A stretch of DNA of 62,633 bases, the filler included, from Hausera hauseri (Eukaryota): assembly GCA_046269625.1 (NCBI GenBank). It is 9 parts of 9 records of this genome, joined end to end, with 100 filler letters (N's around TTAATTAATTAA, not from the genome) between each part and the next. Parts side by side here need not be neighbours in the genome. Positions count along the whole stretch, not along the records: positions 4,334 to 12,384 come from JBJURY010803199.1; 8 more parts are not named here. The stretch is one strand, 5' to 3'. Numbering within the stretch: position 1 is the stretch's first letter; every line of letters begins with the position of its first letter. Under the pieces are notes generated by a model. It had not been told where the DNA came from and did not search any database. It was given only the letters and a program-made list of their open reading frames with translations. The translations under genes and the position numbers were made by a program. This document shows positions 1 through 62,633 of this stretch, one piece after another.

Positions 1-203
1 TAATTTATTTTCTATAACCCAATTTAAGCCCCATTTCCTTGTTATAAAACAGAAGACAAAAACTAGTGTACAAATACGTTATTAATCATATATAACAAAA
101 AATGTACAGCAGATGAATGTAAAATAAAGATCACAAATGTGAATGATCTAACTAGACTGAATTGCATGTTTGCATTGAACTGTTTGTGAACACTAAACGT
201 GTG

Positions 204-3200
204 TTATCTCAAACGCCAATGTCTGTACGCCCAACTCTTATTTCACCCCACCCACTTTCACCTATCATCATTGCATGATAAAGTGACTTTTGTATTGGTC
301 ACCGTATACAGCTGGTGTTCAATTCATCGGATGATCGTTTGAAATGCAAAAGCTTTTGATTGTCCTTCTTCATAGATACGGCGATAATCACCGTGATTTA
401 TTTCCGTCTGGGCCAACTGAACTCCTTTGGCGCGCATTTTCGGTCCACCGTCAGTTGAAAGGCTATAACAATTTGGCCGTAAAAATATCTATTCCCGGTA
501 CTGAACCCGACCTTTACTTTCATCCTTGAAGCAGCCGATTTTGTTTGTGATGGCATTGCTGTACAATGGATGACTCTTTGGGTAATTAGACGTGTCCAGT
601 ACTCCATATGCCAACATTTGCTGCCGTAGTTCTTCGCAATTGACGTTTTCCAGTTCCAAAAAAAACTATCTATCACCGGCAATTATATTGATCCTGCCGC
701 CGCCGCCACCGAACATTTTCCAGTAACGTGCCAAATCGCGATACTGCAGCTCATACATCCACAACTTGCTCAGATCCAATACCACTTGTCCTATATAACT
801 TGGTCTGTCCAGTACGACTTCTTCCCTGTTTAAAAGCACGGCAACCAATCCATCGTCAATGTGCATTGATCGTCTGAACTGCGCCTTGCTCGTGTACGTG
901 ACCAACCGCTTTTCGGTATTGCATAGCGTACATTGAGTCGCCTTTTCAGATTCTCTACAGTTTTTCCGTAGAGCGAATTGTTTTTCAGTTTGTAATAGTC
1001 TTTTTCAAACTTCGTACAAGTAGCAGCTCGTTTTTCCGAATTCCGACTGTTATACAGCTAAAATATTGGAGTCTGTGTGAATCGGATTGCGCAATACAGC
1101 TGTGTGACGCGTACACCCAACTGCATGTCAAACTGCAGCAGACGCCAATGAACCACGTAATTCGATTTGGGTTCATGTGTCATGAGCAGTTTCTTCACTT
1201 TTGAGCCGCCAGGTGGACATTGGCTAATTGGTGCGACCGGCAGTTCATCCAGAAAGTCATGCAGCTCATCCGGTACCACGAGATCAACTTCCATTAGGTA
1301 ACCGACTGAGCTACTTTCTGTCGTGTTTGCTGCTGGCAGACTGTCCAGCAATGTATCCAGTTCTTGTTTGTCCATTATCCATTCAAATGAACCGTACGGG
1401 AAGTGTTGCGAAAGCGCCCAGCCGTACAGGTTATTAATATCGATATACAACATTGACGCTGTATCATCGTCATCACTAGTTACGTAATGCTTGTTGACAA
1501 ATATCATGCCGCCACGAACGCCAACGTCAAACAGTCGCTACATTTCCGGGTTTTGTAGCAGCGAAACGTCCCAATCCAGTGACATTAGTGCCGATGCCCA
1601 ACTCATTCCCGGTATTGAGTAAAAGTTGAGCAGTTCCAACCTATCTTCCTCCAACGCATTAGCCGGAAATGTCTGAAACACATCGGCTAATAAGTACACA
1701 TCGAGCTTTAGATACTGAAGCATGTAGTTTAACATGTTTCTACAACCGAGCTCTGTCTAAGATTCCTGTGCTCTCTGATATTCATCTTCTGTGATACCTG
1801 TCCATCGCGACGGTAATTCCTCTGTTGTCCGAAGTCGCTCATATAACACGGCAAAGTCATATGGGAATATGCCTTTGCTGCGTGCAGTATGCGCAGGGAA
1901 CTGCGTCAGTATTAGCGGCACATTCGACAAGGCATTTACGAGCTTTGCTAGTGACTCATTGAGAAACTGCAATGAGTCAAGAAACCGTACCTGAAACCGG
2001 TTTATACGTGCCGATAGGGACAGGTACTTCTCCATTGTTGTTGGGATTATAGATAGCTCCCAGTGCGGAAATCCGTTTACGGCCCATTTCAGAATATGGT
2101 GACAGTCATAACCCCTGAAGTTATGAAAACTCACCGGTAGGAATGGCCGAACACATCTTTCCAAATTGCATGCGTTGCATGCTGCTTTCAAGTATCGGCC
2201 GGTAAAATGGTCGTGATACGGTACCAGCAGTTTCGGTAATATTTTGTGGTGGCACAGGTAACATTCATTGGTGGCTGCAAACGTCAGGCGTTCATCTTCA
2301 TCTGTCCAAATCAGGGGTTTTGTGCTGTTATTGCGATACCACGGTGCGATTTCCGATTCAACTGTTTCCAAATGATGCAAAAAATCGCCCACACAGTTTT
2401 AATCGTGAAACATTTAATAATGCGGTTGACCTGCAGCTTTTATGGGGCCAACCAACATTCTGACGGCAATTGGAACATGTTTTTGATCGTATACGTCGTG
2501 CCGTGGTAGGATTGTCTCAATATCAGCATGTGTCACATATGCTGGACTGTCCGTTTTTAGAAAAGTCACTAACTCGCAACTCCTTTTGACTGGCATGACG
2601 TACATTGTTGTGCCTGATGCACTCTGTCTGCACAACTTCACAAGTTTTTCTCACGCTGTTTCTTATCTGAAGCCATGCAGACATGTAGGACACCATTTAC
2701 AGCGTATTTGTTATTGGACAAACTGATGGTGAACCATGTTCAACAGTCGGTCCAAATTTGTTACGGACACGTAATAAAATTTTTCTGCCTGTTCCAAAAA
2801 TAACAAATTTATTGTGCATTTATTCGGGTTCCTTCTTCGATAGGTTATATGCACATGTGGATTCTTGTAAATTTCTTCATCTGTCGGTATTTCACCTATT
2901 GTATTGTACCGGAACACATTGATTGAGAGCGTCGGATTACGCCTTTCAGATGTTGGAATGGCTTTTAGTTTCACCGGTATGCAGTTTTCGTCCAATTGCA
3001 ATTCGGAAAAATAATGCCGATACTGACTTGGACGAAATGCACTATGTCTGTCCACTTCGTCATAGTTTAATACCGCTAGAATACTGTAAATAAAACAGTA
3101 ATAATCGTCCGTATTTTTTGCATTCACTATAGCACTAGAGTGCTTTAGAGCTTCAGGTGTCGGTATGAATGAACGTCCGGACAGGTAAATTATGTCACTC

Positions 3201-3523
3201 GACTTTGTTATAATAAAACCAAGAGTAACAATTTTTATTCTTTATCAACCACTGCCCTTTTCGGTGTAGTTGGCGATTTTTCAATCCAGCTTTTTGTCAA
3301 TGTCGGCAATGAAATTTTTGGAATATAGAGCTGCTCGATGTGACAGGTACCATTGTTTCCTGTCACACTGCAGATTCTCAAATTCTGCAGGTACATAATA
3401 TTGCACTTTGCTGTTGTAGTGATTGAATTTCTCCACTTCGATTTCTAACCGGTTGCGCACATGAGCGGGTACATGCATCACTTGGGTTGCTGATTTCGTC
3501 GCCATATTTACTTTTATGTCCAC
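204..3523 (-). pseudogene. Polinton/adintovirus-type protein-primed DNA polymerase B (pPolB), copy 1, frameshifted
   Basis: Consecutive minus-strand fragments: NTDDYYCFIYSILA (vOTU-like), HADIE (ExoI), HDHFTGRYLKAACNACN (endonuclease VII-like insert), FHNFRGYDCH (ExoII), FLDSLQFL, KGIFPYD, YLKLDVYLLADVF (ExoIII), YIDINNLYGWAL (motif A), KNNSLYGK-like, RPSYIGQVVLDLSKLWMY, C-terminal WAYRHW-stop at 204-206. Confidence 0.92.
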
Positions 3524-3753
3524 GTACGATCTGTTTAGGTCATACTTGACAGTATGGGCCGTTCCTGCTGCGCCTGCTGCTGATGCTCTGTATTTCTGCT
3601 TTGCAAGTATTCGTCAAGAATTGTTGATACCTGACGTTTCCCGCTTGTTGCGGGAATACTGCTTTTGCTGCCACCATTAATATTTCCTTTTTGGAACTCT
3701 GAAACTGGTTCAAGTGGCCCTGGTGGTCATAAAATTGTTCATAACTGATTTCA

Positions 3754-4118
3754 TTAACTATAAAACAACCGGGACAAATATAGGCCCGTTACCGTGACCG
3801 TTGTGACGCCACAGTATTGCTCCATTGCACTATGGCAACCATCAACGTCGTGCACAGTACTTGTACAGTATCGTGGGTACATGGGACAATTCACTAGCAT
3901 CATCTTCTTTGACCGTGTAAACGGTCCAAGATCATGCTTGTACATCGCACGAAAGTCAGGGTATGAATAGCGGGTTGGAATATCACACGTAGGACACACA
4001 TACATGTCCCGACCAATGTTGTAATATTTCGCCATCTGTTGACGGCACTGATCCACCTCCACATGTATGCGAGAGATGCAATACATGGGATATTTCTTGC
4101 ATTTCTAAATTTAATCAA
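3754..4118 (-). CDS. Small Cys-rich Polinton accessory ORF upstream of pPolB (probably frameshifted near 5' end)
   Basis: 110-aa ORF with CPTC, CPMYPRYC and CH..EQYC; abuts the pPolB region in the same orientation; no family recognised. Confidence 0.4.
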
Positions 4119-4233
4119 ATTAACGTTTAAAGTAGATTACAATTATAAATAAAATACAGTAAAATACATAACAATTAAACATAACCCGAATAGTCTGTGA
4201 AATTGCCTTACTCTGTTATAAACATTTGTTCCC

Positions 4234-4333
4234 NNNNNNNNNNNNNNNNNNNNNNNNNNNNNNNNNNNNNNNNNNNNTTAATTAATTAANNNNNNNNNNN
4301 NNNNNNNNNNNNNNNNNNNNNNNNNNNNNNNNN
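4234..4333. other. Artificial contig linker (N44-TTAATTAATTAA-N44); also at 12385, 18164, 24369, 30270, 35815, 52165, 57977
   Basis: Same 100-nt N block with a central six-frame-stop 12-mer occurs eight times. Confidence 0.98.
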
Positions 4334-4782
4334 TGCAACTTATACGTCCTTAAAAATTCATTGAGTCCGTCCGGATCTCCGTCATATGCGGGCAAGTTTA
4401 ACGAGTCAAATGTGAAGATATCCAATTTCTGAGCTACTGTCTGGTTTTCTGACATATTTTCGGCGTCTTTTAGAGTATGTTTTACTACTTTACGAATTCT
4501 AGTTTTCTTATTGGGAACCTTAAATTCAATAGGCTGCTCAACAGCGTCTAGATCAATAGGCTTAGTCTTAGCTAAGTTTGTCTCAGATAGCGTACGTCTA
4601 ATCAGCGTTTCCCCTTCTCTATAGACTCGATTACGTGTTTCACGAAAATTAATGTTCTCCTTACCGTTTAAAATAAGATTTAAATTATTGTTTGACTTTT
4701 GTCTGTCAATATTCGTTCTCACTTCCGAATATGTCCTTAATAATACTGAGGGTTTCTTTACAATCCCAAATTTTAATATCAC
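4334..4782 (-). CDS. gag: Gypsy gag N-terminus (truncated by linker)
   Basis: KLDIFTFDSLNLPAYDGDPDGLNEFLRTY is a capsid start, near-identical to the gag at 58862-59278; lies downstream of LTR and PBS. Confidence 0.8.
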
Positions 4783-4874
4783 AATAACCTACAATAAATT
4801 ACTTGATGTGGTAGCGCTGATCGCTAATATGTCGTTACTTTTCACTAAAAGTCAAGTCTGGCAAGTGCAAACTG

Positions 4875-4892
4875 TCCTGCTAGGGTCGGAAA
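4875..4892 (-). promoter_or_regulatory. Degenerate primer-binding site, tRNA-Arg-like
   Basis: Minus strand TTTCCGACCCTAGCAGGA immediately after the LTR end ...TAACA; resembles the complement of tRNA-Arg 3' ends (TGGCGACC/TCC...CAGGA) with the TGG mutated. Confidence 0.5.
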
Positions 4893-4893
4893 A

Positions 4894-5618
4894 TGTTAGT
4901 AGTTGAAGGTGGGCCCTATCCAACACCCAACTATAACAATAAATGAATTCAAATTTAATAAAGTTGTAAAATCAAGCAGATAAGTTTTAACGTTCTCGTT
5001 AGAATGTTTTCACTTAATTTATCTTGCAGGTACTGCGTGCGATGAATGTATAGTTACAAATTCTAGTCTTAACTATTGAGTTTAACAATAATTTATTTCT
5101 TAGTGTGGTTCTAGTGCCTCTTAAAGAGCGACGGAAAAATATAGAAGAAATTAGCGATACAAAATATATTAGATACAAATAAAATATACCACACACTGAT
5201 TAAGATCACGATAACAATAATTAACGTCTTTGACAATGAACTGTATCTGGCATCTCTTCAGTCTGAATACTGATTTGCAAATTCGAATTTCGATTCTGGA
5301 ACTCTTTCAACTTTGAACTAATTTTCAACTTCTGACTTTTCGCAAATTCTCAAGATTACACTGATCATTCTAAGTGCTACTTTATATAGTAGCCGATTTT
5401 GTATTTACAAAATTTATTTTTCGTTGTTTCGAATTTACGATAAATTTTCATGAATTAATTTCGATTTATTTCATTTACACATCATAAATACTGATTAAAT
5501 TTCGGATTGATTAATCAAAATTTGTAAATATTTACATGATTAATTCCGTTTCAACTTCTTATTTACAATTCGTACTTTTCACCATATTTACAACTTGTCC
5601 TTGTTACACTTTATGACA
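4894..5618 (-). repeat. LTR (~725 bp) of RING-carrying Gypsy element, copy 1
   Basis: TGTCA...TAACA termini on minus strand; PPT directly upstream; TATA-like CTATATAAA at 5381-5389; U5 end (ATTGTTATAGTTGGG...GGGCCC) resembles the LTR at 55421-56156. Confidence 0.8.
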
Positions 5619-5630
5619 TTTCTCCTCCCT
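5619..5630 (-). promoter_or_regulatory. Polypurine tract
   Basis: AGGGAGGAGAAA immediately before LTR TGT; identical tract at 56157-56168. Confidence 0.85.
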
Positions 5631-8016
5631 AAACGGCACTCTCGAATGTGCCCATTGCGTCAGTGGAGGTGCCGAGAACTTGTCGTAAACGTTCCAGTCG
5701 ACCGCGTAAGTCCGCTTCCGAATCAGTTTCATTTGATGGAGATCGCGAGTCAATATTATAGGATGTGGTGGCTCGTTCGGGAAATATTTTTACGATTTTC
5801 TTATTCTCTCCGTTCGAGTAGTATCTCAGCCTTGTAGCTTCGGCTCTGCATACTGTGCAGGTCGTCTTCCCATTTTTCAGGGTCCACGTTTCTAAGCAAT
5901 ATCAGCAGTACTTATGACTGCAATCTTTATTATCTAGGAATACGAATCCTTGGTATAAGTTCGCATCGCAAACGGGGCATTCTTCTTTCTCGGCAACATC
6001 AATATCCACAAGATTCTCATCCACTTCTATTCTTTCGAACACAAGTCATTTTCTGTCTTGATACAAATATCGGTACAATCTCTTTTGATTGGGGTCTATT
6101 GAACTTTCCCTTGGATCGTCAGATACTGCTACTAAAGTCCATTCTACTGTCTCTTGTTTGTCCAGATCAGGTATTCCGGTTCTTTTATATTGTCTCTTTA
6201 ACTGAATTCTGACTTGGGTATCCACAGGAATTGCCAGCCTGTTAGTGCAACTTTTTGATTGAAATATCGGGGCTAGGTATCGGCCTATGGTGTGGTCCTC
6301 TTTGGCATATCCGTTTCCACTCACTATTCTTCTGGGAACAGTCGATACGTAAAATACGGCCTCTTTAATTTTCCCTTTGCTGTAGTATTCTGCCATAACT
6401 AGGATTCTCTTATATTCTTTTATTTAGCCAAATTCTGTAACTATAATCGGCGTATCTTCCTCTCAGTTCTTTCTAAGAACATTAAATTCTGATTTAAGGG
6501 ATTTGGATTTCTTAACTTCCAAAGGTTTTTCACTGTCCTCTCTCTTTTTCTCTCGAGCTGGTATTCCTCTCTGATTGTTCAAGGGCTCCTCTAAAATTGG
6601 GTTATCTATTGTCGATCTCTTTTCCTCTACTTGGCCTTTGCTGGTCTTGCTCCTCTTTTTATGAATATAATCCAGGAAGGAGGTTTTCTTCTTTTGCCAT
6701 TTTGGCTTTTCCGGAGCATCTGGTTTCATTATTGGTTTGTCGTAATTTTTACTAGTTGATGGCTTCTGATGGTTTTGGATGGTTATCTTAATCTGCTTCG
6801 GTCCTTGGGGTTCGATTTGCCGATAACCTGGGTATTCACTAAACCCTTTCCGGAATTTTTGTATCAGCAATTTAGGATTATTATCGGATATCGCATTCTG
6901 TACGGGTTCTCTAGGCTTCCATTCGTGATCCCATCGTAAATGGTCATAAACATTCTTTATAAATTTTGTTCGCTTACTCGCTGTCATTAATTTCGGAAAT
7001 TTAAATCCTTCGCCATTCAGGGCTTCAAGCATCATCTTGAACTGCGATTCCTGGGATGCTGAGGCGGGAAGTAGGCATCCTCGTTTTCGCATTAGGGTAT
7101 TTTCTACTTGACTTACGACAGCTGGGTTTCGGCTTATTTCCCGGATGCCGGCTATATATTCCTGCCTGATTCTTAATCGTTCCAGTGCTTCATGGACTCG
7201 GAATCCGGTTACAACGTATCCATATAAACAATGACTCATATCCTCTTGGATCTCCACGAAATCCTTTCCTTTTTCGAGTTGAGGTTTAGTAATTCCAGTA
7301 ACGTCTGGAAAGGTATCTTTAATTCTAACTCGAGGTGCAATTATTCTGTTAAAAACTTCTTCTCCGTTTGTATTCCTAATTGAGATTTCGATCGAAAAAT
7401 ACCATTCATCATCCTTTTCTCCATAATTTACTGCTAATATCCGGGTATTCCGGCCATCTTGGACTAATCTATAGGATTCCCTATTCTGTTCGATCTCATC
7501 TTCCGAAAGTTTCTGTATGTATACCAGCGGGGGTAACGGCTTCATTAGCTCGGTTCTCCATGTCATTTTTATAATAATCTTGGTTGGAATGTCCGCGATT
7601 CTAAACTCTAGGGCATAGTTCATGAGACTAAAACAGCATAGCTCATAAGTGCTGAATTTCCATTGCTGCCCTTTTTGCGTACTCCAGGATTGTCCTACGA
7701 TCCTGTACTGAATTTCTCCATCAGCGACATGTATGTACAATTGCTGATGTGTTGGCTCATAAGGAATTAGGTCCCTCAAGTGGTACACTCGTACATCCTT
7801 GGAGCTTCTCATAGCGTACAGTCGGACTAATCTGTTCTCTTCCAGACCCGATTTTAGTCCTTTTGGTATTTCACTCTCTTTGGTAAATTCTCGATAATTA
7901 GTATTTTTCAGGTTTTCTCCAATCTGTCGGTACAGGCTCTTAAATAACGGTTTTAGGACCGTAACATGCTGCTGTAAGAAACTGTCAATGTCAAAGCTGG
8001 TTGAGGAATTCTTCAT
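5629..8016 (-). pseudogene. Gypsy accessory ORF (~795 aa): unknown N-term, inactive REX4/ISG20-like DEDDh fold, K/P-rich linker, conserved unknown domain, C3HC4 RING
   Basis: Single frame from ATG 8016 to TAG 5629 with four nonsense codons (6463, 6424, 6046, 5902) and no frameshift; RING CPVC-x15-CSHKYC*YC-x12-CTVC at 5848-5979; exonuclease-like segment about 6937-7443. Confidence 0.8.
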
Positions 8017-8019
8017 TTT

Positions 8020-8044
8020 CTGCTGAAATAGAAATAAAGGTCAA
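8020..8044 (-). promoter_or_regulatory. Putative splice acceptor for the accessory ORF
   Basis: Minus strand TTGAC-CTTTATTTCTATTT-CAG-CAG-AAA-ATG: branch-like motif, pyrimidine tract and tandem CAG just before the ATG. Confidence 0.6.
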
Positions 8045-8117
8045 TCCTAAGACAGATCATCGTTTTGAAACAAAACATTTTATCTGTCTGATGATAGGAT
8101 AACCCGAACTGTAGTTG

Positions 8118-9420
8118 TCAGGTTATGCTATCATAAAGTTCGTCTTGGTGCCCTTTTACCAATTTATCTCCCTTTTGATTTTTACGGCGCTTATTACAAT
8201 TTTTGGAGACTAGAAAGATTATCGCGGTTATTAGGACGAGAACGAAAATTGACACATTGATTATAGCTATCATTGGTAAATTACTCAATTCGGTAGAACT
8301 TTGCGTGGTGAACACATTCAGAGTGCTAATACCTTTGTATGACATCACTTCAATTTTGTTACCAAGTGTTCGTACTGTAAAAGTCTTAGGGTTCTTACCC
8401 TCCGCGGTCATTCTAATTATGTACTCATATTGTGGCCGTAACGACTTGCATACTGCTCCCAAACTATTTCTTCTTAGAATCACAACTTAGTTGGTGTGCA
8501 CAGTACGACACTCAATTTTAACGTCTTCATCTAACGTCTTTTCAGCGTAGAATAGAATTCTATCGTTCTTCGTTAGGATTTTGATCGGTATATTTTTTAG
8601 TATTTTGTCCGTAGTGATAATCGTAATACTGCGAGTTGTACTCGGCGTCGTGGATGGTTTTCCTGTAGTGGTCGGAAGTGGGAGTTCCCATATTCCGTTC
8701 TTTGGGCGATATCCTCTTAGGAAAATACTTCGTTCACCTGGATAAGTATCATACAGATCGAAATGTAGTCGGTACCTTTGCCCTAGCTGTATTACACAGC
8801 ATACGGTGGGACGTCGCTTTGCCAATGAACAATGCTCTGGTCTAGGAATAGAAGCGTTTAATGGTGTGAACTGGACAGAAATTTCTTTTTCTTCAGGTAC
8901 TCCAAATTTGGTCTCGATCCGAATGCATTGGTTTATCAAGTCCTTGTGGATTCCGACAATGTTGTCATCTAAGAGTCTGTTAATCGGATCGGTGCTTCGA
9001 ATGATTTTGTCCATTTTTGCTTGATTGGCGTCCTTTTGTTGTGGCATTCGTATTGTGAGCTCCGAAGCTATGTCGGCCTGAGCCCCAAATTTATAGGAAT
9101 AAAACAGCTGAAAGCTATATCTATAGACTTTTGCGAAATCCAAATTACAGTATCTCCTGTGATGTCCGCATGGAAAATCGCATACTCTTATATCATCACC
9201 AGTAGTTATAAATGTAATCTAAAATCCTATGTGTCTCTGGATAGGTTCGTCTGTTTCAAACCATGCACATGGTTTTCCCCAATCAATATCCCGTACCCTA
9301 ACTGTCTGTAAATTTTGGATATCCTTTTGTTTTCCGGTTTTAGCGCTCTTTTTCACCGTAGGTATATATATGAAGCGATTAACAATAGCGCTAGGACAAT
9401 TTGTACATAAGATATTGGCC
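8118..9420 (-). pseudogene. env-like type I membrane protein of the Gypsy element (degraded)
   Basis: Signal-peptide-like YVQIVLALLLIASYIY in frame after integrase; ORFs 9143-8487 and 8483-8118 share a frame across one stop; Thr-rich stretch, TM helix IAIINVSIFVLVLITAIIFLV, basic stop-transfer KNCNKRRK, tail ELYDSIT. Confidence 0.65.
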
Positions 9421-9496
9421 TAGTCACTACTGATGATGCCTTCTTTTCCTTGTTTATTTTGCTTGAACGTAGATTGTAGCGTTTGTCTGGTCTTAT

Positions 9497-12384
9497 CTAT
9501 GTTTTGACTACCCTTTGAATTGAGGTGACCTCTTCTTTACCATTTTTGTTTATGTAAACCGTAGTTGGTGTAGTTTTTGTAACTTCATAAGGTACCCTAC
9601 CTGTCCTGGTAAGCTTAAGAGATGTGCCTTTCTTTGCCACTGGGTAGTAAACGTAAACCCAATTTCCAAGTTCCAAGTCATTCGGTTTAGCCTTTTTGTC
9701 GTATTGTCCTTTAAATTGTTCTTGGTATTCTTTAGATAATTCCTTGGCTATTTCCCAGCATTTTAGCAATCTCGATTGTAGTACTTCAACGAAATTTTGT
9801 TCTAAATCTTCCGTCCGAGTTGTATATGGAATCAATCCTAGGTCTGTGGGCAATACAGCTTCCCTACCGTACATCATGAAAAATGCAGTAAATCCCGTCG
9901 CAGGATGCGGAGTAGTATTTTTAGCGAACTGCGTTCCTTCCAGGAACTCATCCCAATCTTTTTGGTCTTTCGCGAATACTGTTGATAAAATCCGTACAAC
10001 AGTTGCGTTCATTCGTTCCACCATTCCGTTACATTGAGGGTGATAAGCTGTGGTAGTTAATCGTTCAATCTCAAAAGTCTTGGAAATTTTCTCGAACAAC
10101 TCGCTCGTAAAGTTTCTTCCCCGATCTGTCAATATTTGTTCTGGTGGCCCGTATCTGCAAATGATTTTCCGTACTACTGCTTCTGCTAAGGTCTCAACTT
10201 TTTGATCAATTAATGCTATAAGTTCAACGAAGTGAGTCAGTCGATCAACACAAGTCAGAATATATCTATTATTCTTGTGAGCCGTAGGCAACGGTCCTAC
10301 AATATCCATAGACATTGCTTGCATTGGTCTATCTGGTACGTCGATAGGCTTACGTTCGGCAACGTAATTCTTTACTTTCTTTTGTCTGGTTGCGCATACT
10401 TCCAAGCGTTCACCCAATTCTTTACTTCAATGTAGACGCTCGGCCAATAGTATTTGTTTAATATTCTTTCCAATATCTTTTTCCATGACATGTGCCGGGC
10501 TAAGTATGAATCATGTTCAGCCAGGAGCACTTCTGCTCTTAATCCTTTTGGTATGACGACTAGTTTTCGCCCCTTTCGTTCGTAATACAATACACTCTCT
10601 TGATTGGAATCTCCAGCGACACAATATTTGTGTCCATATCTTCGCAAGTGCTTCCGCAGTTGATGTCCTTTTGGTATCTTGTCCTCATTAATGAATTCCA
10701 TAATTTGTCTTATAACATTGTCCCTTTTCTGTTCAATTGTAATCTTTAAAGCCTTGTCAAGGCTGAGAATCCGTTGTCTCTCTACCAAATTTTTAAGGTG
10801 TGTCTTTCTCATTACTGTCACTGCACTAGTTTTGGTTCTAAGCCTAGATAATGCGTCGGCATCGAAATGTTTCCTTCCAGGTTTGTATTGAAATTCGATG
10901 TTGTATCGTGAGATCTCTTCGATCCACCTATTAAGTCTACAAGTTGGGTTGTTCGCTCTACCTGTCAGAGTCGTAACTGCTTTATGATCCGTGACGATTA
11001 TAATCTTTTGTCCGTAGACGTATACATTAAAATGTCGCAAGGCTTCTTTTACCGTCAATGTTTCCAACTCTGTTACGGAGTAGTTCTTCTCAGTTTTCTT
11101 TAGTGAACGTCCTCCATATGCATTTGGATCTTCTAGTTTTTCGTCTTCTCGTTTTTGTGCTAATTCATATCAAATACCTTCCTTACTGGCGTCTGTTTTA
11201 ATTATGAACGGTAGATTGAAGTCGGGATATCTTAAAACAGGTTCACTAGTTAGAATTTTCTTTATCTCATCAAAAGCCTTTTGTTCTACATCGGTCCATT
11301 TCCATTTGATTCCCTTCTTCAACAGACGATACATTTGCGCATTTATTTTAGCGTTTTTTGGCACATAAGTGGCATAATATCCACACAATCCCAACCAATG
11401 TCTTAGTTCTTTTTGATTCTTGGGTTCTATGCAGTCCGAGATTTTACTCAATAATGACTTATCCGGTTTCGATCCTCCTTCTCCTACTGTATGTCCAAGG
11501 TATGATACGGCGTTCTGGGCCCATTTACACTTCTTGGGGTTCAGTTTCAGTCCAGCCTGTTCTAGCCTCATGAGTGTATCTTCGATATCCCTTAAATAAT
11601 CCTCTTCTGTTTTCGAGACAATCATAACATCGTCCAAATAGGCGAACGCATATTCCAGTCCTATCAGCATTTGGTTCATCATACGGGTAAAGATGGCTGG
11701 TCCGGTAGTTATCCCAAATGGCATAACATTAAATTCGTATATACCGTCATGTGTCTTAAATGCCGTCTTGTAACGATCTTCTTTTTCTATTTCTACCTGT
11801 CAATATCCAGATTGCAAATCGAGCGTAGTAAACCATTTCGCTCCCGAAAGTCTGTCTAGAGCTTCCTTTACCGACGGTAATGGGAAAGAGACTTTCATCA
11901 TCAGTGTGTTTAACGCTCGGTAATCGATACAAAATCGGTGATTACTGGTACCTTTCTTCTTAACCATTAGTATCGGTGAATACCAAGATCGATAGCTTGG
12001 TGTAATTATGTCAGCCTTTAACATTCGTTCAGCTTCCTTAGTTATCTCTGGTCTTAGTGAATGTGTAGGAGGACACCATTTTGGCATCTTTTGGTCTTCC
12101 AAGTCTATTTCATCGTTAGATCCTGGCTTTTTCTTGAGTGGAATTGTCAGTCTTAAGGTTTTCGCTCGACCAATGTCCTCTTCATCCTTCGCGATAATTG
12201 AGCTGTAGCGACAAAGTTATTCGTAGAATTGACAATATGCTTCTGGCGAAAATTTTATTTCAACGTGGGATGGAAATTCGGCGCCCTTGTACGGTTTTTC
12301 TTCAATGGTAATTGACGATACTCTATACGTATGTCCCAAAGTGGTATTGGCATAAAGTTTGATCGGAGTGGATGCGTTATTCGC
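9497..12384 (-). pseudogene. pol: Gypsy pol (RT-RNase H-integrase), frameshifted, 5' part cut by linker
   Basis: RFCIDYRALN, TTLDLQSGY, MPFGI, AYLDD, IKTDAS, VTDHKA, HDSYLARH, SMDIVGPLP, ILTDRGRNF, YHPQCNGMVER; Ty3/Gypsy order. Confidence 0.97.
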
Positions 12385-13057
12385 NNNNNNNNNNNNNNNN
12401 NNNNNNNNNNNNNNNNNNNNNNNNNNNNTTAATTAATTAANNNNNNNNNNNNNNNNNNNNNNNNNNNNNNNNNNNNNNNNNNNNGTTTTATGTATTAGAA
12501 TAATTTTATGCATAAATGTCGTTTTAAGTAATATTTTGTAAAATATATATTTCCCGCCGATTGGATACCATGTTGATATTTTAGTGAGTCATTTGTCTTG
12601 TGGGGCACGCATATTTCTTTGGTCCAATTTCAAAAGCAAAATATTACAAAATGACATGTATGTATGTATATCATATTTAAACTATATACATCCATAATTA
12701 AGCAAAATTTGTTTTGATTTTTGGTTGCCTGAGACAGAATCCGTGAAATATTTACTGACGCTCCATTCTTCGAGTTTTTCTTCAGCACTTTCTGATTGTA
12801 GATACGAAATACTTGTACATGGATAGTTTTTGTCACTCCAATGATAGTTTCCTTGATAGTGAATCTTGAAAATATTTTAATTTCTAAATTTAAAATTTCT
12901 GTTCATTAAGTGAATCATGACATCTCATATTTCAATCAATTTGGCCTGTCGCAAACATCCTAAATACTAAATTGAATTGTTAAAGATATCAAACATTTTA
13001 TGATGTACATTCCAGTCCATTCAATAACATAATAGACAGAATTATCGCCTCACTCAC

Positions 13058-16000
13058 TTTTGACTTTGCATTCTGCAAAATATCAAGATAAGGCAATCCG
13101 GGTTTAACCATTAAAATATCAGCACCTTCTTGAACATCTCGGTCCTTCATGAAACATTGACAAACTTCGAATTTTTAACAACAAACCATCGCTCTCATTG
13201 CCAGTCCTCGTGCTCCAGGAGGCAGTTGATAACATTTTCTGTCACCAAAACCCGGTGCCGATTGCGCTGCAGATCTGAATGGTCCGTAAAAACTTGACGC
13301 AAATTTGGCCGAATATGACATTAGAGTAACATATCCTTTTAAACCTTCGGACAAAAGTGCAGTTTTTATTGCTTTTATTCGTCCATCCGTGCAGTCACTG
13401 GGTGCGATAATGTCACATCCTTAGAGTGGTTAATCTCGTATGAAATGTGGTGAAATTACCCGCTTTAGCATAAGACATAGAAACCTCAACAAGACGTTTA
13501 ACACTTGCTTGGTTGTCAATTCTACCGTTCTTATCAAGTATACCTATACTAATAAAGACATGTCAACAGGAATAATTTTCGAACCACAATGGCCATGACT
13601 AGTGTAGGCACAGAGGCAAACGTCGCATGCCACTCGAAGTTCCGGAAATGCACTTTTCAATAATTTTACTGCAGTAACAACAGGACTATCGGGAGTATCA
13701 GCCGAAGATCCTGTTTCGTCCTGTGCAGCAATAAAATATCACAATTTTGAAATTTGTTTTTGTACAGCAGATCTAATAAAAGTCTCAATCGTCAAATGGG
13801 ATACCTCGCATTTTTCCAGACGTCTCATACGTAACCTTCGTACTAATTTATTAAAAAATTACAGGTTTTATCGTATTTTGGCAATAATAGGATATTTGGC
13901 ATTTGTCTCATATTACCGGCAAAAACACTATATCCAAAAGTACATTCGATTGAATCTCAAAGTTGAAACCATAAGCTCACGCTCTTCTGTAAAACCAAAA
14001 AGTAGTCATACAGATACCGACACGACTTAACTCAAGCCGAGCCGCAGATCTTGATATGTTAATTTTGACACTAAATTAAAACATGGTGAGTTTGTACGTA
14101 TTTTACTTGTATATTTTGAAGGTCAGATGAGATTATATGAGACTATATAATCAACTGCACTCGAGATAGAAATAAAAATGCATATTTTTCGACATTCCTT
14201 TCATTAAAAGAAATTTCATAGAAGTAGATTTCCTCGTAAAATTAAAATTCATCTTATTAAGATTGTATATTACACTTATGCAGCTGTATACCAAAAGTCC
14301 CGTATTTCTACAATCTACATATGCTTTATGACTACTTTATATACATTCATTTATTATTATTATTATTTTATTATTTATTTATTTTATTAATAATCATTTT
14401 ATTTAAATTATTTTAATCAGTCTCAGTAAATATCCGGTGCGCCAACAAAAATTCTACTCTACAGAATCAAGAGAAAACTTTTAGATTACGAAGGTTACGC
14501 AAACTTATTTTTAAAAAACAACTAGCATTTCACCCGAAAAGTCCTCCTTCTCTCTTAATAACTTTTCCAATTCGGGTCCGGAAGCTCCGACAAGTTCTCC
14601 TGATATAGTCCTTCGAGATTTCTGACCAAGCGTCAATGAGGGAGGCTTTGAGGGCTGCATCCTTCTGTAATTTCGCCCAAACCCTGTAGTCAAGAGGGTT
14701 GACATCTAGGGAGTTAGGAGGTCACATGTCTTTAGGCCAGAAGTTTGTAAAATTATCAGCAAATCACCCTAGGGTACGTTTCGATGCATGGGATGGCGCA
14801 CCATCTGGAGTAAAGACAACATTGGCAACTGAACCGTAAGTCTTAATAATCCGAGGCTTAACATGGTCACTTAGGATGTGGATGTAGCTTTCTGTGTTGA
14901 GACGATCACCACCTTTTACAAAGACAAGAGGCAACTGCAAAAGCTATTACACTGCTTGGGTGCTTCGTCCTGAACTGATGTCGGATGTGTTCTGGTACAT
15001 CACTGGGTTCACCATGACAAATAAATATGTCATTTCGGGAATTTGAAGCTTTGTCCACGGTAAAAATTTTCTCATCGGAGAACAAGGTGACTTGATTGCT
15101 GTGTTTTAAAAATGATAAAATTTGTTGACATCTTTGTAGTCTAGATTCTCAGTTTGCTATAGTGAAAAATGAGCGACAAGTTCTAGCTAAAGATCATGCC
15201 CCGAGATCCTCTTTGATGACCCTTCTCATTGTCGTAGCACTCACCTTCATGGTCTTGGCCATCTTTCTTATCGACTGGACAGGATTCCGACTCAAACCAC
15301 TTCCTTCCTTTCGTTGAACTATTCGAGTGCCTCGAAATTTGGCCTTGACACGAAACACAGTCGTTCTGTGAATATTACAGGCTTTTGCTACTTTCTTCAA
15401 CTTCATTCCGGCATCCAGAAAATTCATAATCACCTCATTTGTTGAAGACATTTTTGTAGATAAAGCTTCTTTGTTCGTTTTAGATATGAAATATGACGGT
15501 ACATTTCTTTCAAGTTATTTTAATAACTTGTTGATACAGGAATTAGAATATGATTCAAACGATTTAACAAATCCGCTAATTAGCGAAAAAAAAACTAACA
15601 TCAATGTAACATTTTGTTAGATTAGATGTTCTTAAATTTAGCAACCTTGGAGGACTTTGGTTTAAACTAATTTATGATCCATTAAACTGAAATATGTCAA
15701 TATTGAACTATTCTCGCTTAATTATAATTCCAGACAAGGAAAGGGACTTTACACCGTAAATCCGAGTTTTATATTATGGAAATAACTTATTCATTTTTGC
15801 ACTTGTTCCATTTTGTCAAAATATGCATAAGAATTTTGAACTTTAATAAAAATTTCCTTCTTTCCAAAATTTTCTGCATATATTCCATTTATACTGTCTT
15901 GGATTTTCTGTCGATTTTACGAAAAATTTCCCATTAAAAATGAGAATATCAGATGGGATATTTCCTATATGGATATTTTGCGTTCTTCTATGCACGGTGA

Positions 16001-17781
16001 TCACCAAGTGCTTCCCTGCAATCCTATAAAAGTATGGGGGGGGGTTTTAATGAATGGCTTGATGCTCTCCCTGCATATTGGGAGGAAAGCTGATTTGCAG
16101 CGAAGATGAAAACAGTTTCAAACAAGAACGTTGCCGCTAATTGGTCACATTCTATGATTTTTATGTTCAATTTAGAAGCATTTTATAGTTCCATTATAGT
16201 CCCACCTCTGCACATAAAACTAGGTCTCATGAACCAATTTGTTAAAGCATTTCCTAGCCTGTCATTTGAAAAGATAAAGGACGGTGTGTTTAACGGCACT
16301 TCATTCAAAATGAACATTTCATCGGGAACTTCAAAAGACTGCTTGGATGTCATTCAAAACCGTTGTCAAGGACTTTTTTGCGCCGAGCTTCAAAATTCTT
16401 GTTTGCAACATGAGCATTAAGGTGGATTTTCTGCACGGCCATCTTGCTGATTTCTCGGAAAACCTTGGTGCAGTCAGTGATGAGCAAGGTGAACGATTTC
16501 TTGGGATGTACATAAAATGACGGACTACTGTTGAGATCCGACGGAGTAGTTGGGTAATCCAGTAAACAGCGAATAGTAGATGAGCATGTGTGTGTGCGTG
16601 TTGAGTATTGTACATACAGTAGGGGAAAAAGGATGGTTCTGGATCAAGGGGGGAGGGTCCACCCACGCACCAATCGTTTGGTTGTTCTTTTGCATTTCCC
16701 GCCGTTGTCTTTTGCGACATGCAAAAACCGATCGCACCATTCAACTGGCCGTTGTCGAATTGACCAATCAGCATGCGAGCGTTACGTGATTGGCCAGTTG
16801 GTGCGTGGGTGGATCCCCCTTTTGGTCCGGAACCATCCTTTTTGCCCTACTTGCAAAATTATGTATGTGAAATTGATGTAAGTCCATGGTGGATGTAGTT
16901 TCCATAAGCGAACAGGATTATAATTATATCGGGTTGTGATTTTTTGGATGAGTGTTGCTTTTGTCGTAGGATGGTAGGCGCAAACTTTGTCTTTAAGACG
17001 TCTCCACATTCCTTCGATGGGGTCGAGGTCAGGAAAATTGCATTGCTACTCCCAGTAAAGGGATTTTCCAGTCATCACGTACAGTTCTTGTCACAACTTT
17101 GGCAGTATGACAAGAGCACCATCGTGCGGTAGTTCCTCATCATACCAGTCAAGCAGTTGTAGACCAGGTCCCTTTCCCGAAATAACACTCCACACCATGG
17201 CAGATGTAGGATATTTAACTACCTCTGTCACACAGTCTTCGTGTCATTACTCACTGACAGTTAACAAAAAAATAGAAAAGCTTTTTAATTGCCTTTGGAA
17301 AATCCCTTGATATTCATATCAAAAGCCGGAATAGAATACCATTTGGATTTTTTACTTTTGACGATTAAAGACATACTTACAAACACACTTATTAAAATTC
17401 GTGAAGAAAAATAAAATCGACAAAATTACGCAACTGATAAAGGCAACTATGTGATTTTCATAAGAAATTTACCTTTAACCCGAAATCAGGAATTCCAAAC
17501 AATAGAACGCATTTCAGACCTTTAAGAACAAGCGGACGAAGATATTCTACTAAATGTCGGCTTCCGATTTTTTTCTGACCGGGCATTGCTGAAATTTCCT
17601 CCAAAGCATCTGGGTCATATCTACTTTTGACGAAGTTATCAAATTATAGCGTTAAATAATTTTACTTAACAAAAACTGGGTAAATGAAATCATTTAGGCT
17701 TAAATTGGAACTATACTGCCATGATCGCAATAGTGGACAGTTGTAAGAACTGTGAAGATCAGCAACCTCGCAATTATGCAT
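13058..17781 (-). CDS. ALAD: Delta-aminolevulinic acid dehydratase (porphobilinogen synthase), 3' exons not found in this segment
   Basis: Six GT-AG exons with consistent phases: 17781-17666, 17620-17473, 13720-13585, 13543-13460, 13419-13187, 13144-13058. Translation includes [35 protein letters not shown] (Zn ligands), [42 protein letters not shown]. Confidence 0.96.
14430..15451 (-). mobile_element. Tc1/mariner-superfamily transposon remnant (maT/DD37D-like) inside ALAD intron 2
   Basis: HTH N-term ORF 15194-15451, then [22 protein letters not shown] and [12 protein letters not shown] across stops and frameshifts. Confidence 0.85.
16195..16500 (+). mobile_element. DNA transposase fragments (Chapaev3/CMC-like)
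   Basis: [25 protein letters not shown] and [29 protein letters not shown]; family name recalled from motifs, not searched. Confidence 0.55.
16617..16853. mobile_element. MITE with ~60-bp imperfect terminal inverted repeats
   Basis: Left CAGTAGGGGAAAAAGGATGGTTCTGGATCAAGGGGGAGGGTCCACCCACGCACCAA matches reverse complement of right ...TTGGTGCGTGGGTGGATCCCCCTTTTGGTCCGGAACCATCCTTTTTGCCCTACTTG; preceded by TA. Confidence 0.85.
16930..17200 (-). mobile_element. Tc1-like DDE transposase C-terminal remnant
   Basis: [17 protein letters not shown] matches the Tc1 SPDLNPIENLW motif. Confidence 0.7.
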
Positions 17782-18391
17782 TTTGAATTGTGGTACAATT
17801 AAAGGATATCAACACAATTATTTTAAACAAACTCTTTATTAGGTAATACAATTTTGTAATAACAATTTTGGATGAATCCGAGATTTCAATACTTTGTTTT
17901 ACTCAAAATTTTGGAAATGCAAGTTACTCATAATCCTACACATACGGTTGCCAGAAATTACGATCGGTTTACTCGGCAAGATCGGAGGATCGAAATCCGA
18001 CGTATCACCTGACACTATCGATTTTTACTTTCGAATCAGTTTCACACATTTCGCCAAGGACTGAACTACAAAGATTAACATATAATTTATTAATTAAAAA
18101 TTTTGAAACAAATTTTTCGTTTATGAAAAATAAATAATTTTAATTATTATTTACTTTTGAGCCNNNNNNNNNNNNNNNNNNNNNNNNNNNNNNNNNNNNN
18201 NNNNNNNTTAATTAATTAANNNNNNNNNNNNNNNNNNNNNNNNNNNNNNNNNNNNNNNNNNNNTGTGCGCCTCATTTCCAATAATTTTTAATCCAATCAT
18301 AAAACTCCATCGGGAGGTCCTTCGGGATCAATAACCTGCCTGTCCCAAGTCAGGATAAAGGAGGAGGGTTGGGTGTGGGGTTACCTACTCC

Positions 18392-18878
18392 TGTTGTGAC
18401 CAAATGAGTGTAGGAGTGAATGAAGTATGAGTTGTTTCCCTTACCCCTGTTTATGTAAACTAGCCATGGTTGAATGCCTCAAGGGTGGGGGGAAAGGGGT
18501 GCGAGTGACCACAGGAACGAATGAGTTGAACTAGTACAGTGGGGGTAAGAGGGGTAATGAGATAGAGGGGTGTTACGCACCAGAAGGGAAATATAAGTTG
18601 ACACCGGGACTGAACGAGATGATGACGCGACTTGAAAAAGAGAGAAGAATAACAAGACGGTTTTCACGACATATTGAACTAGACGTAGAATAGAGAACTA
18701 GTGCCACGAGTTAGTTGTTCTCGGGTCCTGGACAAGTGTGGACGTTTAAATATTTATTTCTGTGTAAGTAATGTTATTTTCCCAATAAACACTTTTCTTT
18801 GCAACCGTTGGGAATTTATGTGTTTGTTCGACGTGAAAGGAGTAAGCACACAGCCTCCCCCAAGCAACGATCCCAACA
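18392..18878 (+). repeat. 5' LTR (487 bp) of Gmr1-like element
   Basis: TGTTG...CAACA termini; AATAAA near 18784; first 12 nt match the 3' LTR start at 24357 with one mismatch. Confidence 0.9.
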
Positions 18879-18879
18879 T

Positions 18880-18896
18880 TGGTGGAGCAGCAGGGA
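18880..18896 (+). promoter_or_regulatory. Primer-binding site (tRNA-Ala-like)
   Basis: TGGTGGAGCAGCAGGGA one nt after the LTR end; TGGTGGAG is complementary to tRNA-Ala 3' ends. Confidence 0.65.
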
Positions 18897-18933
18897 CTCA
18901 GGTACTCAATAGATAGAACTTAATATTGTTAGA

Positions 18934-21900
18934 ATGCAGCAAGATGTCGAAAGTGAAGTACCGGATAAAGGGTCAAAACAATCCCGAGCAGCTAAATTTA
19001 AAGAATTTTTCCAAATTGCAAAGCTACGAGGGTCAGACGACAATGCGTGTTTTGAATATGCAGAAAAACAAATGGAGGCAATAGACGAAAGAGACGATAG
19101 GGCGAGTGAACGGGACGAAAAACAGAAAATTAGAGAGGCAGAAGAAAGGCGAGAAATCAGAGACAAAGAGGCAGCAGAAAAGGCTGCTATAAGGGAGGCA
19201 GCAGAAAAAACGGCTATAAGGGAGGCAGCAGAAAAAGCGGCTGCAAGGGAACACGAACTAAACATGAAAAGATTGGAGGTGGAGACACAAAAGAAACCGG
19301 CAGCGGACCAGCAAATGAGCAGCACCACAGTACCAAGTTCTACATTTATTAAAAAGAAACTCAGAGATTACGAAGACGGAAAAGATGATATGAATGCTTA
19401 TCTAAAGCGTTTTGAAGATAATTGCACGGTACAAGGTGTGCCCCAAACAGAATGGGCTAATCTTCTCACAAACCTCATGCAGGGCAAAGCACTAGTGATA
19501 TGTCAGAAACACGACATGACTAAAGGGGATGCTTACGAGAAGATGAAAGGGGAGCTATTGAATGTCTATGGATATAACGCACAAACCTTTCGGCAGAAAT
19601 TTCAGAATTGCCTAATGTCAAAGAAGCAAGAGCCACAGACATATATTAATGATCTCTGTACATATTTTGACAGCTGGGTCAAGTGTTCAAAAGTACCGAC
19701 GGAGTACAAAGCACTAAGAGATTTCATCCTGATCGACAGAATCATTCACTCCGCTGACAAAGAACTGCAAGCCTTTTTGCATGAACGGGCGCCAAAGACA
19801 TTAGACAGTATATTAGAAATATTGAGAATCTATCAAGAGGCGCACCCCGACAGGCCGATGTCTAAGGCGGATTATGACGACAACACAGATTTAATTTGCC
19901 TAGTTGGATCACATAAACGTATGGGGCAAAGACTAGAAGATGTAGGCAAACGAAGTCCATACGACAGAAGTGAGGCAGAATATGAAGACAGACGAGACAC
20001 TGAAGGTCACAGAGGGGGTGGCAAGTGGGAAAGACAAACACGATGTTTTATATGCAATAGCCAGTATCACATAGCGAGACAATGCCCTGAGAAACAAAAA
20101 GAGCCCAGAGAGGATCATAAACAACTATACTCAAGAAGATGCTTCATATGCAGTAGCCCACACCATTTGGCTAGGTATTGTAAGAGTAGACCAACTGACG
20201 ATTTTGACAACAGGCGCAATGACGATAAGGGGCCGCCGAAGAGGAGAAGTAATAGTGCGGACGCTGTTAACAGACGAACTAGGGACACTATAGGGGCAGT
20301 GTTGTGTAGAGAAGGAACAATAACCTTACATCCAGCCTTTGTTGGAAACACAGCCACACAAGTACTACTGGATTCTGGATGTTCCACAGCAGTGGTAGAT
20401 GAAAGTCTCGTGTTAAAATCCCAGTATAACGGTCGAACCTGTCTGTGTACATCTTTCACAGGTGTAGTAACTGAATTACCCAGAGCAGAAATCTTCGTTG
20501 ATACACCCTTTTACTGTGGGAATTTGGAAGTGGCTGTGTGCAAGGCGTTAGTGGTACCGCTAATACTAGGAAACCTGCCACAGGTGAAGAAAGCCTCAGA
20601 CGAGGAAATCAAACAGTGGATGATAGATCGAGGATTCGCAGGTGGACAGCATCGACAAGAGAACTTGTGTAATGTTGTTGTAACACGAGCCCAAAGCAAA
20701 CGAGACGAGCCAAAATCGATTGCACAAGAACCCACAAACAAACCTGCAAAAGAAATCAGGGGAGAGCATCCCGAGGAAGATAAAACGATGGAGGTCGAAA
20801 GTTCAGAATCTAAACCAACATGCAACGGGAGGCACAGGGCGATTGAAGAGATGAATATGCCCGATATGGCTAAAGACCAAGAACAAGACCCTGCGATCGG
20901 CAAGTGGTATCAGGCAGTGAAGTCACAGATACCCGCACCACGAAAACGGTCAAGGTTGGTCATGAAGAACGGAATCTTATATCGGATGTATGCTAAGGAA
21001 GGGGAAAGTCTAAAGCAGGTGGTGCTGCCGCAGAGATATTGGCGGAGGGTGGTGCAAATAGCTCACGACGACATGTCACACATGGGTGTCCGCAATACGA
21101 AACGGCACATTTTGACGCATTTCTACTTCCCCGGTGTTCATAGATATGTGGCGGAATACATCAGGGGGTGTGAGGTCTGTCAGAAAAGGGGATACAAAGG
21201 AAGAAACATTCAGGCACCAGTGCAAGAAGTGGACATAGTACATGAACCATTCGCTAAAATAGCAATTGATCTGATAGGGCCTATACCAGTAGAGTCGAAC
21301 GACGGTAACAGATACATTCTCACAATGGTGGATGTCTGTACACGGTGGCCAGAAGCCGTGCCCTTGTCTAATATAAGTGCTGAGAATGTAGCAAAGGCAC
21401 TATATACAATCTGCACAAGGATAGGCTTCCCAGAAGTCATATTGTCAGATAGAGGGTCCCAGTTTACGTCAGAACTGTTCCGACAGTTCAGTGGCTTACT
21501 AAAAATTGACCAGGTTTTTACAACACCTTATCACCCCGAGAGCAACGGAATTTGTGAGAGATATAACGGCAAGCTGAAACAAGCTCTGAACAAAATTGTC
21601 AGTGAAAACCCTCAAAACTGGGACAGGTTTATACCATCAGTATTGTTCGCACACCGCGAAATGGTGCATGAATCAACAGGATTTTCACCGTTCCAGATGG
21701 TTTATGGCAGAAGTCCTAGGGGTCCATTAGAGATATACAAGGATGTGATCTGTAAACCTGACATACACATATCTGTCAGAGACGCCTATCAGATGGTCAT
21801 AGATACTAGAGAGAAAATAGTTCAAGCCTGTCAAGCAGCGGGTCACACAGTAAGAACTAAAGGAAAAAAAACACGCACACGGATCAATAAGAACAGAAAG

Positions 21901-23619
21901 TTACGACGATTGAGAAAAGGGGATGAAGTGTTGCTGTTCCTACCAGACAAAAAGAACAAACTGTTTACACAGTGGCAAGGGCCGTACCTAGTGGCAAAGA
22001 AGATCTCGACTGTTAATTATGAAGTTGAGGTCAACGGCAAACGTAAGAAATTCCACATAAATATGCTGAAGAAATTTACTAGACGCCCCAAGCAGACGGT
22101 TCCCGATGATGACATGGATAAAGAAATAATCGGGTGTGTGGTAATACAGGAAAACGACAACACCAGCGAAGGGGTCGATGACATTGCCACGGCGCAGGGA
22201 CGAGAGTGTAAATCCTGGGTGGATGTGGACATATCGAATCTGGAAGGAAAGAGGCAAGACGATGTCAAACAGTTACTGCAGAGATTCAGTAAAATATTCT
22301 CTGACAAACCCGGCAAAACAAAAGCAATGGTCCATGACATAATGTTAGTAGATGACAAACCCATAAGACTAAACCAGTACACGGTCCCAGTACACCTAAG
22401 AGAGAAGCTGAGAACTGAACTAGAAGACTTATTGGAGGCGGGAATAATAGAACACTCTGACTCACCTTATGCCTCACCAATAGTACTGGTCAAGAAAAAG
22501 GATGGAGGTATTAGACTTTGTGTTGACTATCGCCAGCTAAATAAAGTGACAGTTTTCGACCCATTCCCAATGCCAAACCAGGAAGACATTACGGCATTAT
22601 TGGCACAAGCCAAGTTTTTTACGAAACTGGACTTAGCCCGGGGGTATTGGCAAATCCCACTCTCAGACAAGGCTAAACCACTAACAGCTTTCATAACGTC
22701 ACTAGGTCTTTTCCAGTGGAACTGTATGAGCTTCGGTTTAGTGAACGCTCCGGCAACTTTCAACAGAATGATGACAAAATTACTGGCAGGAAGGACAGAT
22801 GCAATAGCTTACTTGGACGATATATGCGTCTTTCATGAAAGTTGGGACAAGCACGTGGCTGGCGTGGCCGACATGTTCCAAATACTGCAGGATAATAACT
22901 TAACAGTACAGCCAACAAAAGTTGAAATGGGACTAACCGAAATCACTTTTTTGGGACATAAAGTCGGTCGTAACACAATCAAACCCATAGATGATAATGT
23001 TGGCAAAATATTGAACATCAAAATACCAACGACGAAGAAACAAGTGCGAAGTGTTATTGGCCTATGCAGTTATTACAGAAAATTTCTCAACGGCTTTGCA
23101 GATATTGTGAGGCCTTTGATAGACCTGGTACAACAAGGCAAGCCAAAGAGGGTCAACTGGACAGCTGAATGCGATAGGGCGTTGACAAGTATTAAGAGAG
23201 CCTTTGAAAGTGAGCCAATTTTACAACTGCCTGACATAACAAGGGAATTCTACGTAGCTACAGATGCATCGGCCACGGCTGTGGGTGCCTGCCTTATGCA
23301 AAAAGACGATAACGGTGTGTTCCACCCGGTGCTTTACATCAGCAGAAAACTGTCGGATGCAGAGGTGAAGCTCTCAACGCTAGAGAGAGAGGCACTCAGT
23401 ATAATCTTTGCAGTAACCAAACTAGCGAGATATTTGATAGGGGCACAGTTCACCCTCTTCACAGACCATGAGCCGTTAGCGTTCATAGACACGAAAAAAC
23501 TGTACAACCACAGAGTGGCAAGATGGGCCCTTATATTGCAGAATTACCAGTTCACAGTCACCCCCATTCCAGGAAAAGACAATGTGATAGCGGACATTCT
23601 ATCGAGGTGCACAACTTAA
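18934..23619 (+). CDS. Intact 1561-aa Gag-Pol polyprotein, Gmr1-like order Gag-PR-INT-RT-RNase H
   Basis: Coiled-coil with (EAAEKAAIR) repeats, capsid, two CCHC knuckles, LLDSGCS protease, integrase (AHDDMSH..CEVC, IDLIGP, LSDRGSQF, HPESNGICER, WQGPY), RT (CVDYRQLN, LDLARGYWQ, YLDD), RNase H (ATDAS, FTDH, IADILSR). Confidence 0.97.
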   Translation: MQQDVESEVPDKGSKQSRAAKFKEFFQIAKLRGSDDNACFEYAEKQMEAIDERDDRASERDEKQKIREAEERREIRDKEAAEKAAIREAAEKTAIREAAEKAAAREHELNMKRLEVETQKKPAADQQMSSTTVPSSTFIKKKLRDYEDGKDDMNAYLKRFEDNCTVQGVPQTEWANLLTNLMQGKALVICQKHDMTKGDAYEKMKGELLNVYGYNAQTFRQKFQNCLMSKKQEPQTYINDLCTYFDSWVKCSKVPTEYKALRDFILIDRIIHSADKELQAFLHERAPKTLDSILEILRIYQEAHPDRPMSKADYDDNTDLICLVGSHKRMGQRLEDVGKRSPYDRSEAEYEDRRDTEGHRGGGKWERQTRCFICNSQYHIARQCPEKQKEPREDHKQLYSRRCFICSSPHHLARYCKSRPTDDFDNRRNDDKGPPKRRSNSADAVNRRTRDTIGAVLCREGTITLHPAFVGNTATQVLLDSGCSTAVVDESLVLKSQYNGRTCLCTSFTGVVTELPRAEIFVDTPFYCGNLEVAVCKALVVPLILGNLPQVKKASDEEIKQWMIDRGFAGGQHRQENLCNVVVTRAQSKRDEPKSIAQEPTNKPAKEIRGEHPEEDKTMEVESSESKPTCNGRHRAIEEMNMPDMAKDQEQDPAIGKWYQAVKSQIPAPRKRSRLVMKNGILYRMYAKEGESLKQVVLPQRYWRRVVQIAHDDMSHMGVRNTKRHILTHFYFPGVHRYVAEYIRGCEVCQKRGYKGRNIQAPVQEVDIVHEPFAKIAIDLIGPIPVESNDGNRYILTMVDVCTRWPEAVPLSNISAENVAKALYTICTRIGFPEVILSDRGSQFTSELFRQFSGLLKIDQVFTTPYHPESNGICERYNGKLKQALNKIVSENPQNWDRFIPSVLFAHREMVHESTGFSPFQMVYGRSPRGPLEIYKDVICKPDIHISVRDAYQMVIDTREKIVQACQAAGHTVRTKGKKTRTRINKNRKLRRLRKGDEVLLFLPDKKNKLFTQWQGPYLVAKKISTVNYEVEVNGKRKKFHINMLKKFTRRPKQTVPDDDMDKEIIGCVVIQENDNTSEGVDDIATAQGRECKSWVDVDISNLEGKRQDDVKQLLQRFSKIFSDKPGKTKAMVHDIMLVDDKPIRLNQYTVPVHLREKLRTELEDLLEAGIIEHSDSPYASPIVLVKKKDGGIRLCVDYRQLNKVTVFDPFPMPNQEDITALLAQAKFFTKLDLARGYWQIPLSDKAKPLTAFITSLGLFQWNCMSFGLVNAPATFNRMMTKLLAGRTDAIAYLDDICVFHESWDKHVAGVADMFQILQDNNLTVQPTKVEMGLTEITFLGHKVGRNTIKPIDDNVGKILNIKIPTTKKQVRSVIGLCSYYRKFLNGFADIVRPLIDLVQQGKPKRVNWTAECDRALTSIKRAFESEPILQLPDITREFYVATDASATAVGACLMQKDDNGVFHPVLYISRKLSDAEVKLSTLEREALSIIFAVTKLARYLIGAQFTLFTDHEPLAFIDTKKLYNHRVARWALILQNYQFTVTPIPGKDNVIADILSRCTT

Positions 23620-24340
23620 CATTGGGAGGCCTGAGTTCACAAGACTATGGATATATTAAAGTACAGAAAAAGAAAAAAAAAATCTTTGCCCGCTTGTCGC
23701 GGTTTGAGATAATGATTTTGTTTGTGTATGACAATTTTGAAATATGAAATTGTATTGTGAAAAAAAAAAAACTGATAGTTATAAGTGAGTAAGTTGTATT
23801 CATCATATCTTCTTGTTCGATAATATGCATATATTTTTCCCATTGTTTGTCTTTGCTGGTAAAACAGCGTGTCCCACGGGGGACTATTCACAGTCAAGTA
23901 GTCTAGTATTAACAAAAAAAAAAATTGTCAATGTTTTACAATACTCTCCTTATAGTGGAAGGAACGGTAAAAACGTAAATGGGGTTATAATAATATTAGT
24001 ATTGGTAAAAGAATGTGGACATAGTGAACTTTAAGAATTAGAGGTCAGGTCAATACCGTAAAGAAAAAAAATGGTTATGGACATGTGAAATGATTATATT
24101 TTCTTTGAAAAAAAAAAACAAATGATGTCCACGATGTGTTTTTTGTAGTACGTTTTCTAGTTGGTATTTGGTCGGACTCCAATTTTTTTTTTCTCCCTCT
24201 CCTTCGCACATTGTGTACATTGAGTGGTTACTACACTGACTAGGGTAGGGGCAATTTTGCTAGGCACGGGCCAGGAAAGGAATTCTCTGATGAAAGTATT
24301 GATATTAGATTGTCGTGTCAACAACTGCGTAGTTGACACT

Positions 24341-24368
24341 TGGGATGGCGGTAAGGTGTTGTGATCAA
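24341..24368 (+). repeat. PPT and start of 3' LTR of Gmr1-like element (cut by linker)
   Basis: TGGGATGGCGGTAAGG followed by TGTTGTGATCAA at 24357. Confidence 0.85.
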
Positions 24369-24468
24369 NNNNNNNNNNNNNNNNNNNNNNNNNNNNNNNN
24401 NNNNNNNNNNNNTTAATTAATTAANNNNNNNNNNNNNNNNNNNNNNNNNNNNNNNNNNNNNNNNNNNN

Positions 24469-24800
24469 TGCATCGTATTTCAATCGGGAATGTGTCGTGT
24501 TATGGGTTGTCGCAAACCAATCACAGCTGATAAACTACTACCATTCGTAATTATCATTGACCTAATTCAATGAATAACGGTAACGACTCAGTTAAACTAC
24601 CACGAAGTAATCAATCTGTACAAATTTGCAATGGCTACTGTTGAATTTACGTATGAACCCGAAATGTTTCCTGCACTGAGACTGACATCGTTTCGCCCAC
24701 TTTGTGTCAATGTGTTTATCAGTGGAAAAATTGTACTCGGTATTCGGACAGTGGATTATGAATTGATTGTTAATCAAATTAAAAACCACATGTTAGTGAA
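24469..24800 (+). pseudogene. TATA-binding-protein-like gene in Polinton-like element (5' cut by linker, one in-frame stop)
   Basis: CIVFQSGMCRVMGC (repeat 1 end), IQ*ITVTTQLN..INLYKF, YEPEMFPALRL...VNVFISGKIVLG, compared with TBP YEPELFPGLIY..LLIFVSGKVVLTG. Confidence 0.8.
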
Positions 24801-25219
24801 TCAAAATGTACATTGCACAAGAACAACAAACTATAAATACCATTTGCATGCCCATTCAGACATTACTACCATGGAAGACGACTACAACGACAAAACGATT
24901 CTACTCAATGATGTCACTGATGAAAGTTCATATTTTTTGTGGTTGTTTGGGTACAAAAAGGACAATTCTAATGTCAAAATGCTGGAACCACCTGTCCAAC
25001 ACTTAGAAAAACCGGTTGATTGTCTGCAGGTTGATTGTATGGAAACGAATCAGGAACTTGCTCAGAAATCATCAGAAGCAGCAACAAAACCGACGTTAAA
25101 AAGGCTGAATGCAATGACTGGAATACGTAAACGAAGAAAATCAAAACCGTCGGCGTCGTCACGCCAAGCACAGATATTTTTACGAAACGAATTTTTCGCG
25201 TGTGAAATCCATTTTCTGC

Positions 25220-25459
25220 TCGACGGCGGTGTCATTGATTCAGACTTTCGTGGTGAAATTGAGGTGTTTCTGGAAAATCAATTTTAGGAACCCTGTTTTT
25301 TCGAAATGCAGTACAATTGCACAAATCGCTTTTCGATGTGAAGAGGCGGGATTCAGTATAATGTCACTGGAACAATAGGGGCTGTTTTGTTTTAATGAAA
25401 CATTGAATGAACGCAAAGAATTCGGTTTCGGTGACTTGGACACAACGACTTATGTTTAA
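25220..25459 (+). pseudogene. dUTPase C-terminal fragment
   Basis: GGVIDSDFRGEIEV (motif 3), TIAQIAF (motif 4), ERKEFGFG (motif 5-like), with stops and frameshift. Confidence 0.8.
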
Positions 25460-25548
25460 TTATTGTAATAATGTAAAAATACGTAGTAGTTGTTGCTTTT
25501 TGTTAGAAACAATAATGATGTACATGGATGATGATGATGATTATGATG

Positions 25549-26030
25549 ATGGCGACAGGATTTATGGGTATTGAGGCTTTTCAAGATAACAGTATTCGGT
25601 ATATAATAAAGGAATTATGCATAATGGACGTCTGTGATATGTGTCACCCGCTTGTGTACGTATTGAAGCCTGACGGTGAGTGGAAAAATCAGACGGAAAA
25701 GGCGCAAGTTACTAATGCGTTTCTTATACTACATCGTCATGAACTTTATTGGCATGAAGGCAATTCAGGCTTTTGTGTAACATGTATAATGAATGACGTT
25801 TGTGAACGCTTTGATATTAATAATACAATGTTTTACGTTAAAGATTAAATTGGTGGTCAAAAGTTTGCACACCTACACTGTCAATTTCCAGAGCTGCGAA
25901 TGACGACGTATCCCACATCGGCGGCATTGGTCATACCTGACAATATCCTATGTCCGTATCGTGAACACGGACCTCATTGTCTACAGAAAATATTTAGGTT
26001 TTTGTGTAGACTGTTTCATACAAATAAATG
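25549..26030 (+). pseudogene. DEDD-superfamily nuclease-like accessory gene of Polinton/adintovirus type
   Basis: GIEAF..YIIKELCI..YVLKP..W..TNAFL..HELYWHEG..FYVK, then CPYREHGPHC after an in-frame stop; pattern typical of Polinton accessory exonuclease-like ORFs. Confidence 0.55.
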
Positions 26031-26174
26031 TACGTGCGTATGTGTTCCTTTTTCTTTAATGGAAATTATTTCAATATTAAACTGGTATTATGTTGCGCAA
26101 CCATGTATCAAAGATTTTCCAATAACAACAAACTAGTATAATTAAAGCTGACATTTTCATTTCTTTTAAAAATA

Positions 26175-26780
26175 ATGAATAAAACAAGTACCTCCTCCTT
26201 CCCTTGGAAATTAGAAAATTTCTCAGATCAGAAAAAGAGTAATGATGGAGTAGAAGTAACGAGTGATTCATTTATTTTGCAGCAGTACAATTTCTGTATT
26301 AGAGTTTATCCGGGCGGTGATGGAATCGGAAGAAGTACGCATTTATCAGTTTTTGCACTTGTCAAAAGTGAACATGATGATTGATTGCAGTGGCCGTTTC
26401 GTTCAGTTATCCAAATGTCATTACGGAACAAATGGGGCGAGGTTACCTGCTCCGACAAATTGAAAACGGATTTACGATCGGTATGTTTCATGAAACCGAA
26501 TCCGGAAGACGAACGCAACATTGCAAGTGGATTTCCCAAATTTATTCCATTAATAAAATTACAATCACTTCTCCCGGATAATGACGATACGTTAATTATA
26601 AAATTTGATTTATTGGAACTTTCACCACCAACAACAACAATGAAGCAGCCAGAAACATCAATCAAACAGCTGGAAGCAGCAAGAAAACAACGAATTTTGG
26701 ATCTTATACAACAATTCTACAATTTAAGCACTTGTCAAATGCAAGTTATTGCTGCTATGCGTGATTTTGCAGATAAATAG
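26175..26780 (+). pseudogene. TRAF-type MATH domain protein in Polinton-like element (one in-frame TGA at 26382)
   Basis: FPWKLENF..SDSF..YNFCIRVYPGGDGIGRSTHLSVF..SEHDD*LQWPF..NIASGFPKFIPL..DDTLIIK, the canonical TRAF-C signature; intronless. Confidence 0.9.
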
Positions 26781-27004
26781 TTGTAATTCTTGTGTCAATA
26801 AATAATTATAGTATTATTTAGTCTCATTACTTTTATCTTCTTACTAGGACTAAGTTTATACATTTTTAACAGACATATTAACAAAAACCTCACTGGTCAT
26901 TTTTCCAGTACGCACACTTGCCTTATATAAACAAAACAGTTTCAACCAATGTGGCATATATAGAGGTGCAATTTCGCTTTATTTCTGTCTTTGTCTAGTA
27001 AAAA

Positions 27005-27483
27005 ATGTCTTCAGAAAACATCAACAACAACAATAACAATTTTATCGTGCAATGTGACAGTTCTGCGAGTCAGACAAGATAAAATCAGTATTCAGTCAGA
27101 CCGTTCCGGTTGTACAATGGCTACAAATTGAATTATCTACGTATGCCCATTCAATTGTCATTGGCGTAACAGGTCAAACTCAAACAGGTGAAATACGGTT
27201 TGTTGGCAAAGAAAGTCATCGACAGTAGTTTGGGCACGATGGAACGTATGCTGAAAAACGTCGGCAGTGTCCAGTGATATTCTGGACACATCACCTCTTT
27301 TTCTCAAGGGAAATATGAAAAAAGATTATCCGTTTAAGTGGTGACGAATTAACAACAACAGAAGCGACGACGTTGTTATCCGAAGGTACTAAAGGCTGTC
27401 TGACGGTGAAATTGAAAGGCTACAAAGAACTGTGTAACATTAAATCGCGAATGTGGAAATTGGGCAAATTTAGTTTTATTTGA
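27005..27483 (+). pseudogene. Degraded small Polinton accessory ORF of unknown function
   Basis: TATA-like elements near 26922 and 26957, ATG at 27005, coding-like composition ending GTKGCLTVKLKGYK..WKLGKFSFI-stop; several frameshifts. Confidence 0.3.
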
Positions 27484-27712
27484 CTTGCCTTTTGTGTTTT
27501 ATGATTAATACATTATTGATTTTACTTTTGTCTTAATTCGTTATTTTTATTAAATACCTTACATAAAAATAATACGTTAAATTAAATAGACAAAACAAAA
27601 TACGTGGAACAAATATACATTATTCACAATATGAAATAACAGCAAGTGTCATAGTTTATCAATTTTACTGGTCTGGCTGTCTTCGGCTGAGCTGTCTGAA
27701 TGTGCATGTGCT

Positions 27713-30269
27713 TTACTTCAACCACCAATGTCCATACGCCCAACTGTTATTTTGCCCCAAGCACTTTCGCTTGTCATCGTTGCATGACAAAGCAACCTTT
27801 TTATTTATGATGGTATACAGCTGGTGCTCAATCGATCGTATGGTCGTTTGAGACGCAACAGATTTTCTTTTCTCTTGTACATTATAGACACGGCGATAAT
27901 CACCATGATTTATTTACATTTGTTTCAGCTGGATGTTTTTTGCCCGCATTTTCAGTTTACAGTCAGGCACAAAACTGTAGCACTTTCGGCGCAAAAATAT
28001 CCATTCCCTGTTTTGAACAAGGCCTTCACTTTCGTCCTTGAAACAACAAATTTTGTTTGTTATCGCGCTGCTGTACAGAAATGGTTCTGCAGGTAGTTGG
28101 ACATGTCCAGTAGTCCATCTGGCATCATTTGTCAGAGTCGCTGGTCTTGATTGATGTTTTCCAGCTCAAGGAAAAAGCCGTCTGTGTCACCGGCAACGAT
28201 ACTGATCTCACAGCTGCCGCCTCCGCCAAACATTTGCCGGTAACATGCCAAGTCTCGATACTGGAGATCGTACATTCGCAACTTGCACAGGTCCAATACC
28301 ACTTGACCGATATAGCTTGGTCGGTTCAGTACGACTTCTTCCGGGTTTAACAGCATGGCGTTCAATCCATCGGCAATGACCATTGACCGCCTAAACTGAG
28401 CCTTGCTAATGTACGTAACCAGTCGTTTTTCATTGTTTCACAGGCGCACATTGAGCCGCTTCTTCAGATTTTCCACTGTTTTCCCGTACAGTGAATTGTT
28501 TTTCAGCTTGCAATAGTCGTTTTCGAACTTTGAACATTGACGTTGTATCGTCGTCATCACTGGTCACGTGGTGCTTGTTGACAAATGTCATGCAGCCACG
28601 AATACCAACAACAAATAGTCCGTACATTTCTGGGTCTTGCAACAGCTCAATTTCCCTGTCCAGCGACATTATTGCCGATGTCCAACTCATCCCTGGTATG
28701 GAGTAAAAGTGTAGTGGCTCTAGCCTATCTTCTGCCAACGCCTTAACACGAAATGTCTGAAACAAATCGGCTAACAAGTACACGTCCAGTTTCATGTACT
28801 GGAGCATGTACTCCAACATGTTTCTGCAGCCGAGCTCTGTCCACGCTTTCTGTGCTCTGTGGTACTCGTCCTCTGTGATTCCGGCCCACTGTGGCGGCAA
28901 TTCATCTGTTGTCTGAAGCCACTCGTACGACTCAGCAAAGTCATACAGTAATATGCCTTTGCTGCGTGCAATATGCGCAGGGAACTGCGTTAGTGTTAGC
29001 GGCACATCTGGCAAGGCATTTACGAGCTTTGCTAGAGACTCTTCAGGAACTGCAATGAGTCAAGAAACCGTACCTAGAACCGGTTTATGCGTGCCGATAG
29101 GGACAGGTACTTCTCCATCGTTGTTGGAATTACGGATAGTTCCCAGTGCGGAAATCCGTTTGTCACCCATTTCGGAATATTGTGACAGTCATAACCTCGA
29201 AAGTTATGAAATATTATCAGTAGAAATGGCCGAACACGCTTTGCCAAATTGCATACATTACATGCTGATCCCAGGTGTCGTCCGGTAAAGTGGCCGTGAT
29301 CAGGTATGAGCCGTTCCTGCACATCGAACGGCAATGTTTTATGGCCCAGGTAACATTCGTTAGTGGCAGCGAAAAGCAGCGATTTATATTCGTCTGCCCA
29401 GACCAATGGCTTCGTGCTGTTATTCCGATACCACGGCGCGATTTCCGTTTTCACTATTGTCTCCAACTGATGCAGAAAATCGAAGACACAGTTCCACCCG
29501 TGGAAAACGTAGTATTGTGGTTGTCCGTCGGCTTTAATTGGCACAACCACTATGCCAACGGCGATTGGGACATGCTTTTGGTTGTAGATGTTGTGCAGTA
29601 GTAAAATTGCCTCGATATCGGCATATATCACATATGCCGGACTGTCGGCTTTTGACCAGTCAATGAATCTCAGTTCCTTTTTGACTGGCATGACATACGT
29701 TATTGTTCCTGTTGCATTTTTCCTACACAGCGCCATGTTCTTTTCCCATGTCGCTTCTGATTTAAAGCCATGTATACATATGGGACACTGTTTGCAGCGT
29801 ATTCGTTTTTGGATAAAGTGATCATGGTCCATGCTTAGTAGTCTATCCAAATTTGTTACTTCAACATAATAAAAGTTTTCTGCAACAGCAACAAACTTAC
29901 TTGGTGTTCATTTGAGTTCCGACTGCGGCAGATTATGTCAACATGAGAATTTTTGTATATTTCTTCATCTGCCGGTATCTCTATGATTGTGTTGTACCGG
30001 AACACGCTTATTGACAATGTTGGATTGCGCCTTTCAAATGCCGGGATGGTTTTGAATTTTATCGGCATCCAGCTTTTGTCGTAGACCAATTCGGCGAAAT
30101 AAGTACTGTACTGCTTTGTACAATTTTTACGATGTCTAGACACTTGATCATGTTTTAATACGGCCAGAATATTGTAAAGAAAACAGTATTCGTCGTCCGT
30201 ATTTTGCACATTGACTACCGCCAGAGACTGCTTCAAGGCTTCAGGTATCGGTATGAATGACCGTCCGGA
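27713..30269 (-). pseudogene. Polinton-type pPolB, copy 2 (internal deletion, 5' cut by linker)
   Basis: NTDDEYCFLYNILA, YADIEA, DHGHFTGRHLGSACNVCN, FHNFRGYD, YMKLDVYLLADLF, RPSYIGQVVLDL, AGDTDGFF, WAYGHW-stop; collinear with copy 1 but lacks the motif A block near 28530. Confidence 0.93.
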
Positions 30270-30449
30270 NNNNNNNNNNNNNNNNNNNNNNNNNNNNNNN
30301 NNNNNNNNNNNNNTTAATTAATTAANNNNNNNNNNNNNNNNNNNNNNNNNNNNNNNNNNNNNNNNNNNNTTCGTTCGTTTTGTAAATAGTAGTGTGAATT
30401 TTATTTTGTACGACGAACTCATAATTGAGTACTACTACTCACAAGGAGA

Positions 30450-30871
30450 ATGATTGTGGCATCATTATTTTTCATGATTTGTTCGCTCTTTAGTACACAA
30501 CACAACATGAATAAAATACTACATATTTCACAAAAGTGATTGTAATGTTAGCCACAAGAAGCAGTAATGTCCTCATAGTATAGTCATTGGGTGTTGATAA
30601 TGAACTTGATTATATTCAACACGGTATGATGATGATTGCCGTTCAATTTGAGAAACTAACGATGGCGGATAATAAAATCCGAGCGGCTCGAATACTATGA
30701 CGACGTTGGTAGGATGGCAATTCAATGTTCGCCCGGCAACGATGAAGTTTGTGTATTTACAAAGCCACCAGTTTGTCTTAAATCACGCGGCACAAAGTCC
30801 AGTGGAAACACGCCACGAAATTTCTCGCCCAAGAGCAGTTTTCCGTAGTGACTGAGCTCGGTGTAGCTAAA
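30450..30871 (-). pseudogene. Adenain-like cysteine protease of Polinton
   Basis: KFRGVFPLDFVP..FVNTQTSSLPGEH*IAI and ..TASCG*H, the conserved His and Cys motifs of Polinton/adenovirus maturation protease. Confidence 0.85.
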
Positions 30872-30948
30872 TGTGAAAATGTGGTTTAAGAATAATAGTA
30901 ATAGTAATAAATTACTTCATAATACGACGGTGAGATAGCTGATTTTAT

Positions 30949-32143
30949 TTATACGATGACGGTTCCGTTTTTTGTTATTTTAACCTCCGCATCAAATACA
31001 CCGTAAATGTACATCACGGTAGATTTTAGCAAACGCTTTAGCAAAGTGAACCTTCAGTCTCAGGTTTCCTTGCTGAGGTAGTTGAGTGTGTTCAACGTCA
31101 TAATCCGGAGCCAGGACAAAGGTTAAAAATGGATAGGTGGACTTGAATAAATCCATCGATATGCCATTGTTGACATTTTTGTTCAGCATACCCATGTTGT
31201 GCACGATAGATTGCATATATGTGCAAACATAATCGCCAGTCTTGAAATTCTGTTTGTATATCTCAACGAAATCCGCATTTCGACCCAAACTGATGTAATT
31301 CACATTGTTATGGGTAAACGTTTCTGAATCGGTGGTATAACTGTCCGTTTGTTGAACAGTCGTTTGAATTGTAACGAGCACAAATTTCGGCAGTCGCATG
31401 TTGCCAAACATTGCATCTTTGTAAAACGTAGTTGAACTTTGGGTGTGGTGTAAAACTCGAGTTTTGTGTTGTATCGGGTAACAGGCATTTTGCGTTTCCA
31501 AGCCCAATCGATGTCCCACGAGCACAGGTGGTTCTACCTTTACTCGACGTACATATAATCGTGCCTCGGTAATTTTCAGTATGGGTTTGAGATTTGCAAC
31601 TGCAGTTTTCAAACAAAAGACATTGTCGCTGCGTTTGAGAGGAATCATGGCTTTAACACCGGGCAGTAGGTGTTTCGGCTGATCGAAAAAGTCAAAGTAC
31701 AGCGGTCCACACATTGTAAGTGCTTTTGATTCTAACACCCACATCTGACGGTTTTCTGCAGTGGCGTTATATCCGATGGTTTTCGCCAAATGAGTCGTTT
31801 TCGAGTCAGTACTGTAATCCAGATCCGTTTCAATGATTGCTTTGATACTGTATAGACCGGTGTTTCCTTCGATTTTGACGCTGTTTAGAGTCAGTGAAGC
31901 CTCTGGAACAGTGTGAGGAAAAGGTAATTGGCCGGTGTAATAGTGTCTGTTGCAGCGAGAACCGTTGATGCATTTTTTAACAAGGTATTCATTGTCCGAT
32001 GCCATAATGTTGAATTGAATGTCAATGTTATCGTCTGTTGAAACCGAATCATCAGGGTAGATTTCTTTAAATGCCGCATTGTCAATAAAAACATGTGGTG
32101 CGACTTTGTCAAATATACATAATCCAGATTTTGCAGATGTCAT
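30949..32143 (-). pseudogene. Polinton major capsid protein (double jelly-roll, hexon-like), frameshifted near C-terminus
   Basis: KSGLCIF..EIYP..IQFNI..NEYL, FFDQPKHLLPGV, LYVRRVKV, ACYPI, LPKFVLV, QGNLRLKVHFAK, and in another frame YGVFDAEVKITKNGTV-stop. Confidence 0.9.
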
Positions 32144-32158
32144 TTGTCTAACAATCAA

Positions 32159-32305
32159 TCAATCGAAAATCGTACAACGACGTTTGTTTATAGTTGAAGA
32201 GCTCGATGATGCTCTACGGCGTTTTCTCAAGCCACTGCCAGCGAATTGTTTTTTGACTGATTCAATGACTCCCGGTGCAGCGCTTTTTATTTCGGACAAG
32301 GCATG
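32159..32305 (-). pseudogene. C-terminal remnant of small basic Polinton core protein, fused to penton by deletion
   Basis: KKQFAGSGLRKRRR..TIFD: GSG adenain-type cleavage motif followed by a basic tail, just upstream of MCP. Confidence 0.55.
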
Positions 32306-33083
32306 TTCTTCCGGATAAATTGCACGGAGTAGCGGTACACGTACTCCACCGACCAAAATCGGTTCGGTGACGTTCACGTACCATGGCCAAATCTTTGTCC
32401 AATGAAATGTCGACAATATCCTTAGCCAGTTCAAATTCAATATATCCATTTGCATCTGAATCGAAAACTTTAAATATCTCCTTATACTTTTGATTTGAAG
32501 AAAAATGTTGACAGAGATGTGCTAGAGATTCACAATGACATTGTCTCCAATCGATACGTATGACGTTGATAGCCTCTCTGCTGTATATGTAAATTTCACC
32601 GTTGTCTGGTAATATACGGGACTTAATCTTGGACCAACTACATATTCACTTTTAATATGTTTATCTTTGTACTCTATTTTTGAATCCGAATTTCTGCGCC
32701 ATCTCAGGACTCATCGATAACAGTAAATTCAAAATCTGCCATAAATGTAAGTTTTGATCTAAAATAAAAACATAGATTTTGCCGTGTGAACATTAATTTG
32801 CTTAGGTCGTGCAAATGGCCGATTCTCCAACTGTTATTTTATTGTTAGTAAGTGTCAGGGGACAATAATGTGTTTTGGTTTTAGTAACAGTCTGGTTGTG
32901 TGTTATTTTCATACTACCTTTCAATGTCAGCGGTGCGTAGGGAAAGTAAAATTCCGTCAGTGCAACCTCCCATTTTGCAGATAAATCCAAAGGATTGTTC
33001 TAATCTACAACGTATTTACTGGCTGAATTGCTCGGACGAGTCGTCGGACAACTGTTACTCAAAAACATCATGTAAATACTCAT
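32306..33083 (-). pseudogene. Polinton minor capsid protein (penton)
   Basis: MSIYMMFLSNSC..PSNSASKYVV..PLDLSAKWEVALTEFYFP at N-term; YVNVTEPILVGGVRVPLLRAI near C-term. Confidence 0.85.
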
Positions 33084-33122
33084 GATCTCGATGATGATGA
33101 TGATGATGATGAAGTGATGATG

Positions 33123-34276
33123 ATGATGATTTTGACTTCTAACAATGTGTTTTTTTGTTGCATTTTTCACCGGGATCCATTGGTCTGATCGTGAGGCGGC
33201 TATAATAGGAAGTGCTCAACTACTGATGGGCTACATGCTCAACCCATTTCCACAACCAGCAGACTTGAACAATGGGTAATTTTTGGAGTTTGAAATTTCC
33301 CCATCAATTTTTCCCCATGTTCCCATGGTCAGACAACGTCGAAATTGTGCGCATTCGATTCCACGACATTAATTTGACATTTGCGCCAAACATTGAGCAA
33401 TTCATAACTCGTATCTCGTTTCTCATAAAATATTTCCTGTTTTGCTTCTTTTGCTTCTAGCGCCCCCAGTAATATTTTCGACTATCGCCGCGCTAGAAAA
33501 TTTTTCTCGCCTCGTCCAGCTCTACCGATTTCAGCCGGTGAAATGTGCGACAGGTAACATGTGCTTCAGGCTGGGGGGGGGTCTTCGACCACAAAACATG
33601 AAATCCTCAGAATTGCGAGATAGGTGGGGAAAACTGGTTTCCAGCTCGATCTGAGCACTCTTTGGGAAGTGATTAGGAGCCCACACTTCTACCTACTATG
33701 ATGATTTTGACTAACATTGCGCGTTTTTGGTTCATTCGTCCGTTCGTTTGATTACATTTTTCACCCCGATCCATTGGTCTGATCGTGAGGCGGCTATAAT
33801 ATGAAATTTTCCCCAGCTGATTGGCAATGTATTAGCCCAATTTTCATCACTGGCAGACTTGAACACGGGGAAATTTTACTCCTTTGAAATTCTCCCATCG
33901 ATTTTTCCCCATGTTCCCGTCATCTGACCGACTTGCAACAGTGTCCATTGCAAATGCCAATATAGATTTATCCCTTGTACACATTTTCGCAGTGCGAGCA
34001 ATATGTTTCGCCTTACACGTGGAGCATTTCTTGTTTTGCTTCTTCCTCTTCTAGTGCCTCTCCCTTACGTTTCTGTAAGCCGCACCTCTATTCACTTTTG
34101 CTCACCTCGTCACGCGCTATCGACATCACCTGTCCGAACCTCTTTGCTCGACCTCATTTTCTGGGGGGGGGTCGTGAGAAACTTTTAGTGAAATGTTCAG
34201 AATAGCTTATCAGGTGGGAAAAACTGGTCGGCGGGCCAATCAGAGAAGTGCGGTGTAGAACTCACTTCTACCTACT
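33123..34276 (-). repeat. Two diverged head-to-tail copies (~575 bp) of a Polinton terminal repeat
   Basis: Units ~33123-33697 and 33698-34276 share ATGATGATTTTGACT, GATCCATTGGTCTGATCGTGAGGCGGCTATAATA, a G-run plus TC, and end in CACTTCTACCTACT (minus strand 5'-AGTAGGTAGAAGTG, a Polinton-style AG/AGT terminus). Confidence 0.8.
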
Positions 34277-35529
34277 GGCATATGTTGTGAAAAGCTGCAC
34301 CGACATTTTGTTGAAAACAATTTGATCTATGGTTACAAAGGCCTGAAAAAAATAACATTTTAACAACTGTTCATAGTTTACACCCATACATCACGAATAG
34401 CGCAAAACTTGTAATCCTGTTTTCTTGCACATGAAAATGTATCATCGAATCGCAAATAATGCACAATGCTCTGAAATCTATTTCGACTCATGGTATCAGT
34501 AAACATCGGTCTTCCATACTCCTGTCCCAAAACTTTACAAATTGTTCATTTTTACCCTCCCGGACGCCCTTTGCAAGCGACAAACCAATATAAGCTTTAT
34601 GTTCATCAACTGTAATGCTGAAACTTTCATCATTTTGAACTCTATTTTGCTGCAGTAAACTTAACGATACTGGAAAAGTTCTTATAATCAAATGACTCAA
34701 GAAATACGTTTTCAACATACTGCACTCTTGCCAGAATAAAACGTTTAGGACCACCTTTTCCCGAACTTTATTGTGCATTGGAACTCGTCCAATACAATTG
34801 CCGATTGACGGCTGCTTTGAGCATTCAGTTTCATTTTTCCCTCTATGAATCATGAGTCCATGAAACGGATTTGGAATTCTTATTCTTAATATCAAAAATG
34901 GAGCAGTACTTGCATCAGTGCTTGACTCAGTTTCCTGAATTGCCTCACTGTCCGTTTCACTTTCTGAGCTACTAGTAACTTGTGGATCACTTTCATTCTA
35001 TTAACTATCCACACTGTCATTTTCTTTTTCATCTGAATCGCTCTCTGCTAGCAAACGATTAAGAATTTCAGTCGCACAGAATCGCCTTTTGTAGTTGCTC
35101 ATTATAATGTGACAAAATATCACTGATAACAACCAATAATAATGAAATGAAACTCAATCCTGCTATGGAACTAAGTACTTACACTAGATTGTTAGTCATG
35201 CAGATTTATTAAATAATTGCTAAATTGTAACGTATCTTTACCATAACATAAGATGCTATGTATCTGAGCGCTTTTCAAATCAAAAATTAATTTCGCTTGG
35301 TAATTACGGCCAACTACAATCTCATCTTTTGATTGACCGGTTTGGTATTTCCAGGTAAAATTAATTTTCTCTTGTGTTGAAGGACAGAAACTAATTAAAT
35401 CAAATCTCTCGTAAAGCGATCGATACATGTGACAAAGTCACTAAACGTCGGATAATGTTTCGGTAAACTAACGCTACAACAATGAAAACATTTAACAGCA
35501 GTCAATTGACCGGCATGGTAATTCTAGGG
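34277..35529 (-). mobile_element. piggyBac transposon 5' half, interrupted by the Polinton
   Basis: TTAA (35530-35533) plus CCCTAG terminus; acidic N-term; MSRNRFQSIVHYLRFDD, KFCAIRDVW, LFSTKCRCSFSQHMP ending exactly at the Polinton terminus. Confidence 0.9.
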
Positions 35530-36691
35530 TTAAGATCCTAATGCGTATATCAGAACAAATAATTACACACAACTTTACACAAATTGCACAATAATTGCAC
35601 ATCATTTCGAGTTTGATATCTAAACTAGAACGAATTGATAAATTTGTTCCAGTATCCATATAACTTACTTGATATTACGACACTTTCTTCATAAGTAGTT
35701 TACCAAACATGAGTACAAATAAATTAACAACTTTGTTTTACTAATTTCCATTTCAAATTCGAAATTATGTAACATTCTAGTGTCACTAAACAAAATTACT
35801 TTCCAAATATAAATNNNNNNNNNNNNNNNNNNNNNNNNNNNNNNNNNNNNNNNNNNNNTTAATTAATTAANNNNNNNNNNNNNNNNNNNNNNNNNNNNNN
35901 NNNNNNNNNNNNNNATTTAAGATGAGGTTTGAAGTAGTTCCTCAATATTTCCATACAATTTTGTATGCGACTGAGTCTCTGCCGTTCAGCGCTCATTACG
36001 CTCTTGGTTGAACAGAGGCAAGTATTACAGAATGAACTCAGTTGTTTGGTCTCCCAGACCACACGGACGTTTGGCAAGCAGTTCCAGTTTTAGAATCTCT
36101 GTGTGGCGATGTAGGCGGGTGTGACCAATTATGAGTCGCAATAGGCAGTTGGTCTGCTCGATCAAGAAAGTGGATCTCATCTCTTTGCTGGGGAATTTTG
36201 TATGTCATAACCAAACGTTAAGCTGCTTGATTCATTGTTCTAGTACACTGCAGGGTTGCAAGTTGCTTGTAAAGAAATCTGAATTTTTTTGGTAATCAGA
36301 ATGACAAAATTAGAGATGAGTCATTCGAATCATCGAATGACTCGAATCATGAAAAAACATTCGTTATTCGAAAACTCGAAGATTTTGCCCCCTTTCCGCA
36401 ATATAAATATCTCAAATTAAAGAAAAAATAATCTCATTATACCTTTTTACTCAGAACTTTAAAAACAATAGTTTTGAAAAAAAAATTCAGGTTTAAAAAA
36501 AACGGGATCTTGCAAATTTAGTCATCGAAATGGCGCATTGTTTCATTATGCTATCTAACGAAATATGAAGGAATTATTTAATGCGCCGTGATCTCTCGAA
36601 TTTTGCATTCTCGAAACTAAAGCGATAGTTGTTGACGTAAAATATTAATATGAATGGGTGTTTCTGGCAACTAATGTCATGATACAGAAAC

Positions 36692-37790
36692 TTCACGTTG
36701 CATACACGACTCCAGTTGTATGTCAGTAAAAATACTTATCGACGATTTCTTCTCAGCTCAGTGTTATCATATAACGTACTTCTACTAGAATTTTTCACAA
36801 GTCTACCCTGACTGGCTGAACATGCAAGAACATTTTCCCTCTGTTTAATCTTCTATTTTTAATGTTAAATAAATATTTATATATGTTAACTCTTAACAAA
36901 AATTCTCCTTCCTCAACCTTTGTTTTGATTTTAAAAGTTTCTAGAAACCTTTTTTAAAAGAATACAATCTTAACTATTGATGCATTTTTTAAATCAAATT
37001 ATTTTGAGATAATAAATCTCAAGATTCAAGTTTTCAATTAAAACTCTTGTACATAATAACATTTGGACACAATTAAAACTTTCAGTCATGGACTTCTTTG
37101 ACTAATTTTCATGCGTATCTTTTTAAAAATAAAAATGTGTAATTTTTAAAATAAAAACCGTTTTCCTAAATTCTTTTTTTTTACAAAAATTAAACGGAGA
37201 TTTTGAATTTGGCTGTAATTTAAAAAAAAAAAAAACAGTTTAATATTAGGTATAAATGTGTTTTTTCTTTTTCTCTTTAGTCTTATTTCACGTTGCATAC
37301 ACGACTCCAGTTGTATGTCAGTGAAAATACTTACGAACGATTTCTTCTCAGCTCAGTTATCATATAACATACTTTTAATAGAATTTTTCACAAGTCTACC
37401 CTGACTAGCTGAACATGCAAGAAACATTTTGCCTGTGTTTAGTCTTCCATTTTTAATGTTAAATAACTATTTATATATGTAACTCTTAACAAATATTCTC
37501 TCCCTCAACCTTTGTTTTGATTTTAAAAGTTTCTAGGAACCTTTTTAAAAAGAATACATTCTGAACTATTGATGCATTTTTTAAATCAATTTTGAGAAAA
37601 TGAGTCTTAAGATTAAAGCTTTCAATTAAAACTCTTGTACATAATAAAATTTGGATACAATTAAAACTTTCAGTCATGGACTTCTTTGGCTAATTTTCAA
37701 GTGTATTTTTTTAAAAAATAAAAATGTGTAATTTTTAAAATGAAAACTGTTTTCTTAAATTCGATTTTTTTTAAAAATTAAACGGAGATT
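36692..37790. repeat. Direct duplication of a ~510-bp AT-rich unit (36692-37202 and 37287-37790)
   Basis: Both start TTCACGTTGCATACACGACTCCAGTTGTATGTCAGT and end AAATTAAACGGAGATT, with high identity throughout. Confidence 0.92.
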
Positions 37791-38219
37791 TCGAGCTTAG
37801 TTATGTTTAGTCCCTAATAGTTACCAGGAAGTCAGTGCAGGTTCGGAATTTATCAAGAGGGTGATAATAAGAAAAAAAGAAGACACGTATGTCGCAGAAA
37901 GACAGAAGTAATAACACACTGAATGTTGAAAACTTAAAATCAGATGAAGTAAACATCCCGAACAAAACAGATGAAATTAATGTAAATATAAAAAATGAGT
38001 AAATGTCTTACTTTGGAATCAGAAAAAAACAGAACATCTTCGTCGATGTCTGGTTTTTATTTTTTTTTTTTTTTTACTGCTTCCATAGTAATACATATAC
38101 CTTACATTTTGTATATTTACATTCGTGCTATCGTTCCATTGTCTTGCGGCAGTTTCGTTTCACATCGATAATAACAGAGCCCATTCGTTGATATAACTAA
38201 GCAGCATGTTGGTACCAGA

Positions 38220-38854
38220 CAACGGAACAAAAGAAAGTATCGTTAGTGCATTTCCTAATACAAGAATAACTTTCACTAAGAAAAACAACATCTGAAAATC
38301 TGCCCCTTACAACAAAGGCCAAAATAGAATATCTCAGAGAAACTTTATTCATGTGTTCTTGTACAGAGAAGAAAAGCAATATGCCAGAAAATAAAGAGGC
38401 AGACAAACTGACAAAAGAAGGTAGTAAACTACCTCAGGACATCACAAGTGCAACATATGAATAGGCAAAGAGAATAATTAGGAGCAAATACAGAGACACG
38501 TGGGAGAAAGATCATCCAGTCCACACAAAAAATGACGCCTACCACCGTCTAAACAGAAAAGAACAAGTAACTGTATTCGGTCTCAACAAAGGACACAACA
38601 GACTTAAGTACCACATGTTCAATAGATTGAAAATAGGAACCACCGATCAATGTGACTACAGCACTGAGAAAATGATAGCTGAACCTAATGCAGGATTGCC
38701 AATTACATGAAGAACAGAGAAAACTTTAGTGGTCGTCCCTGGTGACCGCCCAAGACAAGCTGTATGGAGTAACTGATGACCTCAAGATGACAGCTGTTTT
38801 CTTTCAAAAAAATTCATGTTGATATCTAAGGCCGTACGAAGAAAAGAAGAAGAG
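38220..38854 (+). mobile_element. RNase H-containing non-LTR retrotransposon 3' remnant (I/Ingi-group-like)
   Basis: ENKEADKLTKEG (RNase H end), LNRKEQVTVF..GHNRLKYHMF, degenerate Zn knuckle, (GAA)n tail. Confidence 0.75.
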
Positions 38855-39360
38855 GTACAGAGAATATTGCTTGAGAGCAATTATTAGCACCCTCCATACA
38901 ATGTGACTGAGGAAAAGCCAAAGTAATCCAACCAAGGGCCATTAAGCAGCTGGCAACTACACGCCTGAGGCAAGCGGGAAGAACTACTCACTATAATAAG
39001 AAATGAGGCTTTGTATGGAATGGACATGTTTTTGGAAAATATCAGGAATACATCACTATAAAACTATTGTGAGTTGCACATCAGTGGGAAAAAAGAAGAG
39101 TAGAATCTGGAGTAAACGACATACAACTCAACTGGGCAACCATAGATTAGTTGTACATTGAGAATGGTGGAATCATTTTGTTTCAGTTCAATAAAACGCC
39201 ACTAGATGTTATGAGCGATGACTGCTTCAGTGGTTGTCATTCAAGGACAAATGATGTTTACGAAAGACATTCACAGATACAGTTCAAAAAACACAATAAT
39301 GTATGTGTACAAAATTTATTGACTTTAATAGAATACAAACAATAGCAACAAGATTTCACA

Positions 39361-39845
39361 GCATACCATAAAATCTCAAATGTTATAACTACATAGAAAT
39401 GATGGAGACATGAGACAGTGAGGAAGTAGATTTAAGGAAACGAAGAATTAAATACATTGTGTAATGGAGACAAGGCATGTGAGACAAGCATGAAGAAGTT
39501 GTAGATATCAGAGAGAAAAAATATTTACAGCCATTTACAATAATCAATTGTGATAATAATATACTAGGGTATATACATAATTACACCTAATAGAAAAACA
39601 CGGAAAATGTAGAAAGATAAAGTTGTTGCATACCACAAAATGTCAAATCTTACAACTACATAGAAATTATGGATTCAAGAGACAGTGCAGAAATAGATAT
39701 GTATGTATATAAAGAAATGAAGAATTAAATATGCTGTGTAATAAAGACAGGATCTGTGAGCCAAGCATAAGGAATCTCTAGATATTAGAGAGAAGAAATA
39801 TTTACAGATATTTACAAAACTGTTTCGTATAAATAAGTTATACTA
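39361..39845. repeat. Diverged direct repeat, period ~267 bp
   Basis: GCATACCA.AAAAT.TCAAAT.TTA.AACTACATAGAAAT at 39361 and 39628, alignable for about 200 bp. Confidence 0.75.
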
Positions 39846-40140
39846 GAACACATGTACATGTTTACAGATACAACTATTTACACAAATATAAAATGAGGAA
39901 TTCATGAATAAACTTTTGTAAAATTTGAAGGTAAAAAATATAAAACTGATAATGAGAAACAACTCCGGTCCCTATTTACAGCATTAAGTATTTGTACATT
40001 AAATATACAATATTATGAAAAAAACAATGCTTCCCTATCTTAAAAGCGATTACTTTTGTTAATATAACAATATTAAACACAGTAATATGCAATGGAAACT
40101 TTATGAGGTAAAATCTGTGGTGGTGTGTGAAATCACATCT

Positions 40141-43100
40141 TTAAGAAACATAATGCTGCAAATCGTTGCCAGTGATTGCCAATACTCTTTGTTCCAGCAA
40201 ACGTTTCCATAAAAACTTTTCTTCTAATGATTCAGCTCTCAGTTTTAACATTTTTACACTGTGCTCTGGATGACCTGCTGGTGGTATTTTCTGTGATCTC
40301 GTCTCCGAGGCAACAGCTTTCAGATGAAGGACAAACTCTAATTCTGTGAAAATTATGAGAAAAAAAAAGCTTAGTTAAAGTTAAAATGCAAAAATTGCAA
40401 AAAATTGGAAAAAAAAAAAAAAAAAATCAAGCCAGATAAAATACTTTTTTCATGATGTCCAGTGAACTTTGTGACCTCCAGCAGAAACACATGGGGCTAT
40501 ATCTATACTAAATGCTGTAAGAGGATAAAATTTGAATTCAATCAAGTCTGTGTTCTGGGAAGTCCTTTCAGAAATACGTTGTCAATGCTGTTAAAACTAT
40601 TTGTATTGGGTCATATAGCAACTATTTGTCAAGTATCAGCTACTAGCAGTGTAATAAATCACAATTAAGAGCAATTATGATGAACAATTTTGTTGAGTTT
40701 ATGTCTTCAGCAGCTGATATTTAAATTTCTAAGGCACATATTACATTTATACATAGCCCAATCCCAGACTGCTTTCACTGAAACATTATACTATTCCTTA
40801 CGTTCAGACTTTTTTGATTTAATGTTTACTTTGGAATAACACTCTACTTTCAGCCGTCTCTATCCCAGTGCCCTCACTTTATATCAACCTCTATTTTCAG
40901 CCTTCTTTTGTATCAATGGTGTCAATTCATTACAACATTCTGTCGCTCTTGACTTTCAGCTTTCTCCAGATTTGTGCTCTAACTTCATGAAGTTTGAGCA
41001 AGTAAATATTAAAATTATAATTTTTTAATGTCATTGTTAGCTGTACACTTACCATGACTCTTAGACATTTCTAATTTTTCCAGATCTTGAACATAGAATA
41101 GACCATCTCGCAGATATAGGGCTCCATCAAATCTCTCCGTAGCCAACAACAATGAATCAGAGAAGAGAAACAGCTGAAATTTAATTGGTAGTCCTTTCTT
41201 GTTCAGTTTGCATATGTTCCCTTGATATATCAGATGCCTTTCTTCTTGGCAAAGTTGAAAAGCCTTGAGGAGAAAAGTACAATGACATATTATTATCAGT
41301 TATTAATTATAAATGACATTTAAAGAAAAACAAATCTGAAATCAGTCTTAGATGTCGCAGTGAAGGGGTCCATGAAACTGTTTATATGATTGTGCCCAGG
41401 TAGCAAACAATTGTCTTGTCTTGTCTTTGATCGACAGTCATCGAGCGTCAACTCTTATTGACTTTGATGCCAATATATGGTACTGTGCAATTTTAAAAAG
41501 CTGCTGTGGGCTGCCATATAGGATATTGTCAATGTTAGGGTTATCGGGTAGTAGAGACCGTCTTAGCTCCTGGAGTGTGGGGCAAGACAGCAGGTGTTGT
41601 TTGCATCCTGTTGTAGTCTGCGGGTCCAGTCTGTTCCTGTGAGCATTTAATGTAGATAGGTACTTACGTTCAATCCCGTAGATAGCATCTTCAGTTTTGG
41701 GGGCTGTAAGGTGCCTAAAAAGCCTCCTTCCGGATTTATGTGCTTCTTGTACAAGTCTGCAACGTTCATGATTAATAAAAAGCATAGTCTTGAAAGACAA
41801 AGAGTCTCTACTTTGGATCAGTGTATGATGCATCAAAAAAAGGAATTCAAGGGAAAAATGTTCAATGTGTAATTTGCTAGTTCATAAACATCTGCTTAAA
41901 AGCAACATTTAAGCCTTCGGATACAAATAATTATATAAAGCCAGTCTTTATTTAAAACAAAAAAAAAAAAAAAAAAAAACCCCAGACGAAGATTAGAACA
42001 TGACAATAACTATTAGTTATTCAACAAGGAAATAATCCGCAGGATTTCTATTTTAATACAGGCGCGTTTCTATTCTTGAGTCCTCTGTGGATCAGTGGTT
42101 ACGACAGTTGTCTTGGCATCTAAAGGTAGGCAGTGCGAAATCACATACGATCCCAAATATTTTGTGAGTTTTTAGTGGGTTATTGGTGACTCTTGCCGCA
42201 CAAATGGAATTTATACACACACTGAATCGGTAAAAACTAGAGACACGTATTAAGAGATGGAGATGAGATATGTGGGAAGGGAATTCCAACAGTGCTTAAA
42301 TAAAAACCTAGGATGGCTCACTCAAGACAAACCTGAAAAAGGTTAATACCAAGTTAACACTGGATGTAAAACAATTAAAACATAGAATAGTTAAAACAGA
42401 GAATAGTTGAAACCGAGAATAGTGTGCAGTTCTTGTATGATCAGTGATAGCTTCAACTTACATGTACTCCGTGGCCAAAGAAGAGCAAGTTTTGTATACG
42501 GCCAATCTCGCTGTCTGATTTGGCTGGCTTTGTCGTGCTGACAGTTGCAGGTGAAGCAGTTCCATGTTTGCCTAAAGGAAGATTAAAATTAAGGATTTAA
42601 AAAAAAAATTACATTTGTAAACATAGATAAGGAGTCGTAAACAAAACGTTCGAGTCCGATTCATTTTTATGCTTCCGATTCTAAATCAGCAGGCCTGCTA
42701 AAGACAGTTCGACTCCGACTCCATTATTGTTGTCGCCTCCTATTTCGAGGCCTCTAAAAGAGAAAATATTGTGCTAACGCCATTTCTCTATATTCCATTT
42801 TCTATGTGCAAACTATGCCCAGTGGTTTGGCGTCCGGTCTGTCACGGCAGAGGTCTGGGTGTAGAAATCCGAACCGTCCACTTCAGTTCACCCAGGTATA
42901 AATGGGTACCGGAGATGTTTCCCTGGGAAATTAAGTGACCACACGTGGTGTCAACCGCATCATTCTTTAATGTGCTATTTCGGCTACCAGAAAATGTTAC
43001 TCCTAGCGACTTGTCCATGAGTGCCAGAAGACATCAAGTGCTTTGATTTCTTTAATGTGAGGAGAAGGGGATGGCGATAGCGTAGTGGTTAATGTATTCG

Positions 43101-45960
43101 CTTGCCATCACATGGTCGTATGTTCAATCCCAGTTGTAAAAGTTGAATTTGTTGTAAAAGTTGATCATTAACATTTTTTGTGTCACATGAAAGCTTTAAA
43201 GGTTTTTTGAAAAAAAAAAAACAGGTTTTTGAAATATACAAGATAAGTCTAAGTATGAACTTAAAGAAATGAAATATGAAAACTTATTGTAGTAATAAAA
43301 AATGTAATATGAAAAAAAAATTACAAAATATATTACAAAATGTTACATGTTTTGTGAATATAGAGTTTAAGGATGAAAAAAAAAATTATTATAAAAATCT
43401 CACTTTATCAGGATAAGAGAAAAATACAGACGATACTATGAACAATATGAAGATTTTATTATGTCCATAAAATTACAAAAAGAAAGGAAAATTAATTAAA
43501 GGCCTAATTATTGCTAAATCAAAATCATATAGAATGCTAATCACACTGACAAGAAATGCGATACATGAATACCGCTTAATACATATAAGTATTAATAGTA
43601 CATCAACAAGAATAAGAACCCAAAAAACGCGCGTTTGTGTGTATGTGTGTTCTCCAAAACCAGATGACGAGAGTGGAAAGAAATTTAAGCAACACTGAAT
43701 CTTTGTGAAGAAAATAAGGCGTAGACAATAAAAATGAGGAGATAACGTCATACTTACTGATCGTAAAAGTGTGTCCTAGAATGTTGTTGGTTTCATCTTT
43801 CTCATTCGTCTTACCAAGATCCTAGGAAAGTAAAACAAAATCATCATTGATATATTGAATCTAATTTGTATCGAACTTGAATCAACCTATTGTTAATTTT
43901 AAATCTATCACTGCTTGTACGAACCGTATTCGTCTTTCAGACGGTTTCGAAAACAGAACATACTGACTGTCATCCTACATACAACTTCCATCATGGCTAA
44001 CTCCATAAGTGTTTGAATTAAAACCAGAGCGGCAGTAGAAACAAGCTATATTTATATTATTGTGTCCTAAATTTCAGGGTCTCTGTCTGTTATCTTTTAA
44101 CCTGCTGAACAGTGCAGTATCCAATGTTGTGGTGTCAGTGCATAAAGTATGATTTCCATACCAAGCGATTTGTTGCAAGTTGCCCTCGTCACTATCATTT
44201 ATGAAAAAAAATTCTTCCCTGGCGTTTTTGTTATACTCTAATATCTTATATTTTATCGCCAACTTTGTCACCTCTGACAAATCAAACACAAAATGCTTTT
44301 GGAAATACGGCTGCCATTCACAGTTCTAACATCTCCCAAATCATCGAAGTCCTCTATAGCGAATTTGTTACAGAAAATGGTAATGATTCAAACATATCAG
44401 CAACACCGATTAAAGCCGGATTCCCGGGCTATCTTTTTTTTTCAGTCGAACTCCAGGAGCAAAGAGTAACAAAATTGCAGAAGGAAAAAAAAACATGTCT
44501 CCGAATGTGGCTGTCATCCGTCTTGCTGTTATTGTCAAGCCATCATTTAATTACGTCTTTGACAAATGATTCCTTGCATTTGGTGTAGCGAGATTTGTAA
44601 AATGAATGTCCCATATTTTCTCTCTCTTCTCTTTATCTTTAGTGGTCATAACATACGGGGTTGCTATTGAGAAGAGACATTTCAACGACCGTTGATCCTT
44701 CTTCCAACTGTATCCCAAATGAGACCCAGGCCGACAGTATTTTTGCTATAGTACTTCTTTATATCGCTTTCGTCTTCTTGTACAGTATGGTGTCCATTGT
44801 AATGTTATCCAAGGCAGTGAATGTTATACCTCCTTGTTACAAGTCTTATCGAACACCACTTTTGAAAACGATGCATATTTAATATATATTAAACAACACT
44901 AGACAGAGATGCTTCACACTGGAATCCACAGGAGCAGTGGAGCTTCCGAAGACATATGACAACCTGGAGAATGACTTTTGGCAGAGAAATTAAAGCAGCA
45001 AATACATCATATAACAAGAGAAAAATAAGTGCCTTTTTTATCGACAGAAATTGAAATCTACAGCAATGACCATATCTTCCGCTAATGGAATGAACACAAA
45101 ATATTAGTAGTTAGTGAATGTTGACCAAACAAACAGCTACAATGAAGACATTTTCAGCTATAAACAACAGAATAATTAATAAACAGCTGCAGCCTCTGCA
45201 GGTAACATCCACAAAAGTAAACACACATACTCACTTTTCTGGAGCTGTTTTCAGAAACTTTTGTTCGTGTGGAAACATTTCGACTGGAAACTTGTTCTAT
45301 GCCAGATTGATCGTAACTCTGAATGAAAGCTGTATTAAACTCCTCACTGATAGTAGCAGTGCTGGTCTCGGCTATCGTATTGGTGCCATAGACACTACAG
45401 CTAACCAAAGCTGATCCTTCAGGGTCAGGTCTTGAGTCAGAGGTGAAAACAAGCTTCCCTGCGTAGTTTTTGTAAGCTTTAGCATCACGCTTATACATAC
45501 GCGAGCGACGTTTTCTAGAATAATCCGTAGTAATGGTGTCATCGGAGCTATCCAGGAAAAATGAATACATTTCATTTGCAGGAACATCACCTGTATGTCT
45601 TGCGTTGACGTCCTCTTTGGTATCCTGCAAGCATTCTGATAGGGTGGTAGATACAGAAGCAGATGCTGATGGCAAGAAATTTGATCGACAAGCAGGATTT
45701 TCGTGGCCGACGTCACAGCCTGAACTAGCTCCTGGGTTTTTGTTTTTCTTCAAATGTTTGCGTTTCTCAACGCAAGATGCACATGAAGATGACAGACTAT
45801 CCTCTTCACTTGGACTGGCGAACCGGACGTATGTTTCGGCGTTGATAGCAGATAGTCTTTTCTTGTTCTTCAGAAACAGTCTGCTCTTTTTGTTCACACT
45901 TTTCTCTGCCTGTTCTTGTGCACTGGAAACATTATGTGACATACACTTAAAAAACTTCAT
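40141..45960 (-). CDS. 437-aa protein with disordered N-terminus and C-terminal RhoGEF-type PH domain
   Basis: Five GT-AG exons with matching phases: 45960-45235, 43821-43758, 42571-42462, 41263-41053, 40343-40141 (1314 nt). C-term RHLIYQG..LFLFSDSLLLA..LKLRAESLEEKFLWKRLLE. Acceptor at 46029/46030 and candidate upstream UTR donor near 49480. Confidence 0.8.
41411..41836 (-). mobile_element. Non-LTR retrotransposon 3' remnant in intron
   Basis: LNAHRNRL..HLLSCPTLQELR..ILYGS Zn-finger-type C-terminus followed by an (ACAAG)n tail. Confidence 0.65.
42812..42980 (+). mobile_element. tRNA-derived SINE remnant with Nin/Deu-like central domain
   Basis: A-box-like GCCCAGTGG, then TTCACCCAGGTATAAATGGGTACC core and GGGAAATTAA, shared with the copy at 50290-50440. 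Confidence 0.6.
43068..43136 (+). mobile_element. tRNA-derived SINE head or tRNA pseudogene
   Basis: A box TAGCGTAGTGG and B box GTTCAATCC at tRNA spacing; poor acceptor stem. Confidence 0.55.
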
Positions 45961-47683
45961 CTTGACAGTTGACGAAAATCAGATCCTTGGACAAGGTAAT
46001 TTATTGAGATTTCTTGTGCTGTATTTCAGCTGAAATAAGAATAAATTATAAAATGTAGCAGTAATCATGTAAATGAATAAAATTTTTTTTTATAAAACAC
46101 TCAGCAACTGCATTTGTGCAAGTTTAATTTTGTTTTTAAATCATTACTTTCATTAGGCTGGTCATTATCATCAAGTGCCCCGCGTAACGGCACATATCTC
46201 TACATATATTCCTTTCTATTGGATTCTATATCAAGCCTAATTATGATTTTTTTTTCATGTCATGTTGTCAAAACTTTGATTATTTTTTTATTCTGACTAT
46301 CATCTCTTGTTCTTAAGTTTTTCAATCTACCTTTTCTCACGTCCAACACATTTTTAATTCCAATTTCTTATATCTAAATTATTATTATTTTCTCATTAGT
46401 TTCTGTCGAAGCAGATTCACTTGACCTTTTCTCAGCCCAGTTTTCATCATTTTTCTCATGAACCACATCTCTGAGGTCTCCAGATTTTTATTTGTTTATT
46501 CATTGCCTGTGATTTACTTCCGTAAATCGCTATTAGTATTATATAACTCTTCTTCCTTATTTCTAGTGTTAGAGAATTCTAATAAATTATATTTTTCATA
46601 TTTGATATGTTTTCGCTCAAACTATCTTCCTTTTCACACCAGTAATGCAATCACCTTCTGTTGATATTATTTTGTTCCTTTTATTTTTATTGTGAAGTTT
46701 ATCTGCTTGTTATTTTTATGCGGCCTTTTTCTTGTTTTTATGACTGGTACTGATTAAAAATGTGTTATTTAATCGTCGACTAATTTCGACTACTTTAGTA
46801 TCTGTTGGACTAAATGTTAATAACACTGAATATTTTGTAGTTAATTGCTTATACTTTTTTGTAAAATCTATTACTACTGGCATTTTTTTTTATGTTTTGT
46901 GTTAATTGACCATGCTAAATTTAAAATTCTAGACAGTCAGAATTGTTTGATACTGTATACTGTCCTCTAGAATCTAGAGTTAGAACCAGAATTCATGAAG
47001 GCGAATTTGTGTATTATCATTTTTAGGTAGAAGATACAATCTAAAATTTGCTAATGGTGTATTCAAATGAACAATCCATATTATACAGACATAGCAGGTA
47101 CCACAGTAAAGCATGTGCAGAAATGACAAGAATAATGATGGCCGGTCAGTTTCCGCTTTACAAGAGAGTTGTTTCCCAAATTGGATCTTCTGCTTTATAG
47201 CTGGACATCTGTTTATACGATCTTCGGTATCATGATCTCACATTTTTTGAGTATTGTCCTCCTCGTTGTGTACTGTACTACCAATTTCTCTTTGTACATA
47301 CGAGTTGTCGTCGATCAACGACTTGGCATCGAAATTGTGTTGAAGGACTGGGTGTAGTACAGTCGCTAAACCAACATTTTTTAGTTTAGCTGACGGACGC
47401 CCAGAATTGACACTCCAATGAGTGATGCCTTCTTTGATAAGCCCCTTAAAATTGTCACTGTCTGATTTGACCTTGCATGAACTTGTTTGTATACAAACCA
47501 ATGTATACGCTGTTAGTGATAAATGAGTGTTGTGATAGAACAATGATCTGCAAATGCAGTCAAGCAATCCTTACTTACTTAAGACACCCCTCTCTACCCG
47601 GGGATATAAAAGCTTTCCAGAAAATTCTCCAGCCTTTCAGTTGGCTGTCTTTTTATCTCTTCGTCTTGATTCCGTTCTAGTCT

Positions 47684-47875
47684 TTAGCATTTGAGAGAAT
47701 GTTCAGTATTGTCAGTGCAGCATGTTTCAATCTGCCAGGGATGGGTAGTGAATATCGTTCCTTCTCTTGGGTCTGGTTTCATTCCTGTAGGTGGTAGCCT
47801 TTCGTCACTCATTCTGCATAAATGACTAAGCCATCTCAATTTGGCCTGGTCCACGTAGGATTCAAATGACTGCAC
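47684..47875 (-). mobile_element. RTE-like LINE 3' fragment
   Basis: AKLRWLSHLCRMSDERLP motif. Confidence 0.7.
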
Positions 47876-47989
47876 AGTTAAGTCCCTGGCGTATTGACTA
47901 GTATTTTATCCCTTCTCGCTTTGTTTGTGACAGTTCTAATGTACTTATTTCTTATTTGGATTAGTTTCATCTGTTTTTGAATATGTGCA

Positions 47990-48561
47990 ATACCAATATA
48001 CAACATTGGAGACTGCTCAAGGGAAGTGAGAAGGAGATTAATCATAGCAATGCAGAGATTAACTAATATGAAGAACCTGTTGCACGACACTAGGAACTAA
48101 ATCAAAATAAAACTTCTTGGTACATGTATCTTCTCTATGGCGACCTATGGAAGTGAATCATGGACTATCACAGGAGCAATAAGGAAACTATAAACATTTT
48201 CGAATTAAAGTGCTGCAGAAAAGTCCTAAGAATATCACGAACTAAAAAAGGCAAAACAAAGATGAACTACAAGAACTGAACATCACGAAAAACTGGCTCA
48301 TCAACAGTATGCCTCGAAAACTGAAATATTTTGGCCAGGTTAAACGTCATGATGGCCTGGAGAAAATAGTATTGGAAGGAAGATATTGTCCCTTCCCCAA
48401 GAGGCAAGGGAAGACCAAGACGACGCTTGACACAAGACATCATGCAAACTTTGAATATGAACTTGAGAGAGGCGTGCGAGCTGACAAGAAACAGAGAATC
48501 TTTCAGACGGGCTGTGATGAGGGCGACGTTCTGCAAAGGACATGCCACAAGATGATGATGA
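47990..48561 (+). mobile_element. RTE-clade LINE 3' remnant
   Basis: DCSREVRRR, ATYGSESWT, ELKCCRKVLRI, KLKYFGQVKRH..LEG, (GAT)n tail. Confidence 0.85.
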
Positions 48562-50289
48562 ATCAGCTTCCAGTCTTCCGCACAATATTTCTTTGTGTTT
48601 CATCTGCAAGTCTGGATCACATCATACATATCATGATAAATAGATAAGGAGATAATCTGCCTGCTTATCTAACTCCAGCTGTAGTCTTGAATTCTAATTG
48701 TTGTTTGATAATCTTACGTAATTTCAACAGGTCTTGAACACTACTTTAAAGCTTTCACGGGGATGATCAGGGGTGTTGAAATGTTCCACTGGCTACGCTT
48801 TCTCAAATTTTGCTCCAACAGACTCTGTGTCCTTTTTTTTTCAAGTTATAAATCCTCTGTCAGACGTCCCCGTCGTCGTCCCGGGCAAACCTGCCGGCAA
48901 ACTGGTGGAGGCTCATGATTGTCACTTCTAAAAGGCCGAGCGTTGCACTAATGCCTAGAGGACCTCAGTCCACTCTCATAAATACCAACGGGGCAACAGG
49001 AAAGATTAACACCACTACTCCACGGACCATATTAGGACTGCAGCTCTTATCAGCGCTCATTCGGAAGAGCTGTGGAGAACATCAACCAGTATTGATTAGA
49101 TGGTAGAAGAGAACTAATGAAAGTATTTTTCCTCCGTGTCAGCATTATGGCGCTATTGTAGAAATAAAACCTTAAGAAGTTTTGAATTTAGCTGAGGATT
49201 ATTATTTTTGTCTAAGATTGAAATTGTTTCCATTATTTTTCCTGTAATGGTATCAATGTTGGACTCATTGAAAATAACGTACAAAAATCTAGTTTTAATA
49301 TACTGTCGTATCGCAAAAGCCAACTATGTTTCAATAATTTTGTCAACCATAAATTTTGTTGGAGTTATTGCAGTAAAAGGTTACATATTGTAGTCATATA
49401 CACATAAACTGTGAAGGACGGTATAATAAAACGAATGACACTATAACAATGACAAGACATAAATATAAAATATTACTTACCTAATCTCACGGAAATTATT
49501 GAAGATACGTCGACAAATCAGTGCTCTTATTCAATAAAGATTGTAAGTCGCTTAGATAACACAATTATAAGAAAAATTAATCCAGCACCGTAGACAAAAC
49601 CAAATCATAAAGTTCATAAACTATTCCAAGCAAAGATTCTGTCTTGTCTTCATAAATATAATTTCCAACACAATATTAGATGTCGATACAGCAGTGGCAC
49701 GGACTAAGCAGTTGATCACACTGAACATCGCCTTTTATGCAGTCAAAAAATGGGTGGAGCTTATTTAGGATTTTGACATTTTTACCTGGCAAAAGGTGGG
49801 CGGGCGGCTTGTTGAAAAGATGTTTATCCTACGCCGTTTGCACAATATGGACCTCAATTCTGACACGGTGACTGACACGGATGATAAATAATTAAATATA
49901 TGAACTGTGATTACTAAACAAACAGAAATAAAAAGACCAAATATACAATGCACTAAGAATGAACATTAATTAGAAATGTCATTGAACTTAGAATAATAAA
50001 CAAGGTCTTGCCAACCTTGGCAAGGGTATATTGCATGTCTTTTATGACATGCTCAACTTCATGATTAAATATATTTTTACATCACTATAAATTACAGTAC
50101 TAAATTATATAATGCAGTCTCCCGCCCCCTCCCCCCTCTCCCTCATTCTATCTGTCTCTCCACTTTCTTACACGTCGATTCTGTGAGGCCAAAATATGTA
50201 GCAGATAGACCATAAGATATGTTTCCTTGTGCCTATCTTTGAAACATGATGACGCCCGCACATGATTGGGTTATGCTGCCATCATAACG

Positions 50290-50440
50290 CAACACAGCCT
50301 TTAATTTCCCATAAAATTTCTCTGGTACCCATATTTGAGGCTTGCGCCATTTTTGGTTGAAAAAATTAAACCCGCCACAGCTAGGATTGAACCCATAACT
50401 ACACAATCGGCAGACGACTGCACTAACCACCGCGTCTCCC
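50290..50440 (-). mobile_element. tRNA-derived SINE (same family as 42812-42980)
   Basis: GCGGTGGTTAG A-box, GGTTCAATCC B-box, then AAATATGGGTACCAGAG..GGGAAATTAAAGGC. Confidence 0.6.
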
Positions 50441-50489
50441 GCTATCGTTGTGGCATATCCCTAATTCCTTTATCTTAAAAATAACTCAA

Positions 50490-50960
50490 AAGCTGTCGTA
50501 GCCGCCGAAGTACATATTTTACCAGTGCCATCAGTCTGACATTTTTTTCCTCTCAAATGTTATTTAAGGGGCCCAAATTAATTCTGCCAAAGATGCTATT
50601 GTCAAATTGGCGGTATGGGGTCTGGCATGGAGCAGATTGACATTTCCAGAAAAAAAACATTACACACGGATAACACATTACATATCCCAAAAGACAGTTG
50701 CCATGATCTTTCTTACAGATGGTCGATCTGTTTTTCTTGGGCGGCAGGAAAACAATGTGTCTCCATTCCATACTACTTTTATCAACCAAGGTTTCATCAC
50801 AAATGTTGATTGATTGCTATAATTCATAACCTTTGGCTCTCACCGACACAAGAGCCGTTTCATAGACTGTCATGCATGTCCCATTCTGATAAAAATTTCC
50901 ATCTGGTTATTCTGGTCCACCACGGTTTCAGATAAATCGCTCGCCGTGGTAATCGCTGTA
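50490..50960 (-). mobile_element. mariner-type transposase remnant
   Basis: KSSMEWRH..PPKK and KIMATVFWD motifs in shifted frames. Confidence 0.7.
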
Positions 50961-51529
50961 ACAATTGTACATTCGTAAAATACATCATACTGAATTTTTA
51001 TACACAAAAGTCTTAGTAAGCCTTGAAGGCAGTTGTAACCGGGAAGTTAGCAATTCAACAAAATCAAAAATTGCAGAAAATGATGATATACTTGATAAGG
51101 AAGAAAACCCTAGGCATTTCCACACTACTCAACAATATAGAACCCTAAAGAAATCGAGACAACGGACCTAGACAACAAAAATAACGCCTAACTGCATGTG
51201 CATTAACAGAAGAAGCCATCTTACAGTTCAAACACGCAAAGATCCCGGAGAAGACCAGATCACATCAGACATTAAGTTGATTTTCAGATAATGCAAAAGA
51301 GCTCTTTCACCTGGTCAACAAGGTTTGGAAAGCAGAAAGTATCTTTTAGTCATGAGAAAAGAATGGAAGCCTCTCGACGTGTGGCATCTGGAGTGGGTCT
51401 TAAAAAATTTATTGGACGGAAACACTCTCAAGTCTTAGTATCAGTATCGGTAAAATAAAAGAAAGAATACGCTGAAGGTAGGAAAATCAAGCCTTGCAAA
51501 TAACAAATCTCTGTATTGATAACAGTTTA

Positions 51530-52164
51530 GTTCAGTAGTTTAGTCGAGAGGTCAACATTTTTTCACACGGATATCCATAAGCTCCTAATTCGCCTCCGTT
51601 TTTTAGGATCTCAGTTTAGTCCACAAACTCCGTAGCCCCGACGAGGGTTTGAGTAGACTTTCACGATGAATTTTAGGCCCACTCCTTTTTGAAATGCCAA
51701 GGAATATTTAACGTGCACAACAATCCTTACGGATGTATGTTTTATCGCTGCTCAGAGAGCAGAAGAGTTTATGCTGCTGGAAGGTGGGACATTCCCGCTG
51801 CTGTATTCATGGCAATACTTAAATAATCGGTGAAAAAGCAAGAATCAAACGAGCAAATACGTTACATCCACGATGTCTTCTTCACATTACCTTTGGTAAT
51901 TGTGGGTCATATGGGATGTTATTTTCAGGTAATCACTCAATAATGCAAGAACACTTACGGTGGATGCAAGCACGTAGTGGTATTCCATGCAATGAAGAGG
52001 CGGGCTTATTGTCCGAAACTGGAACTTTAGGATCAGAACCGGCCATTGCGACTTGAAAAAACATATGCATCGCCTGGTCATTGCTATTTTAGTTTAGTCG
52101 AAGGGTCAACATCTACGCACACGGATAGATCCATAAGTGCTCCATTCTCCTCCATTCTGGAGGA
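51530..52164 (-). mobile_element. SINE-like repeat, two 3' ends (51530 and 52088), Meta-domain-like core
   Basis: Repeated TTTAGTCGA..GGTCAACAT..CACACGGATA; minus strand GTGCACGTTAAA near 51707-51718. Confidence 0.4.
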
Positions 52165-52303
52165 NNNNNNNNNNNNNNNNNNNNNNNNNNNNNNNNNNNN
52201 NNNNNNNNTTAATTAATTAANNNNNNNNNNNNNNNNNNNNNNNNNNNNNNNNNNNNNNNNNNNNCCGTGAGTTGAGAGCCGTTAGTCGGTTTTTACAAAA
52301 CTA

Positions 52304-52993
52304 TTGTTTTATAATTGCATGATATGCCTGCTAAAGGAAAATGAAGAAGGATTTGAAGTAAACCGTCATTTTATTTTGGAAACTGGATTCATAGCTACTT
52401 ACGAAACAAATTCAAAGCCCCACATAATGTTTCTTTGTGAATATGATGTATTACCGAAACTCGGTCATGCATGTGATCACAACCTTATTGCCGAAGTCTC
52501 AATTGCTGCAGCCTTTGGTTTAAAACATATTATGGACACGTTTAACATCCAATGTAAACTGACGGTTTTGGGAACCCCGGCCGAAGAAAGCGAAGGAGGA
52601 AAAGTGAGTATGACAAAAATGGACGTGTTTGAAAATGTCGATATTGCCTTAATTGTCCATCCAAGGGAAATCAATTCTTTACACATGTCACATGATGCAC
52701 TTAAAGATTTAACAATACGTTTTGAAGGAAAGAGTGCTCATGCGACAAGTTCCCCATTGGAAGGTAAATACTCTTTGGACGCTGCAATACTTGCGTATCA
52801 AGGAATTTCATGTTTCAGGAAACAGATGAAACCGGGAGGTAATGTAAATGTGAATATGAAATTGGATAAAAATTGTCACTTTGGAATAATTCCGGACAAC
52901 GTTAAAGTGGAAACCGACTTACGCGCACCACCAATGAATGATTTGTACGAATTAGAACGTCGAAATAACAAATTGCTACTGGTGCTTCAATGA
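52304..52993 (+). pseudogene. PM20D2: Peptidase M20 domain-containing protein 2 (ACY1L2-like amidohydrolase), intronless and truncated
   Basis: FLCEYDVLPKLGHACDHNLIAE, VLGTPAEESEGGK, IVHP, FEGKSAHA..PLEG..LDAA, GIIPD; frameshift and loss of the C-terminal third. Confidence 0.85.
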
Positions 52994-53826
52994 CGACCGA
53001 TTGCAAAATGGATAAGAGCAATAATAATTTATATATTTGGAATCAACGTAGCAAGAAAAATTAATTGAATAATTAAATGTATTTGAGAGGATAATTCTGC
53101 TTGATTGGGATGTACAAACGACAGATAACGGATTTTCATCGTTGGTGTTTACACTTTAAGTTCCATTATTTGAGAAATTTTGGCGATGAGTTCAAAATGT
53201 TTAGGCAGTCATAAACGTTCCAGTTCGGAGTATAAATATGGTGAATAGTTGGAAATTATTGTGACAGCAGCAGTAATATCAGGAGTTCAAAATTCGAATA
53301 CTGTTAAATGTATCGTTCTAATGAATTGTATAAAAGTCGATAATTCATCAAATATAGTCATCATGTGATTTCTCAGCTTACGTTCATTACACTTAAAAAG
53401 ATTGTTGAAATGTAATTCTGAATGTGTGTATAACACGGAATCGGCGGATGGCCAATGTGACATGAAAAGTAGTATTATTTATGACGGTAATATGAATGCA
53501 ATTGTTTGTGTTATCAACGTTAAAGAAAGCTGTTTGACATATACTGTTCATCAAATTTCAGTCGAAAAATGCCGAGAACGAAAGAGTAAAGTCTAAAGAA
53601 AACATCGAAAACAAATCTTGAAGAAAATAATTTAACAGCTTCAACAAAAATATATAATTATATATCGAGGTATATATATATAGAATTTATATAAGCCAAT
53701 ATAAGCTGCTAAGCAGCTGAGGAATATAGGAATTAAATGAAAAAAAATTGATTTTCGGCGATATCAAATTTATGATGTCTGATCAAAAAGTCCTGTTACG
53801 GACAAATTCAGACAAGTTAAATTCTG

Positions 53827-55251
53827 TTGAAAATATGCACAAATTTGAGGAAAAAGTGGTATCTATTGATGCAAACGAGTTCGAGGGCCATGGCTCTGGC
53901 TCCTCACCAAAAAATATGGAAAATTCGGGCCAGGAGAGGTCTCAGAAGTATAGACGATCAAAACTGTCCCAATCGTCTTATTTACAGAAACATACAACAT
54001 TTTGAGATGGAATTTTTGGAATATAAAACATTAAGAATGGTTTCTGTGTCTATATCTCAGCAAATTTCTGAAACTAAAACACGACTTTATAACGAGAAAA
54101 TATGTGAAAAAGGTATATCAGATCTTGGAAATGGTGACCAGTTAAATTTATTAATCGTACCAAAACTCTTTCGCCGAGAAACGTCTGCTTCATTTGGAAA
54201 TCTCAGTTCTATAGAAGATTGTGATTTAAACGAAATTATAACCAAATTAAAAGACACTCAAAGCTCGAATTTGATACAGAAAGGGAAACCTACTGATGTT
54301 TTTACGTTTGAAGTGACAGGAATGTTAAAGGTATTTGATTGTGTAAATAGTATTGTTATTCGTTACTCTTGTTTTTTCTGTTTTGTGGACCCTGCCAGGG
54401 GTTGTGCTGTGAGTATGCATGATAAATTCAGTATGTATGTTTTGGGACACAAAGTTAATGGTGGAGAAATTCCCCCGGAGAGCAGCACTCCGTTATCAAT
54501 GGCTGCGAAAATTGAAAAAATTAATTTGAATAGTATTATATATAATTATATATTTGATAAAGGGTCTAGGGGATTTCGGGTATCGGGAGAAAATTATAAA
54601 TTATATTTTACAAAGCCTGAATCGGACTCAAAGATAGTCGAATCTGAAATAAACGCAAGTAATCGTAAGACGAATGCATGCGTGTGTAGTATTATATTGA
54701 AAAGGAGGGACGATCCCATAGAGAACTTTGAAATCAAAGACTATTATTCGATTCGAAATCTTTCAGTGAAGAATAAAGGTGTGTGTATATTAAAAGTGAA
54801 ATTAAATGGGCCCAGGAGGAAGATAATAAAGTTTACGTTGGGGAATGAGTTGATGGTTAGACTAACCATTTCTTTAAAAGGGAGATTATATAATTTAAAC
54901 CTTCCATTTTATGGTAGCAGAGCGTGGTTAGTGCTCTGCACCATGTTGGGGGTCAGAATAACTATTTCTTTAAAAGGAACATTATGTGAATTATTATATA
55001 CATTCAATTTAAAACCTCCATACACGTATAGGCGGAATGTGAACAGGTGGGCAATGATGCTGTTTTTTGACATCATTGATGTAGCTTCAATTGCAGTATT
55101 CATTGTTTGGTTGTGCATCAATCCTGAGTGGAAAGCTTCGGAAGGCAAACGACGGCAGGTAATATATCTCAAAGACCTTGGCTACTCCTTGGTTATGCCA
55201 AAAATAAAACGGAGGCCATCTGTTCCAACGTTGCAGTTTTCAATCATGTAG
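53827..55251 (+). CDS. Orphan ORF (474 aa from TTG; first in-frame ATGs 53869 and 54007) reading into a piggyBac fragment
   Basis: 1.4-kb open frame in AT-rich DNA; first ~395 aa unrecognised; last ~77 aa piggyBac-like. Confidence 0.5.
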   Translation: MKICTNLRKKWYLLMQTSSRAMALAPHQKIWKIRARRGLRSIDDQNCPNRLIYRNIQHFEMEFLEYKTLRMVSVSISQQISETKTRLYNEKICEKGISDLGNGDQLNLLIVPKLFRRETSASFGNLSSIEDCDLNEIITKLKDTQSSNLIQKGKPTDVFTFEVTGMLKVFDCVNSIVIRYSCFFCFVDPARGCAVSMHDKFSMYVLGHKVNGGEIPPESSTPLSMAAKIEKINLNSIIYNYIFDKGSRGFRVSGENYKLYFTKPESDSKIVESEINASNRKTNACVCSIILKRRDDPIENFEIKDYYSIRNLSVKNKGVCILKVKLNGPRRKIIKFTLGNELMVRLTISLKGRLYNLNLPFYGSRAWLVLCTMLGVRITISLKGTLCELLYTFNLKPPYTYRRNVNRWAMMLFFDIIDVASIAVFIVWLCINPEWKASEGKRRQVIYLKDLGYSLVMPKIKRRPSVPTLQFSIM

Positions 55252-55400
55252 GCGATAAAATGGTTTGGTGTTGAGCATGACATGATACTAACTCGATCTT
55301 CAGCAAACTCCAACAAGAAATGTCGATTCAGCCTTTGCCCTTAAAATAAAGACAAAAAGGTTTCCAGGGTGTGCCCAGCGTGCATGAAGTCAATTTTCCC
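55021..55400 (+). mobile_element. piggyBac transposase C-terminal remnant
   Basis: YTYRRNVNRWAMMLFFDIIDVA..INPEW..YLKDLGYSLV, then degenerate Cys-rich domain KCRFSLCP..KVSRVCPAC. Confidence 0.85.
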
Positions 55401-55420
55401 TCTAGATAGTCTCATATACA

Positions 55421-56156
55421 TGTTATATTTTGAGGGGCCCTTAACAATTCCCACTATATAACAATAGTTACACTTGATGTTGAAAACCTTAATGCAGGTA
55501 AGGTCTATCGCTATCAATAGACGGATTGTACCTTAATCCAATTTAGTTACTCGTATGCAGGTACTGATTACGGTCCTGTGCAATACGTTGATCGATTCTC
55601 TACTTATCTATATGATTTTACAGTCAAGATTTTAACTCCTAGGGTCGTCAAATCACCCTTATGGGTCGATGAAAAACTATATCAAAATTTAACCACAAGA
55701 ACAACAATATAATGAACTAACACTACTTACACAAAAATGATCGAGCACAATCGTTTACAAGAATAAATGTTAATAGAATAACTTCGACTTTTTCTAGGAT
55801 CAATTCGACTTGATTTCGTCTTCGACTTTCTCGGTTTCTCTTCTTCTTTTTGCTGATTTACTTCTCGTACTTATACTTGAGTGCCATCATAGAAATGTCT
55901 TTATTTTGCATTCTCTTTTGTTTTCTAACAATAATTTCAATTTTCTATTGAATACTTCTACAATTGAACGTTTTCAATGAATAGATAATTATTTATTTAC
56001 GACGGCATTTCTATTCAATCTAGTTTTCTAATTTATTATTTACAATGGCTTGATTACAATAGGAACAATCATTATTTTTAATTATCAATAGGAAACAATT
56101 ACTTCTCGAGCGCAGAATCTGCAGAATCTTTTCTTACATAATCCTACTTCACAACA
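55421..56156 (-). repeat. 3' LTR (~736 bp) of RING-carrying Gypsy element, copy 2
   Basis: TGTTG...TAACA on minus strand, preceded by PPT AGGGAGGAGAAA (56157-56168); length and U5 end similar to 4894-5618. Confidence 0.8.
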
Positions 56157-56244
56157 TTTCTCCTCCCTGAAGGGCATCCTCGGAGTTGCTCACTGCGTTC
56201 GAAGAGGTGCCGACAACTTCAGGTCGTAGCAGATTCATTCTTCT

Positions 56245-57976
56245 TCACAAACTCGTTCCTGGACTCTCAGTTTCACGATTAGTTCGAGCATTTGTTTCTA
56301 GTTCATAACTATGGTGAGGCTTAATACGAACTACTCTCGTGTAACTCCCTTTCGAGTAATATTTTAAATCAGTGGCCTCGGCCCGACACACTGGACAAGT
56401 AGTTTTACCGTTTTCTAGGGTCCACTTTTCTAAACAGTTCCGGCAATATCTATGTCTACAGTCTTTATTACCTAAAATAACGAATCCTTGTAGAAGATTG
56501 GCTTCACACACAGGGAATTCTCGTTCCTCTTTTTCCCACTCTTCGTCGTCTAAATCTACCTTTATTGTGAGTTCAATTTGCTCAAACACTAGGCCTTCTT
56601 TATCTTGGTATAGGTACCCGTAAATTCTTTTTTGCTTAGGGTCCACAGAGCTTTTCCTTGGATCACCGGTCACTGTTACCAATGTCCAATCTGCTATTGT
56701 TTCGTGATCTAAGTCTGGGATTTTTATATTTGTCCGATATTTTTGGTATTGGCTTTTTAATAGGATTTTCATTTGTTTATCTACGGGCACTGTCAACTTA
56801 CCGTTTCTTCTCGATTGGAAAACTGTTGCGACGTATTTTCCTAGTTTTGGATTTTCCCATATATAAGTGTTTTCATACACTTCTTTTTTTATTGTCGTTT
56901 TAAGGTAAAACATTGCTTCTTTTATTTTCCCATGACTATAATGCTCGGTTATCACTAACATTTTGGGTCGATCTTCAATGGTTGCGAAATGTTGGTTTCC
57001 TGGTACGTGTCTATTTTTGAATATATTTACTTCGGTGAACTGTCGGTTGCTATTTGTTTTTCCCGGCTTTTCCTTCTCCGACAGATTGATCGCTGTTAAT
57101 GGGTATTCTTTTGGCGTATGGGGCGTTTCCTGATCCTGTTGTGGTACCGGCATTTTATGCGTTTTCTTAAATATGTAATCATAAAGGGAAAGTTTTCTTT
57201 TTGGTTTCTGACTTGACAGTTCAATCCTTTTCTTTTTCTTCGGAATTAATGGGATTTTAAATATTTCGCTTTTGACCATTTCTTTGATCGGTGTCTGGGA
57301 AACTTCATAGCTGGTACCGGGCAACTCATTTAGATTGTTCCGAGGTATGGTTATTCTTAAGCTCTCTGTTCCCGTTTTCTCATTAATTTTTTTGTCCGTT
57401 CGGCGACAACTGGGTGCATTCCAATTTCTCTCATTCCCACGAGTTTGGATGAAGAAAGTTCTAACAAGTTTATGATTTCATCCACGCGATATTATACAAG
57501 GATGTAACCGTATAATCAATGTTCTAATTCTCTTTGCACGAGATTAATATCCTTTCCGTTTCCTAGACTTTCTTTACGAATTCCTGTTTGATCGTAGTAC
57601 GTCTCCCTGACACGCCTTCTCGGGCTAATAATTGTATGGTATATTTCCGTCCCGTTTGTTTCTCTGATTGGTACTTTTATCGGAATTCTTTCTGCATCAT
57701 TTCCTTCTCCGCAATTTACGGCTATCATCCTCACATTTGTAGTACCCGATACTAATTTATAAGTATAAGGAGATTCCTATCTCATGCTCAGACGGCTTTC
57801 GTTGAAACATTAAAGGCGGCAACGGAGTATAAGGTTGTTCGTCGTAAGTCACTTTGAACATTTGTTTGACTGGAAGCGTGGTTACCCGAAATTCCAATTC
57901 ATAATTTTGTAAATCCCTACTCCATAATCTAAACGTGTTGAACCTGTACTATCTTGCATTATTTACATTCCAATCT
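56245..57976 (-). pseudogene. Gypsy accessory ORF copy 2: DEDDh-like remnant, linker, conserved domain, RING
   Basis: 57516-57734 (MIAVNCGE..TNGTEIYHTIISP..TGI..GKD) aligns to the copy 1 exonuclease-like part; 56245-57324 aligns to the copy 1 C-half; RING FPVC..CRHRYCRNC..CPVC at 56386-56517. Confidence 0.85.
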
Positions 57977-58076
57977 NNNNNNNNNNNNNNNNNNNNNNNN
58001 NNNNNNNNNNNNNNNNNNNNTTAATTAATTAANNNNNNNNNNNNNNNNNNNNNNNNNNNNNNNNNNNNNNNNNNNN

Positions 58077-58704
58077 AGATTCTGTTCTCTTGCTTGCTTC
58101 AGCCATATGAGCACTCCTTCATCAAGCTTCGGGTTGTGTGTATTCGTCAATTTCATGCGCTTTTATGGAACACCAGCTTTGATTGCAGCCTCGATTGCAT
58201 CCTTTTGCTGAGAATGCCCTTCACGGCGGTTCTCTTAACTTTGACGCCCCATTTCTTGCTTATCTCCATGGCCAACTTGGATTGATTCGGCTCCCTCTTC
58301 GCGGAATCGATGATCTCTTTCTCCTTTAACTTAAAGTTGGTTCGCTTACGTTTCTGAGCTGACATTNNNNNNNNNNATGTCACTATTGTGCGATTGTTTA
58401 TGTATGCTCGCGCTTTTGTGTCCCTCTTATGAGCTTCTGTTGTAGACTTGTCGCTGTACGTATTGTGATTGGTTTGCTGTAGTTGTTATCTGCGAGAAGC
58501 ATCACGTGTTTGATCTCGACACAGTCAAACTATGCATGTACGTATTAAGTTATGTTGTTCAGTTACACAATATTGGCATAGTAACGAGAGTAGAGAGTGG
58601 TATAGTAAATTTATTTTGTATTTAATTTTGTCTGAACGTAGTAAAAGTGGTATGACAGCAAGAGTGGCATAGTATCGAGGTGGCATAGTAACCAGATTTG
58701 ACTG
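58077..58704 (-). mobile_element. pogo/Tigger transposon 5' end inserted in Gypsy gag leader
   Basis: TA (58705-58706) plus CAGTCAAATCT terminus; subterminal TGGCATAGTA repeats; MSAQKRKR..HTH and PKLDEGVLIWLKQAR CENP-B-like domain. Confidence 0.85.
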
Positions 58705-58706
58705 TA

Positions 58707-60100
58707 TAAGAAAACCCTCAGTATTTTAACGACATATTATCGACTCGAGAACGAATATTGATAGACATAAATCAGAAGATAATTTAAACTTAGTCTCTAA
58801 CAGTGAAGAAAATATTAATTTACGCGAAACGCGCAACAAAGTTTATAGACAGGAAAAAACATTGAGTAGACGTACGTTATCTGAGACAAATTTAACTAAT
58901 ATTGAACCGACTGAATTAAATGCTGTTGAGCAACCTATAGAATTTAAAATCCCTGATAAGAAAATTAGAACTCGTAAGTTAATTAAGCAAAATTTAATAA
59001 ACATTGAAAACATTGTCGAGAATCAAGCAGTAGCGGAGAAGCTGGACATTTTTACGTTTGACTCTCTGAATCTGCCAGAGTACGACGGAGACCCGGACGG
59101 ACTTAATGAATTTTTGAGAACCTATAACTTGCACTCAGAGGGTGCTGGACTCGCATTTAACGTAATGATTAAATGTTTGTCGTTATATTTTAAGAATTTG
59201 GCCGCTGATGCTTATAGTGAACTCATTGATGATGAGGAGAAATCTTGGTCCTCCCTGGTAGGAGCCTTAAACCAATGATTATTACCGACGGTAACTCCGC
59301 AACAAAAACTTATGGCTTTCCAAAATAGGATGCAAGAGAAGGGTGAATCGGTAATTTTGTTTGCATTCGCGTTGAAGAAACGCGAATAGTTATCTGAATA
59401 GTTTAAGGATAGCTAATGTAGCTAAGGCTAAAAGTGACGCAGAACGTGAAGCTGCGGAAAAGGCGAGCCCTCTAGATTTAGACGTCATGATGATGACGCA
59501 GTTAATAAATGGCATCTGGTCTAAAGACATAGTGAAATAGTTGATTTTAGAACAATCAGAAAATTTTGAGAGAACCTTGCAGTTAGCTCAAGACTTAGAA
59601 ATGGCATTGGATATATATGCTAAAAACAACGATAGAAACGATAGAAACGATAGAAACTATGATCGAAACGATCGTAATGATAGAAACCGGAATGATAATC
59701 GTGGTAGAGATGATAAGCGATTTAACAGAAATTATGGAAATAGAAATCGGAATAGTAATAATGACTATAGAAATAATCGGTATGATAACCGAAATTTTGG
59801 GAATTACCGAAACAGCTCATCTAGCAAACCAAACTATGGTATAAATAGACGTTCAGATGGTACTAGAAGTTTTAATAATGGAAATTGGTATAATAATAAC
59901 CGAAGTAATGATAATCGTCAAAATATGGATACTAGACAAGTTCCGTCAAATCAGAATTATAGTAGAAATTCGAGCATATCCAAATCAGCAGTAAATGAAG
60001 ATGTCGACAAATAATCGGAATAAATGGTAATCTAATTTACTACACATGTGGACAAGAAGGACACGTAGCGAAGTCCAGTCCAAACTCACAAACTGTTTCG
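58707..60100 (+). pseudogene. gag: Gypsy gag (same family as 4334-4782), degraded
   Basis: LPEYDGDPDGLNEFL..YFKNLAADAY..SWSSL..RMQEKGESV, N/R/D-rich repeat 59628-59790, degenerate knuckle YYTCGQEGHVAKS near 60035-60078. Confidence 0.88.
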
Positions 60101-60249
60101 TTTGTTGAGCTTAGTAAAACTAGCGTACTTAAAATGAGAATTTAGAAGCAATCTGAGGTACCGTAAGAATACGAGCATGATCATCGAAATAAAATTTGCG
60201 ACATGTTTTAAAAGGCCAAGTTGATACTAATGACCCCAAAGTCTTAATG

Positions 60250-62633
60250 GCCAGGAATGACTATGAGCACAATTTACGACTGCTCGAAGTTTAACATGGC
60301 CTCCGCGAGCCAGAAACTGAATATGAACGGTCTATAGCCCCACTAAAACCCAATAAAGTGCCAGAGAAAGTGAATGAACCGAAAACCTCGAAGGAAGTAG
60401 ATTTAGATGAAGAACACGAATACACGGTCGAAAAAGTAAACAAAACTATAGAAATTGATGAAGAAAAAGAATTTATGGAACCGCTGATACTTAAAATTAT
60501 GAAAAATAGAGGCCGTAGCCCATCGTTAAAGAGAAAACGTAAGGATCGTTCGTGATCTCCGATGATTAAGGAAAAGTTAGACAAAGCAAACGAGACTGAA
60601 ATCGCTCTAGAAAGCGACGTAGAGTTCAGTCTGAATACCTCAGAAATTGATTTAACTACACATGTTGGAATAGAAGAATTGACAGAATCAGTAAATGAAA
60701 TAAACGATATACGTCCGTTACCTACTAGTGACGAAGAGACGGAACAAAGTGAGAGGTTTAATAAAAAAAGTGGGCAATCAGAAGAAGGTTCAAATATTCT
60801 GATGAATTAAAGAAAATGAGAATTAATTGCCTCGATCCAAAAGTATTGCAAATATTGTTCAAACAAATGAGTGAACAATTTGACATTTCCGGTAAAGAAC
60901 AACAATTTGTGGAAAGATTATATAAAAGTTTGAAACTATGTGGTCAAGGAAGACTCAGTGAAGCAATAGTCTTAGAGCAACCTGAAGAAGTATCATCAGA
61001 AACGTTGGCGAAATGGAAACACGAGTTAGAATCATGGGTTAAAAGTGGAGTCGAGTTTTCAGAAGGGTGGAGTAGAGATGAGGACAGTCTGGATGTAAAA
61101 GTTGCTAAAGCCTATACGTTATTGACCACGTTAGAAACAAATCCCAAACTAAAAAGACTAATACGTAATTTAGAGCTCATCATGGATGGAATCAGATTTG
61201 AAAAGGTTGTTCGACTCGGAGAGAAACCGGTTAATGAACGAAATGAAATTGATTTAGAAATATTGGGCATAGACCCAGTAGATATCCCTCCTTTAATGGA
61301 GATGATAAAATTGCTTCCACGGCATCTAAACAATATGTGAATCTAGAGGATTGTATTAAGATTGAAAATGAGAAACGGTCACAAATTTACAGCTTGAGAA
61401 ATAGAATTATGCGTATGAATAATGAGGAAAAACAGAATATAATTAAGGTCTGTATTCTTGAATTTGATCAGTATAAAGATGAATTCAACTATGCCAACCA
61501 GATCATGGGTTTTTAAAAGGTCCTGATGACGAATTGGAAGACGCTCATAAAACGCTAGACAAAGCAATACTAGCGAAACCTGTAATACCTGATCAACTAA
61601 AGGAATGAACCGAATTAATATTGAGACTAAGTCAACAAATGGGAAACCGTATAAAAGAGTTTCCAGAAAGCAAACCAATAGTGAGGCAACAATTGGAAGA
61701 AACTTTGAGAAACTTAGACATTATGAGAGCAGAAGTAGATATTCGAACGAATTTGAATGAATTGAGACAGTTAGAATTTATGAGTAAACCTGAAGTGATG
61801 ACGGCCCTGAAGGAAATATATAAAATGATCGAAAAAACGGACTTGAAATTGAAACGAAATTTGATATGCAAAATCTACCAATACATTTGAAGGCTTCGCC
61901 TAATAAGAGTCCAACACTTAACGGAAAAGTCCTTATAATGCAAGTACGGAAAATGATACAGATTCGTTCAGAGCATAAGAACTCTATTGTAAATGCGTTA
62001 AAGTTCTTGCAAAATCCAATTAATTGGATACTTGAAACTGATCAAAAATGGCACACCAAATTAACGGAAATAATGGGAAACCACCGACTTGCCATGGAAG
62101 AAACAAGATTCGTAAAGAAACTAGTTACAGAGATCGATCCAGACTATCAAATCTTAGAATGGATAAATAAATTGGTCCTATTGTTACTCGAAATGGCCGA
62201 AATGAGTGATGAAAAGATGAGACTGCTACAGACCCAAATACTCTAAGTTCGGAAAATGCAAATTCGCACTGATTAAGGAAAAGTAGCTATAGATTAATTA
62301 ACACAAGAGGTGAAAGTTTATAGAAATAAATGTGCTATTACGGAGTCAGAAATAGCTGCCAAATCACAATTTGTACAAGGATGGCAAAGAGCCGTAGCCT
62401 CTAAATTAACTAATTATCAAGAAAAAGGGATTGATCCAGGACGAAGAATTATGCCAGTTGATAACATTATTGCGTCAAACTTCTGGAAATGGACGTTGCT
62501 TCCGAGCGACATAAATTGGTAAAATGCAACACAAATTGCACGAACTAAGAGAATCGATACGTGATACGAACGCAGTCCGACTAGAGGATATGCCAGTAAT
62601 TGATTACGGACTGCCAGAGAATGAAAACGATCC
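60250..62633 (+). pseudogene. Long degraded coding region downstream of gag, unknown function
   Basis: Chain of same-strand ORF fragments (60358, 60562, 60816, 61621, 61866, 62310), acidic then helical or coiled-coil-like; no protease or RT motif recognised before the window end. Confidence 0.6.

Follow-up and report, generated by a model that had tools for sequence, protein, structure and literature searches.

A decayed Ty3/gypsy element of Hausera hauseri carries a conserved accessory gene that joins a likely inactive DEDDh-type domain to a RING finger

This locus raises the question of whether a long, interrupted reading frame near the 3' end of a retroelement is a gene of that element, and what its product might do. 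The window, by which we mean the whole stretch of DNA analyzed (62,633 nt from Hausera hauseri), is made of nine contigs with N spacers between them, and for this reason the 5' LTR and the target-site duplication are absent from it. The element contig (4334-12384, JBJURY010803199.1) has, all on the minus strand, a Ty3/gypsy pol, a membrane-protein ORF, a 795-codon ORF (ORF4), a polypurine tract (PPT) and an LTR:

10375-12384, minus strand: pol, RT-RNase H-H2C2 part, from Pfam domains; truncated by the contig end at 12384
9497-10426, minus strand: pol, integrase core and C-terminus (Pfam rve, E = 3e-15)
9371-9421, minus strand: hydrophobic, signal-peptide-like stretch (hydropathy 1.8-2.3), in frame with pol and lying just before the membrane-protein ORF
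8118-9368, minus strand: membrane-protein ORF, placed where env would lie; its 416 codons include 2 stops
8020-8045, minus strand: candidate 3' splice acceptor, a pyrimidine tract with AG at 8023 and again at 8020
5629-8016, minus strand: accessory ORF4, 795 codons (8016 to 5632) and a stop at 5631-5629
5619-5630, minus strand: PPT, identical in a second copy (copy B)
4894-5618, minus strand: LTR of about 725 nt, TG...CA, with no paired LTR in the contig
4334-4788, minus strand: 5' part of gag, downstream of the LTR, from identity to a gag-like ORF at 58730-59278

The element is a decayed retrovirus-like Ty3/gypsy retrotransposon. The RT, RNase H and integrase that the first-pass annotation had read in pol were recovered with Pfam (RVT_1, E = 6e-37; RT_RNaseH, 8e-27; Integrase_H2C2, 9e-11). 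They lie in the RT-RNase H-integrase order of Ty3/gypsy elements (Metaviridae), and a PPT followed by a TG...CA LTR, whose 3' end was placed by a motif common to copy B, is a second feature of that group. There were three stops in the 670 codons of the RT-RNase H-H2C2 part, and the frame shifts near 10400. Identity to the integrase part was at most 45% among the best 120 of 143 matches. In a quick tree with 92 rows (of 120 relatives, 90 were retained by alignment length; the set had no named reference elements), the RT had a long end branch (1.11) and a best identity of 44%, and fell inside no starred set. Contigs from two runs matched all 30 bins of the element contig, ORF4 included (25,020 and 3,140 at ≥80% likeness), and no single matching piece among them spanned the whole contig.

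Beyond the PPT, the LTR begins directly with TG at 5618 and contains a TATA-like sequence at 5386 and AATAAA at 5097. Between the LTR and the gag start there is a degenerate primer-binding-site-like stretch (4893-4875), which may resemble a tRNA-Arg site. The gag part has 75% DNA identity and 71% amino acid identity to the ORF at 58730-59278; the gag label is based on two things, its position and a zinc-knuckle motif seen on visual inspection near 60040, and a Pfam search of this part gave no gag family match. The LTR running into a gag start (4788 to 4334) on one contig reflects a tandem copy or else a join made in assembly.

We asked whether ORF4 is a gene. The frame is interrupted at codons 518, 531, 657 and 705, exactly the four internal stops that the first-pass annotation had counted, compared to at least 34 (mean 46) in the best of three frames for each of 1000 shuffles. 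No introns were found in ORF4. In all five ORF4 segments compared between copies, which partly overlap, pS was 0.74-0.91 and pN 0.23-0.41; synonymous sites are saturated and replacement sites are conserved across lineages. The RING was the most constrained of the segments compared (pN 0.23). In an alignment made from DNA only, identity at codon positions 2 and 3 of ORF4 was 0.78 versus 0.38 (p = 4e-17) and 0.67 versus 0.44 (p = 3e-4), with an LTR control at 0.58 for both positions. These patterns support past purifying selection on ORF4.

The placement of ORF4 inside the element rests on its relatives, in particular a diverged copy on an independent contig of the window:

56150-57972, minus strand: copy B of ORF4, a diverged lineage; the C-terminal 410 codons are open and include the RING
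55421-56168, minus strand: PPT and LTR of copy B, with unrelated flank after it

The LTR of copy B followed by unrelated flank is a true 3' end, and the order ORF-PPT-LTR is identical to that in the element contig. The ORF4 family has four lineages with 40-53% identity: the copy in the element contig (copy A), copy B, and relatives known from their sequences. P0122 is an intact 870-aa relative (44% identity) whose tail is encoded by the PPT, from which its element-borne status was read, and P0123 is a partial relative. P0133 lacks a RING but retains the N-terminal and pseudo-nuclease parts, so this module can exist without an E3. No full-length cellular homologue was found among 24 matches. 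Because the ORF-PPT-LTR order is shared with copy B and the tail of P0122 is PPT-encoded, the earlier placement of ORF4 within the element holds, and ORF4 is very probably a selected, element-borne gene. The reported overlap of its stop with the PPT was also seen, but this stop is probably a fifth break: the reading frames of copy B and P0122 stay open across the PPT and reach their stop a few codons inside the LTR.

The ORF4 product can be divided into five parts, all on the minus strand:

7477-8016, minus strand: N-terminal domain, residues 1-180; kept in P0122 and P0123, weakly in P0133
6922-7449, minus strand: DEDDh exonuclease-like domain, residues about 190-365, of which about 190-300 are supported by profiles
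6457-6819, minus strand: basic linker, residues about 400-520, with Lys/Arg clusters; poorly conserved
6001-6414, minus strand: pre-RING domain, residues about 535-672; conserved
5848-5979, minus strand: RING-HC (C3HC4), residues 680-723, with 8 of 8 ligands and one stop inside

The exonuclease-like domain was recovered by profiles built from family members only, with E-values of 4e-4 to 9e-4 for DnaQ/REX4/ISG20-type DEDDh exonucleases. The top four of six PDB matches of the A+B profile were DEDDh exonucleases (best E = 8.5e-4), all five PDB matches of profile A4 were DEDDh-type, DnaQ was the best of 59 matches of profile A5 (E = 4.4e-4), and a REX4 protein was matched by the family profile at E = 9e-4 among 1.84 billion sequences. 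Copy A alone gave RNase_T at E = 0.18, and the domain falls under the curated Pfam/NCBIfam cut-offs. From these profiles, the domain is in all likelihood DEDDh-derived.

The catalytic motif, D-x-E in Exo I with an Asp in Exo II, is missing from the family, as the label pseudo-exonuclease had implied. The first Asp of Exo I is Asn in four of four family sequences in the HMMER register (an alternative register also lacks an Asp), and the Exo II Asp is missing in all three sequences covering that position, so the domain is likely a pseudo-nuclease. On visual inspection, neither copy A nor P0122 has an evident H-x4-D of Exo III, in a poorly alignable region. A Glu one residue past the canonical Exo I position is conserved in four of four sequences; given this Glu and the unreliable Exo III alignment, some residual catalysis is possible. 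On balance, the domain is probably catalytically dead. Structure models of ORF4 had pLDDT of 38 and 32, and Foldseek and VIA searches with the pLDDT-38 model gave nothing meaningful.

The C3HC4 RING read earlier at 5848-5979 was borne out by ligand spacing (C-x2-C-x15-C-x-H-x2-C-x2-C-x12-C-x2-C in copy A) and by profile search: copy A (E = 1.5e-4) is under the curated Pfam cut-off, which P0122 and copy B pass. All 8 ligands are present in copy A and in P0122, and 7 of the 8 in copy B, where the first Cys is gone and the N-terminal and exonuclease-like part is frameshifted; the loss of the Cys would fit decay, yet it is a counter-instance. The RING helix Trp and following Arg, which typically mark active E3s, are retained in copy A and P0122, and the RING is likely to be an active E3. 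As for the other parts, the N-terminal domain has 42-56% identity to P0122 per 50 residues and no match in a PDB profile search. The pre-RING domain (52% identity between A and B, pN/pS 0.35; 66% to P0122 at 601-650) gave no useful match in profile searches. The linker is only 18-22% identical to P0122 at residues 401-500, and its Lys/Arg clusters could be a nuclear localization signal. Both conserved domains, N-terminal and pre-RING, may carry the main function of ORF4.

Upstream of ORF4, the claim of an env-like gene is unsupported if env is taken to mean a known fusogen. The membrane-protein ORF has a Cys-containing ectodomain, a Ser/Thr-rich spacer, one C-terminal transmembrane segment (about 8273-8199) and a basic tail. 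By hydropathy, both this anchor and the signal-peptide-like stretch are present, the latter in a different frame; it may act as the signal peptide. What was not recovered is a fusogen: there was no env/fusogen family (F-type or gB-type) among three Pfam matches at E ≤ 1, no furin site (R-x-[KR]-R) in the 416 codons of the decayed ORF, two PDB matches that were both at chance level, and nothing in an atlas search. By sequence, this ORF is assignable to no known fusogen, and a remote relationship to one is possible.

Taken together, a Ty3/gypsy lineage appears to have in ORF4 a conserved accessory gene, one whose product combines a RING-HC with a likely inactive DEDDh-type domain. A plausible if tentative reading of the whole mechanism is that the ORF4 product is a nucleic-acid-tethered ubiquitin ligase that disarms host silencing or RNA-decay proteins on element RNA or DNA. 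The candidate acceptor, with 12 pyrimidines of 14, precedes the ATG at 8016 by 7 nt and ties for first place among the 234 YAG sites on the contig's minus strand; splicing there, at the AG at 8023, would give a subgenomic mRNA for ORF4. The protein would be imported into the nucleus through its basic linker, the pseudo-nuclease would bind nucleic acid without cutting, by analogy with the dead DEDDh domain of PML-1, and the RING would recruit an E2 and ubiquitinate proteins brought near. The outcome would be more element RNA expressed and exported.

Other functions can be proposed from the same parts. Any element that has several ORFs downstream has to move intron-containing RNA to the cytoplasm, and the pseudo-nuclease could bind unspliced genomic RNA and escort it from the nucleus in the manner of CERV or Rev, with the RING serving oligomerization or self-turnover. 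CERV, which among analogues by position has been studied best, is a factor for RNA export (PMC10309623, available text), but the likeness is by description, and a RING that keeps its Trp and Arg and is the most constrained segment makes this unlikely. We consider it improbable that ORF4 is a trafficking helper (Nef/Vpu-like or late-domain-like), with the RING ubiquitinating Gag, the membrane protein or host surface proteins for budding or cell-to-cell spread, and the pseudo-nuclease tying the RING protein to the ribonucleoprotein. ORF4 does adjoin a type I membrane ORF and overlap the PPT/U3, as retroviral nef does; however, copy A has no transmembrane segment, the membrane ORF has no known fusogen signature, and the basic clusters point to the nucleus.

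An active, non-canonical 3'-5' exonuclease that trims the ends of element RNA, primer or cDNA, and to which the RING would add regulation, is quite improbable given the missing Exo I and Exo II aspartates, even though the Glu beside Exo I is conserved and the closest exonuclease relative, P0126, has an intact D-x-E and the GIRD/E motif of the family. End-trimming has been proposed for a rotifer DEDDy protein with intact catalytic residues (PMC5408684, available text). The fragmented assembly, the LTR-gag join and the lack of a piece spanning the contig would suit a captured host gene that rides along as neutral cargo, or a chimera made in assembly. This is very improbable and already largely refuted by the codon-position asymmetry across saturated divergence, the junction repeated in an independent contig, the intact P0122 with its PPT-encoded tail, and the lack of introns and of a full-length cellular homologue among the 24 matches.

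If the tethered-ligase reading is right, it bears on a question for which there are few candidates: do animal retrotransposons encode proteins dedicated to anti-silencing, in the way that complex retroviruses encode Vif/Vpx-type factors? Selection kept a gene for a dead nuclease and a RING across lineages with saturated synonymous sites. Since a natural intact P0122 exists, E3 activity, nucleic-acid binding and interactors are directly testable on isolated domains. More speculatively, an undescribed lineage of complex, retrovirus-like invertebrate elements might encode its own nucleic-acid-guided E3, a selfish mirror image of PML, beside a membrane protein of neither known gypsy env class. The factors destroyed, on element RNA or chromatin, would be those of piRNA/silencing or of decay.

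The first-pass annotation did not recognize this architecture, and we found no report in the literature of a pseudo-DEDDh plus RING gene in a retroelement. Its premise that Metaviridae normally carry only gag, pol and sometimes env is too narrow, however: accessory genes of gypsy elements are already known (rotifer DEDDy ORF3, Cer1 CERV, Burro), including ones with DEDD exonucleases and ubiquitin-pathway domains. In the available text on bdelloid rotifers (PMC5408684), Juno/Vesta LTR retrotransposons and Athena/Terminon elements carry ORF3, which like ORF4 is an exonuclease gene of the DEDD superfamily that gypsy-type elements acquired downstream of pol. ORF3 is RNase D-like DEDDy with intact catalytic residues and takes the place of env, and 'RING' does not occur in that text. 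In contrast, ORF4 is DnaQ/REX4/ISG20-type DEDDh (all profile A4 PDB matches), its aspartates are gone, a RING is fused to it and a separate membrane ORF precedes it. CERV of C. elegans Cer1 is set apart by its description, with H, M and G-like domains and a C4-type loop; the available text does not contain 'exonuclease' or describe a RING finger (PMC10309623). The giant planarian Burro/GYPSM1 elements are also gypsy elements with ubiquitination-linked domains (AIR1, described with a RING Zn-finger, MATH, BIR and SUMO-like), but these sit in a 4,900-aa polyprotein before the protease, env lies between gag and pol, and no exonuclease-RING fusion is described in the available part of the paper (PMC6431247).

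Env-carrying Ty3/gypsy errantiviruses likewise have a membrane-protein ORF after pol. The env in them belongs to the F-type or the gB-type, whereas the ORF here is short, matches neither by Pfam and lacks a furin motif; the main text available mentions no 'RING', 'exonuclease' or 'accessory' (PMC13524379). The same pair of modules, RING and pseudo-DEDDh, is found in PML-1/TRIM19, which acts at the host-retroelement interface and whose DEDDh domain is catalytically dead and nucleic-acid-binding in amniotes (PMC13659232 and PMC10123124, as far as their available text goes). PML-1 differs in being a host restriction factor with the opposite domain order (RBCC first) and a TREX1/Exu-like DEDDh with a SAM-like part (same sources). 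The RING of ORF4 is C-terminal rather than in an N-terminal RING-B-box-coiled coil, with no Pfam B-box match, and no PML or TREX1 chain was among its listed PDB matches, so the likeness is most likely convergent. If the proposed function is correct, the pairing of a RING with a pseudo-DEDDh domain arose on both sides of the host-retroelement conflict, with PML on the side of the hosts.

The window consists of nine contigs separated by N spacers, and the element described here takes up all of one of them (4334-12384). On the minus strand of this contig, Pfam placed RT, RNase H, H2C2 and rve domains in gypsy order. The first-pass annotation had described an additional frame in this element, ORF4, broken by four nonsense codons. 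We recovered this frame as 795 codons with stops at codons 518, 531, 657 and 705; the best frame in 1000 shuffled controls contained at least 34 stops, versus four in ORF4. The element in this contig, which we call copy A, contains the following features in its 3' part.

9368-8118, minus strand: membrane ORF, in the env position between pol and ORF4
8016-5632, minus strand: ORF4 (N-terminal domain, DEDDh exonuclease-like domain, basic linker, pre-RING domain, RING)
5979-5848, minus strand: RING-HC domain of ORF4
5630-5619, minus strand: polypurine tract (PPT); next to it begins a TG...CA LTR of ~725 nt (probable 3' end, placed by a motif common to copy B, a second ORF4 copy)

Stops were found in 3 of 670 codons of RT-RH, 0 of 309 of integrase, 2 of 416 of the membrane ORF and 4 of 795 of ORF4; decay of copy A is at a similar rate across all genes. 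Named matches of the integrase were mostly from invertebrates; together with a gene on another contig that has introns of ~40 nt, they make an invertebrate animal the likely host. In a quick tree the RT stood alone on a long branch, outside any supported clade, and its best identity was 44%. The LTR of copy A is followed by a degenerate primer-site-like stretch and then the start of a gag gene, an order that points to elements in tandem or else to an artificial join made in assembly. No tRNA genes were found within the window, and we therefore treat the primer-binding site as a candidate.

ORF4 belongs to a family of related genes. Copy B, diverged and on a different contig (57972-56150, minus strand), aligned to ORF4 residues 111-312, in two frames, and to residues 442-795; on its 3' side are an identical PPT, the LTR and then unrelated flank. 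When 1.84 billion representative sequences were scanned with HMMER, 24 matched at E ≤ 0.001: an intact 870-residue relative (P0122; 44% identity, E 6e-188), a partial relative (P0123; 52%, E 1.5e-84), three proteins matching over the N-terminal/exonuclease region (P0126, P0133 and P0143, the last a REX4) and 19 matching around the RING. The short C-terminal tail of P0122 is shared with copy B, where it is encoded by the PPT and the first LTR bases. From this shared tail we infer that the P0122 gene also lies inside an LTR element, and the tail suggests that translation of ORF4 usually runs on into the LTR, which would make the PPT stop of copy A a fifth break. The earlier proposal that ORF4 lies inside the element, its stop overlapping the PPT, was upheld as to location by the identical PPT/LTR end of copy B and the tail of P0122; the stop itself is probably not the normal end of the gene.

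Contigs of two public runs covered all 30 bins of the element contig (25,020 and 3,140 contigs at ≥80% likeness, mostly <95%), which fits a large diverged family; their depths are no measure of gene rank or copy number and were left uninterpreted. Word-index protein searches returned no ORF4 relative among 7026 and 7110 candidates despite the presence of P0122 in the same collection, so these blanks reflect low sensitivity rather than absence of relatives. Locus searches of viral contigs and metagenome contigs found no ORF4 relative.

Comparison of copies A and B over five partly overlapping ORF4 segments gave pS of 0.74-0.91 and pN of 0.23-0.41, with the RING the most constrained segment. The first-pass annotation had named a dN/dS near 1 as evidence against its reading; because dS is saturated between the copies, the figures obtained, 0.28-0.53, are upper bounds on pN/pS and not a dN/dS ratio. 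In a DNA-only alignment, identity at codon position 2 versus position 3 was 167/215 versus 81/215 in the C-terminal part of ORF4 (p 4e-17) and 87/130 versus 57/130 in the exonuclease-like part (p 3e-4), compared with 133/228 versus 130/224 in the LTR control. Compared with P0122 in blocks of 50 residues, ORF4 is highly conserved over the N-terminal domain, the pre-RING domain and the RING (38-66% identity); identity was 30-46% across the exonuclease-like domain and 18-22% across the basic linker. ORF4 is a real, selected accessory gene.

The RING proposed from inspection was recovered by Pfam profiles, with all eight ligands (8/8) present in copy A. The RINGs of P0122 (zf-C3HC4, E 2.6e-7) and of copy B passed Pfam cut-offs, and matches in the PDB were RINGs of E3 enzymes, RNF4 and RNF8 among them. 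Copy A, copy B and P0122 (3/3) all retain the Trp of the helix and the Arg that follows the final Cys, residues with a role in E2 activation. The pre-RING domain of copy B had no usable atlas match; a profile meant for this domain (A6) retained all 870 positions, and its sole match over the domain among the 60 of 73 matches listed was at chance level (E 0.69). Residues 60-90, which by eye resembled an integrase C-terminus, found no support in Pfam or the PDB, and that assignment was dropped.

Several profiles pointed to a DEDDh exonuclease-like domain upstream of the RING. Copy A alone matched Pfam RNase_T at only E 0.18, and three of its four PDB matches were DEDDh exonucleases. With a profile of copies A and B, the first four of six PDB matches were SDN1 (8.5e-4), the PolC exonuclease, ISG20L2 and DnaQ, and with a profile of copy A, P0122 and P0123 (A5), DnaQ was first of 59 (E 4.4e-4). 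Adding P0133 and P0126 (profile A4) gave DEDDh proteins in 5/5 matches (best 1.5e-8), a partly circular result because P0126 is itself a Pfam RNase_T match; those from the A+B and A5 profiles are not circular. Among NCBIfam matches of P0122, 4/6 were DnaQ/PolC models, far under their cut-offs. Both AlphaFold models were of low confidence; the first matched nothing in Foldseek at E ≤ 0.001, and its VIA matches were all generic and helical (best Z 6.5).

Under the HMMER register, all four family sequences have N-x-G/A where Exo I should read D-x-E, and the three that cover Exo II lack its Asp. A Glu kept one residue after the Exo I position, and the lack of a reliable alignment over the Exo III region, speak against calling the domain flatly dead. 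Two metagenome proteins bear on the history of the gene: P0133 (on a 2.1-kb contig) has the N-terminal and pseudo-nuclease module but lacks a RING, and P0126 (1.3-kb contig) keeps the acidic D-x-E of Exo I; together they suggest a stepwise loss of catalysis, with the RING half gained later. Both may belong to a broader set of DEDDh genes that are mobile.

The membrane ORF, previously called env-like, is so by position and topology only: it adjoins pol and has one C-terminal hydrophobic segment and 11 Cys, but no env-type Pfam match, useful PDB match or usable atlas match was found. It contains no R-x-[KR]-R motif, and a hydrophobic stretch lies upstream of it in the pol frame. A fibronectin-III-like assignment made by eye was dropped, unsupported by Pfam or the PDB.

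Other mobile and host sequences were present in the window. At 58378-62633 (plus strand), several copies of a TGGCATAGTA-like motif lie ahead of a gag with 71% amino acid identity to that at 4788-4334. Beyond the zinc knuckle of this gag, ~2.4 kb of broken coding sequence looks helical and found no useful match in Pfam; the distance from gag to pol may be unusually long in this lineage, or another accessory region may lie there. An intact 1568-codon gypsy polyprotein at 18913-23619 (plus), unrelated to the ORF4 element, has a SCAN domain and integrase before RT, an order we take to be Gmr1-like. Two diverged, broken copies of a protein-primed-type DNA polymerase B (199-3241 and 27708-30317, minus; 72-84% DNA identity; Pfam DNA_pol_B_2 E 5e-8) suggest Polinton/Maverick-like elements. 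By eye, a 388-codon ORF at 30992-32158 (minus), without a Pfam match, resembles capsid-type proteins of Polintons/adintoviruses. An ORF at 24574-25287 (plus), in which a TBP domain (E 6e-5) precedes a tail weakly similar to dUTPase (E 0.04), is possibly of viral or Polinton origin. The host gene at ~13050-13950 (minus; introns ~40 nt) is, by eye, presumably porphobilinogen synthase (ALAD), and the fragment at ~14530-15000 presumably a Tc1/mariner-like transposase. An intronless ORF at 52286-52993 (plus) appears M20 amidohydrolase-like by eye (no Pfam match at E ≤ 0.05), and tandem repeats with periods of ~590 and ~270 nt lie at 33153-33949, 36692-37794 and 39361-39836.

A YAG at 8023, 7 nt 5' of the ORF4 ATG, has 12 of 14 upstream pyrimidines and is the joint best of 234 sites on the minus strand of the contig; this candidate acceptor suggests a spliced ORF4 mRNA. 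We tentatively favor a product that would enter the nucleus, be tethered to the nucleic acid of the element, and use its RING as an E3 to remove or disable host silencing or decay factors bound to element RNA or DNA. A CERV/Rev-like export adaptor is conceivable but unlikely. A helper in particle or membrane trafficking, next to the membrane ORF, seems improbable. The retained Glu leaves some room for a non-canonical active nuclease, and the altered Exo I and missing Exo II residues stand on the other side; we give this slightly less credence still. That ORF4 is cargo or an artefact is very improbable beside the constraint between copies. What the sequences establish is the anatomy, the homology and the selection; splicing, localisation, binding, E3 activity and targets are parts of the proposal.

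We could not find a description of the ORF4 architecture in the retroelement literature, our search having been of papers and not of Repbase, Dfam, GyDB or supplements. Literature on retrotransposons with RING, E3 or pseudo-exonuclease, covered partly as titles and opening lines of abstracts, gave PML and no retroelement case. RING and exonuclease are both absent from the available main text of a survey of gypsy elements with env (PMC13524379), whose supplementary element list could bear on novelty; a term search of the available text on plant elements in PMC11963269 gave 0 occurrences. Accessory genes of retroelements, the class to which ORF4 belongs, are already known: additional ORFs occur in plant elements (PMC7264820), ubiquitination-linked domains in Burro elements (PMC6431247) and intact DEDDy ORF3s in rotifer elements (PMC5408684), and in Cer1 the region between pol and the LTR encodes CERV, an export factor whose expression involves splicing (PMC10309623). 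PML-1 combines a RING with a DEDDh domain that is dead and binds nucleic acid (PMC13659232, PMC10123124).
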